Virus record (IMG/VR): IMGVR_UViG_2918249483_000002
Coordinates: 1-64,000 of that record
DNA: 64,000 bases
Strand: one strand, 5' to 3'
Origin: a virus
Lineage: Duplodnaviria; Caudoviricetes
Shown here: one piece after another, positions 1-64,000 of the stretch
How the letters are laid out: the number at the start of each line of letters is the position of its first letter
Numbering within the stretch: position 1 is the first letter of the stretch
The notes under the pieces: model-generated
What the model was told of the DNA's origin: nothing
What the model saw: the letters and a program-made list of their open reading frames with translations, nothing else
The model's database searches: none
Translations under genes and position numbers: made by a program

Positions 1-144
1 GTCGCGCTGGGCTTCAAGGTGGCGACCGACGGTGATTTCGGCCGGATGACGCGCAACGCGGTGGAAGCGTTCCAGGCGGCGCGCGGGCTGGTCGCTGACG
101 GTGTGGTCGGGCCGGTGACGGCCAAGGCGATGGGGATTGCGTGA
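1..144 (+). CDS. C-terminal peptidoglycan-binding domain of an endolysin (5'-truncated by window)
   Basis: Frame 1 reads VALGFKVATDGDFGRMTRNAVEAFQAARGLVADGVVGPVTAKAMGIA*, the PG_binding_1 pattern (DG.FG..T..AV..FQ...GL..DG.VGP.T). Confidence 0.85.
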   Translation, partial: VALGFKVATDGDFGRMTRNAVEAFQAARGLVADGVVGPVTAKAMGIA

Positions 145-440
145 TGGCCGCGCTCTCCAAGATCCTCCGCAGCGTCGAAGGCAATCGCCTCATGTTCTGG
201 TGCCCCGGCTGTGACGCTGCGCACGCTGTCCGCGTTGGCTCCGGCTCTGGCTGGACCTACAACGGCAACCCCGACAAGCCGACGTTCACCCCGTCGATCC
301 TGTTCAACCCCGGCGGCGAGACGCCCGGCGTGCCGCTCTGCCACAGCTTCGTGACGGACGGGCGCATCCAGTTCCTCGGCGACAGCACCCACCCGCTCGC
401 CGGCCAGACGGTCGACCTGCCGGACTTCGACGCCGGCTGA
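144..440 (+). CDS. DUF6527-like Cys/His protein in lysis cassette
   Basis: FWCPGC..H, WTYNGNPDKPTFTPS, CHSFVTDGRIQFLGDSTH motifs; ATG overlaps lysin stop. Confidence 0.7.
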   Translation: MAALSKILRSVEGNRLMFWCPGCDAAHAVRVGSGSGWTYNGNPDKPTFTPSILFNPGGETPGVPLCHSFVTDGRIQFLGDSTHPLAGQTVDLPDFDAG

Positions 441-514
441 CCGCAACCACTGCCACAGCTATCCGCCCGCGCCGTCCCGGCCGCGGGCTTTCTCAAGCCC
501 GAAAGGAATCCATT

Positions 515-1066
515 ATGCTCCCTCTGCTTCTCGCCGCCGCCGCTCCCCTCGCCCAACTGGCCGGGGAGGAGATCGCCAAGCTCATCGGCGGAGACGACCC
601 CGCGACTTCAGCCAAGGGCGCCGCGGTTGCCAAGGCGCTGGTGACCGCCGCCGGCACCGTTGCCGGGGTGCCCATCACCCGGCCGGAGGACATCGCCCCG
701 CTGGCCTCGATGATCGCCGAGGACCCCACCAAGCTGGCCGAGTTCCGGAAGGCGGTGGGCGACCAACTCATCGCGCTCCTGACGCTCGACAACGACGACC
801 GAGCCGGCGCGCGGGGGCAGACGGTCGAGCTGGCCAAGGCCGGCAGCCACATCGCATGGGGCGCCCCGGTGGTGTCCGTGGTGGTGATGTCCGTGTTCGG
901 AGCGGTGCTCTACAAGGTGCTGAGCACGCCTGCCGGCACCTCGATCGACCCGAACGCCGCAATCATGCTGGGGGCGTTGACGACGATGGCGACGGCGGTG
1001 GTGTCATATTGGGTCGGGTCGAGTGCCGGCAGTGCGGCGAAGGACAAACTGCTGCGCGGCGGGTAA
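515..1066 (+). CDS. Holin-like membrane protein
   Basis: Two C-terminal hydrophobic helices ending VVSYWVGSSAGSAAKD, typical of 3TM/GTA-type holins; follows endolysin; AAGGA RBS. Confidence 0.7.
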   Translation: MLPLLLAAAAPLAQLAGEEIAKLIGGDDPATSAKGAAVAKALVTAAGTVAGVPITRPEDIAPLASMIAEDPTKLAEFRKAVGDQLIALLTLDNDDRAGARGQTVELAKAGSHIAWGAPVVSVVVMSVFGAVLYKVLSTPAGTSIDPNAAIMLGALTTMATAVVSYWVGSSAGSAAKDKLLRGG

Positions 1067-2244
1067 GGCAGGGGAGGGAGCCGCCTTGGCTCACACCATT
1101 TTCCCTGGCCAAGGCCATGGCCCTCCATAGTCGAGATGCGGGACCTTGGCGATTCCGCCGCCACCATGGCTCAAGCGGTGCGGTTCACCCAAGTGCACCC
1201 CGTCATCGGATACCCCCGGACCCCGTAAAGGTCCGGGCCTCCTGTATAGGTGATGAACGCTTCTCCAGATGCGGAGAAAATTCGTGTCATAAGATATATT
1301 ATGGAAAATATTAATATAATGACCAGAATATCACGTCGGCTACCTTGCCGACCTTGGTCGCGTCCAGGCGCAGGCAATGTCAACATGTTGTGCTTGGCTA
1401 GACGGCTTGGCTCCAACGCCTTCCAATCGCTACCAACCGGCAATGGATTGCCCCGGTCCGCTCCGAGTCGCCTGTCGGCGACTCGACCATCGGGGAGGTT
1501 AAGTGCGCAAGGGCCGCGAGCGCTGTCTAATGGTGGAGGAGGAAGATTAGGCACCACAAAATATTGATCGCTTTGGGGCCGGGAGCCATAAATATCGAAA
1601 TTTCCGCTTCATATTGGTCTATCTTAGGCGGGGAGCAAAAATCTCCTGGAGAGCGTGCAACAGAGGCCATGCTGGCGTTGTTGACAGGGCAAATCGCTAG
1701 ATTTGCGGGGCTCTTCCAGTGTCAAACGCTATATCTGGTGGATTAGAACTTTCCTTCCCTTGCAGGCCCCGCGCTCGCTGGCTAGGATTGCCGCGTGGAG
1801 TCGGGCGGCGGATCCGCCGCCGCCCTAACCACTGACCTGTGAAGGAGGCCAAGATGATCCAATGGATCATTCTAACCAAGCTCCTGGTTGAACTGGTGCA
1901 GTCGATCCAGGCTATCCTGGTCCTCTTGCACTAACCGGAGCGGGGAAGGGTCGGCTGGACCCCGGCCCTTCCTCTCCGACACGATAGGACATCTCCTGCA
2001 CGTCTCGCAAGCCGCCAAATCGGCCAGATCATGTATTCGAAACGGCGCATGCACGCTATAGGCGGAGCCTGGACGGGGTAAGCCCTGAGCATGGCAGGCG
2101 CTCATCGAACTCTTCGATTCCCTCGTCTTCCGGTTCGCGAACAACCAATGCATCGCGCTCCGCGGCATAGGGGCTCCCGAGCAGCGGCAGCGCCGCAACA
2201 ACGCGACCATGACCGGCGTCACGTGCTGCTGTAGCCATCCGCTG

Positions 2245-3534
2245 CTAAGCCCGGACAACGGGCACATCCGTCAATCTGGTCGTATAAGAGGGTGACCGGG
2301 ATTCCTGACGCATCCGCCATGCCCGCCCCATCGTCGCCGCAGACCGAAGCGTGTCTCGTCCCATCCTGGCGTTGACGGCATCCATAGCCGCCATGAGCCG
2401 CGACCCGCGTTGCCGATCGGCAGCCTGCAGCAGATCCGGCTGAACGCGCTCGACCGGCACCAAGCCGGATAGGACGACGCCGGCCTTGCTGAACTGGAAT
2501 CCCTCGCGCCAGATCCGTTTCGCCGCCGCGGTGGCCGCTGCGATCAGGGCGAAGCTGTCGTTGGTCGGCGGCTGGAGCTCGACCGTGGCCGCGTTGGCGT
2601 AGCTCGGGCCCGAGCGGAAAGGCGAGGTATGCATGAAGACCTGCAAGGACTCGGCTGCCAACCCATGGGCGCCCTGCCCTCTCAGCTTCTCGGCCGCGCG
2701 GGACGCGTAGCTGGCCACAGCCTCTCGCATCGGCTCCCAAGTCTTCACCGGCTCGCCGAAGGAGCGGGTCACGGCGGTGCCCTTCACCGGCTGCGGCGCC
2801 AAGTCGAGCGGCAGGCACGCCACACCGCGGAGCTCATACACCAACCGCTCACCCACCACCGTCAGCAGCTTGCGCGCCTGGCGCGGGTCCATGCTGCGCA
2901 GGTCGGCCGCAGTCTTCACGCCGAGCATGTTGAGCTTCTCCGCGCTGCGCCGGCCGATGCCCCAAACCTCCTCCACCGGCACCATGTGGAGCACTTGCTC
3001 GCGGTCTCCCTCGTGCGTCAGGTCGCATACCCCGCCCTCCCCCATCAGCGACTTCTTGGCCGCGTGGTTCGCTAGCTTGGCGAGCGTCTTCGAGGAGGCG
3101 ATGCCGATGCACGTCGGGATTCCGGTCCACATCTTCACCGTTGAGCGAATCTCGGATGCATAGGCCGAGAGGTCACGGCCGTGAAAGCCCGAGAGGTCGA
3201 GAAAGCTCTCGTCGATCGAATAGTTCTCCAGGGCGGGGGTGAACCCGCGAAGGCACTCGGTCACCCTCTGGCTCATGTCGCCGTACAGCACGTAGTTGCT
3301 GCTGAACACGCGAACCCTGTGCCGGCGGACCAAATCCTTCACCTCGAACAGCGGCTGCCCCATCTTCACGCCGAGGGCCTTGAGTTCGGAACTCCGCGCG
3401 ACGAAGCATCCATCGTTGTTCGACAGCACGCCCACAGGAACGCCTTCAAGATCGGGCCGGAAGACCCGCTCACAGCTAACGTAAAAGTTGTTGCAATCGA
3501 CAAGGGCAATCGCTCGCGGCGCCATAGCCATCAC
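2245..3534 (-). CDS. umuC: Y-family DNA polymerase V catalytic subunit
   Basis: [29 protein letters not shown]-terminal [13 protein letters not shown]. Confidence 0.95.
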
Positions 3535-3986
3535 CTCCGGTGGAACCGAATGGTGCTGTAGATCACTCCCCAGATCTCGAATCCGGGCCGCCCCGTGACG
3601 TCCACGGCTTGGTATGCACGATCGTCGGAGTCTGGCGCCAGATAGGTCCGGCCGCTCCGAAGCAAGAGGCGCTTGCAGGTCAGCTCACCGTCAAGCACCG
3701 CAACAACCACGTCGTCGTGTCTGGCCGTGAGGCTGCGGTCGACGAGCGCCAAGTCGCCATCATGGATGCCGGCGCGCGACATCGAGTGTCCGCTGATTCG
3801 CAAGGTGAATGTCGCGCTGGGGTGCGGTACCAGGATCTCAGAAAGGTCGAGCCGACCCTCGACATAGTCGGCAGCCGGCGACGGAAAACCGGCCGGCACA
3901 TTCGCCTCAACCATCCAAATCTCGCATACGCTCATCTCGACGGGCTCCAGGTGGAGCTCGAACCCGACGTTGGTCAATGCTGGCAC
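3531..3986 (-). CDS. umuD: Pol V regulatory subunit (S24 peptidase)
   Basis: [11 protein letters not shown] cleavage motif, GHSM catalytic Ser, TCKRL catalytic Lys; coupled to umuC. Confidence 0.93.
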
Positions 3987-4047
3987 GGCCCCCTCCTCCC
4001 ACCATTAGGCGCGACTTCGTAAACGTAGGAAGGATGTCCGGGTTCCG

Positions 4048-4062
4048 GAACTTTTCAAGAAC
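4048..4062. promoter_or_regulatory. Alphaproteobacterial LexA (SOS) box upstream of umuDC
   Basis: GAAC-TTTTCAA-GAAC = GAAC-N7-GAAC, ~60 bp upstream of umuD start. Confidence 0.8.
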
Positions 4063-4119
4063 AAAGAGCGGTTGACAGCTGAAACTGGAGCGCTCGTCTC
4101 TCAGGATCCGATTCGGGCC

Positions 4120-4294
4120 GGGGACTTGGGTGACGCCTACGGCCTTCATCCACAGCGGCAGGCTATGTCCACGGGACCAGAGTGACGGACATGGGGACTT
4201 GGGTGACGCGACTCGCTTAATCCACGGGACTCTGGTGACGCATACTACAGATAGAGTCTACAAGCTTTCAAATAGCCCCGTCACCTAAGTCCCC
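4120..4294. repeat. Iteron array / plasmid origin upstream of repA
   Basis: GGGACTTGGGTGACG copies at 4121 and 4194, variants GGGACCAGAGTGACG (4173) and GGGACTCTGGTGACG (4226), inverted copy CGTCACCTAAGTCCCC (4279). Confidence 0.85.
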
Positions 4295-4348
4295 GCCTTG
4301 ACGGTCTGCGGTAGGGCAGCCATGATCCCAGCAGATATGGAGGTTGGT

Positions 4349-5266
4349 ATGAGTGAAGCTCGACGCTTGATCCAGGTTCACGGCGTCGAAGAGGCCCGAC
4401 GAATTGCTCCGCAAGAACTGCGCCCTGCTATCGACATTGCGTCACAGGTTCTCGCATCAGAAGAGAACAAGACAGGCTTTAGCTATTCGGGCTTTGCCCT
4501 CACCGCCCTCCCCTACCGGCAGCTGGCTACCAGCGACAACTGGGTGAAGGAAGGGCATGACGTTACGCTTTCTATCGACCCTGGCACTCTGAAAATCAAC
4601 AATCGGATCCGCCGCTTTGGTGTTCCATACGGCAGCTATGCGCGGTTGGTCTTGATTTACTTGCAATCGGAAGCCGTCAAAAACAGCAGCCCGCACATCG
4701 AGCTTGGTGGCTCCCTCCGGGAATTCGTCACCGGGAAGCTTGGACGTGAGTATGGTGGTAAGACTGGAACGCTGCTGATGGATCAGATCTATCGGCTTGC
4801 CGCCTGCTCAATGCGATTTTTCTGGTCAAACGCGCATGGAGACGGCTTCGAAGCAAAGAACATCATCAAGAGCGGCTACTTCTATCGTGCCGGCGCAGGT
4901 GATGCCCAGGCTCAGCTCTGGGACGATGAAGTCGTTCTAGACGCCGATTTTTATGGGCACCTGAAGAAACACGCTGTGCCGCTACTGGATGAAGCTGTGC
5001 GTGCTCTGGCCGACGATGCGGTCGCTCTCGACGTCTATATCTGGCTGGCCTATCGACTCCGCGTCGTGGATCGACCAACCCCGGTAACTTGGGCTGCGCT
5101 GCACGCCCAGTTTGGCACAAATTACAAACTCGTCCGTCAGTTCAAGCACAAGTTCATTCCGAATCTTCAAAAGGCCCTGGCCGCCTATGATGGTGCGGTG
5201 GTGTCGATCGAAGACACTGGAGTGGTGCTGCATCCGAGCCGCCCGCCTGTTAGCCGGCTTCGGTAG
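4349..5266 (+). CDS. repA: Plasmid replication initiator, IncW/pBBR1-type RepA_C family
   Basis: LPYR..., GVPYGSYARLVLIYLQSEA, ALDVYIWLAYRL, W.AL..QFG..Y motifs; GGAGG RBS before ATG 4349; flanked by iterons. Confidence 0.9.
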   Translation: MSEARRLIQVHGVEEARRIAPQELRPAIDIASQVLASEENKTGFSYSGFALTALPYRQLATSDNWVKEGHDVTLSIDPGTLKINNRIRRFGVPYGSYARLVLIYLQSEAVKNSSPHIELGGSLREFVTGKLGREYGGKTGTLLMDQIYRLAACSMRFFWSNAHGDGFEAKNIIKSGYFYRAGAGDAQAQLWDDEVVLDADFYGHLKKHAVPLLDEAVRALADDAVALDVYIWLAYRLRVVDRPTPVTWAALHAQFGTNYKLVRQFKHKFIPNLQKALAAYDGAVVSIEDTGVVLHPSRPPVSRLR

Positions 5267-5375
5267 GCGTCACCCAAGTCCCCAGTCTCACAACGGCCGA
5301 CTGCAGACCCTAAACGGGGCTCAGCGCCCTTCCTACGTGAGATGGCGCTTGCCCTAAGGCGTCACCCAAGTCCCC
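5266..5375. repeat. Two iterons downstream of repA (copy-control locus)
   Basis: GGCGTCACCCAAGTCCCC at 5266-5283 and 5358-5375, the reverse complement of the upstream iteron. Confidence 0.85.
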
Positions 5376-5438
5376 AGAAGGTCGACGTTGACACCCTCCC
5401 CTCCCCTGTCGCACCCTCCGGCAAAACGGGGGAAGCTC

Positions 5439-6074
5439 ATGCCCATCATCACCTGCGCCAGCACCAAGGGCGGTCCGGGAAAGACCACGCTCTCTCTTTG
5501 CCTCGCCGACCACTGGCGTCGCTCCAACCGGTCGGTCGAGTTGTTGGACGTCGACCCTAATCGCAACCTGACGCAGTGGATCAAAAATTCTGGGGCGTCT
5601 ATCGCCTGCACAGCGATCGATGAAGACGACATCGTGGAGCGAGCGGCGGAAGCTGAAGCTCGGTCCGATTTCGTGGTGATCGATGTCGCTGGCGCGCTCG
5701 CTCGCGGCCTCGTGCATGCGATCGCTGTGGCAAATGCGGTGTTGATTCCAAGCCGTCCCGACGCCAAGGACACCCTCGAAGCGGCCAGAACCTACCAGAA
5801 CGTCATTGCAGAACGCCGGCTGGCCCAGCGCCGGAATCCTAAGGCTACGATCCCGGCCGCGGTGGTGCTGATGCAGGTGAACAAGCGGGCCCAGTCCTTC
5901 GGCTTCGCCAAGTCCCAACTGGAGGCGTTGAACGTTCCCCTGCTGAACGCCGAAGTGCCGTTCCGCGCGGCCTATCAGAATTACAGCTTTGCTGGGCTGC
6001 CACTGGATGATACCGCGGTCCGCGGCGACTATGCCGAGCTGGGTGCCGCCGTGGAGGCTCTGCTCCATGGCTAA
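5439..6074 (+). CDS. parA: ParA-family partition ATPase (short type Ib-like)
   Basis: Deviant Walker A KGGPGKTT, DVDPNRN, VVIDVAG; next to repA. Confidence 0.9.
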   Translation: MPIITCASTKGGPGKTTLSLCLADHWRRSNRSVELLDVDPNRNLTQWIKNSGASIACTAIDEDDIVERAAEAEARSDFVVIDVAGALARGLVHAIAVANAVLIPSRPDAKDTLEAARTYQNVIAERRLAQRRNPKATIPAAVVLMQVNKRAQSFGFAKSQLEALNVPLLNAEVPFRAAYQNYSFAGLPLDDTAVRGDYAELGAAVEALLHG

Positions 6075-6669
6075 GAAGCTTACCCCACGGATCGTGACTG
6101 CAGAACAGGCGACGGAGATTCTGAGCCCGTCGGATGCCCCGGCCCCGCGTCTTTCGCGACCTCTTGCGCCCGGCAAACTTCGCACACGTGCGAGTTTTGC
6201 GGATGCTATCGGCCGGCTCTGGGCTCAGGCTGAGGAAAACTTCATCGCCATCGGCCGCTACCTGAATCACGCCAAGACCACCTTGGAGCATGGCGAGTTC
6301 ATGGAGATGGTGGAGCGCGATCTCCCGTTCCGCTACAGCACTGGCAACCGCATGATGAAGGTGGCTGCGGCTCTGGATGCCAACGTCCTGTCGCTGGACA
6401 CCATGCCCGGTTCCTATGCGACGGCCTATGAGGTGCTTACGCTCACGGACGAAGAGCGTTCAGCTGCCGCTGAACAGGGTTTGATCCGGCCTGATGTGCA
6501 ACGCAAGGAAATCGCGGAGTTCAAGAAGCGCCTGCGAGCCCCTTCCCCTGCCCCATCAACCGATCGCCGCACAGAACTGCTGCGGGAGATCAAGCAGGCG
6601 AAAGATGAGGTAAAGCGTTGGAAGGAGCGGCAGGCGCAGCTGGAAGCCGAGCTGGCGGCTTTGTCCTAA
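6067..6669 (+). CDS. ParA partner, DUF3102-like DNA-binding protein
   Basis: IAIGRYLNHAK..L.HGEF.......LPF...T..RMMKVA resembles DUF3102; overlaps parA stop; C-terminal coiled coil. Confidence 0.65.
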   Translation: MAKKLTPRIVTAEQATEILSPSDAPAPRLSRPLAPGKLRTRASFADAIGRLWAQAEENFIAIGRYLNHAKTTLEHGEFMEMVERDLPFRYSTGNRMMKVAAALDANVLSLDTMPGSYATAYEVLTLTDEERSAAAEQGLIRPDVQRKEIAEFKKRLRAPSPAPSTDRRTELLREIKQAKDEVKRWKERQAQLEAELAALS

Positions 6670-7250
6670 TCTCGGAATCGAACCAAGGGTGTGGTGCCCT
6701 TGAGGTACAGGGGGTGCTTGGGGCTGCCATCAGCGTTTGTCCCAAAGCACCACATCTCGACGCCGGACTCCTTCAGAATCTGGACGGTCTCCTCACCGAA
6801 GACGGCTAAGGGGCGCGGCAGATTCCCCCAGCACGCCACCACCCTGTGCGCCGCTGTCGCTGCACTCAGGATCGCCGGCAGGTTTGCTCCAGACCGAGGC
6901 TCAACTCCTGCTCCGCTGAGGGATGCGGGATCGGTGGCGCGGAAGTCGCCGACGTTGGCCTTCACGAAACCAAGGTAGCCCTCGCGAACGGTGAACCCCC
7001 ATTCCCGCCTGATGGTGGGATCGTTGAAGGCTGCATCTGCAGTGCTCGGGTTCATTCCGATCAGCAGCCAGTGGTGGGCGGGAAATTCATCACCGACCCA
7101 TCGGCGGAGAATGTGGCGATAACGGCCGCAAGGGCTGAAGGCAGCGTCTCCGTGGAGACCGGGAGGGAGGGCCGTCTTCACCTTGCCGCCTGGCGCATGA
7201 AGCATGGCCGGCGTCGACGACGGGGCTGCGTCGAAGAGGTCGAGAGTCAT
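6666..7250 (-). CDS. DUF1643 family protein
   Basis: FSPCGRYR..L.R.W, IGMNPSTAD...DPTIRR, GSPKHPLY. Confidence 0.9.
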   Translation of the reverse strand: MTLDLFDAAPSSTPAMLHAPGGKVKTALPPGLHGDAAFSPCGRYRHILRRWVGDEFPAHHWLLIGMNPSTADAAFNDPTIRREWGFTVREGYLGFVKANVGDFRATDPASLSGAGVEPRSGANLPAILSAATAAHRVVACWGNLPRPLAVFGEETVQILKESGVEMWCFGTNADGSPKHPLYLKGTTPLVRFRD

Positions 7251-7648
7251 TCCTTATCCCTCCCCTCCCCCGCCGTGGTCTCGGACAGGATCTCCCTCAC
7301 AACTTCCGGCCGCTCCAGCATGACGGAAAGCACCGCGTCAGCTGCCCCCTGGTAGTTGGGCCAGTCGGCCGCGATCAAGTGAGCGTGCATGACGGCCCCA
7401 CCCTCTCGATGCCGCAAGTCGCGATCCAGCCGGGCGAAGGCCTGGATGTGTCGAAATTTCCTCCACGCCTTCTCTACACCGTGGACCTGCCGTGCGAGGG
7501 CGAGCAGCTCATCCAGCTCGGCAAGCTCTTCGTCGGTCATGCGCCCTTCCCCACCAGCGATGTCGAAGGCGCAGAGCGCGTGAGCAACGCGTTCCTGGAA
7601 GGTGATGGGGTGGCGTGGAGCTGCTTGGCCGAACGAGTCAGCCACCAT
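7247..7648 (-). CDS. Hypothetical phage protein
   Basis: Overlapping start/stop chain in leftward operon. Confidence 0.6.
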   Translation of the reverse strand: MVADSFGQAAPRHPITFQERVAHALCAFDIAGGEGRMTDEELAELDELLALARQVHGVEKAWRKFRHIQAFARLDRDLRHREGGAVMHAHLIAADWPNYQGAADAVLSVMLERPEVVREILSETTAGEGRDKE

Positions 7649-8183
7649 GGATCGGCTCCAGCTTCAGGTGGTCGTTGGTCCCGTGCATCTGGACGCGGTT
7701 CCGAGCGAGCGCGTCCTCGCGGTTCAGACCGATCAGGCTTCCGACCTTGCGGCGGGCCGTAAGGCTGATAGCCCGGTAGACGGTCTCGGAATGCTCCAGG
7801 CTGTAGTCGGCCGCGGCCGACCACATGTCCGCGTCAGTCCATCGGCGCTCGGCTTCCCAGCGGATGACATAGACCTCTGACATGTTGAGGTGGGTGACCG
7901 GGAATGCGCCGCGAGACTTGGGAGCGGCGTCGCGATACTCGAACATCCCAGGCTCGCTGCGGATCGGGACGACCCTCCACCATCCATGGACGATCATCCA
8001 GGGGGACACCACCGGTCGCCGGCCGTAGGGATCCCATAAGGAGTCGTCAGAGGCCGCGGCGTCGAGGAAGGCGCCGACATCGTGATGCCCTTTCGCCCAG
8101 AAGCCGAGCCACCCTCCCCCATCACCGCCGGCCTCGACCAACCGCTCGATGTCCATCTTCTCAACCGGCACGGCATCCTCCAT
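7638..8183 (-). CDS. Hypothetical phage protein
   Basis: Operon chain; GC3-biased codons. Confidence 0.6.
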   Translation of the reverse strand: MEDAVPVEKMDIERLVEAGGDGGGWLGFWAKGHHDVGAFLDAAASDDSLWDPYGRRPVVSPWMIVHGWWRVVPIRSEPGMFEYRDAAPKSRGAFPVTHLNMSEVYVIRWEAERRWTDADMWSAAADYSLEHSETVYRAISLTARRKVGSLIGLNREDALARNRVQMHGTNDHLKLEPIHGG

Positions 8184-8796
8184 CGATGTTGGCCTTGGTC
8201 ACCCGAAACGTGAGGGCGACGACAGCCGGGTTGGCGTTCCAAGACTCCGCGCCATGGAGGGTGTCCCACAGCGCCATGAAGCCGGCGCGGTATGACCCCT
8301 TCCAGTCCGGATTGAAGGGGCGCTGGATTTTGGTCTGGCTGGTGTACTGGCCCGCACCCTCGGCGATGGCGTCCTCCTCGCTGATGTCGTGGAGGTGCTG
8401 ATACCGAACCTCCTCAACGATCAGCGTCATCCTGCTGACCCAGCGGAACATGTGGATCGAGGGGCGCCAGCCTTTCTCGCTGCCCGACTCCAGGTCCCCC
8501 GCCCAGATCGACCATGCGCCCTCCCCGGCCGGGTACTTGGAGTAGTCGAAAGACGGCCCTGCCCCATAGTTCGGACCGTCATACTCCGGATACCAGCGAT
8601 GAAAGTTCGCCCTGTAGCAGACACAAGGGCCGCGAGCGGAGTTGGCCGGACACCAAGCCTCACGAACCCATAGGCGGTCACCGGGTTTGGCCTTGGCGAG
8701 GGGGCTGCGAGCGAGGCGCCGCGTCTGCGTCTTCAGGCCAGCCCACAGGGAGCGGGCCATCTGGTCCGAGAAGATGACGGAAAGGTCATTTTGCAT
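8161..8796 (-). CDS. ASCH/PUA-like phage protein
   Basis: FS..M...L.AG.KTQTRR, PGDRLWVREAW, W.PSIHM.RW.SR..L, LHDISEEDAIAEG, SW.ANP.V....F. Confidence 0.8.
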   Translation of the reverse strand: MQNDLSVIFSDQMARSLWAGLKTQTRRLARSPLAKAKPGDRLWVREAWCPANSARGPCVCYRANFHRWYPEYDGPNYGAGPSFDYSKYPAGEGAWSIWAGDLESGSEKGWRPSIHMFRWVSRMTLIVEEVRYQHLHDISEEDAIAEGAGQYTSQTKIQRPFNPDWKGSYRAGFMALWDTLHGAESWNANPAVVALTFRVTKANIDGGCRAG

Positions 8797-9004
8797 CCCG
8801 TGTCTCCTTGGGGCTGATGGGAGTTGAGAGCGCGCGCCGGCACTTCGAGCAGGTCACGGCTTCGGATCGGAGAGTCCACGTAGCGCGGCTCAAGTCGATG
8901 GCACGCGGGGAGGTGAAGCACGCCGCCGAAACTCGACCATCCGGGGCGACCAGCTTGGCCATGTGGATGGTCTTCGATCGGGTCTGAAAATCAGGCGGCA
9001 TCAA
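8786..9004 (-). CDS. Small Cys-containing hypothetical protein
   Basis: Operon chain; VTCSKC motif. Confidence 0.55.
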   Translation of the reverse strand: MMPPDFQTRSKTIHMAKLVAPDGRVSAACFTSPRAIDLSRATWTLRSEAVTCSKCRRALSTPISPKETRDAK

Positions 9005-9299
9005 TAATGCTCCTCACCATGCCGGGCAGTTCGGCCTTCAGGGCTGCCATCACGCGCTTTTCGAGTTCCTTGCGGGGGGCAGGCGGCTTGGGCGGGACCT
9101 TCAGCGGTTCGCCGTTGGCGGTCCGAACGTCGATCTGGCGGTAGAGTTCAGCGTAGAGCGCTTCGACCGCCTCGCCGTGCTCCTCCCACGCCGCCTCTGG
9201 CGCCGTCTTCCAGTTCGGATGATCTCTCAACCGGCGTTCGGTGACAGCCAGCGACAGGATGCGTTCCAGGTCGGCGCGCATGGGTGAGGGGTCATGCAC
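8991..9299 (-). CDS. Hypothetical phage protein
   Basis: Operon chain. Confidence 0.55.
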   Translation of the reverse strand: MHDPSPMRADLERILSLAVTERRLRDHPNWKTAPEAAWEEHGEAVEALYAELYRQIDVRTANGEPLKVPPKPPAPRKELEKRVMAALKAELPGMVRSIIDAA

Positions 9300-9582
9300 G
9301 ACACGCTTCCCTCGAAACGGTCAGCAGTTCCAGCCATGGTGCGATCGGCTCGGCCGGCTGGGCCTCGACGACGAAATCGCACTCGCCGCACTGGCACAGG
9401 TAATCCGGCTGGCAATGGCGACAGGCCTTCGTGTAGCGGACGCCGGTCCAGCCGTCGCGGAAGCCGTTGGCGAAGGTCACCGCGAGATAGCGGTCACCGA
9501 TTCGGATCGGATGGCCGCAGCGGTAGCAGTCGTGCTGCTTGTGGGCGGTGTGGAACACCTGGCGGAGAATAGTTGCCATCAC
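9292..9582 (-). CDS. Zn-finger-like hypothetical protein
   Basis: AHKQHDCYRCGHPI..GD.Y, CRHC, CQCGEC. Confidence 0.6.
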   Translation of the reverse strand: MMATILRQVFHTAHKQHDCYRCGHPIRIGDRYLAVTFANGFRDGWTGVRYTKACRHCQPDYLCQCGECDFVVEAQPAEPIAPWLELLTVSREACRA

Positions 9583-10844
9583 TCACCCTCCGTGGCGGGG
9601 CGCGCCTTCAAGGCGTCGGCTTGGCGCATGATTGACGACAGCAGCGCCATCATGCCGCTTGGATCTCTAAGCAGGACGTAGGCGCCATGGGCGGATTGGA
9701 CCCGCCCCAACTCGGCCTTGATCAGCACGGCATCGTGGCGGATGTTGTCGGCATCCTCGGTGCGCGCCATCCGCCCGTCCGCCCTGGCGTTTGCTTCGGC
9801 GGCGCTGATTGCGGCGGCGATGATGGAAACGGCCTGGGGGTTCGCATGCCATTCGTCGAAGGAGTCGCCCTTAACGAGGATATGACCTTCTGGAAAGCCG
9901 ACGCTTTTCGAAAGGGCGTCGATCAAATCGCGAGCTCGCAGCTCCGGGCTCGTCGGCAGGGAGGGCTGGGGCTGGCCAGTTACGGGCGCCCTCCCCAGCT
10001 TGTTGGTTTCCACGGTATCCAGAAGGCCGGCGGCGCGGGCTTTGGCGAGAATGTCGTCGGCCCTGATACCGAGATGCAGGAACCTGCGGGTCTGCATCGT
10101 AGGCAGCGCGGCGAGGGTGGTGACGATTTCGTCCAACGAGCAGGCTAGTTCCCGTGCCAGCAGTTTGTCGGTCGGGCCCGTGACAGCCGGCGGCGCAGGA
10201 TGGGTGAGGGCGGCGAAGACCGGCTTCAGCAGGCGCTCCACCTCACGCATGATCTCGTGGCGCGCCAAGTCGCGGGCCACGCCGCTCAAGAATTGGTCAC
10301 ACCAAGGGCGAAGCGGCTCCAGCGCCTCCCGCATCGCCCGCCCCCAATCCTCGGCCGTCTCGGCGCGCTCGCGCATCCGGCAGAACCTGGCCCAATACCG
10401 CTGGCTACGCTCGCGGCGCTTCTGCTTCGCGGCGGCAAGGGCGGCTTCGGCATGGGTTGGGGCTTGATCGTCATCGAGGGTGGCGGTGCCATTCAGCAGG
10501 CAAACCCCATCCGGGACGACCCCCTTCGGCCGAGCGACAGCTTCGGTCAGGAAATGGCGGTAATTGCCGATCGCTCGTGCCTGCCGCTCCACCTCGCCTG
10601 ACAGGCGTGCGACCTCCGCTGCCTGCGCCTCGCCCCGCTGCACCTCATTGAAATGAGCGCAGGTCGTTTCACGGTAGCTGTTGCGGAGCCACGCCAGGTC
10701 GGCGGCCTGCTTTTCGATCAGATCAGCAGCTTTCCACTCGGGCCGATCCTCTGGGAAGGCTGCTGATTGGGCGCGAGCGGCTTCCCGCAGCTTCGCGGCG
10801 ACGCTGTCCGAGGTGTGGGCCTGTGATAGGGTGGCGGCGGTCAT
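9579..10844 (-). CDS. Hypothetical coiled-coil phage protein
   Basis: Start MTAATL at 10844 (ATGA overlap, GGAG RBS). Confidence 0.6.
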   Translation of the reverse strand: MTAATLSQAHTSDSVAAKLREAARAQSAAFPEDRPEWKAADLIEKQAADLAWLRNSYRETTCAHFNEVQRGEAQAAEVARLSGEVERQARAIGNYRHFLTEAVARPKGVVPDGVCLLNGTATLDDDQAPTHAEAALAAAKQKRRERSQRYWARFCRMRERAETAEDWGRAMREALEPLRPWCDQFLSGVARDLARHEIMREVERLLKPVFAALTHPAPPAVTGPTDKLLARELACSLDEIVTTLAALPTMQTRRFLHLGIRADDILAKARAAGLLDTVETNKLGRAPVTGQPQPSLPTSPELRARDLIDALSKSVGFPEGHILVKGDSFDEWHANPQAVSIIAAAISAAEANARADGRMARTEDADNIRHDAVLIKAELGRVQSAHGAYVLLRDPSGMMALLSSIMRQADALKARPATEGE

Positions 10845-11338
10845 TGTTGGATCTCCTGGCTGGCGGCGATGCTGAGTTCGAGCGCCGCCAAGCAGATCGT
10901 CAGCGGGATGGTCGCTGCGCTGGAGACTTGGGCATGCCAATCATCCCCGGCCTTGCTCGGTGGATACCAGCGGATGGAGACCGCCGGATACCATGGCGAC
11001 TCCAGCGTGTTGAAGGCGAGGGTCACTTCCAGGAGGTTGACCCCGACCGGCATGAGCGTCATGGCGGCGTCAACGCTGGCGGTATAGAGGGGCACCTTCC
11101 ACCAATCGGCGACGTTGTTCGCATGGTTGATGTGGTCGGCCCGGTTGCGGCGCCAGACGTCGGAGAACAGCACGAACTCGGCCTGGGGCCCGGTAAGGCG
11201 GTCGTACCGGGCGCCGAATTCCGGGTTGAGTTCGATCTGGATCAGCGCATCGACCTCACGGTCAGGTGCGGTCAGGGCCTTCACCCGATCCTTCAGGATG
11301 CCCATGGGCTCGGTGTTCTTATGCATGGTGTTAGGCAT
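10841..11338 (-). CDS. Hypothetical phage protein
   Basis: PDRE.DA.I ... P.YTAS.DAAM.L.P ... AT.PL.ICLAAL pattern common in alphaproteobacterial phages. Confidence 0.65.
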   Translation of the reverse strand: MPNTMHKNTEPMGILKDRVKALTAPDREVDALIQIELNPEFGARYDRLTGPQAEFVLFSDVWRRNRADHINHANNVADWWKVPLYTASVDAAMTLMPVGVNLLEVTLAFNTLESPWYPAVSIRWYPPSKAGDDWHAQVSSAATIPLTICLAALELSIAASQEIQQ

Positions 11339-11672
11339 CCTCAGCTTGAGAGGTGGCGACCCGGGCCTGAAGGCTGCGCAGTGCGACCAGCTTGCGCTCC
11401 GTGTCGGCGATGTCGGTGGCGACCTGCTCGGCGATGGCGCTGACTGGCCAGACCGACAGGCCCTCTACATCGATGTACCCGCGGGCGGTGGTGGCGTTGA
11501 AAATCCCGGCCTCGGCCAGATCGCGCGTGTAGCCCTGCGCTTTCGGCCGGAACCAGCCTCCGTGGCGCTTAATCAGGTACAGTCCGTCCTTGATGCGTTT
11601 GCGGGCGACGGCCGTAGCCTCGCGGAGCGTCAGGCTCCCCGGCCGCAGCCTCATGGAAATGCTGCGGCTCAC
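11331..11672 (-). CDS. Hypothetical phage protein
   Basis: GTG start overlapping upstream stop; HGGWFRPKAQGYTRDLAEAG motif. Confidence 0.6.
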   Translation of the reverse strand: MSRSISMRLRPGSLTLREATAVARKRIKDGLYLIKRHGGWFRPKAQGYTRDLAEAGIFNATTARGYIDVEGLSVWPVSAIAEQVATDIADTERKLVALRSLQARVATSQAEDA

Positions 11673-12184
11673 GATCTCCCTCCCCCCTTCGCATCGCGAC
11701 GCGCTTTCTCTGCGCCATGCACCCATTCCATTCCCAAGGCCGCTTGAATGGCGTCGAAGGCCCGTCTCTCCGCATTGCGGCCATCCAACCGGGTGTCCAG
11801 CGCGTAGTGGTAATCGGCAATGGCCTGACGGATTAGGGCGAGCGGGTCGGACACCGGCGCAGGCGGGGCGGCGGACACCACGCCCAAGGCCCGAGCCTCG
11901 TAGCGGAAGCCGCGCTCGATGTAATGCAGCGCGTCCTGGTATCTCGACAGCGGGACGGTTTCCCATTCCGACCAGCCGGGGACGGAACTGTTCTCATCGT
12001 AGCGGAAGCGGGTCTGATAGAGAGCGACCTCCGCCACCGCCTGGGGCTGACCGCCAGCCATCGCCCTGATATCCGTGGCCGCATGCGACGCCCCGTACCG
12101 CTCTGCGATATCGGCGGCGGCATGGAATGCATCGTCGCGCCACCGCTGCGCATACTCGCGTTTGTCTGCCATCAGGTCAGCCAT
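11669..12184 (-). CDS. Hypothetical phage protein
   Basis: Start MADLMADK at 12184 (TGATG overlap). Confidence 0.6.
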   Translation of the reverse strand: MADLMADKREYAQRWRDDAFHAAADIAERYGASHAATDIRAMAGGQPQAVAEVALYQTRFRYDENSSVPGWSEWETVPLSRYQDALHYIERGFRYEARALGVVSAAPPAPVSDPLALIRQAIADYHYALDTRLDGRNAERRAFDAIQAALGMEWVHGAEKARRDAKGGGRS

Positions 12185-12837
12185 CACCGGCCCTCCCCGG
12201 TGTGCTGGCGTCCCTTCTCCAGCCATTCCGCGTGGCGTTTCGCCGTGCCCGGCCAGGGTGCCGGGTAAGAAACGGACCACACGTAGTCTATGCTGTTGGG
12301 CTTCTTGCCAAAGTTGAAGCGCTCGGCGGCCTCGTTCATGGCGTCGGCCATCTTCACGGCGGCGTCGTAGCTTTCGACCGGGTGCAGGTCGTCCGGACCG
12401 CGATGGTGAACGCACCATAGGATCGGCGCCTCCACCACCTCCTGCGGGGCGGCGGCAGGATCGGGAGTCGCCGCCACTTCAAGCGGCGCCGGTGAAGCGC
12501 CCTTGGTGTCACCGATGGTGGGAAGCGGTAGAGCGTCCTTGGCGAGGCGGTAGATCCGTCGCAGCAGGTCGACGGCTTCCTCCGGCCAAGCATGGGCCGA
12601 TGCATAAGCGGCGAGGGCGGAAGCGTCTCGGATCTGTGCGAGAGCCGGGAACATGATCGGGAAGGACCATGCCCAGACCTTCGCTATGCCCTCGGCGTCG
12701 TAGCTGCCCGGCTCCTTGTCGTAGATCGCGCCAACAATCGCGTCGTTGTCGGTCGGCCCAGACCAGATGGTGAAACCGTTGGGGTGGATGCGGACATCGT
12801 AGGGCTGGCGGATGCGGTTGGTGAGGTTGCTTCCCAC
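12184..12837 (-). CDS. Hypothetical phage protein
   Basis: Operon chain; LWCVHHRGPDDLHP motif. Confidence 0.6.
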   Translation of the reverse strand: MGSNLTNRIRQPYDVRIHPNGFTIWSGPTDNDAIVGAIYDKEPGSYDAEGIAKVWAWSFPIMFPALAQIRDASALAAYASAHAWPEEAVDLLRRIYRLAKDALPLPTIGDTKGASPAPLEVAATPDPAAAPQEVVEAPILWCVHHRGPDDLHPVESYDAAVKMADAMNEAAERFNFGKKPNSIDYVWSVSYPAPWPGTAKRHAEWLEKGRQHTGEGR

Positions 12838-12852
12838 GCTTGTGCCCTCCCC

Positions 12853-13185
12853 TCAAGCTGCCGCAGGAGGGAGGGGTAAGGCTGAGAGCGTTCCGGCTTC
12901 GACAAGGGCCTGGTTGGTCAGAAGCTGGATCTGAGCCTTCTGCGTGGCAATGTGCGTCTCAATGATCGGCTTGGCGAGCGACCACGGAACGTTGAAGAGG
13001 CGATGGCCGTTTTGTCCGCTCGGGACGCCGAGTTGTAAGCCATCGTGTCTGCGGCCGAACGCATCCCGCAGATCGGGCGCTTCACGTCGGTCCATCGCGT
13101 CGGTGATTTCCTTCAGCAGCGCCTCGGCGGTCTCGACTTCACGATAGGCCAGAGCAATGTCGGTGGCGGTTTCTTTGGTGATCAT
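12853..13185 (-). CDS. Hypothetical phage protein
   Basis: GAGG RBS, coherent codon bias. Confidence 0.65.
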   Translation of the reverse strand: MITKETATDIALAYREVETAEALLKEITDAMDRREAPDLRDAFGRRHDGLQLGVPSGQNGHRLFNVPWSLAKPIIETHIATQKAQIQLLTNQALVEAGTLSALPLPPAAA

Positions 13186-13218
13186 GATGATGGCATCCTC
13201 TCGTGCGGCTGGCGGTGT

Positions 13219-14046
13219 TCAAGCAGCTGCGGCGGCTGCGGCCTTGGTGGCGGTGATGAGGCGGGTGCGGACGGTGGTGCCGGACGACGCGAACGTGCTC
13301 GGCGGCAGCGCCTCGGCGTCGGCACCGATGGTGTTGAGCCAGAGCCGGAAATCGATGCAGTCGCGCTCGCCGCCTAAGAAGGGATGCTCGCTAACGATGG
13401 CGACCAGACGGCCGCCGTCGCGCAGCAGTTCCCAGGCCGCCCGGATGTGGCGGATGTCCTGGTTGCCGCTGAACGGCGGGTTCATCGCAACGGCGTCGAA
13501 CCGGCTGCCCATGCGATGCTGCCGCTTGCCCCAGAGCAGGAAGTCGGAGAGGTGGACACCGATGACGTCGAGGCCGCGCAGAACTTCAGAATTCTCCGGA
13601 TCGATCTCCACGGTGACGACACGGGCACCGCGGTCGAGCAACGGCTTCACCAGCCGGCCGTGGCCGGCGCTCGGCTCCAGCACGAGGTCGCCGTGCTTGA
13701 TGCCGACCAGTTCGGCCATGCGCTCGGCCAGCGGTTCCGGCGTCTCGAAGAACTGCAGTGTCTGCTTGCGGTCCGGAACCCTCTCGACGCCAACAGTCAG
13801 GGCGGCGGCCAGAGCTTTGCTCGGATCGGTCGGGAAGACATGCCCGCCGACCTTCCGGTTCCAGGCGCCGCCCATGGCTTCCAGCGCCTTGTTGACGGCG
13901 GTGTAGACGGGCCGATCGAGCTTGCCGGGCGGCAGGATGATGACGTTGCCCTGCACGGTGGCGCGGCCGAGGATGTCGGCGGCGATCGGTGGGACGTTGA
14001 CGAATTTGGTGGTCAATGGATGGCTCCAAGTTCGGCCATGGCGCAT
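13219..14046 (-). CDS. Class I SAM-dependent (N6-adenine-type) DNA methyltransferase
   Basis: QFFETP, VLEPSAGHG (motif I), MNPPF (motif IV), F..SGT.V.T; exact start uncertain. Confidence 0.88.
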   Translation of the reverse strand: MRHGRTWSHPLTTKFVNVPPIAADILGRATVQGNVIILPPGKLDRPVYTAVNKALEAMGGAWNRKVGGHVFPTDPSKALAAALTVGVERVPDRKQTLQFFETPEPLAERMAELVGIKHGDLVLEPSAGHGRLVKPLLDRGARVVTVEIDPENSEVLRGLDVIGVHLSDFLLWGKRQHRMGSRFDAVAMNPPFSGNQDIRHIRAAWELLRDGGRLVAIVSEHPFLGGERDCIDFRLWLNTIGADAEALPPSTFASSGTTVRTRLITATKAAAAAAA

Positions 14047-14082
14047 GGCGCATGGGGCAAGCGCACAGGTTCGCTGACGGAG

Positions 14083-14400
14083 TCAGGCGGCCAAGGGTAG
14101 GGAGTGCTGGGCACGCCGCCCTATGGCGGCCTCAAGCAGGATGTCCCAGGGATTCTTGTCGCCCTGGTAAGGGCAGTCGTTGCCTGTCGCTTCCGCGAGG
14201 CCATGCCGCAGCGGCTGGCCGGCGTAGTAGACGTGAATGCCTTGGCTGCAGCAACGGCACTGCATCACGTCGCCGTCTTGCTCGTAGACGTGCGAGAGGG
14301 CGCACAGGGCGTCGTTGAACTTGCCTTCGGCCAGGAGGTCAGCTGCCAACGTTCGGCGCTGGGGAGCTTCCCGTTCAAGTCGGCGAGACAGAGTCTTCAT
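14083..14400 (-). CDS. Hypothetical phage protein
   Basis: ATGA overlap; CRCC/H/C residues. Confidence 0.55.
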   Translation of the reverse strand: MKTLSRRLEREAPQRRTLAADLLAEGKFNDALCALSHVYEQDGDVMQCRCCSQGIHVYYAGQPLRHGLAEATGNDCPYQGDKNPWDILLEAAIGRRAQHSLPLAA

Positions 14401-15443
14401 GACGGCACCCGCACCGCTGCAGGTGGGGTGGAGAGCGCCGCAGCCATGGAGTCCGCGAAGCTCACCAGCGGGTGGGCCGCCCAGGATCCGAACGGACCGT
14501 AGGCCGGCACCTCCACCTTGACGCCAGGCGCCACGATGATGACGGGAATCCGGTTCGCGATTGCGAGCGCCGCCTCGGCAATCGCGCCCTTCAACGGGAA
14601 GTCGCCAGCTTCGGCGTAGAGCACCAACCGCTCAGCGCCGGCAATCTCCCTCTCGATGCGGAGCCAGAGCTCGGCGAAGTTGGCGGTCTGGCCGGGTCCA
14701 GCTTCGTCGATCCAGGAGGTGACGATGTGGTGTCCATCGACATCTCTCAATCGCCTCCACTCGGCGGCCCGCTCCGGAATGCTGGCGCGGCTGGCGATGT
14801 AGACCCCTGCCCGCTCATGATCCTTCGCGGCGTTGAGAACCACCCAGGCCACATCCCGCGGCTCGATCTGGCTGGCCGGGACCCGCTCGATGAGCTGCTG
14901 GTAGCCGGCGGTACCGGCGGCGAGTTGGTCAGCGAAACCAGGGCTCAGATTCCGCCGGTGGATCACAGAGACCGTTGCGATGCGACCGTCCAGGGCCTCG
15001 ATCCGGAGGAACAGGCGCGCCACCCGCTCAGGGCATTCCCGCGCCGGATACCAGAACAGGCGCTTACCATCGTCAAGGTGATGGTCGCTGCACGCGCTCT
15101 GGCGCCGGCAATCACCGCCGCAGTAGCAGTGGGGTGGCGGCGTCAGCGACCAATACGGCCAACCGCCTCCCTGATTGCTCCAGACCTTCAGGGTCGGGCC
15201 GTCGATCCGATAGACGACGCGATAGTCGACCGGCGGCGGGCCAGGGATGCCGCCACCGCCGATCTGGCTGTAGCGCCCCTGTTGGATCGCAAGCGGGTGG
15301 ACGCCGGCCCAAGCCTCCTTCACGAACAGGATGGTTCCGACCTTGATCTTGTCCCAGGCCTTCGCATCGGGAAGCGTGACGGTCTGCAAGGTGTTGACGA
15401 GGGCAGCGCGTAGCTCGTCTTCGGTGAGGATGATGCCCTTCAT
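14397..15443 (-). CDS. Fusion: ASCH-like N-terminus + nucleoside 2-deoxyribosyltransferase-like C-terminus
   Basis: N-term VG..LFVKEAW; C-term VYIAS...VTSWID...EIAGAERLVLY...KGAIAEAALAIANRIPV. Confidence 0.65.
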   Translation of the reverse strand: MKGIILTEDELRAALVNTLQTVTLPDAKAWDKIKVGTILFVKEAWAGVHPLAIQQGRYSQIGGGGIPGPPPVDYRVVYRIDGPTLKVWSNQGGGWPYWSLTPPPHCYCGGDCRRQSACSDHHLDDGKRLFWYPARECPERVARLFLRIEALDGRIATVSVIHRRNLSPGFADQLAAGTAGYQQLIERVPASQIEPRDVAWVVLNAAKDHERAGVYIASRASIPERAAEWRRLRDVDGHHIVTSWIDEAGPGQTANFAELWLRIEREIAGAERLVLYAEAGDFPLKGAIAEAALAIANRIPVIIVAPGVKVEVPAYGPFGSWAAHPLVSFADSMAAALSTPPAAVRVPS

Positions 15444-15446
15444 GGA

Positions 15447-16361
15447 TCAGCCCTCGGCCCGAGCACTGCGCACCTTCGCGCGGTCTTGACGCTCCACCTC
15501 GGCGACCAGCAAGGCCAGAGCGCGGATCAGGTTGCGGCGGGCGTCCTTAGGCTTCCACCACTTGATCGCCCAGGGCCACGCTTCCGGGAAGCCCTTGATG
15601 TAGGATATGGCGGCGCGGGCGAGCTCGCCCATCGTGTAGCCGTCGTCCTGTTCGAGGGTGTTGCCCTCCACCTCGATCTGCCGGCGCCGCTCGGCGACAA
15701 CATCACCGATCACGCCTGGCAGGGCGATGGGCTGCGGATGTCCGCAGGACGCGCACCAATCCTCCAGGGCCGCATAACCCTCGGACATGGTCGGAGCTTG
15801 GCAGACGGTACGGAGGAGCTCGTTCGAATCGGTGAGGGCGTAGCTCAGCTGACGGTAGCCGCGCAGAAGTTTGTGAAATGCCGCAGCATCCTTGCTGTCC
15901 ACCGGATGCCCGAAGCGCGAAAGGAGATGATCCGTCGCCTCCTTCAGCGACGCCGGCAGGCGAACCGATGCGATGGTCTGGATGTCCGGGCACTGCTTCA
16001 GCGCCTTGGCCGCCTTGTGCATATACGGGGCCTTCTGGTGGGGCGCGAGTGCGTCGAAGAGCATGACGGGGCTTGTCACCTCGGCCATGGCCTCGGTGTA
16101 GAGGCGAGCCGCCTCGACCATAACCGGGTCGCCATCCACGATGTTGATGACGTCATTCGGGTTGCCGGCGGCGGGCCATTCCTCCACGCCGTCCGGCAGT
16201 TCGGAGCAGCACCCGTCAGCCCTCAGACAGAGGACGCCCTCGCCGGTGCCGTCATCGTACAGGGCGGTAATCGGGAAGGCGCTGTCGCGTCGGTCGGTGC
16301 TGATGATGCGCACGGGGAGGCCGGACCGCGTGCGGGCCGGAAGGGCAGGGTTGAACTTCAT
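15447..16361 (-). CDS. Mosaic hypothetical phage protein
   Basis: Start MKFNP; N-term RTRSG.PVRII.TD; C-term V.AERRRQ...EG...E.DD....GELA.AA..Y..WPW...WWKP...RRNL.RA.ALL.AE.ER.DR. Confidence 0.65.
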   Translation of the reverse strand: MKFNPALPARTRSGLPVRIISTDRRDSAFPITALYDDGTGEGVLCLRADGCCSELPDGVEEWPAAGNPNDVINIVDGDPVMVEAARLYTEAMAEVTSPVMLFDALAPHQKAPYMHKAAKALKQCPDIQTIASVRLPASLKEATDHLLSRFGHPVDSKDAAAFHKLLRGYRQLSYALTDSNELLRTVCQAPTMSEGYAALEDWCASCGHPQPIALPGVIGDVVAERRRQIEVEGNTLEQDDGYTMGELARAAISYIKGFPEAWPWAIKWWKPKDARRNLIRALALLVAEVERQDRAKVRSARAEG

Positions 16362-16420
16362 GGTGGAGCTCCTGGGTGAGCACCCGGAATGGGGTTGCCG
16401 ATCGGCGGGAGAAGGAGGCG

Positions 16421-17458
16421 TCAGGCCGCGACGGCAGCCGGCTCCGGGCCCATGCAGGCCGTGGGCTGGTCGCGGTTGAAAGGGATGACTCCGGGGGCAT
16501 AGGCGTAAAGGTCGCTGTAGCCGTGCTTGGGCATCCGCCGATCGAACATCGCGGCATGTTTCCGGTGCTCGGCCAGGGCGGCGGCCCGATCGCGGGCGAT
16601 GCGCCATTCATCGGTCTCGACCACTAACGCGGCCCACCGGTGGAGGGCGGCGATCATGTTGATCGACTGGTGGGACCAGCTGTAGGAACCGTAATAGTCG
16701 TCGTGACCGAGCTTCTGGCATAGGTTCGCCGCTGAGTCGGCGCCGCCCAAATGGTCGCGGAGATTCCGCTTAAGCGCCCGACGGCCGGTGGGGGTGAAGA
16801 TCTCGTCCGGCTTCTGCCATGAGTCCCCAACCGCATCGTAGAGGCGCAACCATTCCTGCCACCCCTCGGGCGCCTCTGCTTTCACCCGGTCGCGGCCAGG
16901 ATAGTGGAGGTGGGCTTCTTCGGCTTGGTCGAGCGTCTCATAAGGGAAGCTGGTGGTGAAGGTGCAGCGAAGCGGTTCCGGCTGGTCGATCCAGTAAGGG
17001 CCGAACTCATCGGGATCCCATGCCTCCGGAGACCGCGGCGCGTTCTCGTCCTGCATGTCGATCGACCAACGCTTCAGATCCTTACGGAACTCAAGCAGCG
17101 ACTCTTTGGCCTCCCGAACCAGATCCTCCATGATGAAGGTGAAGGTGTCGTCCGGATCGTATTCCCGACGATGGTTTGACTTCCCCAGCAGGTAATCGTA
17201 GCTGGAACCGTTCACCCATGCCGCCGCGTTCTCCCATGTGTTCATGGCGTTGTAGTGGGTGAGCGTGATCTCGCCGATGTCGCCGCCGACAGTCAGGATC
17301 CCGGGATGGTTCCAGGTCACCGTGTACCAGTAGTTCCCGCCCCGGTTCCCTTCGTAAGAGACCAACCAGGATTTCGTGTCCGCCGGGGCGAGCCGGTGGC
17401 GGCCGTACCGATCCTGTTTCAGGTCGGCCAAATACCGCTTGGCTTGTTCGTAGTGCAT
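16421..17458 (-). CDS. Hypothetical phage protein
   Basis: 345 aa, GAGGAG RBS, aromatic-rich globular sequence. Confidence 0.7.
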   Translation of the reverse strand: MHYEQAKRYLADLKQDRYGRHRLAPADTKSWLVSYEGNRGGNYWYTVTWNHPGILTVGGDIGEITLTHYNAMNTWENAAAWVNGSSYDYLLGKSNHRREYDPDDTFTFIMEDLVREAKESLLEFRKDLKRWSIDMQDENAPRSPEAWDPDEFGPYWIDQPEPLRCTFTTSFPYETLDQAEEAHLHYPGRDRVKAEAPEGWQEWLRLYDAVGDSWQKPDEIFTPTGRRALKRNLRDHLGGADSAANLCQKLGHDDYYGSYSWSHQSINMIAALHRWAALVVETDEWRIARDRAAALAEHRKHAAMFDRRMPKHGYSDLYAYAPGVIPFNRDQPTACMGPEPAAVAA

Positions 17459-17469
17459 GCGGCTTCTCC

Positions 17470-17799
17470 TCAGGCGCCCGGCGTCGGGCGCTGGTCGATC
17501 ACGGTTGAGGCTGAGAAAGGGCGGCGGTGACCGGAATCGAGCGCGCCCATGTTGGTCAGGCGGTCGACCACATCGACGTCGTGGACGACGCGGAAATAGA
17601 CCGCTCCCTCTTCGGTCGGCGGCAGGTCGACCACGCGTCCGTCTTCCAACCGGTACTGAATCGCAGACGGGAACGAGCGTCGGCCATCGGCGTGAACGCG
17701 CGCCCGGATCCGAGGGGAGGGCATGGGAGGCTGCATCGAGGCGCAGGCCGCCAGCATGCGTTGCTCGTGGCGAGCGCCGAGAGAGGGCCTATCGGGCAT
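17470..17799 (-). CDS. Hypothetical protein (start may be 17724)
   Basis: Fills operon gap; codon bias. Confidence 0.45.
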   Translation of the reverse strand: MPDRPSLGARHEQRMLAACASMQPPMPSPRIRARVHADGRRSFPSAIQYRLEDGRVVDLPPTEEGAVYFRVVHDVDVVDRLTNMGALDSGHRRPFSASTVIDQRPTPGA

Positions 17800-18154
17800 C
17801 CGGAGGCGTCCTTCTGAACTTGGTGGTGCCGGTGCCGTTCATCTCGCCGTAGACGACGGCGCCCGCCTTCCGGTCTGGCTGGCTGATATCCCAGCGGCGG
17901 AGAAGCCACTCGGGAAGCCAGCGATTGGCCCATTCGTTAATCTTGATGGCCGCCGCCATGTGGCGCAGGACCGCGCGATAATCCGCTTCCGTCAGCAGCG
18001 GAGCGCCGCAAGACGGGCAGGGCGCGTTGACCCATTTCGGGTACTCGACCACGGAGACAGACGCGTCGGTATAGCCACAGCCAGGGGCATCGCACTTCAG
18101 CCCGCTGATCTGGTGGCGGAGAATCTTGTAGGAGGTGCTTTTACCCATTGTCAT
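17789..18154 (-). CDS. Zn-ribbon hypothetical phage protein
   Basis: GLKCDAPGCGY ... PCPSCGAPLLTEADY. Confidence 0.65.
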   Translation of the reverse strand: MTMGKSTSYKILRHQISGLKCDAPGCGYTDASVSVVEYPKWVNAPCPSCGAPLLTEADYRAVLRHMAAAIKINEWANRWLPEWLLRRWDISQPDRKAGAVVYGEMNGTGTTKFRRTPPDAR

Positions 18155-18157
18155 CTC

Positions 18158-21073
18158 CTAAGCCGCGACCTGCGCCCGAGACGGCGCATAGAGGGCGTGA
18201 TGGGCGTTGGCCTGGGCGAGAAGCGTCGCCATGCGCTTTGGGACCGAGTTGCCGACGAGGCGCATCGCCTCGGTCTTGGTCAGCGGCCGGGTGACATGGA
18301 CGACGTTCCCGTCCTCTCCGGTGACGACCAGCCCCTTGCGGTCGCGCTTCGGGACGGTGATCTGGTCCGGCATGCGCAGCTCGTGCGCGGCGGCAGCTTC
18401 GGTCGGCGTCAGCATCCGCATGCCGATGTCGATCACGAGCCATTGGCCGACGGTGACGAACTCCCGGTCATCCCAGCAGCCGTGGGCGCGGAGGAAGTTC
18501 GCCACCTGCCGGGCTCGCTCCAGCTTCTCCGGCGAGAGGTCCGGCCAGAGGGAAGCGCCGGTGACCGCGAATCGGTCATTGGTGGTGAGGGTGTTCAGGG
18601 GAGCGTCGCAGGTCTGATGCTGGCCGCCGACGCTGTAGTACTCGGACAGATAGGCGGCGGTGACGCCGGAGTGACCGCCGCCTCGTTCACCGCCCGTGCA
18701 CATGGTCGGTGCCGGCTCGGTGACCGGTTGGCCGTCGCGCGAGGTGCCGCGGAACTCGGTGACGTAGGCGGCGGCGACCTGCTGCTGGGTGCCTGCGGTT
18801 GTCATGGTGGACAGCGGGTCATCCGCCGTGTGGCCGATCACCCCGGTGTTGTGCTGGACCAGCCAAGCCCCGACGACGCCGTGCTTCGCGCCGCCCGCGA
18901 CCTGGGTGCCGACGGGTTCGCCGACATCAAGAGCGCGCGGCGCCTGCCCCTCGCGCTCGCCATAGCCGGTCTGGACCATGGCCGCGCCGATGACCGCGCT
19001 GTGCTCCTTCCCGGTCTGGGTTGCCAGAGGCGCGTCCGCCGGTTGACCGACGCTCCGGGTGCGATGCTCCTCCAGGAACGCACCGACGACGCCGAAGCGC
19101 AGGGCGCCGGCCATTACCGTGTCGATCGGCTCCTCCGGCGCCTGCCCGACGCTGTTCTCCTGGAACTTGGTCAGGTGGGCAGCGACGACCCCGTGATGAG
19201 GAATCTGCGTCTGGGCGCCGAGAGGCTGCTGGACCTGCTGGCCAATGCTCTCCCCACGATGCTCGACCACGTGGGCGGCAACGACGAAATTCCGGTTGCC
19301 GGTGGTAGCGGTTGGCATCGGGGCTTCGACTGCGGCCCCGATGTTGTTGGCATTGTTCGCCATGACAGCGGGAGCGAGAGTTGCCGAGACGATCCCCAGC
19401 GGGGGCGCAGCTCCGGGGTGGTAGGCCGAGTGGGAGCAGGTGACGGTGTGCAGCGGCTCCGTCAATTCGTGGCCGATGCTGTTGTTTCGGAATTTCGTGA
19501 CGTGCGGTGCCAGAACGGCCCCGACCATGCCGAACCGGTTCTCGGTGGTAAGGGTGGCCAGCGAGTCCGACGGATCGGTGCCGCGAGCCTCACCTGGGCG
19601 GCGTTCGCCGTGGTAGCGGGTCAAGTGTGCCGCGATGACGGCTTGGTCGTTGCTCCCCGTCGCCGTGCGCAGGGCGTCCTTGATGTCGTAGGTCCGGCTA
19701 CCGCTCCGGGCGTCGTCTCCATGCGCAACCCCGACCAGGGTGGCGGCGACCACGCAGCGATCCTCCTTCGTCGTGCTGGTGTTCAGCGGATCAGCGACAT
19801 CCATCGGAGGGACCTGGGCCGCTCGGCCGCCGGCGCCGATGATGGAAGCGCCCATAACCGCGAGTTCGCCGCCCTTCACGCCGGCGGTCAGGGTCGGAAG
19901 CGGGGTCGCGCCATCGTGGATCCGCGTGTCGCTGCTGGTGTGGGTGGTCGGAACAACTGCCGGGCCGACCACGGCGAACTCTCCACGATGTGCGCTGGTG
20001 ATGGTCGGGATCGGCTCATCCACGTCATGGTCACGGCAGCCGTGGGTCAGGTGAACCAGGAACGGTTTCTCGGCCTCCAGCACGAAGCGCTTCAGCCCGA
20101 CGGCGATCCGCTTCTGGGTTGCCGCCGCCAGATCCTTCTTGCGGCTGAAGATCGAGGGCAGCGGGAGCGACCAGTCGATGATCTCTGCGGCGGCGCGGTA
20201 GGGCAGGCGGGAGCCAGAGCGCACCAGTTCCGAGTTCCTGGGGGCATGGGTCAACTGCGGCCAGACGATGGGCTTGTCATCGAAGACGCCGACACCCCAG
20301 AGCCGGATGCGGCTGGTCGGAATGCCGACATCGGCACAGCGGATGTCTCGATCCTCGTACCGGACGCCAAGGCCTTCCATGTGCCTCACCCAGGCGCGAT
20401 AAGTCCGGCCGATCCCGGTCTTTCTGTCGATGGCCTTCGGATCTCGAACGAGCTGCTGCTCCTGCACCGGGACGCGCTCGCCCTTGGCCGCTACGGTGCC
20501 GTCCAGTTTCAGGACCCGACCCGTTGCCTTGTCGCGCTTGGCGATCAACCTCGCCCAGCCCCGGATTTCCCGAACGTTTTCCAGGTAGACCACCGCCGGC
20601 CCCAGCCCACGCTTGCGAAGCTTGCCGACCCAACGGCATCCCTGCCATGGCATTGAGCGAACACGCTTCGATCGCGGAGCGCCGCCCTTCGCGACGGAGT
20701 GGTCGCGACAATCAGGACTCAACCACAGGATGTTAACATGGCGGTTCTTAGTCGCCCTTAACGGGCAAACCTCATATATGTCGGCGTGCAGATGCCGGGT
20801 GTGCGGGTTCAGCGCCTTGTGGGCGGCGATGGCGATTCCGTCGTGGTTGACCGCGACATGGACGGGGAAGCCGGCATCCTCCAGCCCCTGGCAGGCGCCG
20901 CCGAGCCCCGCGAAGAGGACGACGTTGATGGCGTCGTCCAGCGGCCATTGGCCGTCAGGACGTCGTTCTTGGTCGCCGGAGCGTCGACGGCTCCTTGTGC
21001 GGGCGCGATTCGGTTTGATCGCCGTGGAGACCGGCAGCATGTCGGTCTCGAACAGCGAGGGCATGTCGTCCAT
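18158..21073 (-). CDS. DNA (cytosine-5)-methyltransferase with repeat-expanded variable region
   Basis: LFAGLGG (I), SPDC (IV), ENV (VI), TSRIRL (VIII), MRMLT..E (IX), GNSV (X); ~14 internal repeats. Confidence 0.92.
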   Translation of the reverse strand: MDDMPSLFETDMLPVSTAIKPNRARTRSRRRSGDQERRPDGQWPLDDAINVVLFAGLGGACQGLEDAGFPVHVAVNHDGIAIAAHKALNPHTRHLHADIYEVCPLRATKNRHVNILWLSPDCRDHSVAKGGAPRSKRVRSMPWQGCRWVGKLRKRGLGPAVVYLENVREIRGWARLIAKRDKATGRVLKLDGTVAAKGERVPVQEQQLVRDPKAIDRKTGIGRTYRAWVRHMEGLGVRYEDRDIRCADVGIPTSRIRLWGVGVFDDKPIVWPQLTHAPRNSELVRSGSRLPYRAAAEIIDWSLPLPSIFSRKKDLAAATQKRIAVGLKRFVLEAEKPFLVHLTHGCRDHDVDEPIPTITSAHRGEFAVVGPAVVPTTHTSSDTRIHDGATPLPTLTAGVKGGELAVMGASIIGAGGRAAQVPPMDVADPLNTSTTKEDRCVVAATLVGVAHGDDARSGSRTYDIKDALRTATGSNDQAVIAAHLTRYHGERRPGEARGTDPSDSLATLTTENRFGMVGAVLAPHVTKFRNNSIGHELTEPLHTVTCSHSAYHPGAAPPLGIVSATLAPAVMANNANNIGAAVEAPMPTATTGNRNFVVAAHVVEHRGESIGQQVQQPLGAQTQIPHHGVVAAHLTKFQENSVGQAPEEPIDTVMAGALRFGVVGAFLEEHRTRSVGQPADAPLATQTGKEHSAVIGAAMVQTGYGEREGQAPRALDVGEPVGTQVAGGAKHGVVGAWLVQHNTGVIGHTADDPLSTMTTAGTQQQVAAAYVTEFRGTSRDGQPVTEPAPTMCTGGERGGGHSGVTAAYLSEYYSVGGQHQTCDAPLNTLTTNDRFAVTGASLWPDLSPEKLERARQVANFLRAHGCWDDREFVTVGQWLVIDIGMRMLTPTEAAAAHELRMPDQITVPKRDRKGLVVTGEDGNVVHVTRPLTKTEAMRLVGNSVPKRMATLLAQANAHHALYAPSRAQVAA

Positions 21074-21126
21074 GGTGAACCTCTTGATGATGGGCGGCGC
21101 CGGTGCGCCACAGTTGGGGGGAGGCG

Positions 21127-21609
21127 CTAAGCCTCAGAAGGGGATGGGGATCGCATCTCGTTCAGAGCTTCCTCCGCCGCTGCGCGAGCACGCGGACAGT
21201 CAGACCGGAGGGCAAGGTTCAGAGCCTCCAGCTTGGCAGCGACGACGCCGATGCCGACCAGCTGGGTCCAGAAGGTGATCTCGCCCTGACTGTGCTGCTT
21301 GTCATGGCAGCCGTAGATCGGGCCGGACGGTGATTTCCCCATCGACTTGGAGGTGTCGCAAAGCGGGTTGCAGTAGATGTCCGAGGGCTTCTCGGGCTTG
21401 AACCCATCGGTGCCTTTCCACAGGTGAGCCGCAGCCACGAACATGGTCCGGCCGCACGCCCGGCAGGGCTGGCGCGCAACGAACTCCAGGTGCTTCCTGC
21501 TGCGGAACTGCGTCTCCGGCTTCGGCTCCAGCCGATCGACGGGTTGAACCAAGAAGGCAGGATCCCGCTTATCGATGAGGGGAGGCCGCTTGGCCTTCTT
21601 GATGCTCAT
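21127..21609 (-). CDS. HNH-like nuclease (DUF968/HNHc_6-like)
   Basis: RSRKHL.FV..QPC..CG ... AH ... KPSD....PLC ... CH..QH..GE..FW. Confidence 0.75.
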   Translation of the reverse strand: MSIKKAKRPPLIDKRDPAFLVQPVDRLEPKPETQFRSRKHLEFVARQPCRACGRTMFVAAAHLWKGTDGFKPEKPSDIYCNPLCDTSKSMGKSPSGPIYGCHDKQHSQGEITFWTQLVGIGVVAAKLEALNLALRSDCPRARAAAEEALNEMRSPSPSEA

Positions 21610-22346
21610 GATGAGGCCGCCTGGCTGTCGGCCGCGCCACCCACCGGCTGATCGTCGCCGGCAGCGGCGCGCAGGATCCCGGTGATGGCGATGGCCAAGC
21701 GGTCGACGAGTTGAGCGTGCGTGCATCCCTCGCGCACCACCTGCTGCCCATAGAAGTTCGGGAGCGTTGCCGTGTAGAGCCGCACGAGAACCTGCGACCC
21801 GTTGATGAACTCGTAATCCTGGCTGTTGCTGAGGGTGCCGATCGGCGTTCCCTCGAAGCTGATCGCGTCGGATGCCGGCGACGCGTAGAGGCGCTTGATG
21901 ACGTTTGCCTTGGTGATTTCCCACCCGGCCCCGGTCCGGCGCCGCTGCACCGGCCTGCGGGTCGGGCTCTGAGCCTTCAAGCGCTCGATCGTCCGCTCGA
22001 TGACGTCGAGCAGCTCCTCCTGCGTCCTGCCGGCGGCGACTGCCCAGCGGTAGTGCTTCTGGCCGACCGTCTCGTCGAGGGCCGCGTCGATTTCCGTCCG
22101 GAACTGGAATTTGCTCGGGACCTGCGGATGTCCGTAGACGTTCCGGCAGGCCAGCACGAGGGCGTTGTTCAAGCTGATCGGCCACTGCTCGGCTTCGGCC
22201 AGCCAGAACGATGTGCGGCCCGCAGCGATGTCCGCGAAGCCCACTTCCTTCCAGCCCCTGCGCTTCAGGATGGCGAGCGTTTCCTCCAGCACAGCCAGAG
22301 GCGTCGGCTTGCGCGGGCGCTGTCCGAGCTTGATGACCTCAGCCAT
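21606..22346 (-). CDS. Hypothetical phage protein
   Basis: Start MAEVIKL; operon chain. Confidence 0.6.
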   Translation of the reverse strand: MAEVIKLGQRPRKPTPLAVLEETLAILKRRGWKEVGFADIAAGRTSFWLAEAEQWPISLNNALVLACRNVYGHPQVPSKFQFRTEIDAALDETVGQKHYRWAVAAGRTQEELLDVIERTIERLKAQSPTRRPVQRRRTGAGWEITKANVIKRLYASPASDAISFEGTPIGTLSNSQDYEFINGSQVLVRLYTATLPNFYGQQVVREGCTHAQLVDRLAIAITGILRAAAGDDQPVGGAADSQAASS

Positions 22347-22668
22347 GGCGATGCGCCGCAATTATGTGTTGCGCGCCATCAACCTCGGCTTGGAACTGGG
22401 CGCCGATCCCGCCGTCGAACATCAGGATCTCCGCTGGGCCGTTCCGGTCGCCGATCAGGATGCCGTCGAGTTCGGCGCGCTCCTTGCGGGTCAAGTTGCG
22501 CCATTTCTGGATGTCCCAGTTGTCGCCCATCAGGATCCCGCGCGGTGCGTGCGCCTGCATGCGGCCAACACTGAATCCGTTCTCCGCAAGCCACCTCTCG
22601 GCAGCGCGCACCGCGACGAAGTCGCCGGCCTCGGTGAAGGCCTTGGTGAGGATGGTGGAGCGTTGCAT
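22339..22668 (-). CDS. Hypothetical phage protein
   Basis: F.EAGDF.A..AAE.WL..NGFSVG.MQ..APRG......I.KWRNL. Confidence 0.7.
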   Translation of the reverse strand: MQRSTILTKAFTEAGDFVAVRAAERWLAENGFSVGRMQAHAPRGILMGDNWDIQKWRNLTRKERAELDGILIGDRNGPAEILMFDGGIGAQFQAEVDGAQHIIAAHRHG

Positions 22669-22678
22669 GGGCGGCCCC

Positions 22679-22966
22679 TCAGCCGAGCAGGAAGATCAGC
22701 CAATCGAGGACGAAGAGGGCGACCAGCATCGTCAGGAAGTCGCCGATGAAGGCCATGCACCGGCGCGCCAGCCCGGGGACTTGGGTGACGGCGCCGACCG
22801 AAAGGGCGGTATGTGCCTGGCACGGCGCCGAGGTCTGCAGCATCTCCATTGGACGATCGAAGCCCAACGTCACCGGACGGATGTCGCAGACATTCGCGCC
22901 GTCGGCGCCGATGCGGTTGGTTCGGTGCATGGGGAGGGCCGATCCGTCATGGTTCGCGGTCATCAT
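22679..22966 (-). CDS. Hypothetical protein with C-terminal TM helix
   Basis: Hydrophobic C-terminus; contains a perfect iteron copy. Confidence 0.45.
   Translation of the reverse strand: MMTANHDGSALPMHRTNRIGADGANVCDIRPVTLGFDRPMEMLQTSAPCQAHTALSVGAVTQVPGLARRCMAFIGDFLTMLVALFVLDWLIFLLG
22775..22790 (+). repeat. Isolated perfect iteron copy
   Basis: GGGGACTTGGGTGACG, identical to origin iterons at 4120 and 4193. Confidence 0.75.
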
Positions 22967-22978
22967 GGTGTTGCGCCT

Positions 22979-23074
22979 TCAGAAGGGGAGGGCGGTCAGG
23001 GTGGCCAGGATGAAGGCCGCGATCAGCACCGCGATACCGCCCAACAGAGGCGTGTGAACGACGCGTTCGAACAT
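22979..23074 (-). CDS. 31-aa single-TM small protein (not in ORF track)
   Basis: MFERVVHTPLLGGIAVLIAAFILATLTALPF*, GGAGG RBS. Confidence 0.6.
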   Translation of the reverse strand: MFERVVHTPLLGGIAVLIAAFILATLTALPF

Positions 23075-23358
23075 GGAGCCCTCCGGTGTTTGTGAAGCGG
23101 GCCGGGGCCTGCATGCCGCCGGCCGCTCCGCCGCACAGAAGCTGCCGTTTCCTCATTGGCCGGTGGGCAGCGATGGCCGGAAAGGGGATGCGCCGGCTTC
23201 TAACTTCACACCGACGTCGGCCACGGGCTTTGCCTTGGTCCTGCGGAACCGCAGTTTTCCCGGCGCAGCTGACACGCCGCAGCGCATCCCCTTCACGCCC
23301 TTAAGCCCTGCGACGGGATGGTGACCGTCCGCAGGGCTGGAAGGGGAGGGGAGGGGCG

Positions 23359-23556
23359 TCAGGCGGCGAGCCTGGTGGCCGAGCCGGGCCGGACCTTGCG
23401 CTCCTTGCCGTCGTCGCATGCGACGATCAGGAGGGAGGCGCCGCCCTTGCAGGGACGCTTCTCGGTGAATCCGGTGACGGTGCCCTTGACCTTGCCGATC
23501 GCGTTCGGGCCGGGCTTGAACTCGACCCGGTCGTCCTTCTTGATGCTCTCGCTCAT
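23359..23556 (-). CDS. Small SH3/KOW-like phage protein
   Basis: MSESIKKDDRVEFKPG...GTVTGF; AGGG RBS. Confidence 0.6.
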   Translation of the reverse strand: MSESIKKDDRVEFKPGPNAIGKVKGTVTGFTEKRPCKGGASLLIVACDDGKERKVRPGSATRLAA

Positions 23557-23600
23557 GCTCTTTCCCTTTCTGGATCGTGATGGGTCGTGCCGGCTCGGGA

Positions 23601-23849
23601 TCAGCGCCGCGGCGGGGCGCGGTCGCAGCCGGGCGTCGCGGCGTTGTCCAGGACGATGGCGGGGATGTCCGCCGAGATGTCGAGGCGCTGAACGTCGAAC
23701 CACTGGCTATCCGGCAGCTTGCCGTCGGCGCTCATCGGCGGAACGACGAGCGCCTGGTTGCAGCCGGTGAGATACTGAACGACGCCGGTGACGACGCCCT
23801 TGAAGCCGGTGACCTTGTCGGTGACGGTGTTCCCAAGCATCTGCTGCAT
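23601..23849 (-). CDS. Small SH3-like phage protein
   Basis: LG..V.DKVTGFKGVVTG...YLTGC.Q.LV.P ... WFD.QRL. Confidence 0.7.
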   Translation of the reverse strand: MQQMLGNTVTDKVTGFKGVVTGVVQYLTGCNQALVVPPMSADGKLPDSQWFDVQRLDISADIPAIVLDNAATPGCDRAPPRR

Positions 23850-24720
23850 CCCGGTGTTGATGAGAAAGTCTTCCACTGCCTCAACCCCCACCCGGCGGCC
23901 GGGTAAGGGGGTGGGGGAAGAGGAGCCGATCAGGTAGGCGATCGGGCACTTTCAGCGTTTAGGTGACCGGTTTTCCCCGCCGGCTGGGGGCTCACGATGT
24001 CCGACGTGGCCCGGCTCAGGAATGCCGCCATCATCTGAGAAGAGGCGGGGCCTATTGACCGCAGCCGGGCCGGCATGCCGGCGGGCTGCAGCGTTCGGCC
24101 CCGCATGCGGAGCCGGGGCGATCGGGCGGCGCTCGCGGCACCAAATGGATCAGGGTATCGGAGGAGGGGAGGGGCCATCCAGCGGGCTCCCACGGCAGCG
24201 GGGCAATCGGTCGGAGCAGGTCAGAACCCAATCCCAACAGGTCAGGCCCAACCAGCGAGATACAGGCGAAGGTCAACAGCGAACGCATCATCCACACCCC
24301 ATCCGCCGCGCATCCCACCGTGTCGGCATCGGTCCCAAGGGCGAACCCCTCTGACGCCTCAAGCCCCACCGTTGCCGGTAAGGGGCTGGGAAGGTGGCCG
24401 GCGCCCCGCGAAAAGCACCGGCCGGATCCGACACACGAACGCCGCAAGAGCCCTTTCATTGGTTGATGCGCCGTCCAGGTTCCGGTGGATGGCAATCCGG
24501 GCTGAGGGGCTCCAGCTCGGTGCGGGGGGCACACGCGCAGGGGAAGCGGAGCCGGGGCCCCTCATTGCCCCAACCCCGCCCCAGCCATCACAGCCGGGAG
24601 CGGGGTTGGAGGCCGGAACTTCCATCCGGCTGCCGATGCGCTCGGTCTGCGAGCCTTGCCGAAGGGCCTGTGTGTCGGCGGTGATGCGGGGCGGAGCTGG
24701 CCGCCACCGCGCGGTATCTT

Positions 24721-24795
24721 TCGGGGCGGTGGGATTCGAACCCACGACCTGCGGCACCCAAAGCCGCTGCGCTATCCAGGCTGCGCTACACCCCG
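24721..24795 (-). tRNA. tRNA-Pro(TGG)
   Basis: CGGGGTG/CGCCCCG acceptor stem, GCGGC-TTTGGGT-GCCGC anticodon arm, GGTTCGAATCC T-loop; no encoded CCA. Confidence 0.93.
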
Positions 24796-24798
24796 ATC

Positions 24799-24874
24799 TG
24801 GTGGAGCCTGTCGGGATCGAACCGACGACCTCCTGCTTGCAAAGCGGGCGCTCTCCCAACTGAGCTAAGGCCCC
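24799..24874 (-). tRNA. tRNA-Ala(TGC)
   Basis: GGGGCCT/AGGCTCC acceptor with G3:U70, TAGCTCAGTTGGGAGAGC D-arm, TTTGCAA loop, GGTTCGATCCC, encoded CCA. Confidence 0.93.
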
Positions 24875-25385
24875 AGGTGCCGGGCCTTGCATCCCGGCTG
24901 TCCGGTCTCTCACCGGCTTGTGGGCCTCCTCCGCGCGATCTTCAGCGGCTCCCCGCGCGGCCGTGACCTCCATCATCTCCCGACATCCGGTTACCCGGAG
25001 CGGGCCGGCTTGCGCCGAAGTGGCCCTGACGCGTCCCCGCTGGCGGTTGTCAGGAGCCTGCACTGGCTTAAGCCCGACCCCACCGGCAGGCTGGGGTAAC
25101 GGGCTTGGGGGAAGATGCCGCCGGGCTGGGGGTGAGCCGCCCGGCGGCAGAGGTTTGGGAGGAAACGCCCGTGTGGGCAGGTGCACGCGCCGAGGCGCGA
25201 AACCGATGGGTCAGACTCCGTCGAGGGAAACGTCGGGATTGGACGAGGCTTGGCGCTGACGTGCTGCCCGCTTCCGAGCCGTTTTCCTGTTCGCCACGTA
25301 GCGCGGATCCTTGCGCGATTTCCGTCGTGCGGCTCGGGCCTGGGAAGCGGTGCTCATGTCTTCGTCCTCGCTCCGATGTTGATGA

Positions 25386-25580
25386 TCAGGCGCAGGCCAG
25401 GTCGAGATACCGGCCGTGGAGTTCGTCGGCGAACTTGCTGTAGCTCTCGCTCGGCTCCCCGAGCGCTTCCGCGACCGCCGCCATGCTCGCGGAGAACGCC
25501 GCAGCCTTGCGCAGATTGCGAAGGCCGCCGTCGTTCAGAACCGACAGCACGGTCACCTCGGTGTCGCCGATGGTCCTCAT
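25386..25580 (-). CDS. Hypothetical protein
   Basis: ATGA overlap with upstream gene. Confidence 0.55.
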   Translation of the reverse strand: MRTIGDTEVTVLSVLNDGGLRNLRKAAAFSASMAAVAEALGEPSESYSKFADELHGRYLDLACA

Positions 25581-25804
25581 GCGGCTCTCCGATAGGCGGC
25601 CAGTTCGGCATCGCGCAGCGCCATCAGCTTCTCGCGCAGCGCCGGCCAGTCCTCGTGCTGCAGGTCCGGCATCCGCTCGACAGCCGGGATCACGATCCCG
25701 TTGTCGAAATGCCAGCTGTCATCGTGGATTGCCGCGGGGAGCCAGACCGAAGCCCAGAGCAGAAGCATCAGGTCGTCGTTCGAGATCAGCGGGCCGCCCA
25801 TCAC
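25577..25804 (-). CDS. Hypothetical protein
   Basis: Coupled to flanking genes. Confidence 0.55.
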   Translation of the reverse strand: MMGGPLISNDDLMLLLWASVWLPAAIHDDSWHFDNGIVIPAVERMPDLQHEDWPALREKLMALRDAELAAYRRAA

Positions 25805-26367
25805 GCGGCCTCGCCGAACAGCGGCGCCGACCGCTGGGCTTCGAGGTCACCCCGGGTGATCCACGCCATGCTCCGTTGCGCCGGCGCATTGAAGCTCTGG
25901 TAGACGCTGAAGCTGAAGAGCAGGGACTGCGCCGTGCGCAGCGACCACACCACGAACTCGTCACCGCTGAACGCGGCGGGATCGAAATCCGCCCCCGCGT
26001 AGCTGACGCCGTCGATGTTGATGTAGGCGCGGCCGTCGGCGCGCCAGCCGACGACCTTCAGCCCGAGCATCTCGATGTGGAGCGCGTCCTCCGGAACCGC
26101 GGCGGTGCATGGTGCGCCGGAGGCCTGCGGCTTGTTACCGCGCGGATCGTTCGAGCGCAGATGGCTCCGGCGGCGGAGAACCTGCTCGGCGAGGCCGTGG
26201 GCCGCTTGGCAGACGCCGAGAGCGCAGGCCTCGGTCGGATACATTTTCGGCAGAACGTCGCGGAACAGCCCAGTGGAGCCCCCGACCGAAACCATCATGT
26301 CGCTTCCCAACAGGAAGAACGACACGGAGCCAAGCTTGGGGAGGTTTCGGAAGGAGACGGTTTCCAT
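25801..26367 (-). CDS. First gene of leftward (pL) operon, hypothetical
   Basis: GAGG RBS directly downstream of OL operators. Confidence 0.55.
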   Translation of the reverse strand: METVSFRNLPKLGSVSFFLLGSDMMVSVGGSTGLFRDVLPKMYPTEACALGVCQAAHGLAEQVLRRRSHLRSNDPRGNKPQASGAPCTAAVPEDALHIEMLGLKVVGWRADGRAYINIDGVSYAGADFDPAAFSGDEFVVWSLRTAQSLLFSFSVYQSFNAPAQRSMAWITRGDLEAQRSAPLFGEAA

Positions 26368-26413
26368 CTTCGGCTTGCCTCGGTTGGAGTAGCGCTTTTG
26401 ATGGAGTCATGTT

Positions 26414-26461
26414 CGCGATATATCGCGGTGAAGTCAAATGGAAAATCCGCGATTTATCGCG
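26414..26461. promoter_or_regulatory. OL operators / leftward early promoter
   Basis: Palindromes CGCGATATATCGCG (26414-26427) and CGCGATTTATCGCG (26448-26461); TTGACT on minus strand (26437-26432); same motif as OR. Confidence 0.85.
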
Positions 26462-26540
26462 GATGCGACGGTTTGTCGATCTTGCCATAATCAGGTTGTG
26501 CGATCTGCTGATCGCTCGCTCTGAAGTGAGGTATGGTGGG

Positions 26541-27287
26541 ATGGCTGAGCGGCGCAGGCTCGTCAGCGACTTAGCAAAACGACTGGAACTCGATTACGTC
26601 GGATTCGACCGCGTCAGATCGGCCCGCCAGGTCGTTCTGGTGCAAGTCGAGGAATACGAAACGACGGAGCGGGTCTACCGAGTGTCGCTGCGCTGCAGGT
26701 CGGTGGATGGTGGGCGGACGCTGAAGGATTTCCTCTCGAACCGCATCCTAGGCCTAGTCGATCTCGATACCGGCGAGTGTGTCAACGATATCCCGGCCTA
26801 TCTCTGCGACCTGCTGGCCGAAGCTGGGGGCGAATTGCCACGGTACTGGCCAAGGCCGGAACACGACCCGATCCGCAGCACCTCATTGGGTGTGGCGTTC
26901 GATCGACACGGCTACGCAGTGGGTTGGGCGTTCGGGGTTCATTCGTCGTTCCGTAGCGCGCTGGACATCTTGTACTCTGCCGATTCGAAGTCGAGCAACG
27001 GCATCTGGACCCAAGGTATTCCGCCAAGATACGGCTTTGAGGTTGGCGACCTGATGCACTCGCCCGCCCCTTGGGGGCCGCAGACCCGGTATTCGGTTCA
27101 GGTTAAGTCACTGAATGACCAGGAGGTCACGGTATCGTTGATGGTTGTCAATGATCGTCGGGTAATAAGTTCACAAGAACTAACCATGTCGCAATCTGAT
27201 TTTGCGGAGTTGCTGAGAATCGGCATTCCTCAACAGTCTGCAGTAGTTGCGGAGGCTGAGCATCATCTGGAACCCACAGCCCCATAG
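26541..27287 (+). CDS. Protein with N-terminal WYL-like domain
   Basis: LELDYVGFDRVRSARQV ... LRC ... DFLSNRILGLVDLDTGE resembles WYL; unknown C-terminal domain. Confidence 0.65.
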   Translation: MAERRRLVSDLAKRLELDYVGFDRVRSARQVVLVQVEEYETTERVYRVSLRCRSVDGGRTLKDFLSNRILGLVDLDTGECVNDIPAYLCDLLAEAGGELPRYWPRPEHDPIRSTSLGVAFDRHGYAVGWAFGVHSSFRSALDILYSADSKSSNGIWTQGIPPRYGFEVGDLMHSPAPWGPQTRYSVQVKSLNDQEVTVSLMVVNDRRVISSQELTMSQSDFAELLRIGIPQQSAVVAEAEHHLEPTAP

Positions 27288-27325
27288 CCCTCCGCCGCGG
27301 TTATCGGATTAGGCCACTTTTTGAG

Positions 27326-28315
27326 ATGGATGGCATGGGTGATACCGGTTGGATCAGCCGCCTTTTGAGGGCGAGGCAACGACGTTCAGCAGTCACGGTT
27401 GAGCCGCCACAGGCGGAGACGGAGACCGACTCGCTAAAGCGCTATGTGGTGATCGACTGCGAGACGACGGGCTTATCAACGGCCCGGGGCGACCGGATGG
27501 TTAGCTTCGCTGCCATCGAGATCCTTGGGGTAGAGCCATCAGGGCGCAGCTTAAGTCTGATCTTCAACCCTGGCCGAAACTCAGATCCTCGCGCCCGGAG
27601 CGTCCACCGGTTATCCGACCACCTGCTTCGCCATCAGTCGCCGTTCTCATCGAGCCGCGACATAATCCATGACTTCTTGGCGGATGCAGTCATCGTTGGA
27701 CACAACGTCCAGTTCGATCTGTCATTCCTCTCTCACGAGTTCGCCCTATGCGGCTCCCGGTGGCATCAAGGCGCAAGCATCTGCACGCAGGAAGCATTCC
27801 AGGGATTGGGCATGGGGCGGGCGAGCTTAGATGCCGCAGCGGCGCATTTTGACATCGATATCTCCGCTCGCGCAGAATTCCACGGCGCCTTCATCGACGC
27901 GGAGATAACGAGCCAGCTTTTCCAAAGGATGGTGTTGGGGAAGGAGGTGGCGCGCGAAATTGCTCATTTGCCGCCGACTAACTTCGTGGAGCCCCCGCCT
28001 CTCGTGCAGAGCGCGGCAACCACCAAGGCGGGGCACGGTGTCCAGGGACTCGCCTTCGCCATAACCGGCGAGTTGACCAACATGACGCGCGATGAGGCAG
28101 CAGATCTGGTCGAGCGCCTCGGTGGCATATGGCACAAGGCCGTCAAAAAAGACACCGATTTCCTTGTGATCGGCCACGCGCCGGGAAATACGAAAATCGA
28201 GACAGCCGCCGCGCGACGGGCCAGGTATGGCAAGCCGGACAACATCGATGAAGCCCAGTTCTTACGTTTCATCGATTCGTCAGTTCAGGCCAATAATAAT
28301 GTAAGGGTGAAGTAA
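27326..28315 (+). CDS. DEDDh 3'-5' exonuclease (DnaQ-like) fused to BRCT
   Basis: VIDCETTG, GHNVQFD, HGAFIDA; C-term FAITGEL..MTRDEA..L.E.LGG.....V.KDTDFLV.G..PG.TK. Confidence 0.88.
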   Translation: MDGMGDTGWISRLLRARQRRSAVTVEPPQAETETDSLKRYVVIDCETTGLSTARGDRMVSFAAIEILGVEPSGRSLSLIFNPGRNSDPRARSVHRLSDHLLRHQSPFSSSRDIIHDFLADAVIVGHNVQFDLSFLSHEFALCGSRWHQGASICTQEAFQGLGMGRASLDAAAAHFDIDISARAEFHGAFIDAEITSQLFQRMVLGKEVAREIAHLPPTNFVEPPPLVQSAATTKAGHGVQGLAFAITGELTNMTRDEAADLVERLGGIWHKAVKKDTDFLVIGHAPGNTKIETAAARRARYGKPDNIDEAQFLRFIDSSVQANNNVRVK

Positions 28316-28316
28316 T

Positions 28317-28880
28317 ATGGCGGCGACATTCGAAGATATTGGCCTTGATTTATTCATCGAACATTTTCTAGATGGAGTTGTAATCCCCAATCATTACAAG
28401 AAGAAAAAGAAGGAAAAATTAACTTCGATTCGAGAATCTGATCTTCTCCCTATTGCATTATCCAACGGTCGTGCCGCATTTTCCGCCAGAGTTGAGGCAG
28501 GCGAGCAGGTTTGGAATGTATCGTTTACGCAGCACAACCTGCGTGTTTGGGTGAATAAAAACTGGAACACAGAGGCCCCTACGGTAGAGGGCCCTGCCGT
28601 TCGATCGTCCATTGCGAAAGTGTTGGAGGAAATTAGAGTCAAACAATTCATGTCGCCCGAGCAATCGACATGGCTTCTTCAGAGTTTTTGGAATGGGGAG
28701 GAGAGCGCCGCCGGACCCAACCTTGTTGGTGGGAATCTGCCGGGGTGGTTTGAAGAATTGGCCGACCAGTCTCTCATTGTGCCGGCGTTAGGGATGCTTC
28801 GCTGGTGCCTGACGGTAGAGGGGAGTGAGGTGTTCGAAATCCTCCACCGCTCCGTCAGACGCCACGACGCCCCAACATGA
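28317..28880 (+). CDS. Orphan hypothetical protein, AT-richer than flanks
   Basis: Starts 1 nt after exonuclease stop; KKKKK tract. Confidence 0.65.
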   Translation: MAATFEDIGLDLFIEHFLDGVVIPNHYKKKKKEKLTSIRESDLLPIALSNGRAAFSARVEAGEQVWNVSFTQHNLRVWVNKNWNTEAPTVEGPAVRSSIAKVLEEIRVKQFMSPEQSTWLLQSFWNGEESAAGPNLVGGNLPGWFEELADQSLIVPALGMLRWCLTVEGSEVFEILHRSVRRHDAPT

Positions 28881-28916
28881 TCGGGCGGGGAGCTGCTCCA
28901 GCGACAACAGCCAGGG

Positions 28917-29246
28917 TCACGCTGCCGCTGCAATTTCAACCGGCAAGCTGGCGACCGGCGCCGGCTTGGTCGCGCGCCAGAACGCTGCAACAGGGTTGCC
29001 GCAGCCGTGCCCAGCGGCGTCATGGCCGTCATCGGTGGCCGCCTCCAGGAAGTAATGCGCGACGAAGATCCGGACTTCGCTGGCCAGGTTCGGAGCCGGG
29101 AACGCGTCGAGGCCGGAGATCAGGGCGCTGACCGTCACTCCTTCCTTGACCGCGATCTTGTCCAGCGCGCTCCAGATGATGGTCTCCAGGCGCATCGAGG
29201 TCCGCCGGCCGTTCACCATCACGTTCTTCATCACCAGAGCCATCAC
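28917..29246 (-). CDS. Ribbon-helix-helix regulator (RHH_4-like)
   Basis: NVMVNGRRTSMRLE...W.AL..IA..EG.TV..L ... NLASEVR.FV..YF. Confidence 0.85.
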   Translation of the reverse strand: MMALVMKNVMVNGRRTSMRLETIIWSALDKIAVKEGVTVSALISGLDAFPAPNLASEVRIFVAHYFLEAATDDGHDAAGHGCGNPVAAFWRATKPAPVASLPVEIAAAA

Positions 29247-29338
29247 GACCTACCTTGCGAAACAGTTGCATTTGTCGGAGTTTCGATCCGCGAGAGGCGG
29301 CGTCGCAGTGAAGAACTTCACACGCCGCATACGGGACG

Positions 29339-30262
29339 ATGCAGAAAACGAGGTGGATGGTGGGTGGTGCGACAAAAGGCGCGCTCTGGACGCTGGTATC
29401 GGCGCTTTCGTTCATGTGCGCGAACATCCTGATCAAGCACCTGTCCGCGAAACTGCCGGCGCTGGAGATGGCCTTGTTCCGGTCGGCCGGCGGCCTGCTG
29501 ATGGCGTTCGTCGCCTGGCGCGCATTCCTGCACCTCCGCCAGCTCCGCGACCCGCAGTGGCACCTGACCCGCGCGGCGGTCGGCGCCGTCAGCCTGATGG
29601 CTCTGGTCCACGCCTACAGCTCCTTGCCCATCGCCCTGGTGACCGGCTTCATGTATGTCAGGGTCTTGTTGGTCATTCCGATGCAGCGGGTGATCCTGGG
29701 CGAATCCGCCGACCGCCGGGTCTGGATCGCCGCAGGCATCGGCATCGTCGGCGCGCTCATCGCCCTGTGGCCGCGCCTGGTCACCATCGGGACGCCGCAT
29801 TGGAGCTGGGCGGTGGGCTCGCTGATCATCGCGGCCTTCGCGGGGGCGGGTAGCCAAATCTGCATGCGCCGGCTGGCCCGGACCAACCCGGCTACGGTGG
29901 TGGTCGCCGTGTCGGCGATCCTGATCAGCGCCATCGTCGCGATCCCGGCCAGCACCGTCGCCGTTGAGCCGCCGGCCGGCGACCTACCGTGGTTGATTGG
30001 CATGGCGCTGCTGTCCGCCTGCGCGCAGTGGGCAACCGTCCGCGGCTACAAGCATGCCTCCCCGGCGGTGCTGATGCCCGTCACCCTGGTTGACGTGCCC
30101 GTGGCGCTGGTCTCCGGCTACCTGCTGTTCGGCGAGGTGCCGACCGTGCACGCGGCGGTGGGAGCGGCGATCATCATCGCGGCGGCGGTCTACGTCACGC
30201 GGTCGAGTCGGCCCGAGTCGCGGCAGGCGACGGGCTCTTCTCCCGGACGGGTTCTCAGCTAA
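29339..30262 (+). CDS. EamA/DMT family small-molecule transporter
   Basis: ~10 TM helices in two EamA repeats (FRS..G, ILGE......W.A..IG..G...., GYLLFGEVP....VGA.II). Confidence 0.9.
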   Translation: MQKTRWMVGGATKGALWTLVSALSFMCANILIKHLSAKLPALEMALFRSAGGLLMAFVAWRAFLHLRQLRDPQWHLTRAAVGAVSLMALVHAYSSLPIALVTGFMYVRVLLVIPMQRVILGESADRRVWIAAGIGIVGALIALWPRLVTIGTPHWSWAVGSLIIAAFAGAGSQICMRRLARTNPATVVVAVSAILISAIVAIPASTVAVEPPAGDLPWLIGMALLSACAQWATVRGYKHASPAVLMPVTLVDVPVALVSGYLLFGEVPTVHAAVGAAIIIAAAVYVTRSSRPESRQATGSSPGRVLS

Positions 30263-30301
30263 TCGCAGCGCGCAAAGCCAACGTCATAACTTTTTTGGTG
30301 A

Positions 30302-30439
30302 CGCCAGACCGCAACAAGACGTCGCCAGACCATCAAGATCCCAAAAATGGGACGTGGAGCATGTCCAGGTGAATAACATAGTATGCGCGCACCGAATGAT
30401 GGTGAAAATCTCCTATTGTGACCCGTTTGGGTGATGCGC
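30302..30439. promoter_or_regulatory. Candidate regulator-binding sites upstream of PAS-LuxR gene
   Basis: Direct repeat CGCCAGACC at 30302 and 30323 (21 bp apart); palindrome TCCCA-AAAA-TGGGA (30339-30352); near-palindrome ACCCGTTTGGGT-GATGC at 30421. Confidence 0.45.
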
Positions 30440-30487
30440 TCGGATGATTAGGTTGCTAGGCTTGCAGCAACTTAATTCAGCGAGGGC

Positions 30488-31561
30488 ATGCCGATTATGG
30501 CGGCGCTTGATATTCCCGCAGATGCTCCGCCTTCCTTGTCGGAAATGGCTGCGCTCGCCGTCCGTCTCGGGTCGGGCGCCGTGGTCTTCAGCCCTGATGA
30601 TCGGCTTGAGTTCGCCAGCGACCATTTCCGTCGGATGTATGAGTTCTGCGACTTCGGGCGAGGACTGACCTTCGACGACATCCTTCTGGCGTCGTTGGCA
30701 ATGGAGGAGAGGGCCGGCTTCAAACTGCCGGAACCCCCCACGGAAAAGCTGGAACGTACCAAGCGGCGTCGCCGAGTGGAGCGCATGGAGTTTGTCCGTG
30801 AGTTCCCCGTGCCGTTGATGTGCTTGCATTGGATGCACCACAGCGGATGGTCCATCCAGATCAGGGCGGAGCCCAAGCACGTTGGCCTGTCGAGCTTCTT
30901 CGACGCCGACCTGCCTGCCTTCGGCCTTTTGGAGGCCCTTCGTCGTCGAGAAGAACTGTCCCAGCGCGCGGCCGTGCTGGACAGTATCGACCTTGCGGTT
31001 GCGGTACTCGGTCCAGAGGGGGGCGTCAGATATCAAAATGCTGCCTTTGCCGCCCTGGTTGATGCCTCTGATGGGTTGAGGATTGATGATGACGGGCACG
31101 TCTGCGCCGTGGATGCCGGTAGCGCTGACAGGCTTCAGGCGGTCATCGCCGCAGCGGCGTTTGGTCGGCCAAGCGCCAGACAAGTTGCCATGTGCCTCCC
31201 TCGCCAAAGGGGAGAGCCGCACGTCCTTTCGGTGTCCCGCGGTGTAGGGGCCTTGCTCGGATCGGCCGTCCTTATCATCGCTCCCATCTTGCTGGATGTG
31301 GGGACGCTGGCCAGCATCCTCTATCGCGACTTCGGCTTGACCCAAGCGCAGGCGGAGGTCGCCGCCCATGTCGGGGCAGGATTGTCGCCGGATGAGGCGG
31401 CTGAGGCTCTTGGGAAATCGCGCGACACAGCCCGCACTCAGCTCAAAGGTGTTTTCGCAAGACTTGGACAGAATATCGGAGGCAGGACGCAAGCCCGCCT
31501 TACGCGGTTCTCCGCGTTGCTGTCATCGATTTCCGGTGCCGCCCGGCAGCGCGGTTATTGA
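30488..31561 (+). CDS. PAS-PAS-LuxR HTH transcriptional regulator
   Basis: N-term PAS (AVVFSPDDRLEFASDHFRRMY), second PAS (LDSIDLAVAVLGPEGGVRYQNAAF), C-term FGLTQAQAEVA..VGAG.SPDEAAE.LGKS..TARTQLK.VF. Confidence 0.88.
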   Translation: MPIMAALDIPADAPPSLSEMAALAVRLGSGAVVFSPDDRLEFASDHFRRMYEFCDFGRGLTFDDILLASLAMEERAGFKLPEPPTEKLERTKRRRRVERMEFVREFPVPLMCLHWMHHSGWSIQIRAEPKHVGLSSFFDADLPAFGLLEALRRREELSQRAAVLDSIDLAVAVLGPEGGVRYQNAAFAALVDASDGLRIDDDGHVCAVDAGSADRLQAVIAAAAFGRPSARQVAMCLPRQRGEPHVLSVSRGVGALLGSAVLIIAPILLDVGTLASILYRDFGLTQAQAEVAAHVGAGLSPDEAAEALGKSRDTARTQLKGVFARLGQNIGGRTQARLTRFSALLSSISGAARQRGY

Positions 31562-31575
31562 ACAGGGGTTAGTCT

Positions 31576-32031
31576 ATGAACATTGATGATGCTCTGAATG
31601 CAGTCGAGGCCATCGATATGAGCGTTCTGGTATCCGACTTGATCGAGAAGGGTACGGACAGGGCGCGTGCCGAACGCTCGGTGGCCCAATATCGTGAGTT
31701 CTTCGCCACATGCGCTGCTTACCCGGATGCACCTCTCGTCCCGACTCATCTGTGCGATCTTGCTTGGCACGCCCACATGCTCCGCCCCAGCAAGTATGCC
31801 AGGGATTGCATGGCGGTGCTGGGCCACATCATGGATCATGACCCCGGAGTCTATCGCACCGGGCCGTTCCAGGAGGCCTACGATCTGACGCGTAAGTTGG
31901 TTCCGTACGGACACCTGATGCCGGTCGACGCATATGCGCTGGAAAATGAGATGGCCGGGGCTGAGTGTTTCCGCGAACCGAATCAGCGGCCTGATCGCGA
32001 GGACCCACTGTACATCAAGTTCGACGCATAG
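31576..32031 (+). CDS. GRDP/DUF1399-like His-motif protein
   Basis: A.....QYR.F......YP...LVP...CDLAWHAHML.P..Y..DC...LG...DHDP motif; 14 nt after luxR, GGGG RBS. Confidence 0.75.
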   Translation: MNIDDALNAVEAIDMSVLVSDLIEKGTDRARAERSVAQYREFFATCAAYPDAPLVPTHLCDLAWHAHMLRPSKYARDCMAVLGHIMDHDPGVYRTGPFQEAYDLTRKLVPYGHLMPVDAYALENEMAGAECFREPNQRPDREDPLYIKFDA

Positions 32032-32423
32032 CATCAGTCCGCCGACAGGCGGAGGCTACTAAGGCGGTGGGCGCCTTTTCGCTGCGATGGCTTTACCAGA
32101 GCCGTCACCAGAGAAACCAACGGCAATATGCCGGAGGCTGAACTCAACTCCACCCGCACCGCCGGACGGTAAGGGCAAGGATAGACTCAGGGGCGTCCAT
32201 ATGCCGAGTATCTTTTTGCGTTCGAATGTTGCCACTGAAGAGCAATCCTCGCTGTCGAAGCCTTGCGAGGAAATTTCGACCCCTGGCGAAAGGAGCGCTA
32301 TTTCGCATGTATTCGGAGCACGTAGGCTGCGCCAAGGAAGCGCTCCTATCAATTCCCACAACGGATTTGCAAATAGATCCTAATCTTTAGGGTATTGATA
32401 GCTTGAGAGTGGAGTCGCATGTT

Positions 32424-32591
32424 ATGCTAACGGAAGAAGAGCGCGAGTGGATTGTTAGCGAACTCGCAGAATTCATTCTGGATAAAGGCGTAAGGGGGGA
32501 GCGGATCATTATCCGCTGGATTCGTCTGCGGCGTCGCGCGGCTTCCTGCGGCGCTTCCTATTCGCCTGCAGCGCCTTTCCAGTTTCGATAG
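32424..32591 (+). CDS. Possible small ORF convergent with repressor
   Basis: MLTEEEREWIVSELAEFILDKGVRGERIIIRW...; GGAG upstream; overlaps repressor 3' end. Confidence 0.3.
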   Translation: MLTEEEREWIVSELAEFILDKGVRGERIIIRWIRLRRRAASCGASYSPAAPFQFR

Positions 32592-32895
32592 CTTCATCCC
32601 TGGAAGTCATTTTCTCTAATATTGCGTTGGCTGCTTGACGCGCACGTACTCTCTGCTCCCAGTCAGGTTCGCCATATTCAAGCAGTTCAACAACAGTCAT
32701 TCCTGCCGCCTTAGCAATGGCGTGCAGCGTGGAGACCGTCGGATTGCCCCGCATTGCACTCCGAAGAGTGGACTCATTCTTACCCGCCATCTTCGCCCAG
32801 TTGTTAGGCGAATGGAGGCGGTCTCCATGGACCGACATAACGCGGTCAACCACTTCCCCAAGGTCGGGGCGGTCTGAGATTCTATCGTCTACCAT
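32509..32895 (-). CDS. Phage repressor-like HTH protein (128 aa, no S24 peptidase domain)
   Basis: WAKMAGKNESTLRSAMRGNPTVSTLHAIAKAAGMTVVELL XRE HTH; divergent from cro across three operators. Confidence 0.8.
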   Translation of the reverse strand: MVDDRISDRPDLGEVVDRVMSVHGDRLHSPNNWAKMAGKNESTLRSAMRGNPTVSTLHAIAKAAGMTVVELLEYGEPDWEQRVRARQAANAILEKMTSRDEAIETGKALQANRKRRRKPRDAADESSG

Positions 32896-32901
32896 GGCCG
32901 T

Positions 32902-33000
32902 ATTATGGCGCGACCGCGAAAAATCGCGACCGCGCTCTATCGCGCTCTTCTGGCTCGAATGCGATTGACTAACCGCGATATATCGCGGCATTATAGAGCC
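32902..33000. promoter_or_regulatory. OR operators with divergent pRM/pR promoters
   Basis: CGCGAAAAATCGCG (32915), CGCGCTCTATCGCG (32931), CCGCGATATATCGCGG (32973); TTGACT-18-CATTAT ends 6 nt before cro ATG; CATAAT ends 6 nt before repressor ATG. Confidence 0.85.
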
Positions 33001-33231
33001 ATGCTTCATATCGACGAATGCGTCCATAAAATCTGTTCCTACGCGAAGGCTAAAGGCTGGAGCGCCGAGGAGTATGCGCGCGAAGCGGAGATCCCTCCGA
33101 GCACCGCCCGGGATGTGCTGAAGAACCGTGGGAACGCGACCCGGAAAACGCTGAGGGCGATGGAAGGTGTGGTGCCGCGCGACTTCGAGGCGCCGGCAGG
33201 CGACGTCTCGCCCGAAGGCGAGGACTCATAG
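33001..33231 (+). CDS. Cro-like HTH protein
   Basis: GWSAEEYAREAEIPPSTARDVLK..GNAT.KTL..ME; 76 aa; position in switch. Confidence 0.75.
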   Translation: MLHIDECVHKICSYAKAKGWSAEEYAREAEIPPSTARDVLKNRGNATRKTLRAMEGVVPRDFEAPAGDVSPEGEDS

Positions 33232-33904
33232 ATGCCGATCCTCGCTTCCCCGATCCAACCCACCAAACAGAGGACGGCCGAAAGGTCGAGGCTTTCATGG
33301 GCAGCATGAACCAATTCGTCTGCGCCGTTGCCGGCTTCGTTGCCCGTGTCGGTGTTCAATGGGATGGGTGCCTCACCCAACCAAAGGTCAGGGAAGCTTT
33401 CAGCCTCCCGGCTTGGTCGCCGACCTGGCGCCACTGGCTTCTACTTGCGCCCATTCCCAACGCCTGTGACCGGCTGCCCGGCGAAAATGGCTTCGGCGAG
33501 CGGCATCGCGGCGGAGCCGAGGAGGTGAGCGTCCTGGCTTCCTAACTCGGCTCGCAGATCTCCCTCGGCTTCGTGCGCCAGAACGGTCCGTTCGCCGCCC
33601 GCATCATGCGTCAGGCTTCCAACCCAGGCGCACAGCAACCCCAGCTTACCACGTGGCCAGCATACCGGGCCGGTGGCGGGATAGGGGAGGGCGCAGAAGG
33701 TCGGGGCACCAAGGACAGGATGGGTAACGCCTACCGCCAATTTGGGGCTCCGGTTGGGTGGTGGGAAAGGTGAGCGGGAAGGGTGGTCAATTCCTCCGCC
33801 GCTCACCGGCCGCACCGCGGTGGGGACGCGAGGCGGCGATTCGATGGGCTCATCATTTCGCCAAAATGGCGAGTGCGAAACTTATAATGCACGGGGTTGG
33901 TTAT

Positions 33905-34453
33905 ATGAGAACCAAATGCGAACCTTCCGATGCTGATCTGACCGACCCGGTTCTCAAGATCAAGCACGCGTTCCGCATGCTGGTGAAGCAGGCCGGCGGC
34001 GTCGAGGCTGCGGCGGCCGAAGTCGGCATCAGCATCGCGTCGATCTCCAACTACACCAACCCGAACAAGCCGGACCAAGTCCGTGTCGACGTCATGCACG
34101 CGCTGGAGCGGGCCATCGGCGACCCGGTGATGCTTCGGGTGCTGGCTGACCTGCACGGCTTCGAGCTGACCCCGAAGGCCCCGGCCGACGGGGACGATCA
34201 CCAGGGGCTCGACATCCATCTCCCGGACAGCATGGACGTGACGCTGAAGGCCGCCGAGATCGGGCAGGCCCTGGCCGATGCGATCGAGCGCGGGGTGATG
34301 ACCGAGGAGACGGCTCTCCGCATCGAGGACCGGTGCGGTCGGATCGTGAGCCGCGCCGTGAAGATGCGCGATGTCGCTGCCCGCATCCGGGCCATCGTCA
34401 AGAAGAGCCGGAAGCCGTGGTCCTTGCGTGCCCGCGTCAAGGGAGGCGAGTGA
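33905..34453 (+). CDS. CII-like regulatory protein (start 33866 or 33905)
   Basis: LVKQAGGVEAAAAEVG.S...IS.Y.NPN.PD...VD....LE...GDP..L..LA...GF.L; downstream of cro. Confidence 0.7.
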   Translation: MRTKCEPSDADLTDPVLKIKHAFRMLVKQAGGVEAAAAEVGISIASISNYTNPNKPDQVRVDVMHALERAIGDPVMLRVLADLHGFELTPKAPADGDDHQGLDIHLPDSMDVTLKAAEIGQALADAIERGVMTEETALRIEDRCGRIVSRAVKMRDVAARIRAIVKKSRKPWSLRARVKGGE

Positions 34454-34653
34454 TGGACGGCATCACGAATTCCAAGCCGGCGACGGGCAGCGCGGTGTCT
34501 GCCGAAGCGACCCGCCAGCCAAAGTTTCACGGCGCCGCCCGCGGTGCTGGTGGCCACGCCCACATGCTGGCTGTCGACCTGCCGAGCGAGCTGGGCGGCG
34601 ACGCGATCGCGTCCGAGTGGGGCGGGCCGCAGTTCCAGGTGAACAAGCAATGA
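34453..34653 (+). CDS. Hypothetical protein
   Basis: TGATG coupling, GGAGG RBS. Confidence 0.5.
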   Translation: MDGITNSKPATGSAVSAEATRQPKFHGAARGAGGHAHMLAVDLPSELGGDAIASEWGGPQFQVNKQ

Positions 34654-34907
34654 GCGCCGCCCCTCGCCGCAATCCCTCTCACGGTTCCCCCTGGAGCCGG
34701 AGCAACGGGAACCTGTTTCGGTTCGAGCGTGTGCGTCACGACTATGATGACCGCACGGTCCCTGCCGACATGCTGGAGCAGATCCGCAGCTTCACCGGCA
34801 AGGTGCAGCAGTGCCCACCCTCCGCCTACGCCTCGCAGTTTGGTCAGGCCCTGTCGTCGACCGGCACCGCCGGTGGGCGCGTCCATGGGAAGGGCAGGGT
34901 GCGATGA
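34650..34907 (+). CDS. Hypothetical protein
   Basis: ATGA coupling at both ends. Confidence 0.5.
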   Translation: MSAAPRRNPSHGSPWSRSNGNLFRFERVRHDYDDRTVPADMLEQIRSFTGKVQQCPPSAYASQFGQALSSTGTAGGRVHGKGRVR

Positions 34908-35404
34908 CCAAGCGCGGCGGAACCGTCAGCCTTGCCGACCTCGCTCCGGCCTACCAGGACCGGGCCATCCGGATCCATGCCGGCGTGATGGAGGGGGAGA
35001 AGGCTCTGAAGCAGGGCCGGCGGAGCGCGCTGCTGCGGAAGGAATCGGAGGACGCTTTCAACATCGTGGTGGAGCGCTTCCTCACCTATGCGCTTCCGCC
35101 CTTGGACACGTGGTTCTGCCACATCCCGAACGAAGGGAAGCGGAGCAAGGCCGAGGGCGCCAAGCTGAAGGCCAAGGGGATGAAGAAGGGGGCGGCTGAC
35201 CTGCTCCTCATCCACCTCGGTCGGGCTTTCATGCTCGAACTCAAGGTCACCGGCGGGAAGGTCTCCGCCGACCAGGCGCTGTGCCATGCCGACGTGCGCC
35301 GAGCGGGTGCACCGGTGGCCGTCGCCTTCACCCTCACCGAAGTTGAAACCGCCCTGCGCACCTGGGGAATCCCGCTGCGCGGCACTGCGCAAGGATTCGC
35401 CTGA
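34904..35404 (+). CDS. VRR-NUC-like nuclease
   Basis: FCHIPNEGKRS...GAKLKA.G.KKG.ADL ... LELK...GK.S.DQ. Confidence 0.85.
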   Translation: MTKRGGTVSLADLAPAYQDRAIRIHAGVMEGEKALKQGRRSALLRKESEDAFNIVVERFLTYALPPLDTWFCHIPNEGKRSKAEGAKLKAKGMKKGAADLLLIHLGRAFMLELKVTGGKVSADQALCHADVRRAGAPVAVAFTLTEVETALRTWGIPLRGTAQGFA

Positions 35405-36684
35405 TGAACGCCACCGTGAAGGAGCGGCCCCGCGCCGACCATGGCACCGTCTCCAACCTGATGCCGTCCGTGACCCTCGATGCGCAAGCGCTGCGCAAGG
35501 CGGTCGAGGCCGTCGCCCCGGCAATGGACCTGCGTTCGGCCAATCCGCTCCTCGCGCACATCGCTTTCGTCGTGGAGGCCGAGGGGGGCGTTACGGTTCG
35601 TGCGACCAATGAGGATTCGAGCCTGGACGTGACGTGCGACGTCCGTTCGGCCGAGGGTGCCGTGCCGTTTGCAGCCGCGATCTCGGGACGCACGCTGACC
35701 AAGCTGCTCGCCTCAGTGGGGCCGTCGCCGATCACGATGTCGCTGACGACCAACGGGGTTGTGCTTCAGTGCGGAGACCTGTCGGGCCGGATCCCGGTGT
35801 TGCCGATCGCTGACTTCCCCGCCGTTATCCATTCCGTCTGCGATCGCCCCTTCGAGATGCCGGCTGGCGATCTCGTCCAGCTGCTGGAAACAGTGCAGCA
35901 CGCCATCTCGACGGAGGAAACCCGCTACTATCTCAACGGCGTACACATCCATCGCAGGGACGGCAAACTGGTCGCCGCGGCGACGGACGGCCATCGAATG
36001 GCGATCGCAAGCCTCGCCACTCCGGTGGACGGGACGCATCCAGACCTCGACGCCGGTGTCATCCTTCATCGCAAGGCGGTGAAGCATCTGCTGCGGCTGC
36101 TGGCCGTGTTGCCCGACACCGTCGCGGTTGTGGTGCGACTGAGTTCGGACCAGCCCGCGAACGGTCGGAGGATCGGTGGGCGGCCGAGAATGGCCTTCTC
36201 CTGGTCTCATGGTGACATGCAAGTCCGTGTCGACTGCGGCCTGATCGATGGCACCTTCCCGGACTATATCAAGGTCATTCCGCAGACCTTCACCCGGCAG
36301 TGCGTGGTCTATCGCTCGTTCCTTCGCCGGGCGGCGCATACCCTGCTGAGCGTCCTGGGCGAAGTCCGGGACAGGCCCGACGGCAAGCCTTGGCTGAAGC
36401 TCTTGTTCGTGCTCGACAAGACCTGCCTCCGGCTGTCCGGCTCGTCTGAAGAGCACGGGGATCTCACGACGAGGGTAACCGTCGCCAGTCAGGACGCGGT
36501 CGAGACCGGATTCAATGCCCGCTATGTCGTCGAATGCATGGATGCGTTCGAGTGCGACGCGGTGGCCGTCAAATTCAACGATGCGCGCGAACCTTTTGTT
36601 CTTGAGGCTGCCGAGGATGGGCGTGTGACCCAGGGGCGGGAGCGCGTCTCGCTGCTCCAAGTCCTGATGCCGGCTCGGGTCTGA
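35404..36684 (+). CDS. dnaN: DNA polymerase III beta clamp homologue
   Basis: [49 protein letters not shown]. Confidence 0.92.
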
Positions 36685-36695
36685 GGAGCAACGCG

Positions 36696-36959
36696 ATGGG
36701 CGGCATCCACGACAACAGCGTTGAAGGCATTGCGGCGGATCGCCTGAAATCCTTCGTCGAGCGCATCGAGCGCCTGGAGGAGGAGAAGAAGGGTCTGCAG
36801 GAGGACGTCAAGGAGGTCTACGCCGAGGCCAAGGGCACCGGTTTCGACACCAAGATCATCCGCCAGATCATCCGCCTGCGGAAGATGGACAAGGCCGACC
36901 GCCAGGAGCAGGAAGCCATCCTTGAGCTGTACAAGGAAGCCCTGGGCATGGTGGAGTGA
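36696..36959 (+). CDS. gapR: GapR/DUF2312 nucleoid-associated protein
   Basis: [41 protein letters not shown]...LRK.D...RQE.EAIL.LY..ALGM. Confidence 0.93.
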
Positions 36960-37231
36960 CCATGTCGGCCGGCGGCGATCTCCTCACCATCATCAACGCT
37001 CTGGTCGTGGCGCGCATCAAGCGCGGCCTGACGCAGGAGCATCTTGCGCAGAAGCTCGGCGTCACCCGCCAGTGCCTGTCGGCGTGGGAGAAGCTCACCA
37101 ACTTTCCGCCGAGCGACAAGCTGTTCGCCTGGGCGAAGCTGCTGGGCATTCGCTTCGTCGCCATGGACCTGGACAATCCATTCCAAGACGCAACGGAGAA
37201 TTGCGCGACGGAAACGGCGGTGACCGCATGA
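36956..37231 (+). CDS. XRE-family HTH protein
   Basis: [26 protein letters not shown]. Confidence 0.85.
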
Positions 37232-37464
37232 AGCCCGCCATCATCCAGCACGTCGAAGCGCCTTGCCCGAGCGGAGCGGTTTCGCTGCTGCGCGGACGAG
37301 CGGTCCGCATCATCCGCTCCGCCGGCACCGACGCTGCGGCGCCGGTGATCGTCGAAGAGCTGCAAGCCGTCGGCGTGGCGCTGCCGGGTCAGCTCGGGAT
37401 CTGGCCCGCCGCCGAGGTGGCGAAGGGGCTCGGCAACCTCACGAAGGTCCGGAGGAAGGCATGA
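37228..37464 (+). CDS. Hypothetical protein
   Basis: ATGA coupling chain. Confidence 0.55.
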   Translation: MKPAIIQHVEAPCPSGAVSLLRGRAVRIIRSAGTDAAAPVIVEELQAVGVALPGQLGIWPAAEVAKGLGNLTKVRRKA

Positions 37465-38054
37465 CCAAGCGCGCCAGCAATTCGCAGAACTCACAGGGTT
37501 GCCCACAGGTGCCAGCCTTCATTCGTCGCTCCGGAACCCTGGTCGCCCGCATCGAGGCATCGCTTCCGGCCTGCATGCTGAACATGCTGGTTCGGACGTT
37601 GCTCGATACGGTGTCGCTGAACCCGCGCCAACGAGCGTTCTACAAGACGCTGATGCCAGATCTGGTCTCGGCCGTCGACGGACCGTTCATGACCGAGGCG
37701 CGGCCGATCCGCGAGCGCCTGGCGGAGATCGCCTCGGGTGTGGCGCGCTACGCGATCACGCGGAACGGAATCGCCAAGGATCCGCTGCCGGTGCTGCTGG
37801 GCGTCATGTTCTGGATGGAGCCGGTGGTGGACGGCCACATCGCTCTTCCGCATCAGGGCCCGGCCCTCCCGCGCGTCTACCAGCTCCTCTGCCAGGAGGT
37901 GCTGCACATGCTGGCGGTGGAGCGGAACGCCGAAGACATCCTGCTCTGCGCCGACATGGGCGATTGCATCGTGCCAGTCATCCAGCAGCGGCTGGAAGGA
38001 CTGGGGTTCTTCATCGGTGCGACCAGCGACGCCGCCGAGGCGGTGGCAGCATGA
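37461..38054 (+). CDS. Hypothetical protein
   Basis: ATGA coupling chain, GGAGG RBS. Confidence 0.6.
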   Translation: MTKRASNSQNSQGCPQVPAFIRRSGTLVARIEASLPACMLNMLVRTLLDTVSLNPRQRAFYKTLMPDLVSAVDGPFMTEARPIRERLAEIASGVARYAITRNGIAKDPLPVLLGVMFWMEPVVDGHIALPHQGPALPRVYQLLCQEVLHMLAVERNAEDILLCADMGDCIVPVIQQRLEGLGFFIGATSDAAEAVAA

Positions 38055-38320
38055 ACACCGGCGCCCCACCGATTTTCCCGAACGAAACCGACCTGCTGCA
38101 GGCGACGCCGGCCAGTACGGCGCCGGTGGGCGCCAGCCTTCCGGTGATCATCGCTACCGCCGGCATGCCCGACGGCGCGACGGCCGAAGCGTGCGACTGC
38201 GCCCGCGTCGCCCTGGACACGCTGTTCTGTCGCGCCTGGATCGAGCGCCGGCTTGCCGCTGATGGCCCGCTGTTCCGCAGGACCGTCGTCGGCGATCGCA
38301 TTGCGGAGGCCGTTCGATGA
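38051..38320 (+). CDS. Hypothetical protein
   Basis: ATGA coupling chain. Confidence 0.5.
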   Translation: MNTGAPPIFPNETDLLQATPASTAPVGASLPVIIATAGMPDGATAEACDCARVALDTLFCRAWIERRLAADGPLFRRTVVGDRIAEAVR

Positions 38321-38964
38321 GCGTCGCAATGGAAATCCGTGACGATCACCGGCGTCCGCCGCTCCCGCACTGGCATGCCGCCGGCAAGGCCTGTCGCTGG
38401 TGCGGCTCGGACGATGGCGGCACCGACCAGTTCGGTGGCCACGAATACGCCGTCGGCGGCTACTGGCACGAGGCCTGCCTCACCGCCTACGCCACCGCCG
38501 TCAGCAGCAAGGCGCAGCGGCTCTTCGTCGAAAAGCGCGATCTCGGCCTGTGCGCCGGCTGCGGCGCGAACGCGGAGCGCGCCATGTTTCACGCCATGCA
38601 GAACGATCCGAACCCGCCATTCTACGGCTGGGAGGTGGTTCGCGTCATGAAGCGCTGGATCGATCCGGAGTTCCACTGCGTCGCCAACAGCACCTGGTTC
38701 CGACGCGCCCCGGCACCGGCCGGCGTGGTCGAGAAGCTGCCGCCGTGGATGACGTGGGAGGCGGACCACATCGTCCCGCTCTGGTCCGTCGACCGCACCC
38801 TGCCGTGGGAGGAACTCCAGCGATTCTGGTCGCTCGACAACCTCCAGACCCTTTGCAGCCGCTGCCACAAGCGCAAGTCCGCCAGGGAGGCAGCCGAGCG
38901 CGCGGCGCTGAAGCGCGGACCGGATGCGCAAATGGGCCTGCTGCTGACCGGGAGCGCGGCATGA
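38317..38964 (+). CDS. HNH endonuclease
   Basis: CRWC, RD.GLCAGC, WEADHIVP, LDNLQTLCSRCH..K. Confidence 0.88.
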   Translation: MSVAMEIRDDHRRPPLPHWHAAGKACRWCGSDDGGTDQFGGHEYAVGGYWHEACLTAYATAVSSKAQRLFVEKRDLGLCAGCGANAERAMFHAMQNDPNPPFYGWEVVRVMKRWIDPEFHCVANSTWFRRAPAPAGVVEKLPPWMTWEADHIVPLWSVDRTLPWEELQRFWSLDNLQTLCSRCHKRKSAREAAERAALKRGPDAQMGLLLTGSAA

Positions 38965-39530
38965 CCTTGGTGAACTGGCATTTCGGCGACCTTCGGCCCA
39001 ACCACTACGGCGTGATCTACGCTGATCCGCCCTGGTACTTCGGCACCTTCTCCGACAAGGGTCGCGACCGCTCTGCGGCGTACGATTGCATGTCGCTGGA
39101 AGCGATCAAAGCCCTGCCGGTGGCCGATCTCGCCGCGAAGGATTGTGCGCTCCTGATGTGGGCCATTGACCCGATGCTGCCAGAAGCCTTCGAGGTGCTG
39201 AGCGCCTGGGGGTTCCGCTACAAGACCGTGGGCTTCTACTGGGAGAAGTTGAACGCCGACGGCACGCCTTTCACCGGGCTGGGCTACTGGACACGCGCCA
39301 ATCCCGAACAGTGCCTTCTGGCAACGCGCGGCAAGCCGAAGCGGCTGGCCCGAGATGTTCGCCGGCTGATCCGCGCGCCGCGGCGCGCGCATTCCCAGAA
39401 GCCCGACGAAGTCCGAACCCGCATCGAGCGACTGCTGCCTGGTCCCTATTGCGAGCTCTTCGCCCGGACCCGGCCGGATGGCTGGGACGTCTTCGGAAAC
39501 CAAACTGATCGGTTCGAGGTGGCGGCATGA
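38961..39530 (+). CDS. MT-A70 family adenine methyltransferase
   Basis: YADPPW, WGFRYKT, GLGYWTRANPE.CLL, HSQKP, ELFAR...GW...GNQ. Confidence 0.92.
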   Translation: MTLVNWHFGDLRPNHYGVIYADPPWYFGTFSDKGRDRSAAYDCMSLEAIKALPVADLAAKDCALLMWAIDPMLPEAFEVLSAWGFRYKTVGFYWEKLNADGTPFTGLGYWTRANPEQCLLATRGKPKRLARDVRRLIRAPRRAHSQKPDEVRTRIERLLPGPYCELFARTRPDGWDVFGNQTDRFEVAA

Positions 39531-40708
39531 CGGTCAAAATTCTCATTGGTGACTGCCGTGAGCGGCTGACCGATCTGCCGGACGCCTCCGTGCAGTGCTG
39601 CGTCACCAGTCCTCCGTATTTCGGTCTGCGCGACTATGGCGCAGACGGTCAAATCGGTCTGGAGCCGACACCGGAGGAGTTTGTCGACGCCATGGTCGCG
39701 GTGTTCCGCGAGGTGCGGCGCGTCCTACGGGACGACGGCACCCTGTGGCTGAACCTTGGCGACAGCTACGCCAATGATGGAAAGTTCGGCGGAGCCACCG
39801 GGGGCAAGCACAGCAAGTGGCTCCATGGTGGGGAGACCCGGATCGGGCGCGAGAAGCGGCGGACAGGCCTGAAGCCGAAGGATCTTATCGGGGTCCCGTG
39901 GCGCGTGGCCTTCGCTCTCCAGTCTGATGGCTGGTATCTGCGTTCTGACATCATCTGGCACAAGCCGAATCCGATGCCGGAGAGCATCAACGATCGGCCG
40001 ACGAGCGCGCACGAGCACGTCTTCCTCCTGACCAAGAGCGATCGCTATTTCTACGATGCAGATGCAATCCGAGAGAATGCTGAGGGGGCGGAGGATGCCG
40101 GCAAAGGCAAGTCGCGATACAACTTCAAGCGTTCGGGGTCGAAACGCGGGGTGCCGCTGACGCCAGATGCAAATTGCGGAACGCACCGGTCTGACCGGAT
40201 GGCGACGGATGTCGCGCCAACCCGGAACGCTCGCAATGTTTGGACCATCGCAACCCGGCCGTTTGCGGAGGCGCACTTCGCCACCTTCCCGCCCGATCTT
40301 GCCGAAATCTGCATCAAGGCAGGCTCCTCGGCCCGTGGCTGCTGCGCATCCTGCGGCTCGCCATGGGGGCGTGTTCGTGGCGAGCCTGTGCCTGTCGAAG
40401 GCCGAGGCGCTGGGAATGGCTTCGTCCGACCTGAGCGGCTGACGATGGGGGGGCGGGGCGTAGAGGAGGCGTGGACGCCGACGGACCGCCCAACGGTTGG
40501 CTGGCGCCCCTCATGCTCCTGTGCGGAGGCTGAACCCATGCCCTGCGCAGTCCTGGATCCCTTCGGAGGCGCCGGCACCACCGGTCTCGTTGCCGATCGG
40601 CTCGGTCGCAACGCTATGCTCATCGAACTGAACCCGGAGTACGCCGCCATGGCGGAGCGACGGATTCGTCGCGACGCTGGTCTGTTCGCACAGACGGAGG
40701 CGGCATGA
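39527..40708 (+). CDS. N4-cytosine/N6-adenine DNA methyltransferase (beta class)
   Basis: VTSPPYFGLRDY, IIWHKPNPMPES, AHFATFP, VLDPFGGAGTT, IELNPEY. Confidence 0.93.
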   Translation: MTVKILIGDCRERLTDLPDASVQCCVTSPPYFGLRDYGADGQIGLEPTPEEFVDAMVAVFREVRRVLRDDGTLWLNLGDSYANDGKFGGATGGKHSKWLHGGETRIGREKRRTGLKPKDLIGVPWRVAFALQSDGWYLRSDIIWHKPNPMPESINDRPTSAHEHVFLLTKSDRYFYDADAIRENAEGAEDAGKGKSRYNFKRSGSKRGVPLTPDANCGTHRSDRMATDVAPTRNARNVWTIATRPFAEAHFATFPPDLAEICIKAGSSARGCCASCGSPWGRVRGEPVPVEGRGAGNGFVRPERLTMGGRGVEEAWTPTDRPTVGWRPSCSCAEAEPMPCAVLDPFGGAGTTGLVADRLGRNAMLIELNPEYAAMAERRIRRDAGLFAQTEAA

Positions 40709-41346
40709 AGCGCCAACCCAGCCCCGCCGCAGAATTGACCGAGTTCGCCGAAGGTCGTCGTTATGCCACCATCATGGCGGACCCCCCGTGGCGGTTCATG
40801 AATAGCACCGGGAAGGTCGCGCCGGAGCACAAGCGCCTGTCCCGCTACAGCACGATGGCGCTGGAGGAGATCTGTGCGCTGCCGGTGGCGGACATCACCG
40901 CGTCGACCGCGCACCTTTACCTCTGGGTCCCGAACGCCCTGTTGCCGGAGGGCCTGCGCGTCCTTACCGCTTGGGGGTTCGAGTACAAGACCAACCTCGT
41001 CTGGCACAAGGTACGCCAGGACGGCGGCTCCGACGGGCGCGGGGTGGGCTTCTACTTCCGCAACGTGACGGAGCTGCTCCTGTTCGGCGTGCGCGGCAAG
41101 AAGGCCCGCACGCTCGATGCCGGCCGCCGCCAGGTCAACCTGTTCGCGACGCGCAAGCGCGAGCACAGCCGGAAGCCGGACGAGCAATACGACCTGATCG
41201 AGGCGTGCAGCCCCGGTCCTTACCTGGAAATGTTCGCGCGATTCCCGCGCGCCGGCTGGTCGCAGTGGGGGGATCAAGCCCCTGACGATGCGACGGCGCT
41301 GGATCCGCTTCTCCTGAATCCCTGCCAATTGGAGGTCGCGCTGTGA
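40705..41346 (+). CDS. Second MT-A70 family adenine methyltransferase
   Basis: ADPPWRF.N.TGKVAPEH.RL.RY, GVGFYFRNVTE, HSRKPDE, EMFAR. Confidence 0.92.
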   Translation: MKRQPSPAAELTEFAEGRRYATIMADPPWRFMNSTGKVAPEHKRLSRYSTMALEEICALPVADITASTAHLYLWVPNALLPEGLRVLTAWGFEYKTNLVWHKVRQDGGSDGRGVGFYFRNVTELLLFGVRGKKARTLDAGRRQVNLFATRKREHSRKPDEQYDLIEACSPGPYLEMFARFPRAGWSQWGDQAPDDATALDPLLLNPCQLEVAL

Positions 41347-41861
41347 CGGCCCGAAGCAGTTTCCTCACTCCTGAGCAGCGGGCGGCCGAACTGTTTGGCC
41401 CATGCACATGCTCTGTCGAATTTACGTCGTGCGATAGGACGGCTCCTGATTGTGCTCGTTGTAATTGGTCTGCCGATGTTGCGTCCATCATCGCCGATGC
41501 GGTGGCGGCCGAGACTGATCGGTGCACCCATGGCCGCGAGCAAGCGCACCGGCATAGCGAGCGCCCTATGAAGCGTGCATTCCGCCTGCTGGCAGAGGGG
41601 GCATGGATTGCCATCCACGTCATCATCTTCATTGCCGGGATAGTGGTCTGGGTGAGCATGTCCCCGTCGATGCAGATCGCATCGGCCATCTTCATGGCCG
41701 GCGGCTTGATCGGCGGCGCCATCCACTTTCGCAAGCCGACCGACATCGTGTTGCGCTGTGATGTCATTGACGGCCTGAACGCCACCGTTTCCGGCGGCGG
41801 CCACGTCTATGTCGTGGCCCCGAATGCCAAGGGCGTGAATGCGAAAGGAGTCGCTCAATGA
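41343..41861 (+). CDS. Hypothetical membrane protein
   Basis: Two hydrophobic helices; coupled to neighbours. Confidence 0.55.
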   Translation: MTARSSFLTPEQRAAELFGPCTCSVEFTSCDRTAPDCARCNWSADVASIIADAVAAETDRCTHGREQAHRHSERPMKRAFRLLAEGAWIAIHVIIFIAGIVVWVSMSPSMQIASAIFMAGGLIGGAIHFRKPTDIVLRCDVIDGLNATVSGGGHVYVVAPNAKGVNAKGVAQ

Positions 41862-42232
41862 CCGCCCTCGCCACTGGGGTTGTGGGCGCCGACATCGTGC
41901 GCCTGATTGCCGGCCACAGGTTCGACCTCTCCAACGAGAAGGTGGCCCAAGCCGAGCTCGAATCCATTCTGATCAAGGCGGAGATTCCGTTCGAGCGGGA
42001 GCATCGGCTTTCGGCCCGCGACATCGTCGACTTCCTTGTCGACGGTGGGGTCGCCGTGGAGATGAAGATTCGCGGTCATCAGAAGATGGCCGTGTACCAG
42101 CAGCTCGCCCGGTACGCCCGTCATGAGACAGTGAGGGAGGTGGTGCTGATCACCAATATGGCGATGGGCCTGCCGGAGGAGATCGAAGGCAAGCCTGCGT
42201 GGTATGCGTCCCTCGGGCGGGGGTGGCTGTGA
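41858..42232 (+). CDS. Small PD-(D/E)XK-like nuclease-fold protein
   Basis: E..L....IVDFLV.GGVAVEMK ... QL.RY. Confidence 0.7.
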   Translation: MTALATGVVGADIVRLIAGHRFDLSNEKVAQAELESILIKAEIPFEREHRLSARDIVDFLVDGGVAVEMKIRGHQKMAVYQQLARYARHETVREVVLITNMAMGLPEEIEGKPAWYASLGRGWL

Positions 42233-43959
42233 TGGCCGGCGCTCGCACTTATGGGGGCCTGCGTCTGGTCGAGAACGGCCGAACCTGGGAACTCGACAAG
42301 ATCGAGCCGCACGTCTCGATCCGGCTGAAGCAGCTTTTCCCCCGGATCCCCAAGGGGGAGATTCCGCCCTACCGTCTGCCGCACACCGACATTCTCGACG
42401 CGGATCTGGACTGGTTCACGACCCGCTATCCGCTGGCCATCACGGATGAGGATTATGCCGCGCTCACCGGCGGCCGGACGGAGTTCGAGCGGAAGCAGGC
42501 GGAGATGGAGCGGATCCTCCTCCCCACCTATCAGCCGCCAGCCGTGCTCGGGCTCCGGGAGGGGGAGATCCAGCGTCTGTATCAGGCGCAGGCGGTGGCG
42601 CTCCTCCAGCGGCGCGGCAAGCTGCTACTGGGTGACGAGGGGGGCTTGGGAAAAACGTACTCGGCGGGCCAGTTCCTGTGCGCAACGCCCGATGCGCTCC
42701 CGGCCGCGGTGGTGTGCGACCCGCACATGCAGAAGCAGTGGAAGGAGAAGCTGGAGACGCACACGAATCTCCGGGTGTGCGTGATCAAGGTCGGGACGCC
42801 GTTCATCACCAAGGTGGTGAAGGGTGAGCGGGTGTCGGTGCCCTACGAGCTGCCGCCGGCCGATGTCTACGTGTTCCGGATCTCCCAGATCGCGGGATGG
42901 GCGGAGATCTTCGCCACCGGCCTGTTCCGCTCGGCCATCTACGACGAGCCACAGTCGTTGCGCACGGGCGCCGGCACGGCCAAGGGCCAAGCGGCGAAGG
43001 TGCTGTCGGCAAACGTGATCTACCGATGCGGCCTCACCGCGACGCCGATCTACAATTACGGCACCGAGATGTGGAACGTGATGCAGTTCATCGACGACAC
43101 GGTCCTCGGTGACTGGGACGATTTCCGCCGCGAGTGGTGCAACGATCTGGGCAAGATCCGGGATCCCAAGGCGCTTGGAACTTACCTACGGGAACAGCAC
43201 GCCATGCTCCGCCGGCTGAAGGCCGACGTCGGGCTGGAACTGCCGAAGGTGTCGCGCATCGTCGAGCACGTGGAGAACGACGCCGGGGAGCTGCGCAGCA
43301 TCGAGGAGTTGGCGCACAAGCTGGCGATCCGCGCGACAACGGGCGCGTTCACCGAGCGCGGCCAAGCCGCCCGTGACCTCGACATGATGGTCAGGCAGCA
43401 GACGGGCATTGCGAAGGCCAAGGCGGTGGCGCAGTTCGTGCGCATGCTGTTGGAAGCCGACGAGCCGGTGGTGCTCTGGGGCTGGCACCGGCAGGTCTAC
43501 GAGATCTGGCTCCGGGAGCTCGCCGAGTTCCATCCGGCCATGTACACGGGATCGGAAACCGCATCGGCCAAGTGCAAGAGCCTGGACGCCTTCCTGGCGG
43601 GCGAGACGGATCTCCTCATCATGTCGTTGCGCTCCGGCGCCGGTGTCGATGGGCTCCAGCATCGCTGCTCCACCGGCGTCTTCGGTGAGCTCGACTGGTC
43701 CCCCGGCATTCACCAGCAGTGTGTTTGGCGCCTGGACCGCGACGGCCAGAAGAATCCCGTCACCGCCTTCTTCCTGGTGACCGACGACGGGAGCGACCCG
43801 CCCATCATGGAAGTGCTCGGAATCAAGGCCAGCGAGGCGCAGGGCGTCGTTGACCCGCACCTGGGGGTGCAGCAGGTCGACACGGACATGTCGAACGTCC
43901 GGAAGCTGGTGGAACGGTATCTCGACAAGAAGCGCAGCAGCGCGAAGGAGGCGGCATGA
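42232..43959 (+). CDS. SNF2-like superfamily 2 helicase
   Basis: GDEGGLGKT, YDEPQ, LTATPIYN, MLRR.K.DV..ELP, G.DGLQ, ELDWSP..H.Q...RL.R.GQ. Confidence 0.88.
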   Translation: MAGARTYGGLRLVENGRTWELDKIEPHVSIRLKQLFPRIPKGEIPPYRLPHTDILDADLDWFTTRYPLAITDEDYAALTGGRTEFERKQAEMERILLPTYQPPAVLGLREGEIQRLYQAQAVALLQRRGKLLLGDEGGLGKTYSAGQFLCATPDALPAAVVCDPHMQKQWKEKLETHTNLRVCVIKVGTPFITKVVKGERVSVPYELPPADVYVFRISQIAGWAEIFATGLFRSAIYDEPQSLRTGAGTAKGQAAKVLSANVIYRCGLTATPIYNYGTEMWNVMQFIDDTVLGDWDDFRREWCNDLGKIRDPKALGTYLREQHAMLRRLKADVGLELPKVSRIVEHVENDAGELRSIEELAHKLAIRATTGAFTERGQAARDLDMMVRQQTGIAKAKAVAQFVRMLLEADEPVVLWGWHRQVYEIWLRELAEFHPAMYTGSETASAKCKSLDAFLAGETDLLIMSLRSGAGVDGLQHRCSTGVFGELDWSPGIHQQCVWRLDRDGQKNPVTAFFLVTDDGSDPPIMEVLGIKASEAQGVVDPHLGVQQVDTDMSNVRKLVERYLDKKRSSAKEAA

Positions 43960-45158
43960 ACCGCGCACAATCCACCCTCTGGGACGACATGCGGACCACG
44001 CTGTCCGATGCCATCGACCTCACGGCGCAGAGCCTGTGCGCCTACGGCCCCCAGCACGAGCATTGGGCGATCGCCTACAGCGGGGGCAAGGACAGCTCGG
44101 CGACGCTGACTGTTATCATGCACCTGATCGAGACCGGGCGTGTGCCGGCCCCGAAGTCGCTGACGGTCGTCTACGCCGACACGCGGATGGAACTGATCCC
44201 GCTGGCTCACGCCGCGCAGCAGATCATGGCGCATCTCCGCGCCCGCGGCATCGATGTCCGGATCGCCGTAGCGCCCATGGACCTGCGCCTGCTGGTTTAC
44301 ATGCTCGGGAGGGGCGTGCCGCCGCCCTCGAACTCGTTCCGTTGGTGCACCCGCCAGATCAAGGTGGAGCCGATGCAGGAGGTGTTGGCGAACATGCTGT
44401 TCAGCACGCCCGGCACAATCCTGATGCTAACCGGAGTCCGTGTCGGCGAGAGCGCCCAGCGTGACGCCCGGATCGCGCTCTCCTGCGGCAAGGACGGCGC
44501 CGAATGCGGTCAGGGCTGGTACCAGGAAGTGCTGCCCGAAGCGCCCGGCATCCGGGGGCGGATCGCGACGCTCGCGCCGATCCTGCACTGGCGGGTGTGC
44601 CAAGTCTGGGACTGGCTGATGTTCGAGGCCCCGGCGCTGGGCTGGCCGACCACCGACATCGCCGTGGCCTACGGCGGAGATGAGGCGGCGGAGATCAACG
44701 CCCGCACCGGCTGCACCGGCTGCGCCCTGGCCAGCCGGGACGTCGCGCTTGAGACGGTAATTCGGTCTCTGCTCTGGGCTTACCTCACGCCGTTGATGGG
44801 CCTGAAGCCGCTGTACCGTGAACTGCGCCTCCCGAAGTGGCGGCTGCGCAAGACGGGGCTGGACGCGGACGGAGCGGTCGCCACCGGCAAGAACAAGCAG
44901 CGCATGGGCCCCCTCACGCTGGACGCACGGCGGATGGGTCTGGAGCGAGTGCTGGGCATCCAGAACGAATGCAACGAGGCGGCAACCCGGCTCGGCCGCC
45001 CACTGGTCGACCTGATCAACCCGGAAGAGGAGAGCCGGATCCGCGAGCTGATCGCCGCGGAGACGTGGCCGCAAGGCTGGGATGGCGACGAGCCGACCGG
45101 TGACGTGCCGCTGGACACGGTCTACGCCGACGGCCTGATCCAGAAGCTGCTGGTCTGA
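43956..45158 (+). CDS. PAPS-reductase/DndC-like PP-loop protein
   Basis: AYSGGKDS, ADTRME, RWCTRQIK.EP, GVR.GES..RD, ARTGC.GC. Confidence 0.85.
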   Translation: MNRAQSTLWDDMRTTLSDAIDLTAQSLCAYGPQHEHWAIAYSGGKDSSATLTVIMHLIETGRVPAPKSLTVVYADTRMELIPLAHAAQQIMAHLRARGIDVRIAVAPMDLRLLVYMLGRGVPPPSNSFRWCTRQIKVEPMQEVLANMLFSTPGTILMLTGVRVGESAQRDARIALSCGKDGAECGQGWYQEVLPEAPGIRGRIATLAPILHWRVCQVWDWLMFEAPALGWPTTDIAVAYGGDEAAEINARTGCTGCALASRDVALETVIRSLLWAYLTPLMGLKPLYRELRLPKWRLRKTGLDADGAVATGKNKQRMGPLTLDARRMGLERVLGIQNECNEAATRLGRPLVDLINPEEESRIRELIAAETWPQGWDGDEPTGDVPLDTVYADGLIQKLLV

Positions 45159-45169
45159 GGAGAGCCCGC

Positions 45170-45352
45170 ATGACCAGAGCCCACGACATCGCCGTAGAGC
45201 ACTGCCTCACCATGAAGCTTGCCGGCCTGAAGCCGTGCGACGTCCTCGCGCCGATCGGCTTCCCCCACAACCCCCAGACCAGTTGGGATGCGGCCGTCCG
45301 GCTGGTGGCCCGCGCCTGGTCGAAACTCGACACCAAGAGGTCTGCATCATGA
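45170..45352 (+). CDS. Small hypothetical protein
   Basis: GAGGAG RBS; ATGA coupling downstream. Confidence 0.5.
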   Translation: MTRAHDIAVEHCLTMKLAGLKPCDVLAPIGFPHNPQTSWDAAVRLVARAWSKLDTKRSAS

Positions 45353-46308
45353 CGGCCGAGCAGCAGCAGGAGAAGAAGCGGCATCCGTGGTTGAAGTGGT
45401 ATCCGGCCGATTGGCGCCAGGAGATCACGCTCCGCACATGCAGCCGGGCGGCGCGGTCTCTGTGGCTCGACATGCTCGGCCTGATGCATGAGTCGGCCGT
45501 GCGTGGTCACCTTCTCATCAACGGTGTGGCGCCGGACGTCATGACTCTGGCCGATGCTCTGGGGGATTCGCCGCGGGACATTCGCCGCTGGCTGGATGAA
45601 CTGGAGTTGAAAGGGGTTTTCAGCCGCCTTGAAGATGGGACCATCATCTCCCGGCGCATGGTCCGCGACACCGCGAAGGCGGCGCGCGACAAGGCGAACG
45701 GCAAGACCGGCGGCAACCCCAAGCTTAAGGCTTCCGATAACCCCGAGGGGCCGAAGGGGGATAAGGAGGGGGTTAACCCCCAGGATAAAGCCCATATGCC
45801 AGAGGCCAGAATCCAGAATGTTGTTGTTCCGGCGGATGCCGAAACCAACAACAACGGATCGGATTTGATCGAGGCATTCGATGCTGCGCTTATCGCCACG
45901 TGGGGCGAGAGAGCGCGTCGGAGGAAGCCGCACGCCACCGACGCCAAGACTGCGCGCCAGTGGGCAGCAGACGGCCTGACCACGAGCATGGCGGCCGAGG
46001 TGTTCCGGATCCACTGCGGGAAGATGCAGGAACGGGGCACCGCGCGTTTGCCCTGGAGCCTCAAAGTCTTCGAGGACGATGTGCGCGGGGCCTTGGCCGC
46101 CGCCGCTGCGCGCCCGGTCGCCGCTGCATCGGGTGAGCGGCGCGAGAGCGATGACCGTGCTCGGTGGCGCTCTCGGCTGACGGGCTATGCCGCCGGCAGC
46201 CCCTGGGTGACCGGGTGGGGGCCGAAGCCGGGAGAGCGCGGCTGCGATGCGCCGGCGGATCTCGTTGCCGAGATCCTCGGCGACCTGCGCCAGGAAGTCG
46301 CGCTCTGA
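45349..46308 (+). CDS. Phage replication initiator-like protein (YdaU/DUF1376-like N-terminus)
   Basis: PWLKWYPADW....LR.CS.AAR.LW.DML..MHE...G.L; GVFSR..DG.I.SRRMVRD ... NG..GGNP.L. Confidence 0.8.
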   Translation: MTAEQQQEKKRHPWLKWYPADWRQEITLRTCSRAARSLWLDMLGLMHESAVRGHLLINGVAPDVMTLADALGDSPRDIRRWLDELELKGVFSRLEDGTIISRRMVRDTAKAARDKANGKTGGNPKLKASDNPEGPKGDKEGVNPQDKAHMPEARIQNVVVPADAETNNNGSDLIEAFDAALIATWGERARRRKPHATDAKTARQWAADGLTTSMAAEVFRIHCGKMQERGTARLPWSLKVFEDDVRGALAAAAARPVAAASGERRESDDRARWRSRLTGYAAGSPWVTGWGPKPGERGCDAPADLVAEILGDLRQEVAL

Positions 46309-46871
46309 TGGCCAAGCGGCAATCTCCCTTCCGTGTCGAGTGCGCCCAGTGCGGCGCGACCGATCTGTTCATGCCGGGGTCCCTGACAGCGGGATGGACG
46401 CCGGTCCACGCCCAGGCGGAGGCGAAGGGCTGGTCAGGGCTGCGCGCCCGTCCTCTCTGCCCGTTGTGCACCGCCTCGGCCAACCGTTCGGCAACCTCCC
46501 CCACCACGAAACCCCCGGCATGCGCTGCGCGGCCGGCGATGACGCAGGAGAACACGATGGGCACGAATCCCGCCGGCAGCAAGGCGGAGACTGCGCAGGT
46601 CCGGGAGCCGTCGCTGGCCGAGACGGCGACGATCTTTAAGAAGCTGGACGAGGTCTTTGAGCGCGGTCGCTATCTCGACCGGTGGTCGGATCGCAAGGTC
46701 GGGGAAGCGCTGAATCTCCCCTGGGCATTGGTCGCCAAGGTGCGCGAGCAGCTGCTGGGCCCGCTCAAGGAGGACCCGGCAATCACCGCTTTGCGCAGTG
46801 AGGTCGAGCAGCTCGAAGAGATGGTCCTGGAGGTGAAGGAAAAGCTCCGGGTGATGTCGGCGGCGGCCTGA
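46308..46871 (+). CDS. Hypothetical protein (Zn ribbon + HTH-like)
   Basis: ECAQC, LCPLC; WSD.KV...L..PW..V...RE..G. Confidence 0.65.
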   Translation: MAKRQSPFRVECAQCGATDLFMPGSLTAGWTPVHAQAEAKGWSGLRARPLCPLCTASANRSATSPTTKPPACAARPAMTQENTMGTNPAGSKAETAQVREPSLAETATIFKKLDEVFERGRYLDRWSDRKVGEALNLPWALVAKVREQLLGPLKEDPAITALRSEVEQLEEMVLEVKEKLRVMSAAA

Positions 46872-46875
46872 GCGT

Positions 46876-46915
46876 AAACGAAAACCGCCGCCCGGCTGGT
46901 CCCCGGAGCGGCGGT
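46876..46915. terminator. Intrinsic terminator-like hairpin
   Basis: ACCGCCGC-CCGG...CCGG-A-GCGGCGGT stem with A-tract on the left, after 46871 stop. Confidence 0.5.
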
Positions 46916-46984
46916 GAATTCGTAAACAACATCCACGTTGGAAATTATCCAAAAGCACAACCTAAGTCAACGTGGGGGTAATCC

Positions 46985-47581
46985 ATGAGTGCGGTTCCTG
47001 CGAGCAAGCCTCGGTCCGAACGCGCAAGCCGTCGCGCGATGATGCCGATCTCCACCGACATGGGAACGCCGGAGCGGGCGCTTCGGTCGGAGGGGATTGT
47101 CGTCGAGGCGCGGTCGATCTCTTCCGGCGGGATGATCCTCGCCGAGGGCGCTCGGGTGAAGGCGGAGAACGGGCTGGAACGGCTGTTCCTCCGCTGCCAG
47201 ATCGTCGACCGTCAGTTCCAGGCGGGGATGCGGTTTCGTGCCCTGTTCGCCCAGGCTGCCATGCCGGCGCAGATGACGAGCAGCTACGGTCAGCGCCGCG
47301 GGGGCGGCGGCGGACGGGAGGAGGAGGCTGACGCGCGGAACACGATGCGCAAGGCGATGGTGGGGGCGAAGCTCGCCGTCGAGCGGAAGGACGGCCAGCC
47401 GCTGCGCCTCACCACCACAGGGGAGACGCTGCAGCCTGTCGGTGGGGGCGTGTGCGTCACGCCGGCCGGCGCCGCGGTGATGGAAGCGGCCGGGCTGGAC
47501 GGGGATAGGTATCGGCTTCAGGATCTCCGCGCTGGGCTCAGCGCTTTGGCGGACTACTGGCGGATCGAGACAGAAGACTGA
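46985..47581 (+). CDS. Possible late-gene regulator (DUF6456-like)
   Basis: LERL..R..I..RQFQAG.RF ... MT..Y ... LR.GL..LA.Y; end of early right operon. Confidence 0.5.
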   Translation: MSAVPASKPRSERASRRAMMPISTDMGTPERALRSEGIVVEARSISSGGMILAEGARVKAENGLERLFLRCQIVDRQFQAGMRFRALFAQAAMPAQMTSSYGQRRGGGGGREEEADARNTMRKAMVGAKLAVERKDGQPLRLTTTGETLQPVGGGVCVTPAGAAVMEAAGLDGDRYRLQDLRAGLSALADYWRIETED

Positions 47582-47663
47582 ACGGAACGGGGCCGGGCGG
47601 CGGGGAAACATCCCCGCGCCAAGCCGGGTGCGGTAGTAACTGGAATGTCGAAGGGGAATGTGA

Positions 47664-48143
47664 GTGGCGAAATTCATGTTGGGCACGTTCTGGTATCGGG
47701 AAACGCTCGCCCTGGCCCAACGGCTGCACGACGGCCAGACCGATAAGGCGGGTGAGCCCTATTGGCGGCATCTGGAGCGGGTCGCGCAGCGGCTGGTGGA
47801 GCGGTTCCCCGACGCGACGAAGGCCCAGGTCCAGGCCGCCTTACTGCACGACGCGATCGAGGACGCCGGGGTGTCCGCCGAAGACCTCCGCGCCGCGGGG
47901 ATCGAGGAGGAGGCCATCGTCGCGATCCAACTGGTCAGCCGGAACCTGGGCCCGGCGGGCAGCTATCTGGAATGGATCGGCCGGATCGCCGCCAGCGGGA
48001 ATGTCACGGCGATCCGGGTCAAGCTGGCCGACAACCTGGACAACAGTGATCCCGCCCGGGTTGCTGCCCTCCCCGCCGGCCCCCGGATGGTCGCCGAGAA
48101 ATATGCCCCGGCGCGGGCGATCCTTGAGCGTGCGTTGCGATGA
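47664..48143 (+). CDS. HD-domain small alarmone hydrolase-like (Mesh1/SpoT HD) protein
   Basis: H.GQ.DKAG.PY..H..RV, AALLHDAIED, VKLAD..DN. Confidence 0.85.
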   Translation: MAKFMLGTFWYRETLALAQRLHDGQTDKAGEPYWRHLERVAQRLVERFPDATKAQVQAALLHDAIEDAGVSAEDLRAAGIEEEAIVAIQLVSRNLGPAGSYLEWIGRIAASGNVTAIRVKLADNLDNSDPARVAALPAGPRMVAEKYAPARAILERALR

Positions 48144-48391
48144 GCCGGAGAGCGAAGGTTCCCAGTGCGGCCCAAGCCAAGCGGATCGCCTATCTGTGGG
48201 GCGGAGGCAAGTCGTTTCCACATTACGCGACGTTGAACGCAACGAATGACGTTCTGGTCAGAGAGGGGTGGGTGGAGTCCGTGGGGGAGGAGATCACCTT
48301 TCCCAATGGGGCAAAGGGCGCCGTCTACGCTGTCAGCGCGGCGGGGGTAGAAGCTCTGGGGGCTTTCCTGGCGTCGCGGCGACCGGACTGA
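48140..48391 (+). CDS. Hypothetical winged-helix-like protein
   Basis: ATGA coupling; LVREGWVE...YAVSAAG pattern. Confidence 0.55.
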   Translation: MSRRAKVPSAAQAKRIAYLWGGGKSFPHYATLNATNDVLVREGWVESVGEEITFPNGAKGAVYAVSAAGVEALGAFLASRRPD

Positions 48392-48400
48392 GGAGGCAAC

Positions 48401-48670
48401 ATGGCGGTCTACGTCGACAAGCAGCGCAACCGCTACCGGGGGATGGTCATGTGCCACATGCTGGCTGACACACTGGAGGAGCTGCACGCGATGGCCGACA
48501 GAATCGGTATGCGGCGGGAGTGGTTCCAGGGTGATGCCTCCACGCCGCACTATGACGTGTGCCTCACCCGTCGTTCACTCGCAATTCAGTATGGCGCGGT
48601 GGAGATTGGCCGGCGGGAAACCGTCGCGTTGATACGACGGCTCCGTCTATTACGCTACGTCAGTGCCTGA
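48401..48670 (+). CDS. DUF4031 family protein
   Basis: MAVYVD....YRGM.MCHM.AD..EELH.MA..IG..R.WFQ.....HYD. Confidence 0.9.
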
Positions 48671-48684
48671 TCAAGTGGCGAGCT

Positions 48685-49464
48685 TCAGAAGAGGCTGCCC
48701 GGCAGAACCTCGATTGCCTCCACCACGATGGTTTCGCCGCGCTTCTCGCCGGTGACCTTGAGTACCCGACCATGGTAACCCTCGGCCTGCCCCCTGCTGA
48801 GCGGAGGGGAGGTTCGCCACGATCCGCCCCATTCATGAGGTGGCGCCCCTGTTCCCATGAGGTCGTATTCGAGGAACAGCGGACGGTCGAGATTGCGAAG
48901 GGATACGCTGGCAAGCCAACTGCCGTGCATTTCCTCCGCGGGCACCTGCTCGACCTCCTCAACCGGCCACACGTCCTCCGGAAATCCGGAGCGCAGAGCT
49001 TCTGCGGCGCCCGGAATGGCGTCGCGGTCGAAGACCCACCAATCCATCAGCACCCGCGTCGCGCTGTTTGGTGGCAGATCCTCATTCGGGATTCCGATGG
49101 ACGTGCGCATCACCAGTGCGTTTTTGTACAGGACGGCATGGATGGCAAGGATGTGCTGGCCCGACGCCGCTTTCCCCTCCAGGACCGCAGAGGGGGCGCC
49201 ACCACTATAGCTGCTCTCCGCTTCGGGCCAGATCGAGGAGGTATTGTCCAGGCAAAGCGGCAAGGCGGCCTGCAGCGCGGCGACGAGCTTCCGCCGGATA
49301 GTGGCATTGGAAATTCTGTAAGTTCGTGTCCCGTCATCAGCAAACCGGAGCGTTACCGCTGCGCGCCCATCTGGCAGCGTCTCCGCAGATACATGGCGAA
49401 CATGCGAGCAGAGAATGGCTTCGGTATAGGTGTGGTCGATGAAGTAGACGGGCGAGTGGAACAT
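48685..49464 (-). CDS. Hypothetical protein
   Basis: 259 aa globular-looking ORF with GAGG RBS. Confidence 0.6.
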   Translation of the reverse strand: MFHSPVYFIDHTYTEAILCSHVRHVSAETLPDGRAAVTLRFADDGTRTYRISNATIRRKLVAALQAALPLCLDNTSSIWPEAESSYSGGAPSAVLEGKAASGQHILAIHAVLYKNALVMRTSIGIPNEDLPPNSATRVLMDWWVFDRDAIPGAAEALRSGFPEDVWPVEEVEQVPAEEMHGSWLASVSLRNLDRPLFLEYDLMGTGAPPHEWGGSWRTSPPLSRGQAEGYHGRVLKVTGEKRGETIVVEAIEVLPGSLF

Positions 49465-49623
49465 AGGGCCTCACGCTTGAGCAAGTGGGTTGCCGGCACT
49501 GCGGCACTCCGTCGTAAACCACAGCCTAGCACGCCTCGCGTGGCAACTGCGCGCACTCATGCCGCAGCGCTCTGACGGCGGTGACCATGAGCGGCGTTCG
49601 GACATATCGGATTTTCTGGAAAA

Positions 49624-49985
49624 TCAGATGGGGGCTTTGTCCCACGGGCGCAGCCCCGCCAGCCGCTCGACCAGCGCCACCTCGGCCGAGAAATCGGCCG
49701 CTCCGCCGTCGAGGTCCTCGGCGATCTCCTCCGCCAGCTCCCAGATCGGCTCGCGCGGCGTGACGGTTCCCGCGCCGTAGCCGTTGACCACGGCCATGGC
49801 CATGGCGTGCAGCCGGAGCAGCTGCGCCCGCACCCGCAGCCGGCGCGCTTCCGAAATGTCGTCGCTGCGGTCCACCGCATCGACGGCGCGGAGCAGGTCG
49901 GCGGCGGCGGGAGCGTTCGCGCTTGCAGCCGGTCCAGGGTTTCCTGGTCGACCGGGCCATACCGCGTCTCAATCGTCTTGCTCAT
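49624..49985 (-). pseudogene. Frameshifted TnpC-like (Tn4651-type regulator family) gene
   Basis: MSKTIETRYGPVDQETLDRLQA in one frame continues as AADLLRAVDAVD...LLRLHAMA.....G....PIWELAEEI in another; shift falls in an inverted-repeat arm near 49905. Confidence 0.6.
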
Positions 49986-50036
49986 GCGCTCCCCTTATCA
50001 CATCCGGCCGCAAGCGCGAACGCTCCCGCCGCCGCC
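49900..50036. repeat. 33-bp inverted repeat (1 mismatch), 71-bp spacer
   Basis: GGCGGCGGCGGGAGCGTTCGCGCTTGCAGCCGG (49900-49932) vs reverse complement of 50004-50036. Confidence 0.9.
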
Positions 50037-50371
50037 TCCCACAGCGCCACCACCCGCTCGCCGGTCCAGCACAGCTGACGGCGCGCCAGCCCGGCCGCCT
50101 CCTCGATGGTGAGCGCGCGCACGGTCACTGTCTCGACGCCATCGCGCCGCAGGATCACCGCGCGCCAGTCCACTTTGTGGGCCTCGCGGTCGGCCGCCGC
50201 CGTCTCGGCCCGGATCTGTGCCGGCGACTTCCACGCCCAGGTCCGGGCGATCAGGTCGGCGCCGGCCTCGGTCAGCGCCCAGCCCTGGCCACCGCGCGGC
50301 CCCGGCGCCGGCACCGCCAGCCCGCGCGCCACCCACGCCGCGGTCAATTCGGCCACGCGCTCCTTGGTCAT
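49982..50371 (-). CDS. Hypothetical protein
   Basis: ATGA coupling with the tnpC-like gene. Confidence 0.55.
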   Translation of the reverse strand: MTKERVAELTAAWVARGLAVPAPGPRGGQGWALTEAGADLIARTWAWKSPAQIRAETAAADREAHKVDWRAVILRRDGVETVTVRALTIEEAAGLARRQLCWTGERVVALWEAAAGAFALAAGCDKGSA

Positions 50372-50671
50372 CGGCGTCCGCTGGTCGCGGAACGTCAGCT
50401 GGGCGGCGACGTCGGCCGCTGAGCGCCGCCGCCCTGGTGGCCGTTCTAAGCAGAGGGGACGGGAGGCGCCGCGGCGATATCGCTGGCTGCCGCCTCTCAG
50501 ACTGCCCCCCGTTACTTCCGTGGGACCTAGTTCCTACGGCCGAGGTCATCCCCCCTACGGGCTTTCCGGCTATCAAACCAGACTGCCTAGAAAGCTTCAG
50601 ACTGGACACCAGATTCAGAATCGTACCGCCGGACGGTGCTTTGTCCGGCGGTCGATCCCGCAACCCCAAAA

Positions 50672-50764
50672 GTGGAGACCACGACGCTCGACATCGCGGT
50701 AAGCCTGCGCGTCCGCCTGCGCGTTCGCCGCTGGACGCTCACCGTCAGCTTCGGCCGCCGGTGA
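50672..50764 (+). CDS. Small Arg-rich beta-strand peptide between two hairpins
   Basis: (METT)TLDIAVSLRVRLRVRRWTLTVSFGRR*; flanked by 10-bp and 13-bp stems. Confidence 0.4.
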   Translation: METTTLDIAVSLRVRLRVRRWTLTVSFGRR

Positions 50765-50915
50765 GCGACAACGGGAGCGGTGTTCGCCCACCGCTCCCGT
50801 TCCTTGATGTCGTTCCGAAAGACGCCGTTGCAAGGCGGCGTCTGGCCATCCGCCGAGCCCCCCCCGAACGCCCGGCATATGCGCCTCAGCACCAGAGACC
50901 TCGGCCCTCGCCCGA

Positions 50916-51224
50916 TCAGTCGATCAGGCTGCCCTCGACCTGTTGCACCACAGCCGCGTTGACAGCGATGCAGTCGCCTGTTGCGCGGCTGTCCGCCCCG
51001 AGCGTCAGCCAGTACACGGAGGGAAAGGCGCCGGCCGTGGCGTTGAACAGATGCACCACCAGCTTTCCGTCGGCGCTGATGGCTTCGCACTGGCCGGTGA
51101 CGTGCCCGCCCCCCGGGTTGGTAGCCGAAAAGGTTCCATCGTCGAATTCCACCTTCACAGTCCAGGGGTGGGGGTGTCCCGGCGTGCGCGTGGTACCTTC
51201 GAAACGCTTCCACATGATGGACAT
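50916..51224 (-). CDS. Hypothetical beta-rich protein
   Basis: Start MSIMWKRF with GGAGAGG RBS. Confidence 0.6.
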   Translation of the reverse strand: MSIMWKRFEGTTRTPGHPHPWTVKVEFDDGTFSATNPGGGHVTGQCEAISADGKLVVHLFNATAGAFPSVYWLTLGADSRATGDCIAVNAAVVQQVEGSLID

Positions 51225-51633
51225 GGACGTTTCCTCTCCGCTGTTCGCGTGCGGCGTGATCGCGCACGCACTCACCATTGTCCTGAATGCAACGTTTCCT
51301 CCGCAAAGGTTTATCTTGGGTCACCAATAGCCAATTCTGCCTAGTACGGCTTAGGTGTTTTTCCGTTTTCGGCGGTTCCGCCGCGCCCGGCACTCCATTC
51401 GTTGGGTTGGGTCTTCACGACTCACAACCCGACTGGCGAATGCCGCGACGGGCGCCGGAGCGGCCTTGCCCCCTACCAGACGAGGCGACTGGCGGGGCGG
51501 CAGAACGCGGGCTCGAACGCGACGCTGTTCGAGGCGAGGCTGGCGGCGTTCTGGCTGTTGTCGATGTTGATGCGGTAGGGCTCCGGGTCGCCGATCAGCG
51601 CCGTGACGAAGTCGTTGGCGATCACATAAGACC

Positions 51634-51921
51634 CTGATCCACCCCGGAAGCCCCAGCACCGACCGGCTGCACGCCACCTACCTCGGCACCCCGCACGATC
51701 CCGGCCCCATCACCATCCGGCGGCTGCGCCTCGCCCCTCCCAAGATCGGGGCGGAGGAGACCGCGGCGATTTACGCCCGGCAGGATGCGATCGATCAGGC
51801 CCGGGCGCGCGACATCCTATTCCGCTGGGCCGAGGAGGAGGACGCCCGTTCCAAGAAGATCTGGGCGGACCACCTCAGGGACTACCTCAAGGATCACCCC
51901 ATGCCGCCGCGCTCGACCTGA
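51634..51921 (+). pseudogene. 5'-truncated gene fragment
   Basis: Strongly GC3-biased frame DRLHATYLGTPHDPGPITIRRL...DHLRDYLKDHPMPPRST* with no upstream ATG. Confidence 0.4.
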
Positions 51922-52169
51922 TCCGGAGGCTCGACCACCGCGCTCCCGAACGGCGCCGTCCACGCGAACCGCGGTCAGGCGATTTGAGGATTGACAACGG
52001 CCCCTCTCGGCGTATATACAAAACGTATTGACGATATGGAGGTGTTTCAGCACCCCCATATCGCCATGTCCTCCGCGCGGGAATCCTGCCCGCGTGATCT
52101 TAGAAGGAAGCGAATCGATGATTGATTTCAACCTGGGCCTGAGGCCGCGAAACCTGTGTGAGGAAGAGA

Positions 52170-52472
52170 ATGGAATTCGAATGGAACGCTGAAAAGGCCG
52201 AAAAGAACCTTAAAAATCACAAGGTTGACTTTGAGAAGGCTATTTGTGTATTCGAGGGGCCAACGGTGGAGCGGGTCGATCCGCGCAACTACGGTGGCGA
52301 AACTCGGTTTGTAACTTTTGGAATTGTGGACGGCCGTCTTCTGGCGGTGGTCTACACTTGGCGCGGCAACACCTGCCGCATCATATCGGCAAGAAAGGCC
52401 AACGAACGTGAGCAACGAGCGTATCATTCGGCGCTCCTTAGTCACGGCTCGGAAACCGACAGCTCCGACTGA
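52170..52472 (+). CDS. brnT: BrnT family toxin
   Basis: MEFEWN.EKA..N...H.VDF..A..VF, E.RF...G....RL..VVYT.RG...RIISARKA..RE. Confidence 0.93.
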   Translation: MEFEWNAEKAEKNLKNHKVDFEKAICVFEGPTVERVDPRNYGGETRFVTFGIVDGRLLAVVYTWRGNTCRIISARKANEREQRAYHSALLSHGSETDSSD

Positions 52473-52734
52473 ATGGTCGGAGTTTGATGCCCAGACCGAT
52501 GCCGACATCGAGGTCGCTGTTCGCAGCGACCTCGATGCCGCTCCCTTGGCCGACGACGCATGGTTTGAAACCGCCCGCGTCGTCGAACCCAACACCAAGC
52601 AGGCGGTGAGCATTCGGCTGGACCGAGACGTGCTGGAGTGGTTCCGCACCCACAGCGACCGTTACCAGACCAAGATGAACAACGTTCTCCGTGCCTATAT
52701 GGAGCACGAAAAGCGCGCCAGAACCGGCGCCTAA
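52408..52734 (+). CDS. brnA: BrnA family antitoxin
   Basis: KQAVSIRLDRDVLEWFR.....YQT..N.VLRAYM; overlaps brnT. Confidence 0.92.
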   Translation: MSNERIIRRSLVTARKPTAPTEWSEFDAQTDADIEVAVRSDLDAAPLADDAWFETARVVEPNTKQAVSIRLDRDVLEWFRTHSDRYQTKMNNVLRAYMEHEKRARTGA

Positions 52735-52750
52735 CCCTCTCCCCCAACCG

Positions 52751-52783
52751 ACAAAGGCGCTCCGCGAACCGGGGCGCCTTTGT
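52751..52783 (+). terminator. Intrinsic terminator after brnTA
   Basis: ACAAAGGCGCTCCG-CGAAC-CGGGGCGCCTTTGT hairpin. Confidence 0.7.
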
Positions 52784-53181
52784 CATGTTCGCGGCGACAG
52801 AGTATGGGCGTTATGGAACGCCCCCCCCAGGCTCACGTCGCCGCCGGGCGTCCAACCGCTCGCGCTCTGCCGTCGCTAGGGTGATCCAGTACCGCCGATG
52901 CCGAATCCTGCCACTCGTCGGCGCGCTGCGCCAGAGCCTCGAAGCGGGACGCCACCCCCCTCGGTTACTCCGGCCGCGCGCCCCGCCTCGACCAGCACGT
53001 CGACGGAGGCGGGCTTGTTAGTCTTTCGCATCATCGTCTTCTTGGATGGTGCGCGGCAGGCAACCTCGCAGGCTCTGGCCCGGCGCCGAGTGATTTGATA
53101 CGGTTGTGATGGTGTCAAGAATTGTGGCTGCTGCTCCCAAAAGCCGCACGGGGGTGCGAGGCCCGAAAGCCGTAGGCGGGG

Positions 53182-54072
53182 TCAGGCGACGTCGTCGATA
53201 TGCCGAAACCCGAGGAACACCGGCAGTCGTGGTCGATCCTTGGTACCGCAGGGCTGATACTTCACCTTGACCAGCTTCCCGACGAGGCCGTCGCGGCTCG
53301 ACCAGAGTTCTGCACGCTGCGCATCGGAGAAGCCGGATCCGACATTGAACGGGAGATCGAAGGACGGGGCGCGACAGACCAGAGCGCCAAGGATGCCGGC
53401 GGCCAACAGGCCCTCACGGCTGATGCTGCGTTCGGTGTAGCCGAGGGCGTTGACGGTGGCGGCGTTGGCGTTCCGGTGCAGCTCCTCCACGCCGATTACC
53501 TCGGCCTCGAAGTCGACGAACCGCTTCAGCTTCAGCAACCCGGCTTCCGCCAGTGTGGAGCGGCCGAACTTGTAGGCGGCATCGGGGCGGCGGAGCATGA
53601 CGCCCTCGTACCCCGCGCTGAGGCATTCTGCCTCAAACGCTTCCAGGTCGGCCGGGCAGGTCACCAAGCGCTGTTCGACGATCCGGACGAAGGGTGGGAG
53701 ATCCCTGCCGCGCAGCTGCTGCAGGCGGTCCGAAAAGCCCTGGGAGGGGTCGGACAGGTCGTCGAAGACATGGAAGGTGAAGGCGGGCTTGCCCTTCTTG
53801 GTCATGATGGCGGAGGTGGAAACGCTGAACGCATCGAAGGCCGTCGGATCGCCGGCCGTGATCTCGCCGTCCAGGTCGCGCAACCCCTCAGCCGCGAGCA
53901 TGGCGCGGATGTGCTCGTTCGGGATCGGGCGCAGCGTGTTGGACAGCGCACCTGCGTCGGGGCGGGTCACGCAACGGATCCCATCAATCTTGGGCGATGC
54001 GAGGAGGGGATAGGGGAGGTCGGTGATCGAGCCGGCGGATTCGGCGCGCATGGGCTTGAACGGCTTGTCCAT
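53182..54072 (-). CDS. ATP-dependent DNA ligase
   Basis: SPKIDGIRC (KxDG), LDGEI, FHVFD, GYEGVMLR, LLKLK, GSGFSD, PRLPVF.G.R. Confidence 0.93.
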   Translation of the reverse strand: MDKPFKPMRAESAGSITDLPYPLLASPKIDGIRCVTRPDAGALSNTLRPIPNEHIRAMLAAEGLRDLDGEITAGDPTAFDAFSVSTSAIMTKKGKPAFTFHVFDDLSDPSQGFSDRLQQLRGRDLPPFVRIVEQRLVTCPADLEAFEAECLSAGYEGVMLRRPDAAYKFGRSTLAEAGLLKLKRFVDFEAEVIGVEELHRNANAATVNALGYTERSISREGLLAAGILGALVCRAPSFDLPFNVGSGFSDAQRAELWSSRDGLVGKLVKVKYQPCGTKDRPRLPVFLGFRHIDDVA

Positions 54073-54126
54073 GGTGGTTCTCCATCAGGTATCGACGAAC
54101 CGGCCGGCGCTGCGCCGGTGCGGGGG

Positions 54127-54366
54127 TCAGACGGGGAGGGAGGAGGGGTCGGCGAACTGGGGCTGGCCGTTGAGCAGGTCCGACGCGGCTTGGAGTTCGT
54201 CGCGATCGGCGCAGCAGATGCGAAGAAGTTCGTCGTACCGCTTCAGCGTTGCGACCGAACCGATCCATCGGCCGCCCAGATGGGCTTCGAGCTTGCGCGC
54301 TGAAACCCGGGTGATGCTGTAGTCCTGGAAGTCGAAGCTGGAGCCGACCGCGATGTGAAAGGCCAT
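54127..54366 (-). CDS. Hypothetical protein
   Basis: Start MAFHIAVG with GAGG RBS. Confidence 0.55.
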   Translation of the reverse strand: MAFHIAVGSSFDFQDYSITRVSARKLEAHLGGRWIGSVATLKRYDELLRICCADRDELQAASDLLNGQPQFADPSSLPV

Positions 54367-54482
54367 GGTTCGCCTCAGAGAAAGGCCGCCGGACCCGTGA
54401 GCCCGGCGGCAAGTCGATCCGGAATGCATCGCGCGGGGAGCGCGGTGCGGGCGGTGCGGTAGGAGCCGCGTTTTTCCTCGTT

Positions 54483-55061
54483 TCAGGCGTAGCTGGACTC
54501 GTGATGGCCGCGGTAAATCCGCATGGAGCCGACCTCCGTGAAATCGGTCCGGGTCGCCCATTGGCAGTCGGAAATCTTGATGCCGTTGGCCTGGGCCTTC
54601 CGGCGGATGGGTTCGCCGACATACTCGCCGGGCTGCGGGGCGGTCAGTTCCTGGCACCACCCGGTGCTCTTGCGGACCTTTGCGACCTGACGCAACACCA
54701 CCATGGCGCCGCGGACCTCGACAACTTCGAAATACTCGACGTTCGTCTGCTCGTAGCCCCAGCACGTGTTGAGGATGTCACCAACCTTGTAGTCGTTCTG
54801 GTACTGGCGCCGCTCGTCGCGCCGCTTCTGCGCAGCGGCAAGCGTCTTCCGTCGGGATTCGAAGTACATGACAACGCACTTTTCCCGGCGGGCGGCGCTG
54901 CTGAAGGAGAAATGGTAATCGGGTTTCCCGGCCTTGCCATGGTAGCCGATGGCCATCAGGCGCCCATTGCGCTCGTAGATGTAGGCCACGGCGTCGGACT
55001 GCTTGTCGGTCACCTTGACGGCGCCGGGCGGGGTGTAGCGGGGGAGATTGCGGGAAGCCAT
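54483..55061 (-). CDS. Conserved phage/plasmid hypothetical protein
   Basis: GKAGKPD.H.SF, VGDIL...WGYEQTNVEYFEV motifs; GAGG RBS. Confidence 0.75.
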   Translation of the reverse strand: MASRNLPRYTPPGAVKVTDKQSDAVAYIYERNGRLMAIGYHGKAGKPDYHFSFSSAARREKCVVMYFESRRKTLAAAQKRRDERRQYQNDYKVGDILNTCWGYEQTNVEYFEVVEVRGAMVVLRQVAKVRKSTGWCQELTAPQPGEYVGEPIRRKAQANGIKISDCQWATRTDFTEVGSMRIYRGHHESSYA

Positions 55062-55166
55062 GATCTGCCTCTTCGGGTGCGCCATGAAGGGCGTAGGGGA
55101 ATTTGGGAGGGACGGTGCAGCCATCGCGTATGCGGGCTGGGATCGGGTCCCGATGGCTCACATATA

Positions 55167-55478
55167 GCGAACAAAGTTCGCTCCGTCAACGGGAAAGCTC
55201 GGCTTGTGCGAAAAAAGTTCGCGCGGTATATTCTGTTGATGGACAGGCAGCAATTCGAGGCGTGGCGCCAGGAAATGGGCCACACCTCAACGACCCAAAC
55301 CGCTGAAACCTTAGGGGTTACGAAGCGTCTCGTTGAAATGTATCGGGCCGGCGGGAAGCCGGTTAGCCGAACGGTTGAGCTTTTGTGCGAAGCGCTGCGC
55401 CGGCTGAACAGGATTGATGCGGCAGTGCGAGGCGAAAAAAGTTCGCAGCAATAGCTTGCGGAAGCGAAAATAGTTCGC
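55167..55478. promoter_or_regulatory. Four GCGAA-N5-TTCGC operators flanking an HTH gene
   Basis: Copies at 55167-55181, 55208-55222, 55432-55446, 55464-55478. Confidence 0.8.
55239..55454 (+). CDS. Small XRE HTH regulator (probably leaderless)
   Basis: MDRQQFEAWRQEMG.....TAETLGVTKRLVEMY..G..PVSRTVELLC; TATATT ends 6 nt before ATG, no RBS. Confidence 0.8.
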   Translation: MDRQQFEAWRQEMGHTSTTQTAETLGVTKRLVEMYRAGGKPVSRTVELLCEALRRLNRIDAAVRGEKSSQQ

Positions 55479-55543
55479 TACGATCGTTCCCAGATGAAAC
55501 ACGCGTTCGCTTTGGCTGAGCGCGCCTCACTGGAGATACCGCG

Positions 55544-56866
55544 ATGTCGCAGATGCCCGCCGCCGCCTTCGGAACCACTGCCTTCCAGTGCGGTGCGCAC
55601 CGGGCGGAAGTCACCATCGAGAGCGATCGCCGCACCTATCGCGTCGGTCGCCTGCGGATCGTCCAGTACGCCGCGCACAAGCCCGACGGCGGGCTGCCGT
55701 TGTTCAGCGAAGAGGCTGACACAGCCCGCGACCGCATCCTAGCCAAGGCCGGAAAGCGTCGTCACAAGCCGTCGAAGGCCGGTGGGGCTGGCCGGGTTGA
55801 TCGCATGGATCAGCAGCGCATGGCGATCGAGTATGCCCGCTGGCTGGCTGTCCGCGACGGGATCGACCTGCCGTTATCCTGCAAAGGGGTGGTGTCCTAC
55901 GAATCGGTTCAGGTGCCTGGCGCAACGCGTGCGGAGTGCCGTCCCTTCCAGGTCACTTTCTGGTCAGATGTGAAGTACACCCGCTATGGGCAGAGGGAGG
56001 AGGCCGCCGGTGAGGTGCTGGCGCGGATCGAGATCCCGCACTGGGATCACGTCCCGACGGTGGAGGAGGTGAGCATCGAGCCAGAGCAGGCGCAGCCGAG
56101 CGACGTTTCGCACGCGGCCGGCGCTGAAGTCGTGGCCGCTGAGCAGAACGACACCCCCGCTCCCATCGCGGCGGACGCGCCTTGCGCGGTGTATGTGGTC
56201 GCGGTTGAGGCAACACCGGCCGGGATGGCGGCCCACGCTACGGTGCACGTGGTCACCCATCTCGCGCCCCTGGGGGAGGCTGGCACCTTTACGTGCGCCA
56301 GTTCCATCCTTGGCGACACCCCTCGGTATCGAGGGGGAGGGGCGGCCGACAAGGCTCATGCCCATGGTGTCAGAGCCGCAGTAGCGCACGCGACCAAGGC
56401 CCATGGAGTGGGCAGGGTTTACGCCGTGGACTCGTTCGATGCGCTGCGAAGCGTGCTCGCCAGATGGGCTGAGGAGGCGGCGGCGCGGTCGGAGACAGGG
56501 AAGACGGAAGCCCCGGCCAACGATGGCAGTGCGGCACCCCAGCGCCTGGAAAATGTTACCCATGAGGTAACGAAACTCTTGCGCCCCGTCTCGCGTAATG
56601 TTACCTATAAGGTAACAGACGGGGGCAAGAATGCCGATCACGGCCATCAAGCACAAGGGGTTACGAGAGCTGTTCGAGAAAGGGCGTTCCGGCAAGGTCG
56701 CGAAGAACCTGCAGGCCAACGCCATTCTCATCATGGACCATCTGGACGCAATCGCGTCGCTGGAAGACTGCGAGGGGGTCAAGGATTTTCACCCCCTCAA
56801 AGGCGACCGCCTAGGCGAGTACAGCATGCACGTGTCCGGAAACTGGTGCATCACGTTCACTTTTGA
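55544..56866 (+). CDS. Hypothetical protein; 3' end reads through higBA promoter
   Basis: GGAG RBS; plausible coding to ~56540, then overlaps higB out of frame. Confidence 0.5.
   Translation: MSQMPAAAFGTTAFQCGAHRAEVTIESDRRTYRVGRLRIVQYAAHKPDGGLPLFSEEADTARDRILAKAGKRRHKPSKAGGAGRVDRMDQQRMAIEYARWLAVRDGIDLPLSCKGVVSYESVQVPGATRAECRPFQVTFWSDVKYTRYGQREEAAGEVLARIEIPHWDHVPTVEEVSIEPEQAQPSDVSHAAGAEVVAAEQNDTPAPIAADAPCAVYVVAVEATPAGMAAHATVHVVTHLAPLGEAGTFTCASSILGDTPRYRGGGAADKAHAHGVRAAVAHATKAHGVGRVYAVDSFDALRSVLARWAEEAAARSETGKTEAPANDGSAAPQRLENVTHEVTKLLRPVSRNVTYKVTDGGKNADHGHQAQGVTRAVRERAFRQGREEPAGQRHSHHGPSGRNRVAGRLRGGQGFSPPQRRPPRRVQHARVRKLVHHVHF
56555..56617. promoter_or_regulatory. HigA-type operator palindromes
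   Basis: GTTACCCATGAGGTAAC (56555-56571) and TGTTACCTATAAGGTAACA (56599-56617) just upstream of higB. Confidence 0.75.
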
Positions 56867-56909
56867 CGGAACGGATGTTACGATTCTGGACTTGGAGGAC
56901 TATCACTGA
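56631..56909 (+). CDS. higB: HigB (RelE-family) toxin
   Basis: I..IKHKGLRELFE.G, HPLKGDR.G.YS..VSGNW.ITF.F.......D.EDYH. Confidence 0.93.
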   Translation: MPITAIKHKGLRELFEKGRSGKVAKNLQANAILIMDHLDAIASLEDCEGVKDFHPLKGDRLGEYSMHVSGNWCITFTFDGTDVTILDLEDYH

Positions 56910-57238
56910 TGACCGAGCTTCGTCGTAACCGCCGCCCCTCCGTCCCCGGTGCGATCCTGAAGGCGCACTTCATGGAGCCGCGCGGTATCAGCGTGACGGC
57001 CTTGGCTGAGGCTCTGGGCCTCAGCCGTAAGCACGTCAGCCAGATCATCAACGGGCACAAGCGCGTGGAGCCGACCACGGCGGCCCGGCTGTCCAAGGTG
57101 CTCGGCACCACTCCGCGCTTCTGGCTGAACCTGCAGGCCGCCGTAGACGAATGGGATGCGTCGGAGGAGCTTGCCGACTGGACGCCGGTCGCGACCTTCG
57201 CGGCTCCGGCCGCGCCCGACCACATGGGGGCCGATTGA
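56909..57238 (+). CDS. higA: HigA antitoxin
   Basis: PG.IL...F.EP.G.S...LAE.LG.SR..VS.I.NG ... A.RL...LGTTP.FWLNLQ. Confidence 0.93.
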   Translation: MTELRRNRRPSVPGAILKAHFMEPRGISVTALAEALGLSRKHVSQIINGHKRVEPTTAARLSKVLGTTPRFWLNLQAAVDEWDASEELADWTPVATFAAPAAPDHMGAD

Positions 57239-57390
57239 ACCGCATGCCGACGGTGGTCGGCAACGGCTCCGACGTGTTGCGCGCCTGGCTCCAGGCGACC
57301 CGCAACGTTGGCCGCGCCGCTCCGCCGCCTTATGGCGCCGCCACCCCTCAGCGTCCCTGATCTAGCCCGTCCCGACCGCCTCGACGTACC

Positions 57391-57421
57391 AAAGCCCGGC
57401 CGCTGAAAAGCGCCGGGCTTT
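57391..57421. terminator. Intrinsic terminator-like hairpin
   Basis: AAAGCCCGGC...GCCGGGCTTT. Confidence 0.65.
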
Positions 57422-57657
57422 GTCATGCCCGCCCGCCGGCATCCGCCGCGCGGGCTTTCTGCATTGGAGCTGCCGCTCATGATCCCGCCAGCGACCCCGT
57501 CAGCCCTACGGCAGGCGGTTTGGAGCAGCTCTCCGCGATCGGGCGCTCCAATGGGCGCTGGATGGCCTCTGTCTGCTGTGCCGCACAGGTGGCGCGGGCT
57601 TGGCCGGACCGCATCAGGCGCGCGCCCTGGCGCCACCTGCGGCCCGGCCAGCCCTCC

Positions 57658-57875
57658 GGGTCCTTCCAGGGCCAAATGCCCGCGGGGTGGTTACCTAGCC
57701 ATATTCGAACGTTTTTCGGCCTCGCGGTCAATGCAACCACCGAGTTGCGCAACCGAAAGCCACGTTAAGAACGTGCTGTAACGCTTTGTAACTAAATTAT
57801 AAACCGCTGTTCACCGAAATCCATCATGGTTGCGCGCTTCCGTCGAATCGGTTGCGCGCCGAGCAGGAGTTGCGC
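57658..57875 (+). other. Putative lambda-like cos packaging site (cosQ-cosN-cosB)
   Basis: GGGTCCT at 57658; GGGTGGTTACCT at 57685-57696 (9/12 identical to lambda GGGCGGCGACCT); AT-rich tract ~57785; GTTGCGC repeats near 57744, 57828, 57851, 57869; directly upstream of terS. Confidence 0.7.
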
Positions 57876-57876
57876 C

Positions 57877-58605
57877 ATGGCCAGACGTCGCCTTTTGACG
57901 AAAACCGAGTACGCGAAGCATTGCGGAGTGGACAAGGCCCAGCCCGGCCGCTGGGTCAAGCGGGGCATGCCGACTGCCGGTCCAAACGGGGACCTGATCG
58001 ACCCTGAGGTCGCTGATACATGGCGAGCCGCGAACATCGACGCCAGCAAGCCGAAGGCTAAGGCGCACCAGATCGATCGGCTATCGTCCCCGCCACCAGA
58101 TGTGAAGGCGGCGGCTGTGGCGCCGAGGCCCGCCAAGCCGGCCAGGGCGCCAGATCCCGCGGCTCTTGATGAGGCGGATTCACAGCCTGACGGTCTTTCG
58201 CTCGAAGGGGCTGTTATCCAGTTCGCCGACGGCACGAAGATAGACATCAAGAGCCTTCCGAACCTGAATGCGCTGAACCAGATCGACAAGTGGTATTCGG
58301 GCGAGCTGAAGCGGCGGGAAATCCTTGTTCACGATCGAGATCACCTGCCGAAGGCCGACCTCTATGCCGCGACGGATGCGCTGATCTCCATGTTCCGGGC
58401 TCGTGTGATGGGGCTCGGCCGGCGATGTGCACCGATGTTGGAGGGGCGCTCGTTGGCGGAGCGCGCCGAGGTCATTCAGGATGAGTGCCGGAAGGTGCTG
58501 GAGGACTTGGCGAAGAAGCTGGCTGACTCCGCTACGGGCGATGTGTCCGTTAACGAGGAGGCGGAGACCGAAGACGAGGGCTCGACCGAGAAAGAATCGG
58601 ATTAG
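57877..58605 (+). CDS. Terminase small subunit (Nu1-like)
   Basis: N-term wHTH LLTKTEYAKHCGVDK....RW.KRGMP; C-term helix pattern (ELKRRE...L....L...R.....L...L); AGGAG RBS; follows cos-like site. Confidence 0.72.
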   Translation: MARRRLLTKTEYAKHCGVDKAQPGRWVKRGMPTAGPNGDLIDPEVADTWRAANIDASKPKAKAHQIDRLSSPPPDVKAAAVAPRPAKPARAPDPAALDEADSQPDGLSLEGAVIQFADGTKIDIKSLPNLNALNQIDKWYSGELKRREILVHDRDHLPKADLYAATDALISMFRARVMGLGRRCAPMLEGRSLAERAEVIQDECRKVLEDLAKKLADSATGDVSVNEEAETEDEGSTEKESD

Positions 58606-58796
58606 CTCTTACCCTTGCCGCCGTGTTCGCCCGAGCTGTTGCCTGTGGAGTTGTCCCTGCCAGCCACTAGGCGGCGAACGGCTTCCCGGATCGCTTCCGA
58701 TCGGGACCAAATTCGCTGTTCAGCACGCCAATCATCCAAGGCAGCCAGCTCGGACTCTGACATGACGAGTTGGATTCGCACGTCCTTCTTCTCCAT
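58602..58796 (-). CDS. CopG-like ribbon-helix-helix regulator
   Basis: RIQLVMSESELAALDDWR...RI.SRSEAIR..VR. Confidence 0.85.
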   Translation of the reverse strand: MEKKDVRIQLVMSESELAALDDWRAEQRIWSRSEAIREAVRRLVAGRDNSTGNSSGEHGGKGKS

Positions 58797-58933
58797 ACGG
58801 ACAGCCTTACTCAAGGGTCTGAAGGAACGCAACAGCGTCCGCTCCCACAACTTGAGTGCATTAAGCGAAGATGTCAACTTGCGTAAGTTACACAACTCGC
58901 TTAGGGTTGAGCCTCGGTACTGAGGGAATCGCC

Positions 58934-59854
58934 ATGGCCGAAAATTCCGCCATAGAATGGACCCACGCAACTTTCAATCCCTGGCTGGGCTGCACGAAGC
59001 TGTCGGCGGCCTGCGACAACTGCTACGCCGAACCGCTGGTGGTCTGCCGGCTGGGTGGGGCTTGGGGATCGGGCGCGCCGCGCCGCCGGACTGCCGCCAG
59101 CACCTGGAAGGCGCCGCTCTCCTGGGACCGCAAGGCCGCCAAGGAAGGCCGCCGGATGCGGGTGTTCTGCGCCAGCCTCGCCGATGTGTTCGACGCCGAG
59201 GTGCCGGACGCGTGGCGCGACGATCTGTTCGGCCTGATCTGCTCCACCCCGCATCTGGACTGGCTGCTGCTGACCAAGCGCCCGGCCGTGGCCCGGAAGT
59301 ATCTCGGCGATCAAGACCGCATTGGCGCGGCATGGTGCGACGCAACCCACAAGGTGCTGGGCGGTGCCGATCCCGGTCCTGCGCCTCAGTGGCCGCTGCC
59401 CAACGTCTGGCTCGGTACCACCGTTGAAGACCAGAAGATGGCCGACCTGCGCATCCCGCTGCTGCTGGAGACGCCAGCCGCCGTGCGGTTCCTGTCGATG
59501 GAGCCGTTGCTCGGGCCGGTCAGCATCCCCGGCCTGTACCCGGTCGGCGAAGATGGGATCGTCACGACGCCCGCCCTGGATTGGGTCATTGCCGGCGGCG
59601 AAAGCGGCCCCGGCGCACGGCCCACGCACCCGGACTGGTTTCGGTCGGTTCGCGATCAGTGCGCGGAAGCGGGCGTGCCGTTCCTGTTTAAGCAGCACGG
59701 GGACTGGGTTTCGTCGGCAGAGATCGGCTTTGCCGGACACGAGCATAGACCCGCCATAACGATGGCTCCCTACGAGATGATGCGCGTCGGCAAGAAGGCC
59801 GCCGGCCGCCACCTCGACGGCGTGCTGCACGACAGCTATCCGGTGGTGGGTTGA
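58934..59854 (+). CDS. Phage Gp37/Gp68 (DUF5131) radical-SAM-like protein
   Basis: S.IEWT..TFNPW.GC...S..C.NCYA, VFCASLADVFD, LLTKRP, RFLS.EPLLG, WVI.GGESG..ARP.HPDW. Confidence 0.93.
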   Translation: MAENSAIEWTHATFNPWLGCTKLSAACDNCYAEPLVVCRLGGAWGSGAPRRRTAASTWKAPLSWDRKAAKEGRRMRVFCASLADVFDAEVPDAWRDDLFGLICSTPHLDWLLLTKRPAVARKYLGDQDRIGAAWCDATHKVLGGADPGPAPQWPLPNVWLGTTVEDQKMADLRIPLLLETPAAVRFLSMEPLLGPVSIPGLYPVGEDGIVTTPALDWVIAGGESGPGARPTHPDWFRSVRDQCAEAGVPFLFKQHGDWVSSAEIGFAGHEHRPAITMAPYEMMRVGKKAAGRHLDGVLHDSYPVVG

Positions 59855-59857
59855 GCT

Positions 59858-60337
59858 ATGGACGAGAAGAAGCGCAGGCTCGCGCTCCAAGCCAACAAAC
59901 TGTGCAAGGAGGGGCTGAAGGGGAAAGCCATCGGCGAGAAGCTGAAGGTCACCACCGACGAGGCGAACACGCTGGCGCGCATCGGCAGGGATCTTGCCGA
60001 TATCGATGAGGCGGCGCTGACTGCGTCGGAGGTGCTGCTGATCCGCAGCATCGCGACGGTGACCCTCCGCCTGCGTGCTCAGGATGTCATCCGCACCCCG
60101 AAGAGTTGGGAGGTTGCTGCTGTCGCCCACAAGAGTGAGTCCTGGGTCGGGGCGACGAGCAGGAAGCGACTTCGCCTGCCCTGCCATCATCTCGTCAATC
60201 AGCCTGGCCAGCCGCTCGGATTGGTGAACTTCACCACCAATGGCTTTGTCGGGCTGACGCCGCTCGGCTGGGCTTTCGTTCAGGCTATTGAAGCGGCTGA
60301 AGCTGCGAATGAGCAGCTGAAGGTGTCGCATGACTGA
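59858..60337 (+). CDS. Hypothetical protein
   Basis: Operon chain. Confidence 0.6.
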   Translation: MDEKKRRLALQANKLCKEGLKGKAIGEKLKVTTDEANTLARIGRDLADIDEAALTASEVLLIRSIATVTLRLRAQDVIRTPKSWEVAAVAHKSESWVGATSRKRLRLPCHHLVNQPGQPLGLVNFTTNGFVGLTPLGWAFVQAIEAAEAANEQLKVSHD

Positions 60338-60578
60338 CATCAACGCCGATGTCATCGGTCGGGACGATCTCACCGACGCGATTTTCCACATCACCACCCC
60401 TGCCGGCCTGCTGCTGGTCAATGGGTGCGTCTACCGCGATTTCGGTCTCCACCCGCACCGCTGCGCCATCGTTCTCACGCATCTCCCCACCGGCGAAGCG
60501 CTGGGGACCTTTGGGGACATCGCTGACGCCTATGTCGCCATGGGCGATGCCAGCCGCTGCGGATGGGGACGAGCGTGA
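60330..60578 (+). CDS. Hypothetical protein
   Basis: Overlaps upstream stop. Confidence 0.5.
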   Translation: MTDINADVIGRDDLTDAIFHITTPAGLLLVNGCVYRDFGLHPHRCAIVLTHLPTGEALGTFGDIADAYVAMGDASRCGWGRA

Positions 60579-60615
60579 CCCCTGACAACTCGACAATCAA
60601 GGAAAGGACGACATC

Positions 60616-61506
60616 ATGCGAATGAAGCGATTCCTCGTGTCCGCCCTGCTGGCGCTTGCCGCCATTGGCGCGGCTGTGCCGGCGGCGGGCGCTGCTGACC
60701 TGCCGGAACTCCGGATCTGCACCGGCTCGAACAAGGGCAACTACTTCTACGCCGGCTCGGAAATCGCCCGTCAGGCGAAGGGCTCGCTGGCGGTGCAGGT
60801 GGTGGAGACCGCCGGCAGCATCGACAATCTGCGCCAGCTCGACGACGGCAAATGCGATGCCGCGCTTGTCCAGTCCGATGCCTACGGCGTCTACAAGGAC
60901 CGAAACCCGTCCTCCGCTCTGGCGCTGGTCCGCATCGGCTCGCTGTACCGCGAGTTCGCGCATCTCCTGTGCAACAAGGCCTCTGGCATCGATTCGGTGA
61001 AGGATCTGCGCAGCAGCAAGGTGAAGCTGCTCACCGGCGATGCCGGATCCGGTTCCGAGGTCACCTGGGCGACCTGGGTGAAGATGGACAAGGACTACAC
61101 CAAGGCGGCAACCGACCGCGTCGGCGGAACGCAAGCCGTTCTGCGCATCCGTGACGGCGCCGAGGCCCAATGCGCCCTGTTCATCAACGGCCTGAACTCG
61201 CCCCTGATGCGGCAGGTCAACGACCAGGCCGGCGACCGAGTGAAGCTCGTGGCGGTAAAGGATGGCGACTTCGCATCGGTCAAGGATCCGGGCGGAAACA
61301 CGGTCTATACGAAGGAGGACATCCCCGGCGGCGCCTATAAGAATCTACAGTCCGGTTTCTTCTCGTCGGCGGTCCCCACGCTCGCGGTCGATGCCCTGGT
61401 GGTGCTGCGGTCCGACTGGGCGGAACGGAACAAGCGTGGCCTCGACGAGCTGTCGGACGCCGTGCTGCGGGCCTCGCCGAGTATCCGCCAGAAGGTCGGC
61501 GGCTGA
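60616..61506 (+). CDS. TAXI-family TRAP periplasmic solute-binding protein
   Basis: Signal peptide; ICTG...G.Y...G, T.GS..NL..L..G.CD.A.VQSDA, LY.E..HL, G..GSGS..T, IP.G.Y. Confidence 0.85.
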   Translation: MRMKRFLVSALLALAAIGAAVPAAGAADLPELRICTGSNKGNYFYAGSEIARQAKGSLAVQVVETAGSIDNLRQLDDGKCDAALVQSDAYGVYKDRNPSSALALVRIGSLYREFAHLLCNKASGIDSVKDLRSSKVKLLTGDAGSGSEVTWATWVKMDKDYTKAATDRVGGTQAVLRIRDGAEAQCALFINGLNSPLMRQVNDQAGDRVKLVAVKDGDFASVKDPGGNTVYTKEDIPGGAYKNLQSGFFSSAVPTLAVDALVVLRSDWAERNKRGLDELSDAVLRASPSIRQKVGG

Positions 61507-61664
61507 TGAGGCGAGCCCTTCGTCTGGCGGGCGCGTTCATGGCCGCTGCGGTGATCGTCGTCGGTGATCTGACGTCCGGTCGGCTCATGTCGGCGATCGT
61601 CGATGCCAGCCTTCTGGCTTGCGTCTTCGTCCTGCTGGTGCCGATGGCGCTGAAGCCGGCCTGA
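61506..61664 (+). CDS. 52-aa two-helix membrane protein (not in ORF track)
   Basis: MRRALRLAGAFMAAAVIVVGDLTSGRLMSAIVDASLLACVFVLLVPMALKPA*; TGATG coupling. Confidence 0.6.
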   Translation: MRRALRLAGAFMAAAVIVVGDLTSGRLMSAIVDASLLACVFVLLVPMALKPA

Positions 61665-61771
61665 CGAGTCGATGCTGGGCCCGGAGCGCACCCCTCCGGG
61701 CCGGCATGGCAAAACCGACCACGCGAGCCGGTTTTGCCATGCTGAACAACTTTCTCCGATAGAGGTCGCAC

Positions 61772-62581
61772 ATGACCCGACTGAAGAACCTCCCCGGCGT
61801 CAAAACCAACAACCTGTTCGCTGTCCCGCCAGCCATGCTGGTCGAGGACGAGGGCTTCAACATTCGTCTGCGGAATGACGAATACGAGCTGACGATCGAG
61901 GAGTACACCGCCCTTTTCCTCGCTGGTCATCGTCCGCCACCGCTCATTATCTGGAAGCGCGACGACGATCTTGTGCTGATCGATGGGCACCTCCGCCGAC
62001 GTGCTGCGCTGCGCGCCATCGAGCGTGGCGCGCCAGCCGACATGACGGTCGACATTGTCCATTTCACCGGCAATGACGCCGATCGGGAAGCCCTGATGCT
62101 CCGCTCCGGGCTGAAGCGCGGCTGGCGACCCGAGGAGCTCGCAGCGGGCTACAAGCGCCTGATGGGCTACTGGAGCGACGTGAAGCGCGTCGCCGAAGCG
62201 GTCGGTAAATCCGAGAGCCATGTGCGGGACATCCTGACTCTCGCGACTGCCGACACGGCGGTCCAGGACATGGTGAAGGCGGGCGGCGTCACCGCGTCGG
62301 CGGCGATCAAGGTGGTCCGAAAGGAGGGCCACAAGGCCGCCGCGGTGTTGAAGGAAGCGTCGGATCGCGTGAAAGCGGCCGGGGGAACCAAGGTGACGAA
62401 CAAGCACCTGTCCTCGGCGCAGGGGCTGGATGCGCGCACGCTCCGTCCGCTGCTTCTGAAGCTGGCCGAGGAGGTGAAGGGGCAGGTCGACCCCGACAGC
62501 CAAGCCGATTTCAGTGAGACGCAATTCTCCGTTGCTGGATCGACGCTCCAGCCGATTTTCGAACTGCTCGGGGAGAGGTGA
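61772..62581 (+). CDS. ParB/Srx-domain protein with HTH
   Basis: EGFNIR, PPL.I......VLIDGHLRRRA, E.A.GYKRL...W.....AE..GKS..HV...L.LA. Confidence 0.85.
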   Translation: MTRLKNLPGVKTNNLFAVPPAMLVEDEGFNIRLRNDEYELTIEEYTALFLAGHRPPPLIIWKRDDDLVLIDGHLRRRAALRAIERGAPADMTVDIVHFTGNDADREALMLRSGLKRGWRPEELAAGYKRLMGYWSDVKRVAEAVGKSESHVRDILTLATADTAVQDMVKAGGVTASAAIKVVRKEGHKAAAVLKEASDRVKAAGGTKVTNKHLSSAQGLDARTLRPLLLKLAEEVKGQVDPDSQADFSETQFSVAGSTLQPIFELLGER

Positions 62582-62584
62582 GCT

Positions 62585-62851
62585 ATGGGTTGGGGATACG
62601 GCACCAACAGCGAAGGTCGGGAGGTCGGTTACACCGTCGAGGCGACGTGTGACTTCCCCGGCTGCGAAGCGAAGATCGACCGCGGCCTGGGCTACGCCTG
62701 CGGCGGCATGCACGACCGCTCCGATGATCCAGGCGACGGTCCGCGTTGTGGCGGCTACTTCTGCGCGGAGCACCGCTACACCCACACGCGCGGGCCCGAC
62801 GGCGACGCGTGCCGTGCGAATGATGACGCAGAGGAGGATGAGGCGGAATGA
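62585..62851 (+). CDS. Cys-rich hypothetical phage protein
   Basis: MGWG.G....GRE.GY..EATCD.PGC...IDRGL.YACG..H ... CG.YFC.EH. Confidence 0.8.
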   Translation: MGWGYGTNSEGREVGYTVEATCDFPGCEAKIDRGLGYACGGMHDRSDDPGDGPRCGGYFCAEHRYTHTRGPDGDACRANDDAEEDEAE

Positions 62852-63336
62852 GCGCGGATTCCATGTTCCCTATCCTCTATGCGGGCCGCCGTCCCGCTGA
62901 CGTCCCGAAGGGAATTCCTTGGCGGATCGTCAGCGCTCACGAGAAGCAGGCAGTGGCCAACCACAGCCAGACGCTGGAACGGCTTGCTCATCGTGGTGGC
63001 CTGTGCCCGACCGAGCTGGTTGCCGTCCTTGAAGATCGACCATGGCGCCGGATGGATCTGGAAGTTGCGATTAAGCAGATACAGAACCTCTGCTTGGCCT
63101 TCGAGGCGGGCAGGGGAGACGCGCGCCACCTTGAAGTCCTCCGCATGATCGCGCTGCGCTATGGGCCAACCATCGGCCTCGACGACTGCATCGCCCTGGC
63201 GGCTGAGGTTCTCGCTGATCGGGGCGAGCTGCTGATGGTCTGCGGGCGTCCGCCGCTTGGTTTGGATGCGGCCATGAAGCTTGACCCAATCGCCGCTCGA
63301 CAAGGGCGCATTCCAGCCATGGAGGCAACGTCATGA
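62848..63336 (+). CDS. Hypothetical phage protein
   Basis: IPW.....HEKQA..NH.QTLERLA.RGGL...E. Confidence 0.7.
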   Translation: MSADSMFPILYAGRRPADVPKGIPWRIVSAHEKQAVANHSQTLERLAHRGGLCPTELVAVLEDRPWRRMDLEVAIKQIQNLCLAFEAGRGDARHLEVLRMIALRYGPTIGLDDCIALAAEVLADRGELLMVCGRPPLGLDAAMKLDPIAARQGRIPAMEATS

Positions 63337-63830
63337 CCACCCGTCACATCTTCATTTCCGGCCCGGCACAATCTGGGCGAACGACCGCGGCGATTGCCAT
63401 GGCGAACGCCATGCATGACCAAGGAATCTGCACCACGTTCGTTTCGCCATGCCCGATGATGGCTGACTTTCTCCGATCGTCAGCACGCCGGCCGCGCTGC
63501 CGCATCACGCACGCATCGCCTAATGCTCTGCCGGCCATTCCGGCTGGATGCTTCGTCGTGGACGATGCCGAGCGCCTCGAAGCGCCGGGCGACATCGTCC
63601 GGGTTCTGATTCATCGTCAGATGACCTACCGCCTTCCCGTCATCGTTTGGGCGGTGCGGCAGGATGCGCTGGATAGGTTTCAGGAACTCATTGCCGAGGT
63701 TGACCCCGAGGGATTCGGCGTGGATGAGCGGCGGTTGGAGCAGGCGTTGGCGGCAATCGCGTCGCGAGACTTCTCCGCCCTGACATATCAGGATCTCCAG
63801 CTGACGGGGAGTGCGGCGAGTGATTCCTGA
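63333..63830 (+). CDS. Degenerate P-loop protein
   Basis: ISGPAQSGRTT (Walker A-like, K->R), FVVDDAE (Walker B-like). Confidence 0.55.
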   Translation: MTTRHIFISGPAQSGRTTAAIAMANAMHDQGICTTFVSPCPMMADFLRSSARRPRCRITHASPNALPAIPAGCFVVDDAERLEAPGDIVRVLIHRQMTYRLPVIVWAVRQDALDRFQELIAEVDPEGFGVDERRLEQALAAIASRDFSALTYQDLQLTGSAASDS

Positions 63831-64000
63831 AGCAACGCGGTCGGTCTCCGATGCGGCGGTTCAATCGCTTGCCGCAGACCACATCATCGACACATCAAGG
63901 GGCTGTGATCTCCGCAATGGACCGGACTCCAACTTGGCGGTTCAGTGGAGCAATTTCCGAGTGCGCATCTCGGGATGCGGGGTGAAGCGCTCAAAGAGAC

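Follow-up and report, generated by a model that had tools for sequence, protein, structure and literature searches.

What are a membrane transporter of the EamA type, a LuxR-type regulator with two PAS domains and a small GRDP-like protein doing between the operators and the repressor gene of a phage? A preliminary description had proposed that these three genes, together with a divergent ribbon-helix-helix gene, form a communication module through which the phage decides between lysis and lysogeny. Part of this proposal has stood up well: the genes co-occur elsewhere, the idea that the tail of the GRDP-like protein acts as a precursor has gained ground, and the cassette probably encodes the peptide-like precursor of a signal along with the sensor and exporter that go with it. 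The phage lysis–lysogeny device is not supported. We found no published description of such a cassette in the open-access literature, and what is said below beyond gene content is what we infer.

Four genes in a phage immunity region

All four cassette genes are confirmed as open reading frames (Table 1). They share a contig with genes for TerL (3.7e-163), portal (2.2e-79) and head-protease (4.3e-207) proteins, and to the right of the cassette lie genes for CII, a VRR-NUC-like nuclease, a sliding clamp, methylases and SNF2. The palindrome CGCGA-N4-TCGCG is present in four exact copies in the 64-kb window (the whole stretch of DNA analysed) against 0.61 expected, a count reached in 0 of 100 shuffles, and all four fall in two clusters, at ~26.4 kb and ~32.9 kb, with the cassette in between. 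The copies at 26414 and 26448 repeat those at 32915 and 32974, bearing out the earlier assignment of the left-hand cluster as OL. With divergent rep and cro genes and cII downstream, this is a lambdoid immunity layout, albeit one in which the repressor HTH itself is detected weakly: the best sequence matches of the repressor-like ORF are to HTH_26 (E 0.07), phrog_9103 (E 0.0074) and PDB XRE proteins (E 0.4–1). Weak by sequence, its identification as the repressor draws chiefly on where it lies, on the operators and on the neighbouring CII-like gene. No peptidase domain was detected in it with Pfam.

The cassette ends, as had been described, less than 500 bp from the repressor gene: 477 bp separate the stop of the GRDP-like gene at 32031 from the 3′ end of the repressor gene at 32509, and this spacer yielded neither an ORF with coding signal nor an Rfam match. 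A large temperate phage or phage-plasmid here carries one copy of the cassette, as cargo, in its immunity region. In phage lambda, rexAB is immunity-region cargo of this kind, lying between OL and the repressor gene and co-transcribed with the latter; the accessory genes described here occupy the same interval but point towards the repressor gene and are unrelated in function.

Table 1 The cassette and its surroundings, with positions in the window
Feature	Position	Strand	Remarks
OL-like operator pair CGCGATATATCGCG + CGCGATTTATCGCG	26414..26461	.	exact palindromes at 26414 and 26448; divergent intergenic region
RHH_4 ribbon-helix-helix protein, 109 aa	28917..29246	-	Pfam RHH_4 1.7e-16; divergent from EamA
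EamA/DMT-family membrane transporter, 307 aa	29339..30262	+	Pfam EamA 4.7e-18, two stretches; phrog_18638 1.1e-32
Palindrome ACCCGTTTGGGT, candidate autoregulatory box	30421..30432	.	67 bp upstream of luxR start
PAS-PAS-LuxR/GerE-type HTH regulator, 357 aa	30488..31561	+	AF2 model, Foldseek vs PDB, HTH profile
GRDP-like/UCP032817-like protein, 151 aa	31576..32031	+	helical His/Asp-cluster domain and C-terminal tail
Core motif MAGAECFRE in tail, residues 126-134 (Cys131)	31951..31977	+	invariant Cys131; repeated in homologues
Spacer, 477 bp	32032..32508	.	lower G+C; no convincing ORF; inverted repeat CTATCAAT...ATTGATAG (32346-32401)
Repressor-like HTH protein, 128 aa from internal ATG	32509..32895	-	weak HTH matches; adjoins operators
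OR-like operators	32915..32987	.	exact palindromes at 32915 and 32974, plus one with 1 mismatch; rep/cro intergenic
Cro-like HTH_3 protein	33001..33231	+	Pfam HTH_3 7.1e-4, under cut-off; divergent from rep
CII-like activator	33758..34453	+	Phage_CP76 2.8e-9; phrog_101 2e-18

An accessory cassette of Azospirillum

Searched as a single sequence against Pfam, the LuxR-type regulator gives sub-threshold matches to PAS_8, PAS_4 and HTH and no match to GerE. Its PAS-PAS-HTH architecture is confirmed by an AF2 model (pLDDT 81.7), in which the two PAS domains have the secondary structure of a five-stranded antiparallel sheet with flanking helices. Foldseek searches with this model retrieved the tandem PAS proteins DosP, FixL and PpsR (1e-8 to 1e-5) as well as phage VqmA (7dwm, 2.3e-5) and EL222, whilst a profile built from 16 homologues matched the HTH domains of VraR, RcsB, GerE and VpsT in the PDB over positions 281-337 (E 1.8e-6). 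Profile and Foldseek alike place the C-terminal four-helix HTH in the LuxR/FixJ (GerE-type) class. Upstream of luxR, the candidate box is part of a block conserved in an alignment of the window with loci L033 and L034, and in 9 of 17 loci a CCC-N4-GGG palindrome is found between -54 and -84. The candidate box is the sole exact site in the window: the 64 kb hold no second copy, and matches with up to two mismatches number 6 against 6.4 expected.

The transporter has the two EamA stretches of the EamA/DMT family (PF00892), which is defined by two repeats and some ten transmembrane helices, and shares 65–82% identity with the EamA proteins of homologous cassettes. As its TIGR00950 score lies far under the cut-off (49 bits vs 230), no substrate can be assigned; the usual cargo of EamA-type carriers is small metabolites, not peptides. 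The RHH_4 gene is loosely linked to the rest, its homologues adjoining EamA directly in L033, L038 and L044 and lying ~4 kb off in L035-L039.

GRDP-like matches are present in 59 of the 130 genomes of the family and in 53 of the 68 genomes of the genus. The LuxR gene directly adjoins the GRDP-like gene at 28 of 31 loci of the bacterial family, in pairs that have diverged to 22–40% identity and in both gene orders, and one genome (G000) encodes two full-length LuxRs of this type, each beside a GRDP-like gene. The pairing is not exclusive: in six genomes, a single-protein GRDP query placed a GRDP-like gene beside some 8 of the 15 full-length LuxRs of the type. EamA completes the trio in 11 of 20 loci (±10 kb) and is 3.5 kb off in one further locus; beyond LuxR, EamA, RHH_4 and GRDP-like, no gene families were common to diverse loci. 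Azospirillum is a plant-growth-promoting genus.

At the 20 homologous loci examined, the surroundings are not those of a phage. In tblastn searches, the Rep, Cro, CII, DnaQ-like, VRR-NUC-like and clamp genes of the phage had no match at any of them, and they are flanked by genes for Lon, MCP, topoisomerase, UmuC and a YspA-like protein. The sole collinear relative of the phage in the analysis, a 95.6-kb replicon of another genome (G010:C8), has the whole 22.2–33.9 kb segment replaced and lacks the cassette, and no GRDP-like match was found in the G010 genome. A scan of viral contigs gave just two weak relatives (28–29% identity), and matches in BFVD were to giant-virus proteins only. The cassette is not phage-specific: it is accessory to Azospirillum, and the LuxR and GRDP-like pair forms its core.

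The GRDP-like protein and its Cys cores

The GRDP/DUF1399 domain is found in bacteria, plants, molluscs and giant viruses, with thousands of GRDP-like representatives across phyla; as far as the available text of the papers goes, these are plant phenotype studies that give no biochemical function for it. The phage-encoded protein matches PF07173 at 22.8 bits (cut-off 22.7), with the WHxH...Y..DC...H.P block that marks the family, and has a precomputed match to PF27765 (UCP032817-like), and 96–98% of the members of its Atlas clusters carry PF07173. Both features singled out in the preliminary description are present, namely the D..WHAH..Y..DC..DHDP motif and a short Cys-bearing tail. The domain has a conserved cluster of D61, H65, H67 and H88, plus C78, and in the tail all 19 aligned sequences share Cys131. 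By inspection, the N-terminus belongs to the helical domain, with no segment resembling a signal peptide.

A profile of the family matched 14768 representative proteins at E <= 1e-3, and tails were read from the best 149. Amongst these are 104 short proteins. The tail contains a Cys in 98, and 24 show an exact repeat of a Cys-containing 5-mer; 21 of the 104 end in Ala-Ala, an enrichment given an Ala frequency of 0.104. In many homologues, the Cys core motif recurs in two to nine tandem copies (AGAECFRPP three times, GAACYLS four times and AGAGCF six times, for example), the ninefold array, of ADCLREAK, belonging to a paralogue in the same genome (G000:C31). The protein of the window has a single core. 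Similar arrays occur in cyanobacterial, actinobacterial and Patescibacteria homologues. RiPP precursors often carry their core peptides, distinct from a recognition region, in tandem copies like those of the homologues and the G000:C31 paralogue. The dedicated modifying enzyme of a RiPP cluster was not found: next to the LuxR/GRDP-like pair, neither such an enzyme nor a protease or a peptide exporter is conserved, and the MNIO enzyme family (PF05114) has no match anywhere in this genome. Many family members have Cys/Gly-rich tails resembling metal binders, and some relatives combine a transmembrane segment with a Gly/Cys-rich tail; TIGR04222 matches none of eight GRDP-like proteins, these forms included.

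The AF2 model of the phage-encoded protein is of high confidence (pLDDT 95.3, pTM 0.90), which in the tail extends to roughly residue 140. In it the tail motif is predicted to fold back onto the domain beside the conserved His/Asp cluster, with a pLDDT above 90 for the docked part and beta-bridges of residues 128 and 133 with residues 54 and 57. A Foldseek search of the PDB with this fold returned no match (best E 3.3). Taken with the invariant Cys131 and the tandem repeats, the predicted docking strengthens the case for the tail as substrate or precursor, although a Cys docked at a conserved His/Cys site could simply form part of a structural or sensory metal site.

What the cassette may do

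The reading that we favour, tentatively and with rather less than even confidence, is that a multi-core RiPP-like precursor, its LuxR sensor and an exporter are carried by the phage as cargo. The GRDP-like protein would be the precursor. Maturation of its core or cores would take place at the Cys and might be carried out in cis by the metal-binding-like domain, because no separate enzyme is conserved nearby; catalysis by the GRDP-like domain is something that we purely infer. Once released, the product would be exported by the EamA transporter, and the cognate LuxR would detect it with its PAS domains and feed back on its own operon via the palindrome upstream of luxR. To the phage, the cassette would be lysogen-expressed cargo from the host gene pool, with which the lysogen may be able to produce or perceive a signal specific to its strain.

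Known systems offer partial parallels. RRNPP systems, including arbitrium (AimR-AimP-AimX), also place a receptor gene beside a propeptide gene, arbitrium combining a TPR receptor with a secreted propeptide that has a signal peptide. Here, likewise, the gene directly next to that of the sensor encodes a protein whose short C-terminal core varies, and paralogous pairs with different cores are found in one genome. The cassette is not an arbitrium system, however: its receptor is a PAS-LuxR rather than a TPR protein, its putative precursor has no signal peptide but a conserved His-cluster domain of 115 residues, and the putative export route is a DMT carrier. Enzyme and core are fused in plant BURP-domain cyclases and in borosins, as described in the available parts of the sources (PMC12186524; 10.1101/2021.12.24.474128), and these resemble the GRDP-like protein in combining a folded, metal-site-like domain with one or more cores on one polypeptide and no separate modifying enzyme nearby, whilst the GRDP-like domain is related in neither sequence nor fold to BURP domains or methyltransferases. 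Bufferins and TIGR04222 proteins, which in the available text of PMC12452194 are MNIO substrates or candidates for that role, similarly have C-terminal Cys-bearing segments proposed as modification sites; the lack of TIGR04222 matches and of PF05114 sets the present system apart from them.

A less probable alternative has the two core proteins working as a sensor and its partner with no released product. A metal- or redox-responsive GRDP-like protein, its tail Cys capping a His-bound metal as a 'cysteine switch', would modulate or obey the PAS-LuxR, with the EamA efflux carrier as the regulated output. The conserved His, Asp and Cys residues and the predicted docking of the Cys motif would suit such a switch, as would the Cys/Gly-rich tails of many relatives, and a regulator beside a transporter is a common efflux arrangement. 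The Ala-Ala C-termini would fit regulated proteolysis, since ssrA-like degrons end in the same way. Arrays of two to nine near-identical single-Cys units with conserved flanks, however, would serve no obvious purpose in a switch with one site, and EamA is absent from many of the LuxR and GRDP-like pairs.

The evidence for a multi-core precursor applies equally to a RiPP-type product with a role other than signalling, for example as an antimicrobial or metal chelator, with LuxR as pathway regulator and EamA for export or self-protection. There is precedent in Cys-modified RiPPs that chelate copper (in the available text of PMC12452194), and one homologue, at a low-GC gammaproteobacterial locus, lies upstream of a resistance-like set of genes for a TauD-like protein, a methyltransferase, a pentapeptide-repeat protein and a UvrA-like protein. 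We consider such a product unlikely: near-obligate pairing with a PAS regulator and divergent paralogous pairs within a genome fit a cognate signal and receptor better, the genome has no MNIO enzyme and no immunity gene is conserved.

Quite unlikely, too, is the phage switch of the preliminary description, in which the trio would make, export and sense a signal and LuxR would drive induction or lysogeny via an antirepressor, by analogy with VqmA-Qtip. In vibriophage VP882, phage VqmA activates an adjacent antirepressor gene, and VqmA-type receptors consist of a single PAS domain and an HTH and bind DPO. The position of the cassette, inside the immunity region with operators on either side, would favour a switch of this type, as would the fold match between the LuxR model and VqmA; moreover, the repressor-like protein has no detected peptidase domain, and therefore induction may need an antirepressor. 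Nevertheless, the regulator has two PAS domains in 357 aa and is no VqmA-type receptor, it is paired with a Cys-tailed GRDP-like protein and an EamA carrier, and no antirepressor gene, Qtip-like or otherwise, was identified, the ORFs adjoining luxR and the spacer included. The only candidate LuxR box in the window lies upstream of luxR itself, and the collinear replicon does without the segment. The device is unsupported because the cassette genes lie mostly in non-phage contexts (20 of 20 homologous loci; mainly chromosomal or plasmid-borne in Azospirillum), a finding named beforehand as one that would count against it. A role of the cassette in lysis–lysogeny is possible. Chance association of four unrelated accessory genes, for which the low-G+C accessory regions around the loci might speak, is very improbable given that LuxR and GRDP-like genes stay adjacent through such divergence and in both orders.

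On the favoured reading of precursor, sensor and exporter, the tight pairing with a ligand-sensing LuxR suggests an undescribed signalling system in Azospirillum, and with the copy in the immunity region one can ask, on a naturally occurring example, whether host signalling cassettes are borrowed by phages. The GRDP family gains a concrete, testable hypothesis from Cys-bearing tails that are near-universal in bacterial single-domain forms, often have tandem cores and are predicted to dock on the His cluster. In a bolder and rather doubtful form, bacterial single-domain GRDP-like/UCP032817-like proteins would form a new class of RiPP precursors, self-contained in that their hitherto uncharacterised helical metal-site domain matures their own Cys cores, those of Azospirillum serving as signals for a new quorum-sensing-like LuxR-PAS family from which one circuit was captured by a phage. 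Were this so, the Azospirillum cores would be strain-specific signals and the captured circuit could couple host-type signalling to prophage behaviour. Outside the Azospirillaceae, where none of 20 loci has a PAS-PAS-LuxR of this type within ±8 kb, the gene for an HTH-NB-ARC-TPR regulator adjoins the GRDP-like gene in five related loci of Nostocales.

Phage setting of the cassette

The window forms the initial 64 kb of an 84.7-kb contig (C27), on which genes for a large terminase (3.7e-163), a portal protein (2.2e-79) and a head-protease fusion (4.3e-207) are found outside the window. The four genes of the cassette lie where the preliminary description had placed them. To their left are genes for a DnaQ-BRCT exonuclease, two tRNAs, methylases and UmuDC-like proteins, whilst to their right are cro-like, CII-like (phrog_101, 2e-18), VRR-NUC-like, sliding-clamp, methylase, SNF2 and PAPS-reductase-like genes. 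Searching Rfam over 24000-34500, the two tRNAs alone reached thresholds, with no match in the cassette; an mmgR/suhB-like match adjoining the tRNAs scored 31.4 bits, below the gathering score of 41. Promoter, terminator and repeat scans of the cassette gave nothing usable.

Features of the phage contig within the window
Feature	Position	Strand	Basis or remark
UmuC/UmuD-like and methyltransferase-like genes	2245-3986, 13219-14046, 18158-21073, 38400-41346		UmuC/UmuD-like, phrog_1268 4.3e-148; at least five DNA methyltransferase-like genes on the element
tRNA-Pro and tRNA-Ala	24720-24874 and 25103-25185		within the phage-like contig
RHH_4 protein	28917-29246	-	RHH_4 profile 1.7e-16
EamA/DMT carrier	29339-30262	+	EamA 4.7e-18, two repeats; phrog_18638 1.1e-32
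PAS-PAS-LuxR regulator	30488-31561	+	Pfam PAS and HTH matches, all sub-threshold
GRDP-like protein	31576-32031	+	PF07173, 22.8 bits, barely above the cut-off of 22.7
Inverted repeat CTATCAAT / ATTGATAG	32346-32401		40 nt between arms; A+T-richer patch in the GRDP-like/repressor spacer
Small ORF	32424-32591	+	weak coding signal; overlaps 3' end of repressor gene
Repressor-like ORF	32509-32895	-	weakly recognisable by sequence
cro-like gene	33001-33231	+	
ParB-like gene	61772-62581		

The palindrome CGCGA-N4-TCGCG is present in the intergenic region between the repressor-like and cro-like genes as two exact copies and one with a single mismatch; elsewhere in the 64 kb, exact copies are confined to 26414 and 26448. 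Four exact sites compare with 0.61 expected, a number reached in none of 100 shuffles. With one mismatch allowed the total is at chance level (14 versus 13.6 expected), and the signal therefore lies in the clustering of exact copies. The two exact pairs bear out the proposed position of the cassette between OL-like and OR-like operator clusters. No peptidase domain was detected in the repressor.

None of the 12 tyrosine integrase matches in the genome is on C27, and no shared overlap was found between the ends of this contig. With its ParB-like gene, no tyrosine integrase and a relative that is a 95.6-kb contig of a 10-contig assembly, the element is possibly a phage-plasmid maintained as an episome.

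Distribution of the cassette in host genomes

GRDP-like matches were found in 59 of the 130 family genomes; within the genus the figure is 53 of 68, and the source names of the close homologs are Azospirillum. A PAS-LuxR homolog is located immediately beside the GRDP-like match, on the same strand and in either gene order, at 28 of 31 loci (±1.5 kb), the exceptions being L012, L018 and L032. EamA, LuxR and GRDP-like genes occur together at 11 of 20 loci (±10 kb), with EamA 3.5 kb off at one further locus. LuxRs of this type also occur without a GRDP-like neighbour; in six genomes, about 8 of 15 full-length copies have one. The codon-position G+C pattern of the cassette is the same in the window as in other genomes; GC3 was obtained for both genes at 12 loci, and at ten of these it is 0.79-0.92 in EamA and 0.61-0.68 in LuxR (exceptions L041 and L044).

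The surroundings of these genes are not those of the phage. No match to the phage Rep, Cro, CII, DnaQ-like, orf187, orf392, VRR-NUC-like or clamp proteins was seen at any of the 20 loci (±10 kb; tblastn, E <= 1e-3), and LuxR, EamA, GRDP-like and RHH_4 are the only families common to diverse loci. Ten flanking genes were sampled, among them genes for Lon, a chemoreceptor, a Toprim topoisomerase, UmuC and a YspA-like protein; five of the ten had no Pfam match and none was a phage structural or immunity gene. A tblastx comparison of the contig with the homologous loci, noisy at this G+C, gave consistent recurrence for the cassette and UmuDC-like genes only. A CII homolog is found in three of the 130 genomes, including the one that holds the window.

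Further evidence comes from a collinear relative of the phage, a 95.6-kb contig from another of the three genomes with a CII homolog (G010:C8). This contig is collinear with 33.9-84 kb of the phage contig, and its 90.5-91.4 kb region corresponds to 21.3-22.2 kb of the window, from which it follows that an 11.7-kb segment carrying the tRNAs, DnaQ-BRCT, the cassette, rep and cro has been replaced in the relative, where about 4.2 kb stands in its place. The G010 genome has no GRDP-like match. Searches of viral sequences gave no blastn match for 28900-33100 in the phage collection, only two weak loci (28-29% identity) in a scan of viral contigs and, in a BFVD fold search, giant-virus GRDP-like proteins with no bacteriophage matches. 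We conclude that the cassette is an accessory set from the host pool, captured as variable phage cargo.

The preliminary description had proposed a communication module serving the phage's own lysis–lysogeny decision, and the phage-specific part of that proposal gains no support from the 20 loci devoid of phage gene matches and the relative that lacks the segment. Location is the sole point in favour of a phage-specific switch; the one candidate LuxR box in the 64 kb is upstream of luxR itself, and the 477-bp spacer ahead of the repressor gene (32032-32508) holds no small ORF with a convincing codon-position G+C signal.

The regulator, the GRDP-like protein and its tail

As the Pfam matches of the regulator are sub-threshold, the protein was examined by structural model, Foldseek and homolog profile. 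Modelled by AlphaFold2 from 16 homologs (pLDDT 81.7), it has two PAS-like sheets and, after them, a helical C-terminal part, and Foldseek matched the model to the tandem PAS proteins DosP, FixL and PpsR (1e-8 to 1e-5) as well as to phage VqmA (7dwm, 2.3e-5) and EL222. In the 16-homolog profile, positions 281-337 correspond to the GerE-type HTH of VraR, RcsB, GerE and VpsT (1.8e-6). The PAS-PAS-LuxR label thus stands.

The GRDP-like protein also carries a second, newer label, PF27765 'UCP032817-like'. Invariant in 19 Azospirillaceae homologs are G26, R40, F42, W64, H65, Y74, G83, H88 and C131, with D61, H67 and P90 conserved in at least 90%. When distant relatives are included (71 sequences), Y74 and H88 are invariant and D61, W64, H65, H67, C78, P90 and C131 are conserved in at least 90%. 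The AlphaFold2 model of the window protein is of high confidence (pLDDT 95.3, pTM 0.90), exceeding 90 through residue 140. In this model residues 128 and 133 of the tail pair with residues 54 and 57 of a conserved LVPT strand, which runs into the helix bearing D61, W64, H65 and H67, and from this we infer that Cys131 contacts the His cluster. Neither a sequence relative of the profile (best E 0.75) nor a fold match to the model (best E 3.3) was found in the PDB. Eukaryotic versions of the GRDP-like domain are fusions with SUMO/Rad60-SLD or ubiquitin-like domains; giant viruses have the domain as well.

In the window copy the motif around the tail Cys, here termed the core, reads MAGAECFRE. In homologs such cores can be tandemly repeated: AGAECFRPP three times, GAACYLS four times, AGAGCF six times, and APSLCYVAGI and AEQCW twice each. 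The genome that holds the window encodes two further GRDP-like paralogs. One, on contig C31 (L032:1357-2055:+), has nine ADCLREAK units and lacks a neighbouring LuxR of the cassette type (±10 kb). The other belongs to a cassette on contig C24 (L051, about 9866-12449) that is again complete, with EamA, PAS-LuxR and GRDP-like genes; its proteins share 23-39% identity with those of the phage copy, and its single core, AAACNRPAEPGEGDEWPL, is different.

When 1.84 billion representative proteins were searched with the profile, 14768 scored E <= 1e-3, of which 5296 also reached E <= 1e-10. We sampled 149 of the best-scoring hits, comprising 104 single-domain proteins (<=260 aa) and 45 longer ones; each of the 45 has two or three matched stretches. 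A tail Cys is present in 98 of the 104 single-domain proteins of this sample and an exactly recurring Cys-containing 5-mer in 24, and every family of recurring 5-mers has a Cys-bearing member. The pattern extends to cyanobacterial, actinobacterial and Patescibacteria homologs, as with an AACADLPI unit found twice, with variants. A gammaproteobacterial homolog (L058:8004-8903:+) has some 15 tandem AKTAYSGRVAS-type Tyr units without Cys, so that a repeated core need not contain Cys.

A candidate precursor–receptor pair

We read the GRDP-like protein and its LuxR neighbour as a precursor–receptor pair with positive or negative feedback, because a conserved domain bears tandem, near-identical single-Cys units, the adjoining gene encodes a cognate ligand-sensing regulator, paralogous pairs with different cores occur in one genome and a conserved palindrome precedes luxR. 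The latter, ACCC[GA]TTTGGGT, lies at -59 to -71 of luxR in the window, L033 and L034, and related CCC-N4-GGG sites are found at -54 to -84 of six further loci, giving nine of 17 loci in all, four of the nine being from near-identical genomes. The original idea of a precursor, exporter and receptor thereby gains in support. EamA would likely provide the export step in the subfamily that bears it; the usual cargo of EamA carriers is small metabolites, however, which counts against peptide export.

As to modification of the core, no modifying enzyme is conserved near the cassette across diverse loci, and action in trans by an MNIO was rejected, PF05114 being absent from the 100%-complete genome. 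Most simply, then, the docked Cys core might be acted on by the His-cluster domain of the same protein. Such a protein would resemble fused enzyme-core precursors, namely BURP-domain cyclases and borosins. TIGR04222 proteins are discussed as putative MNIO substrates in PMC12452194; none of eight GRDP-like proteins matched TIGR04222, which is a separate family.

Two alternatives to the precursor–receptor pair concern the tail. The docked Cys on the His site could be part of a structural or sensory metal site, and the Cys/Gly-rich tails of many relatives do look like metal binders. Regulated proteolysis of GRDP-like proteins would also fit: Ala-Ala C-termini, which resemble ssrA-like C-terminal degrons, are strongly enriched (21/104, with a terminal Ala in 35/104; Ala frequency 0.104 in the P0007-P0155 tails).

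PAS-LuxR regulators, EamA carriers, RiPP multi-core precursors and immunity-region cargo are all of known kinds. In the open-access literature we found no description of the Cys-core architecture of bacterial GRDP-like proteins, of GRDP-like/LuxR coupling in Azospirillum or of a cassette copy within a phage immunity region, and among the DUF1399 papers listed there none is, judged by title, a bacterial or biochemical study.

Gene neighbours in other taxa lend side support to the precursor–receptor pair. At five related Nostocales loci (L095, L096, L099, L101 and L102), from closely related genomes, a GRDP-like gene with two tandem AACADLPI-type units is convergent with the gene for a 767-aa HTH-NB-ARC-TPR regulator, with an RTX-repeat protein encoded nearby. 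In a low-G+C gammaproteobacterium (L057:217-7183:-) the GRDP-like gene is first in an apparent operon, followed by genes for a TauD-like dioxygenase, a methyltransferase, a pentapeptide-repeat protein and a UvrA-like ABC protein, and at three Patescibacteria-type loci the gene adjoins one encoding a TehB-like methyltransferase.
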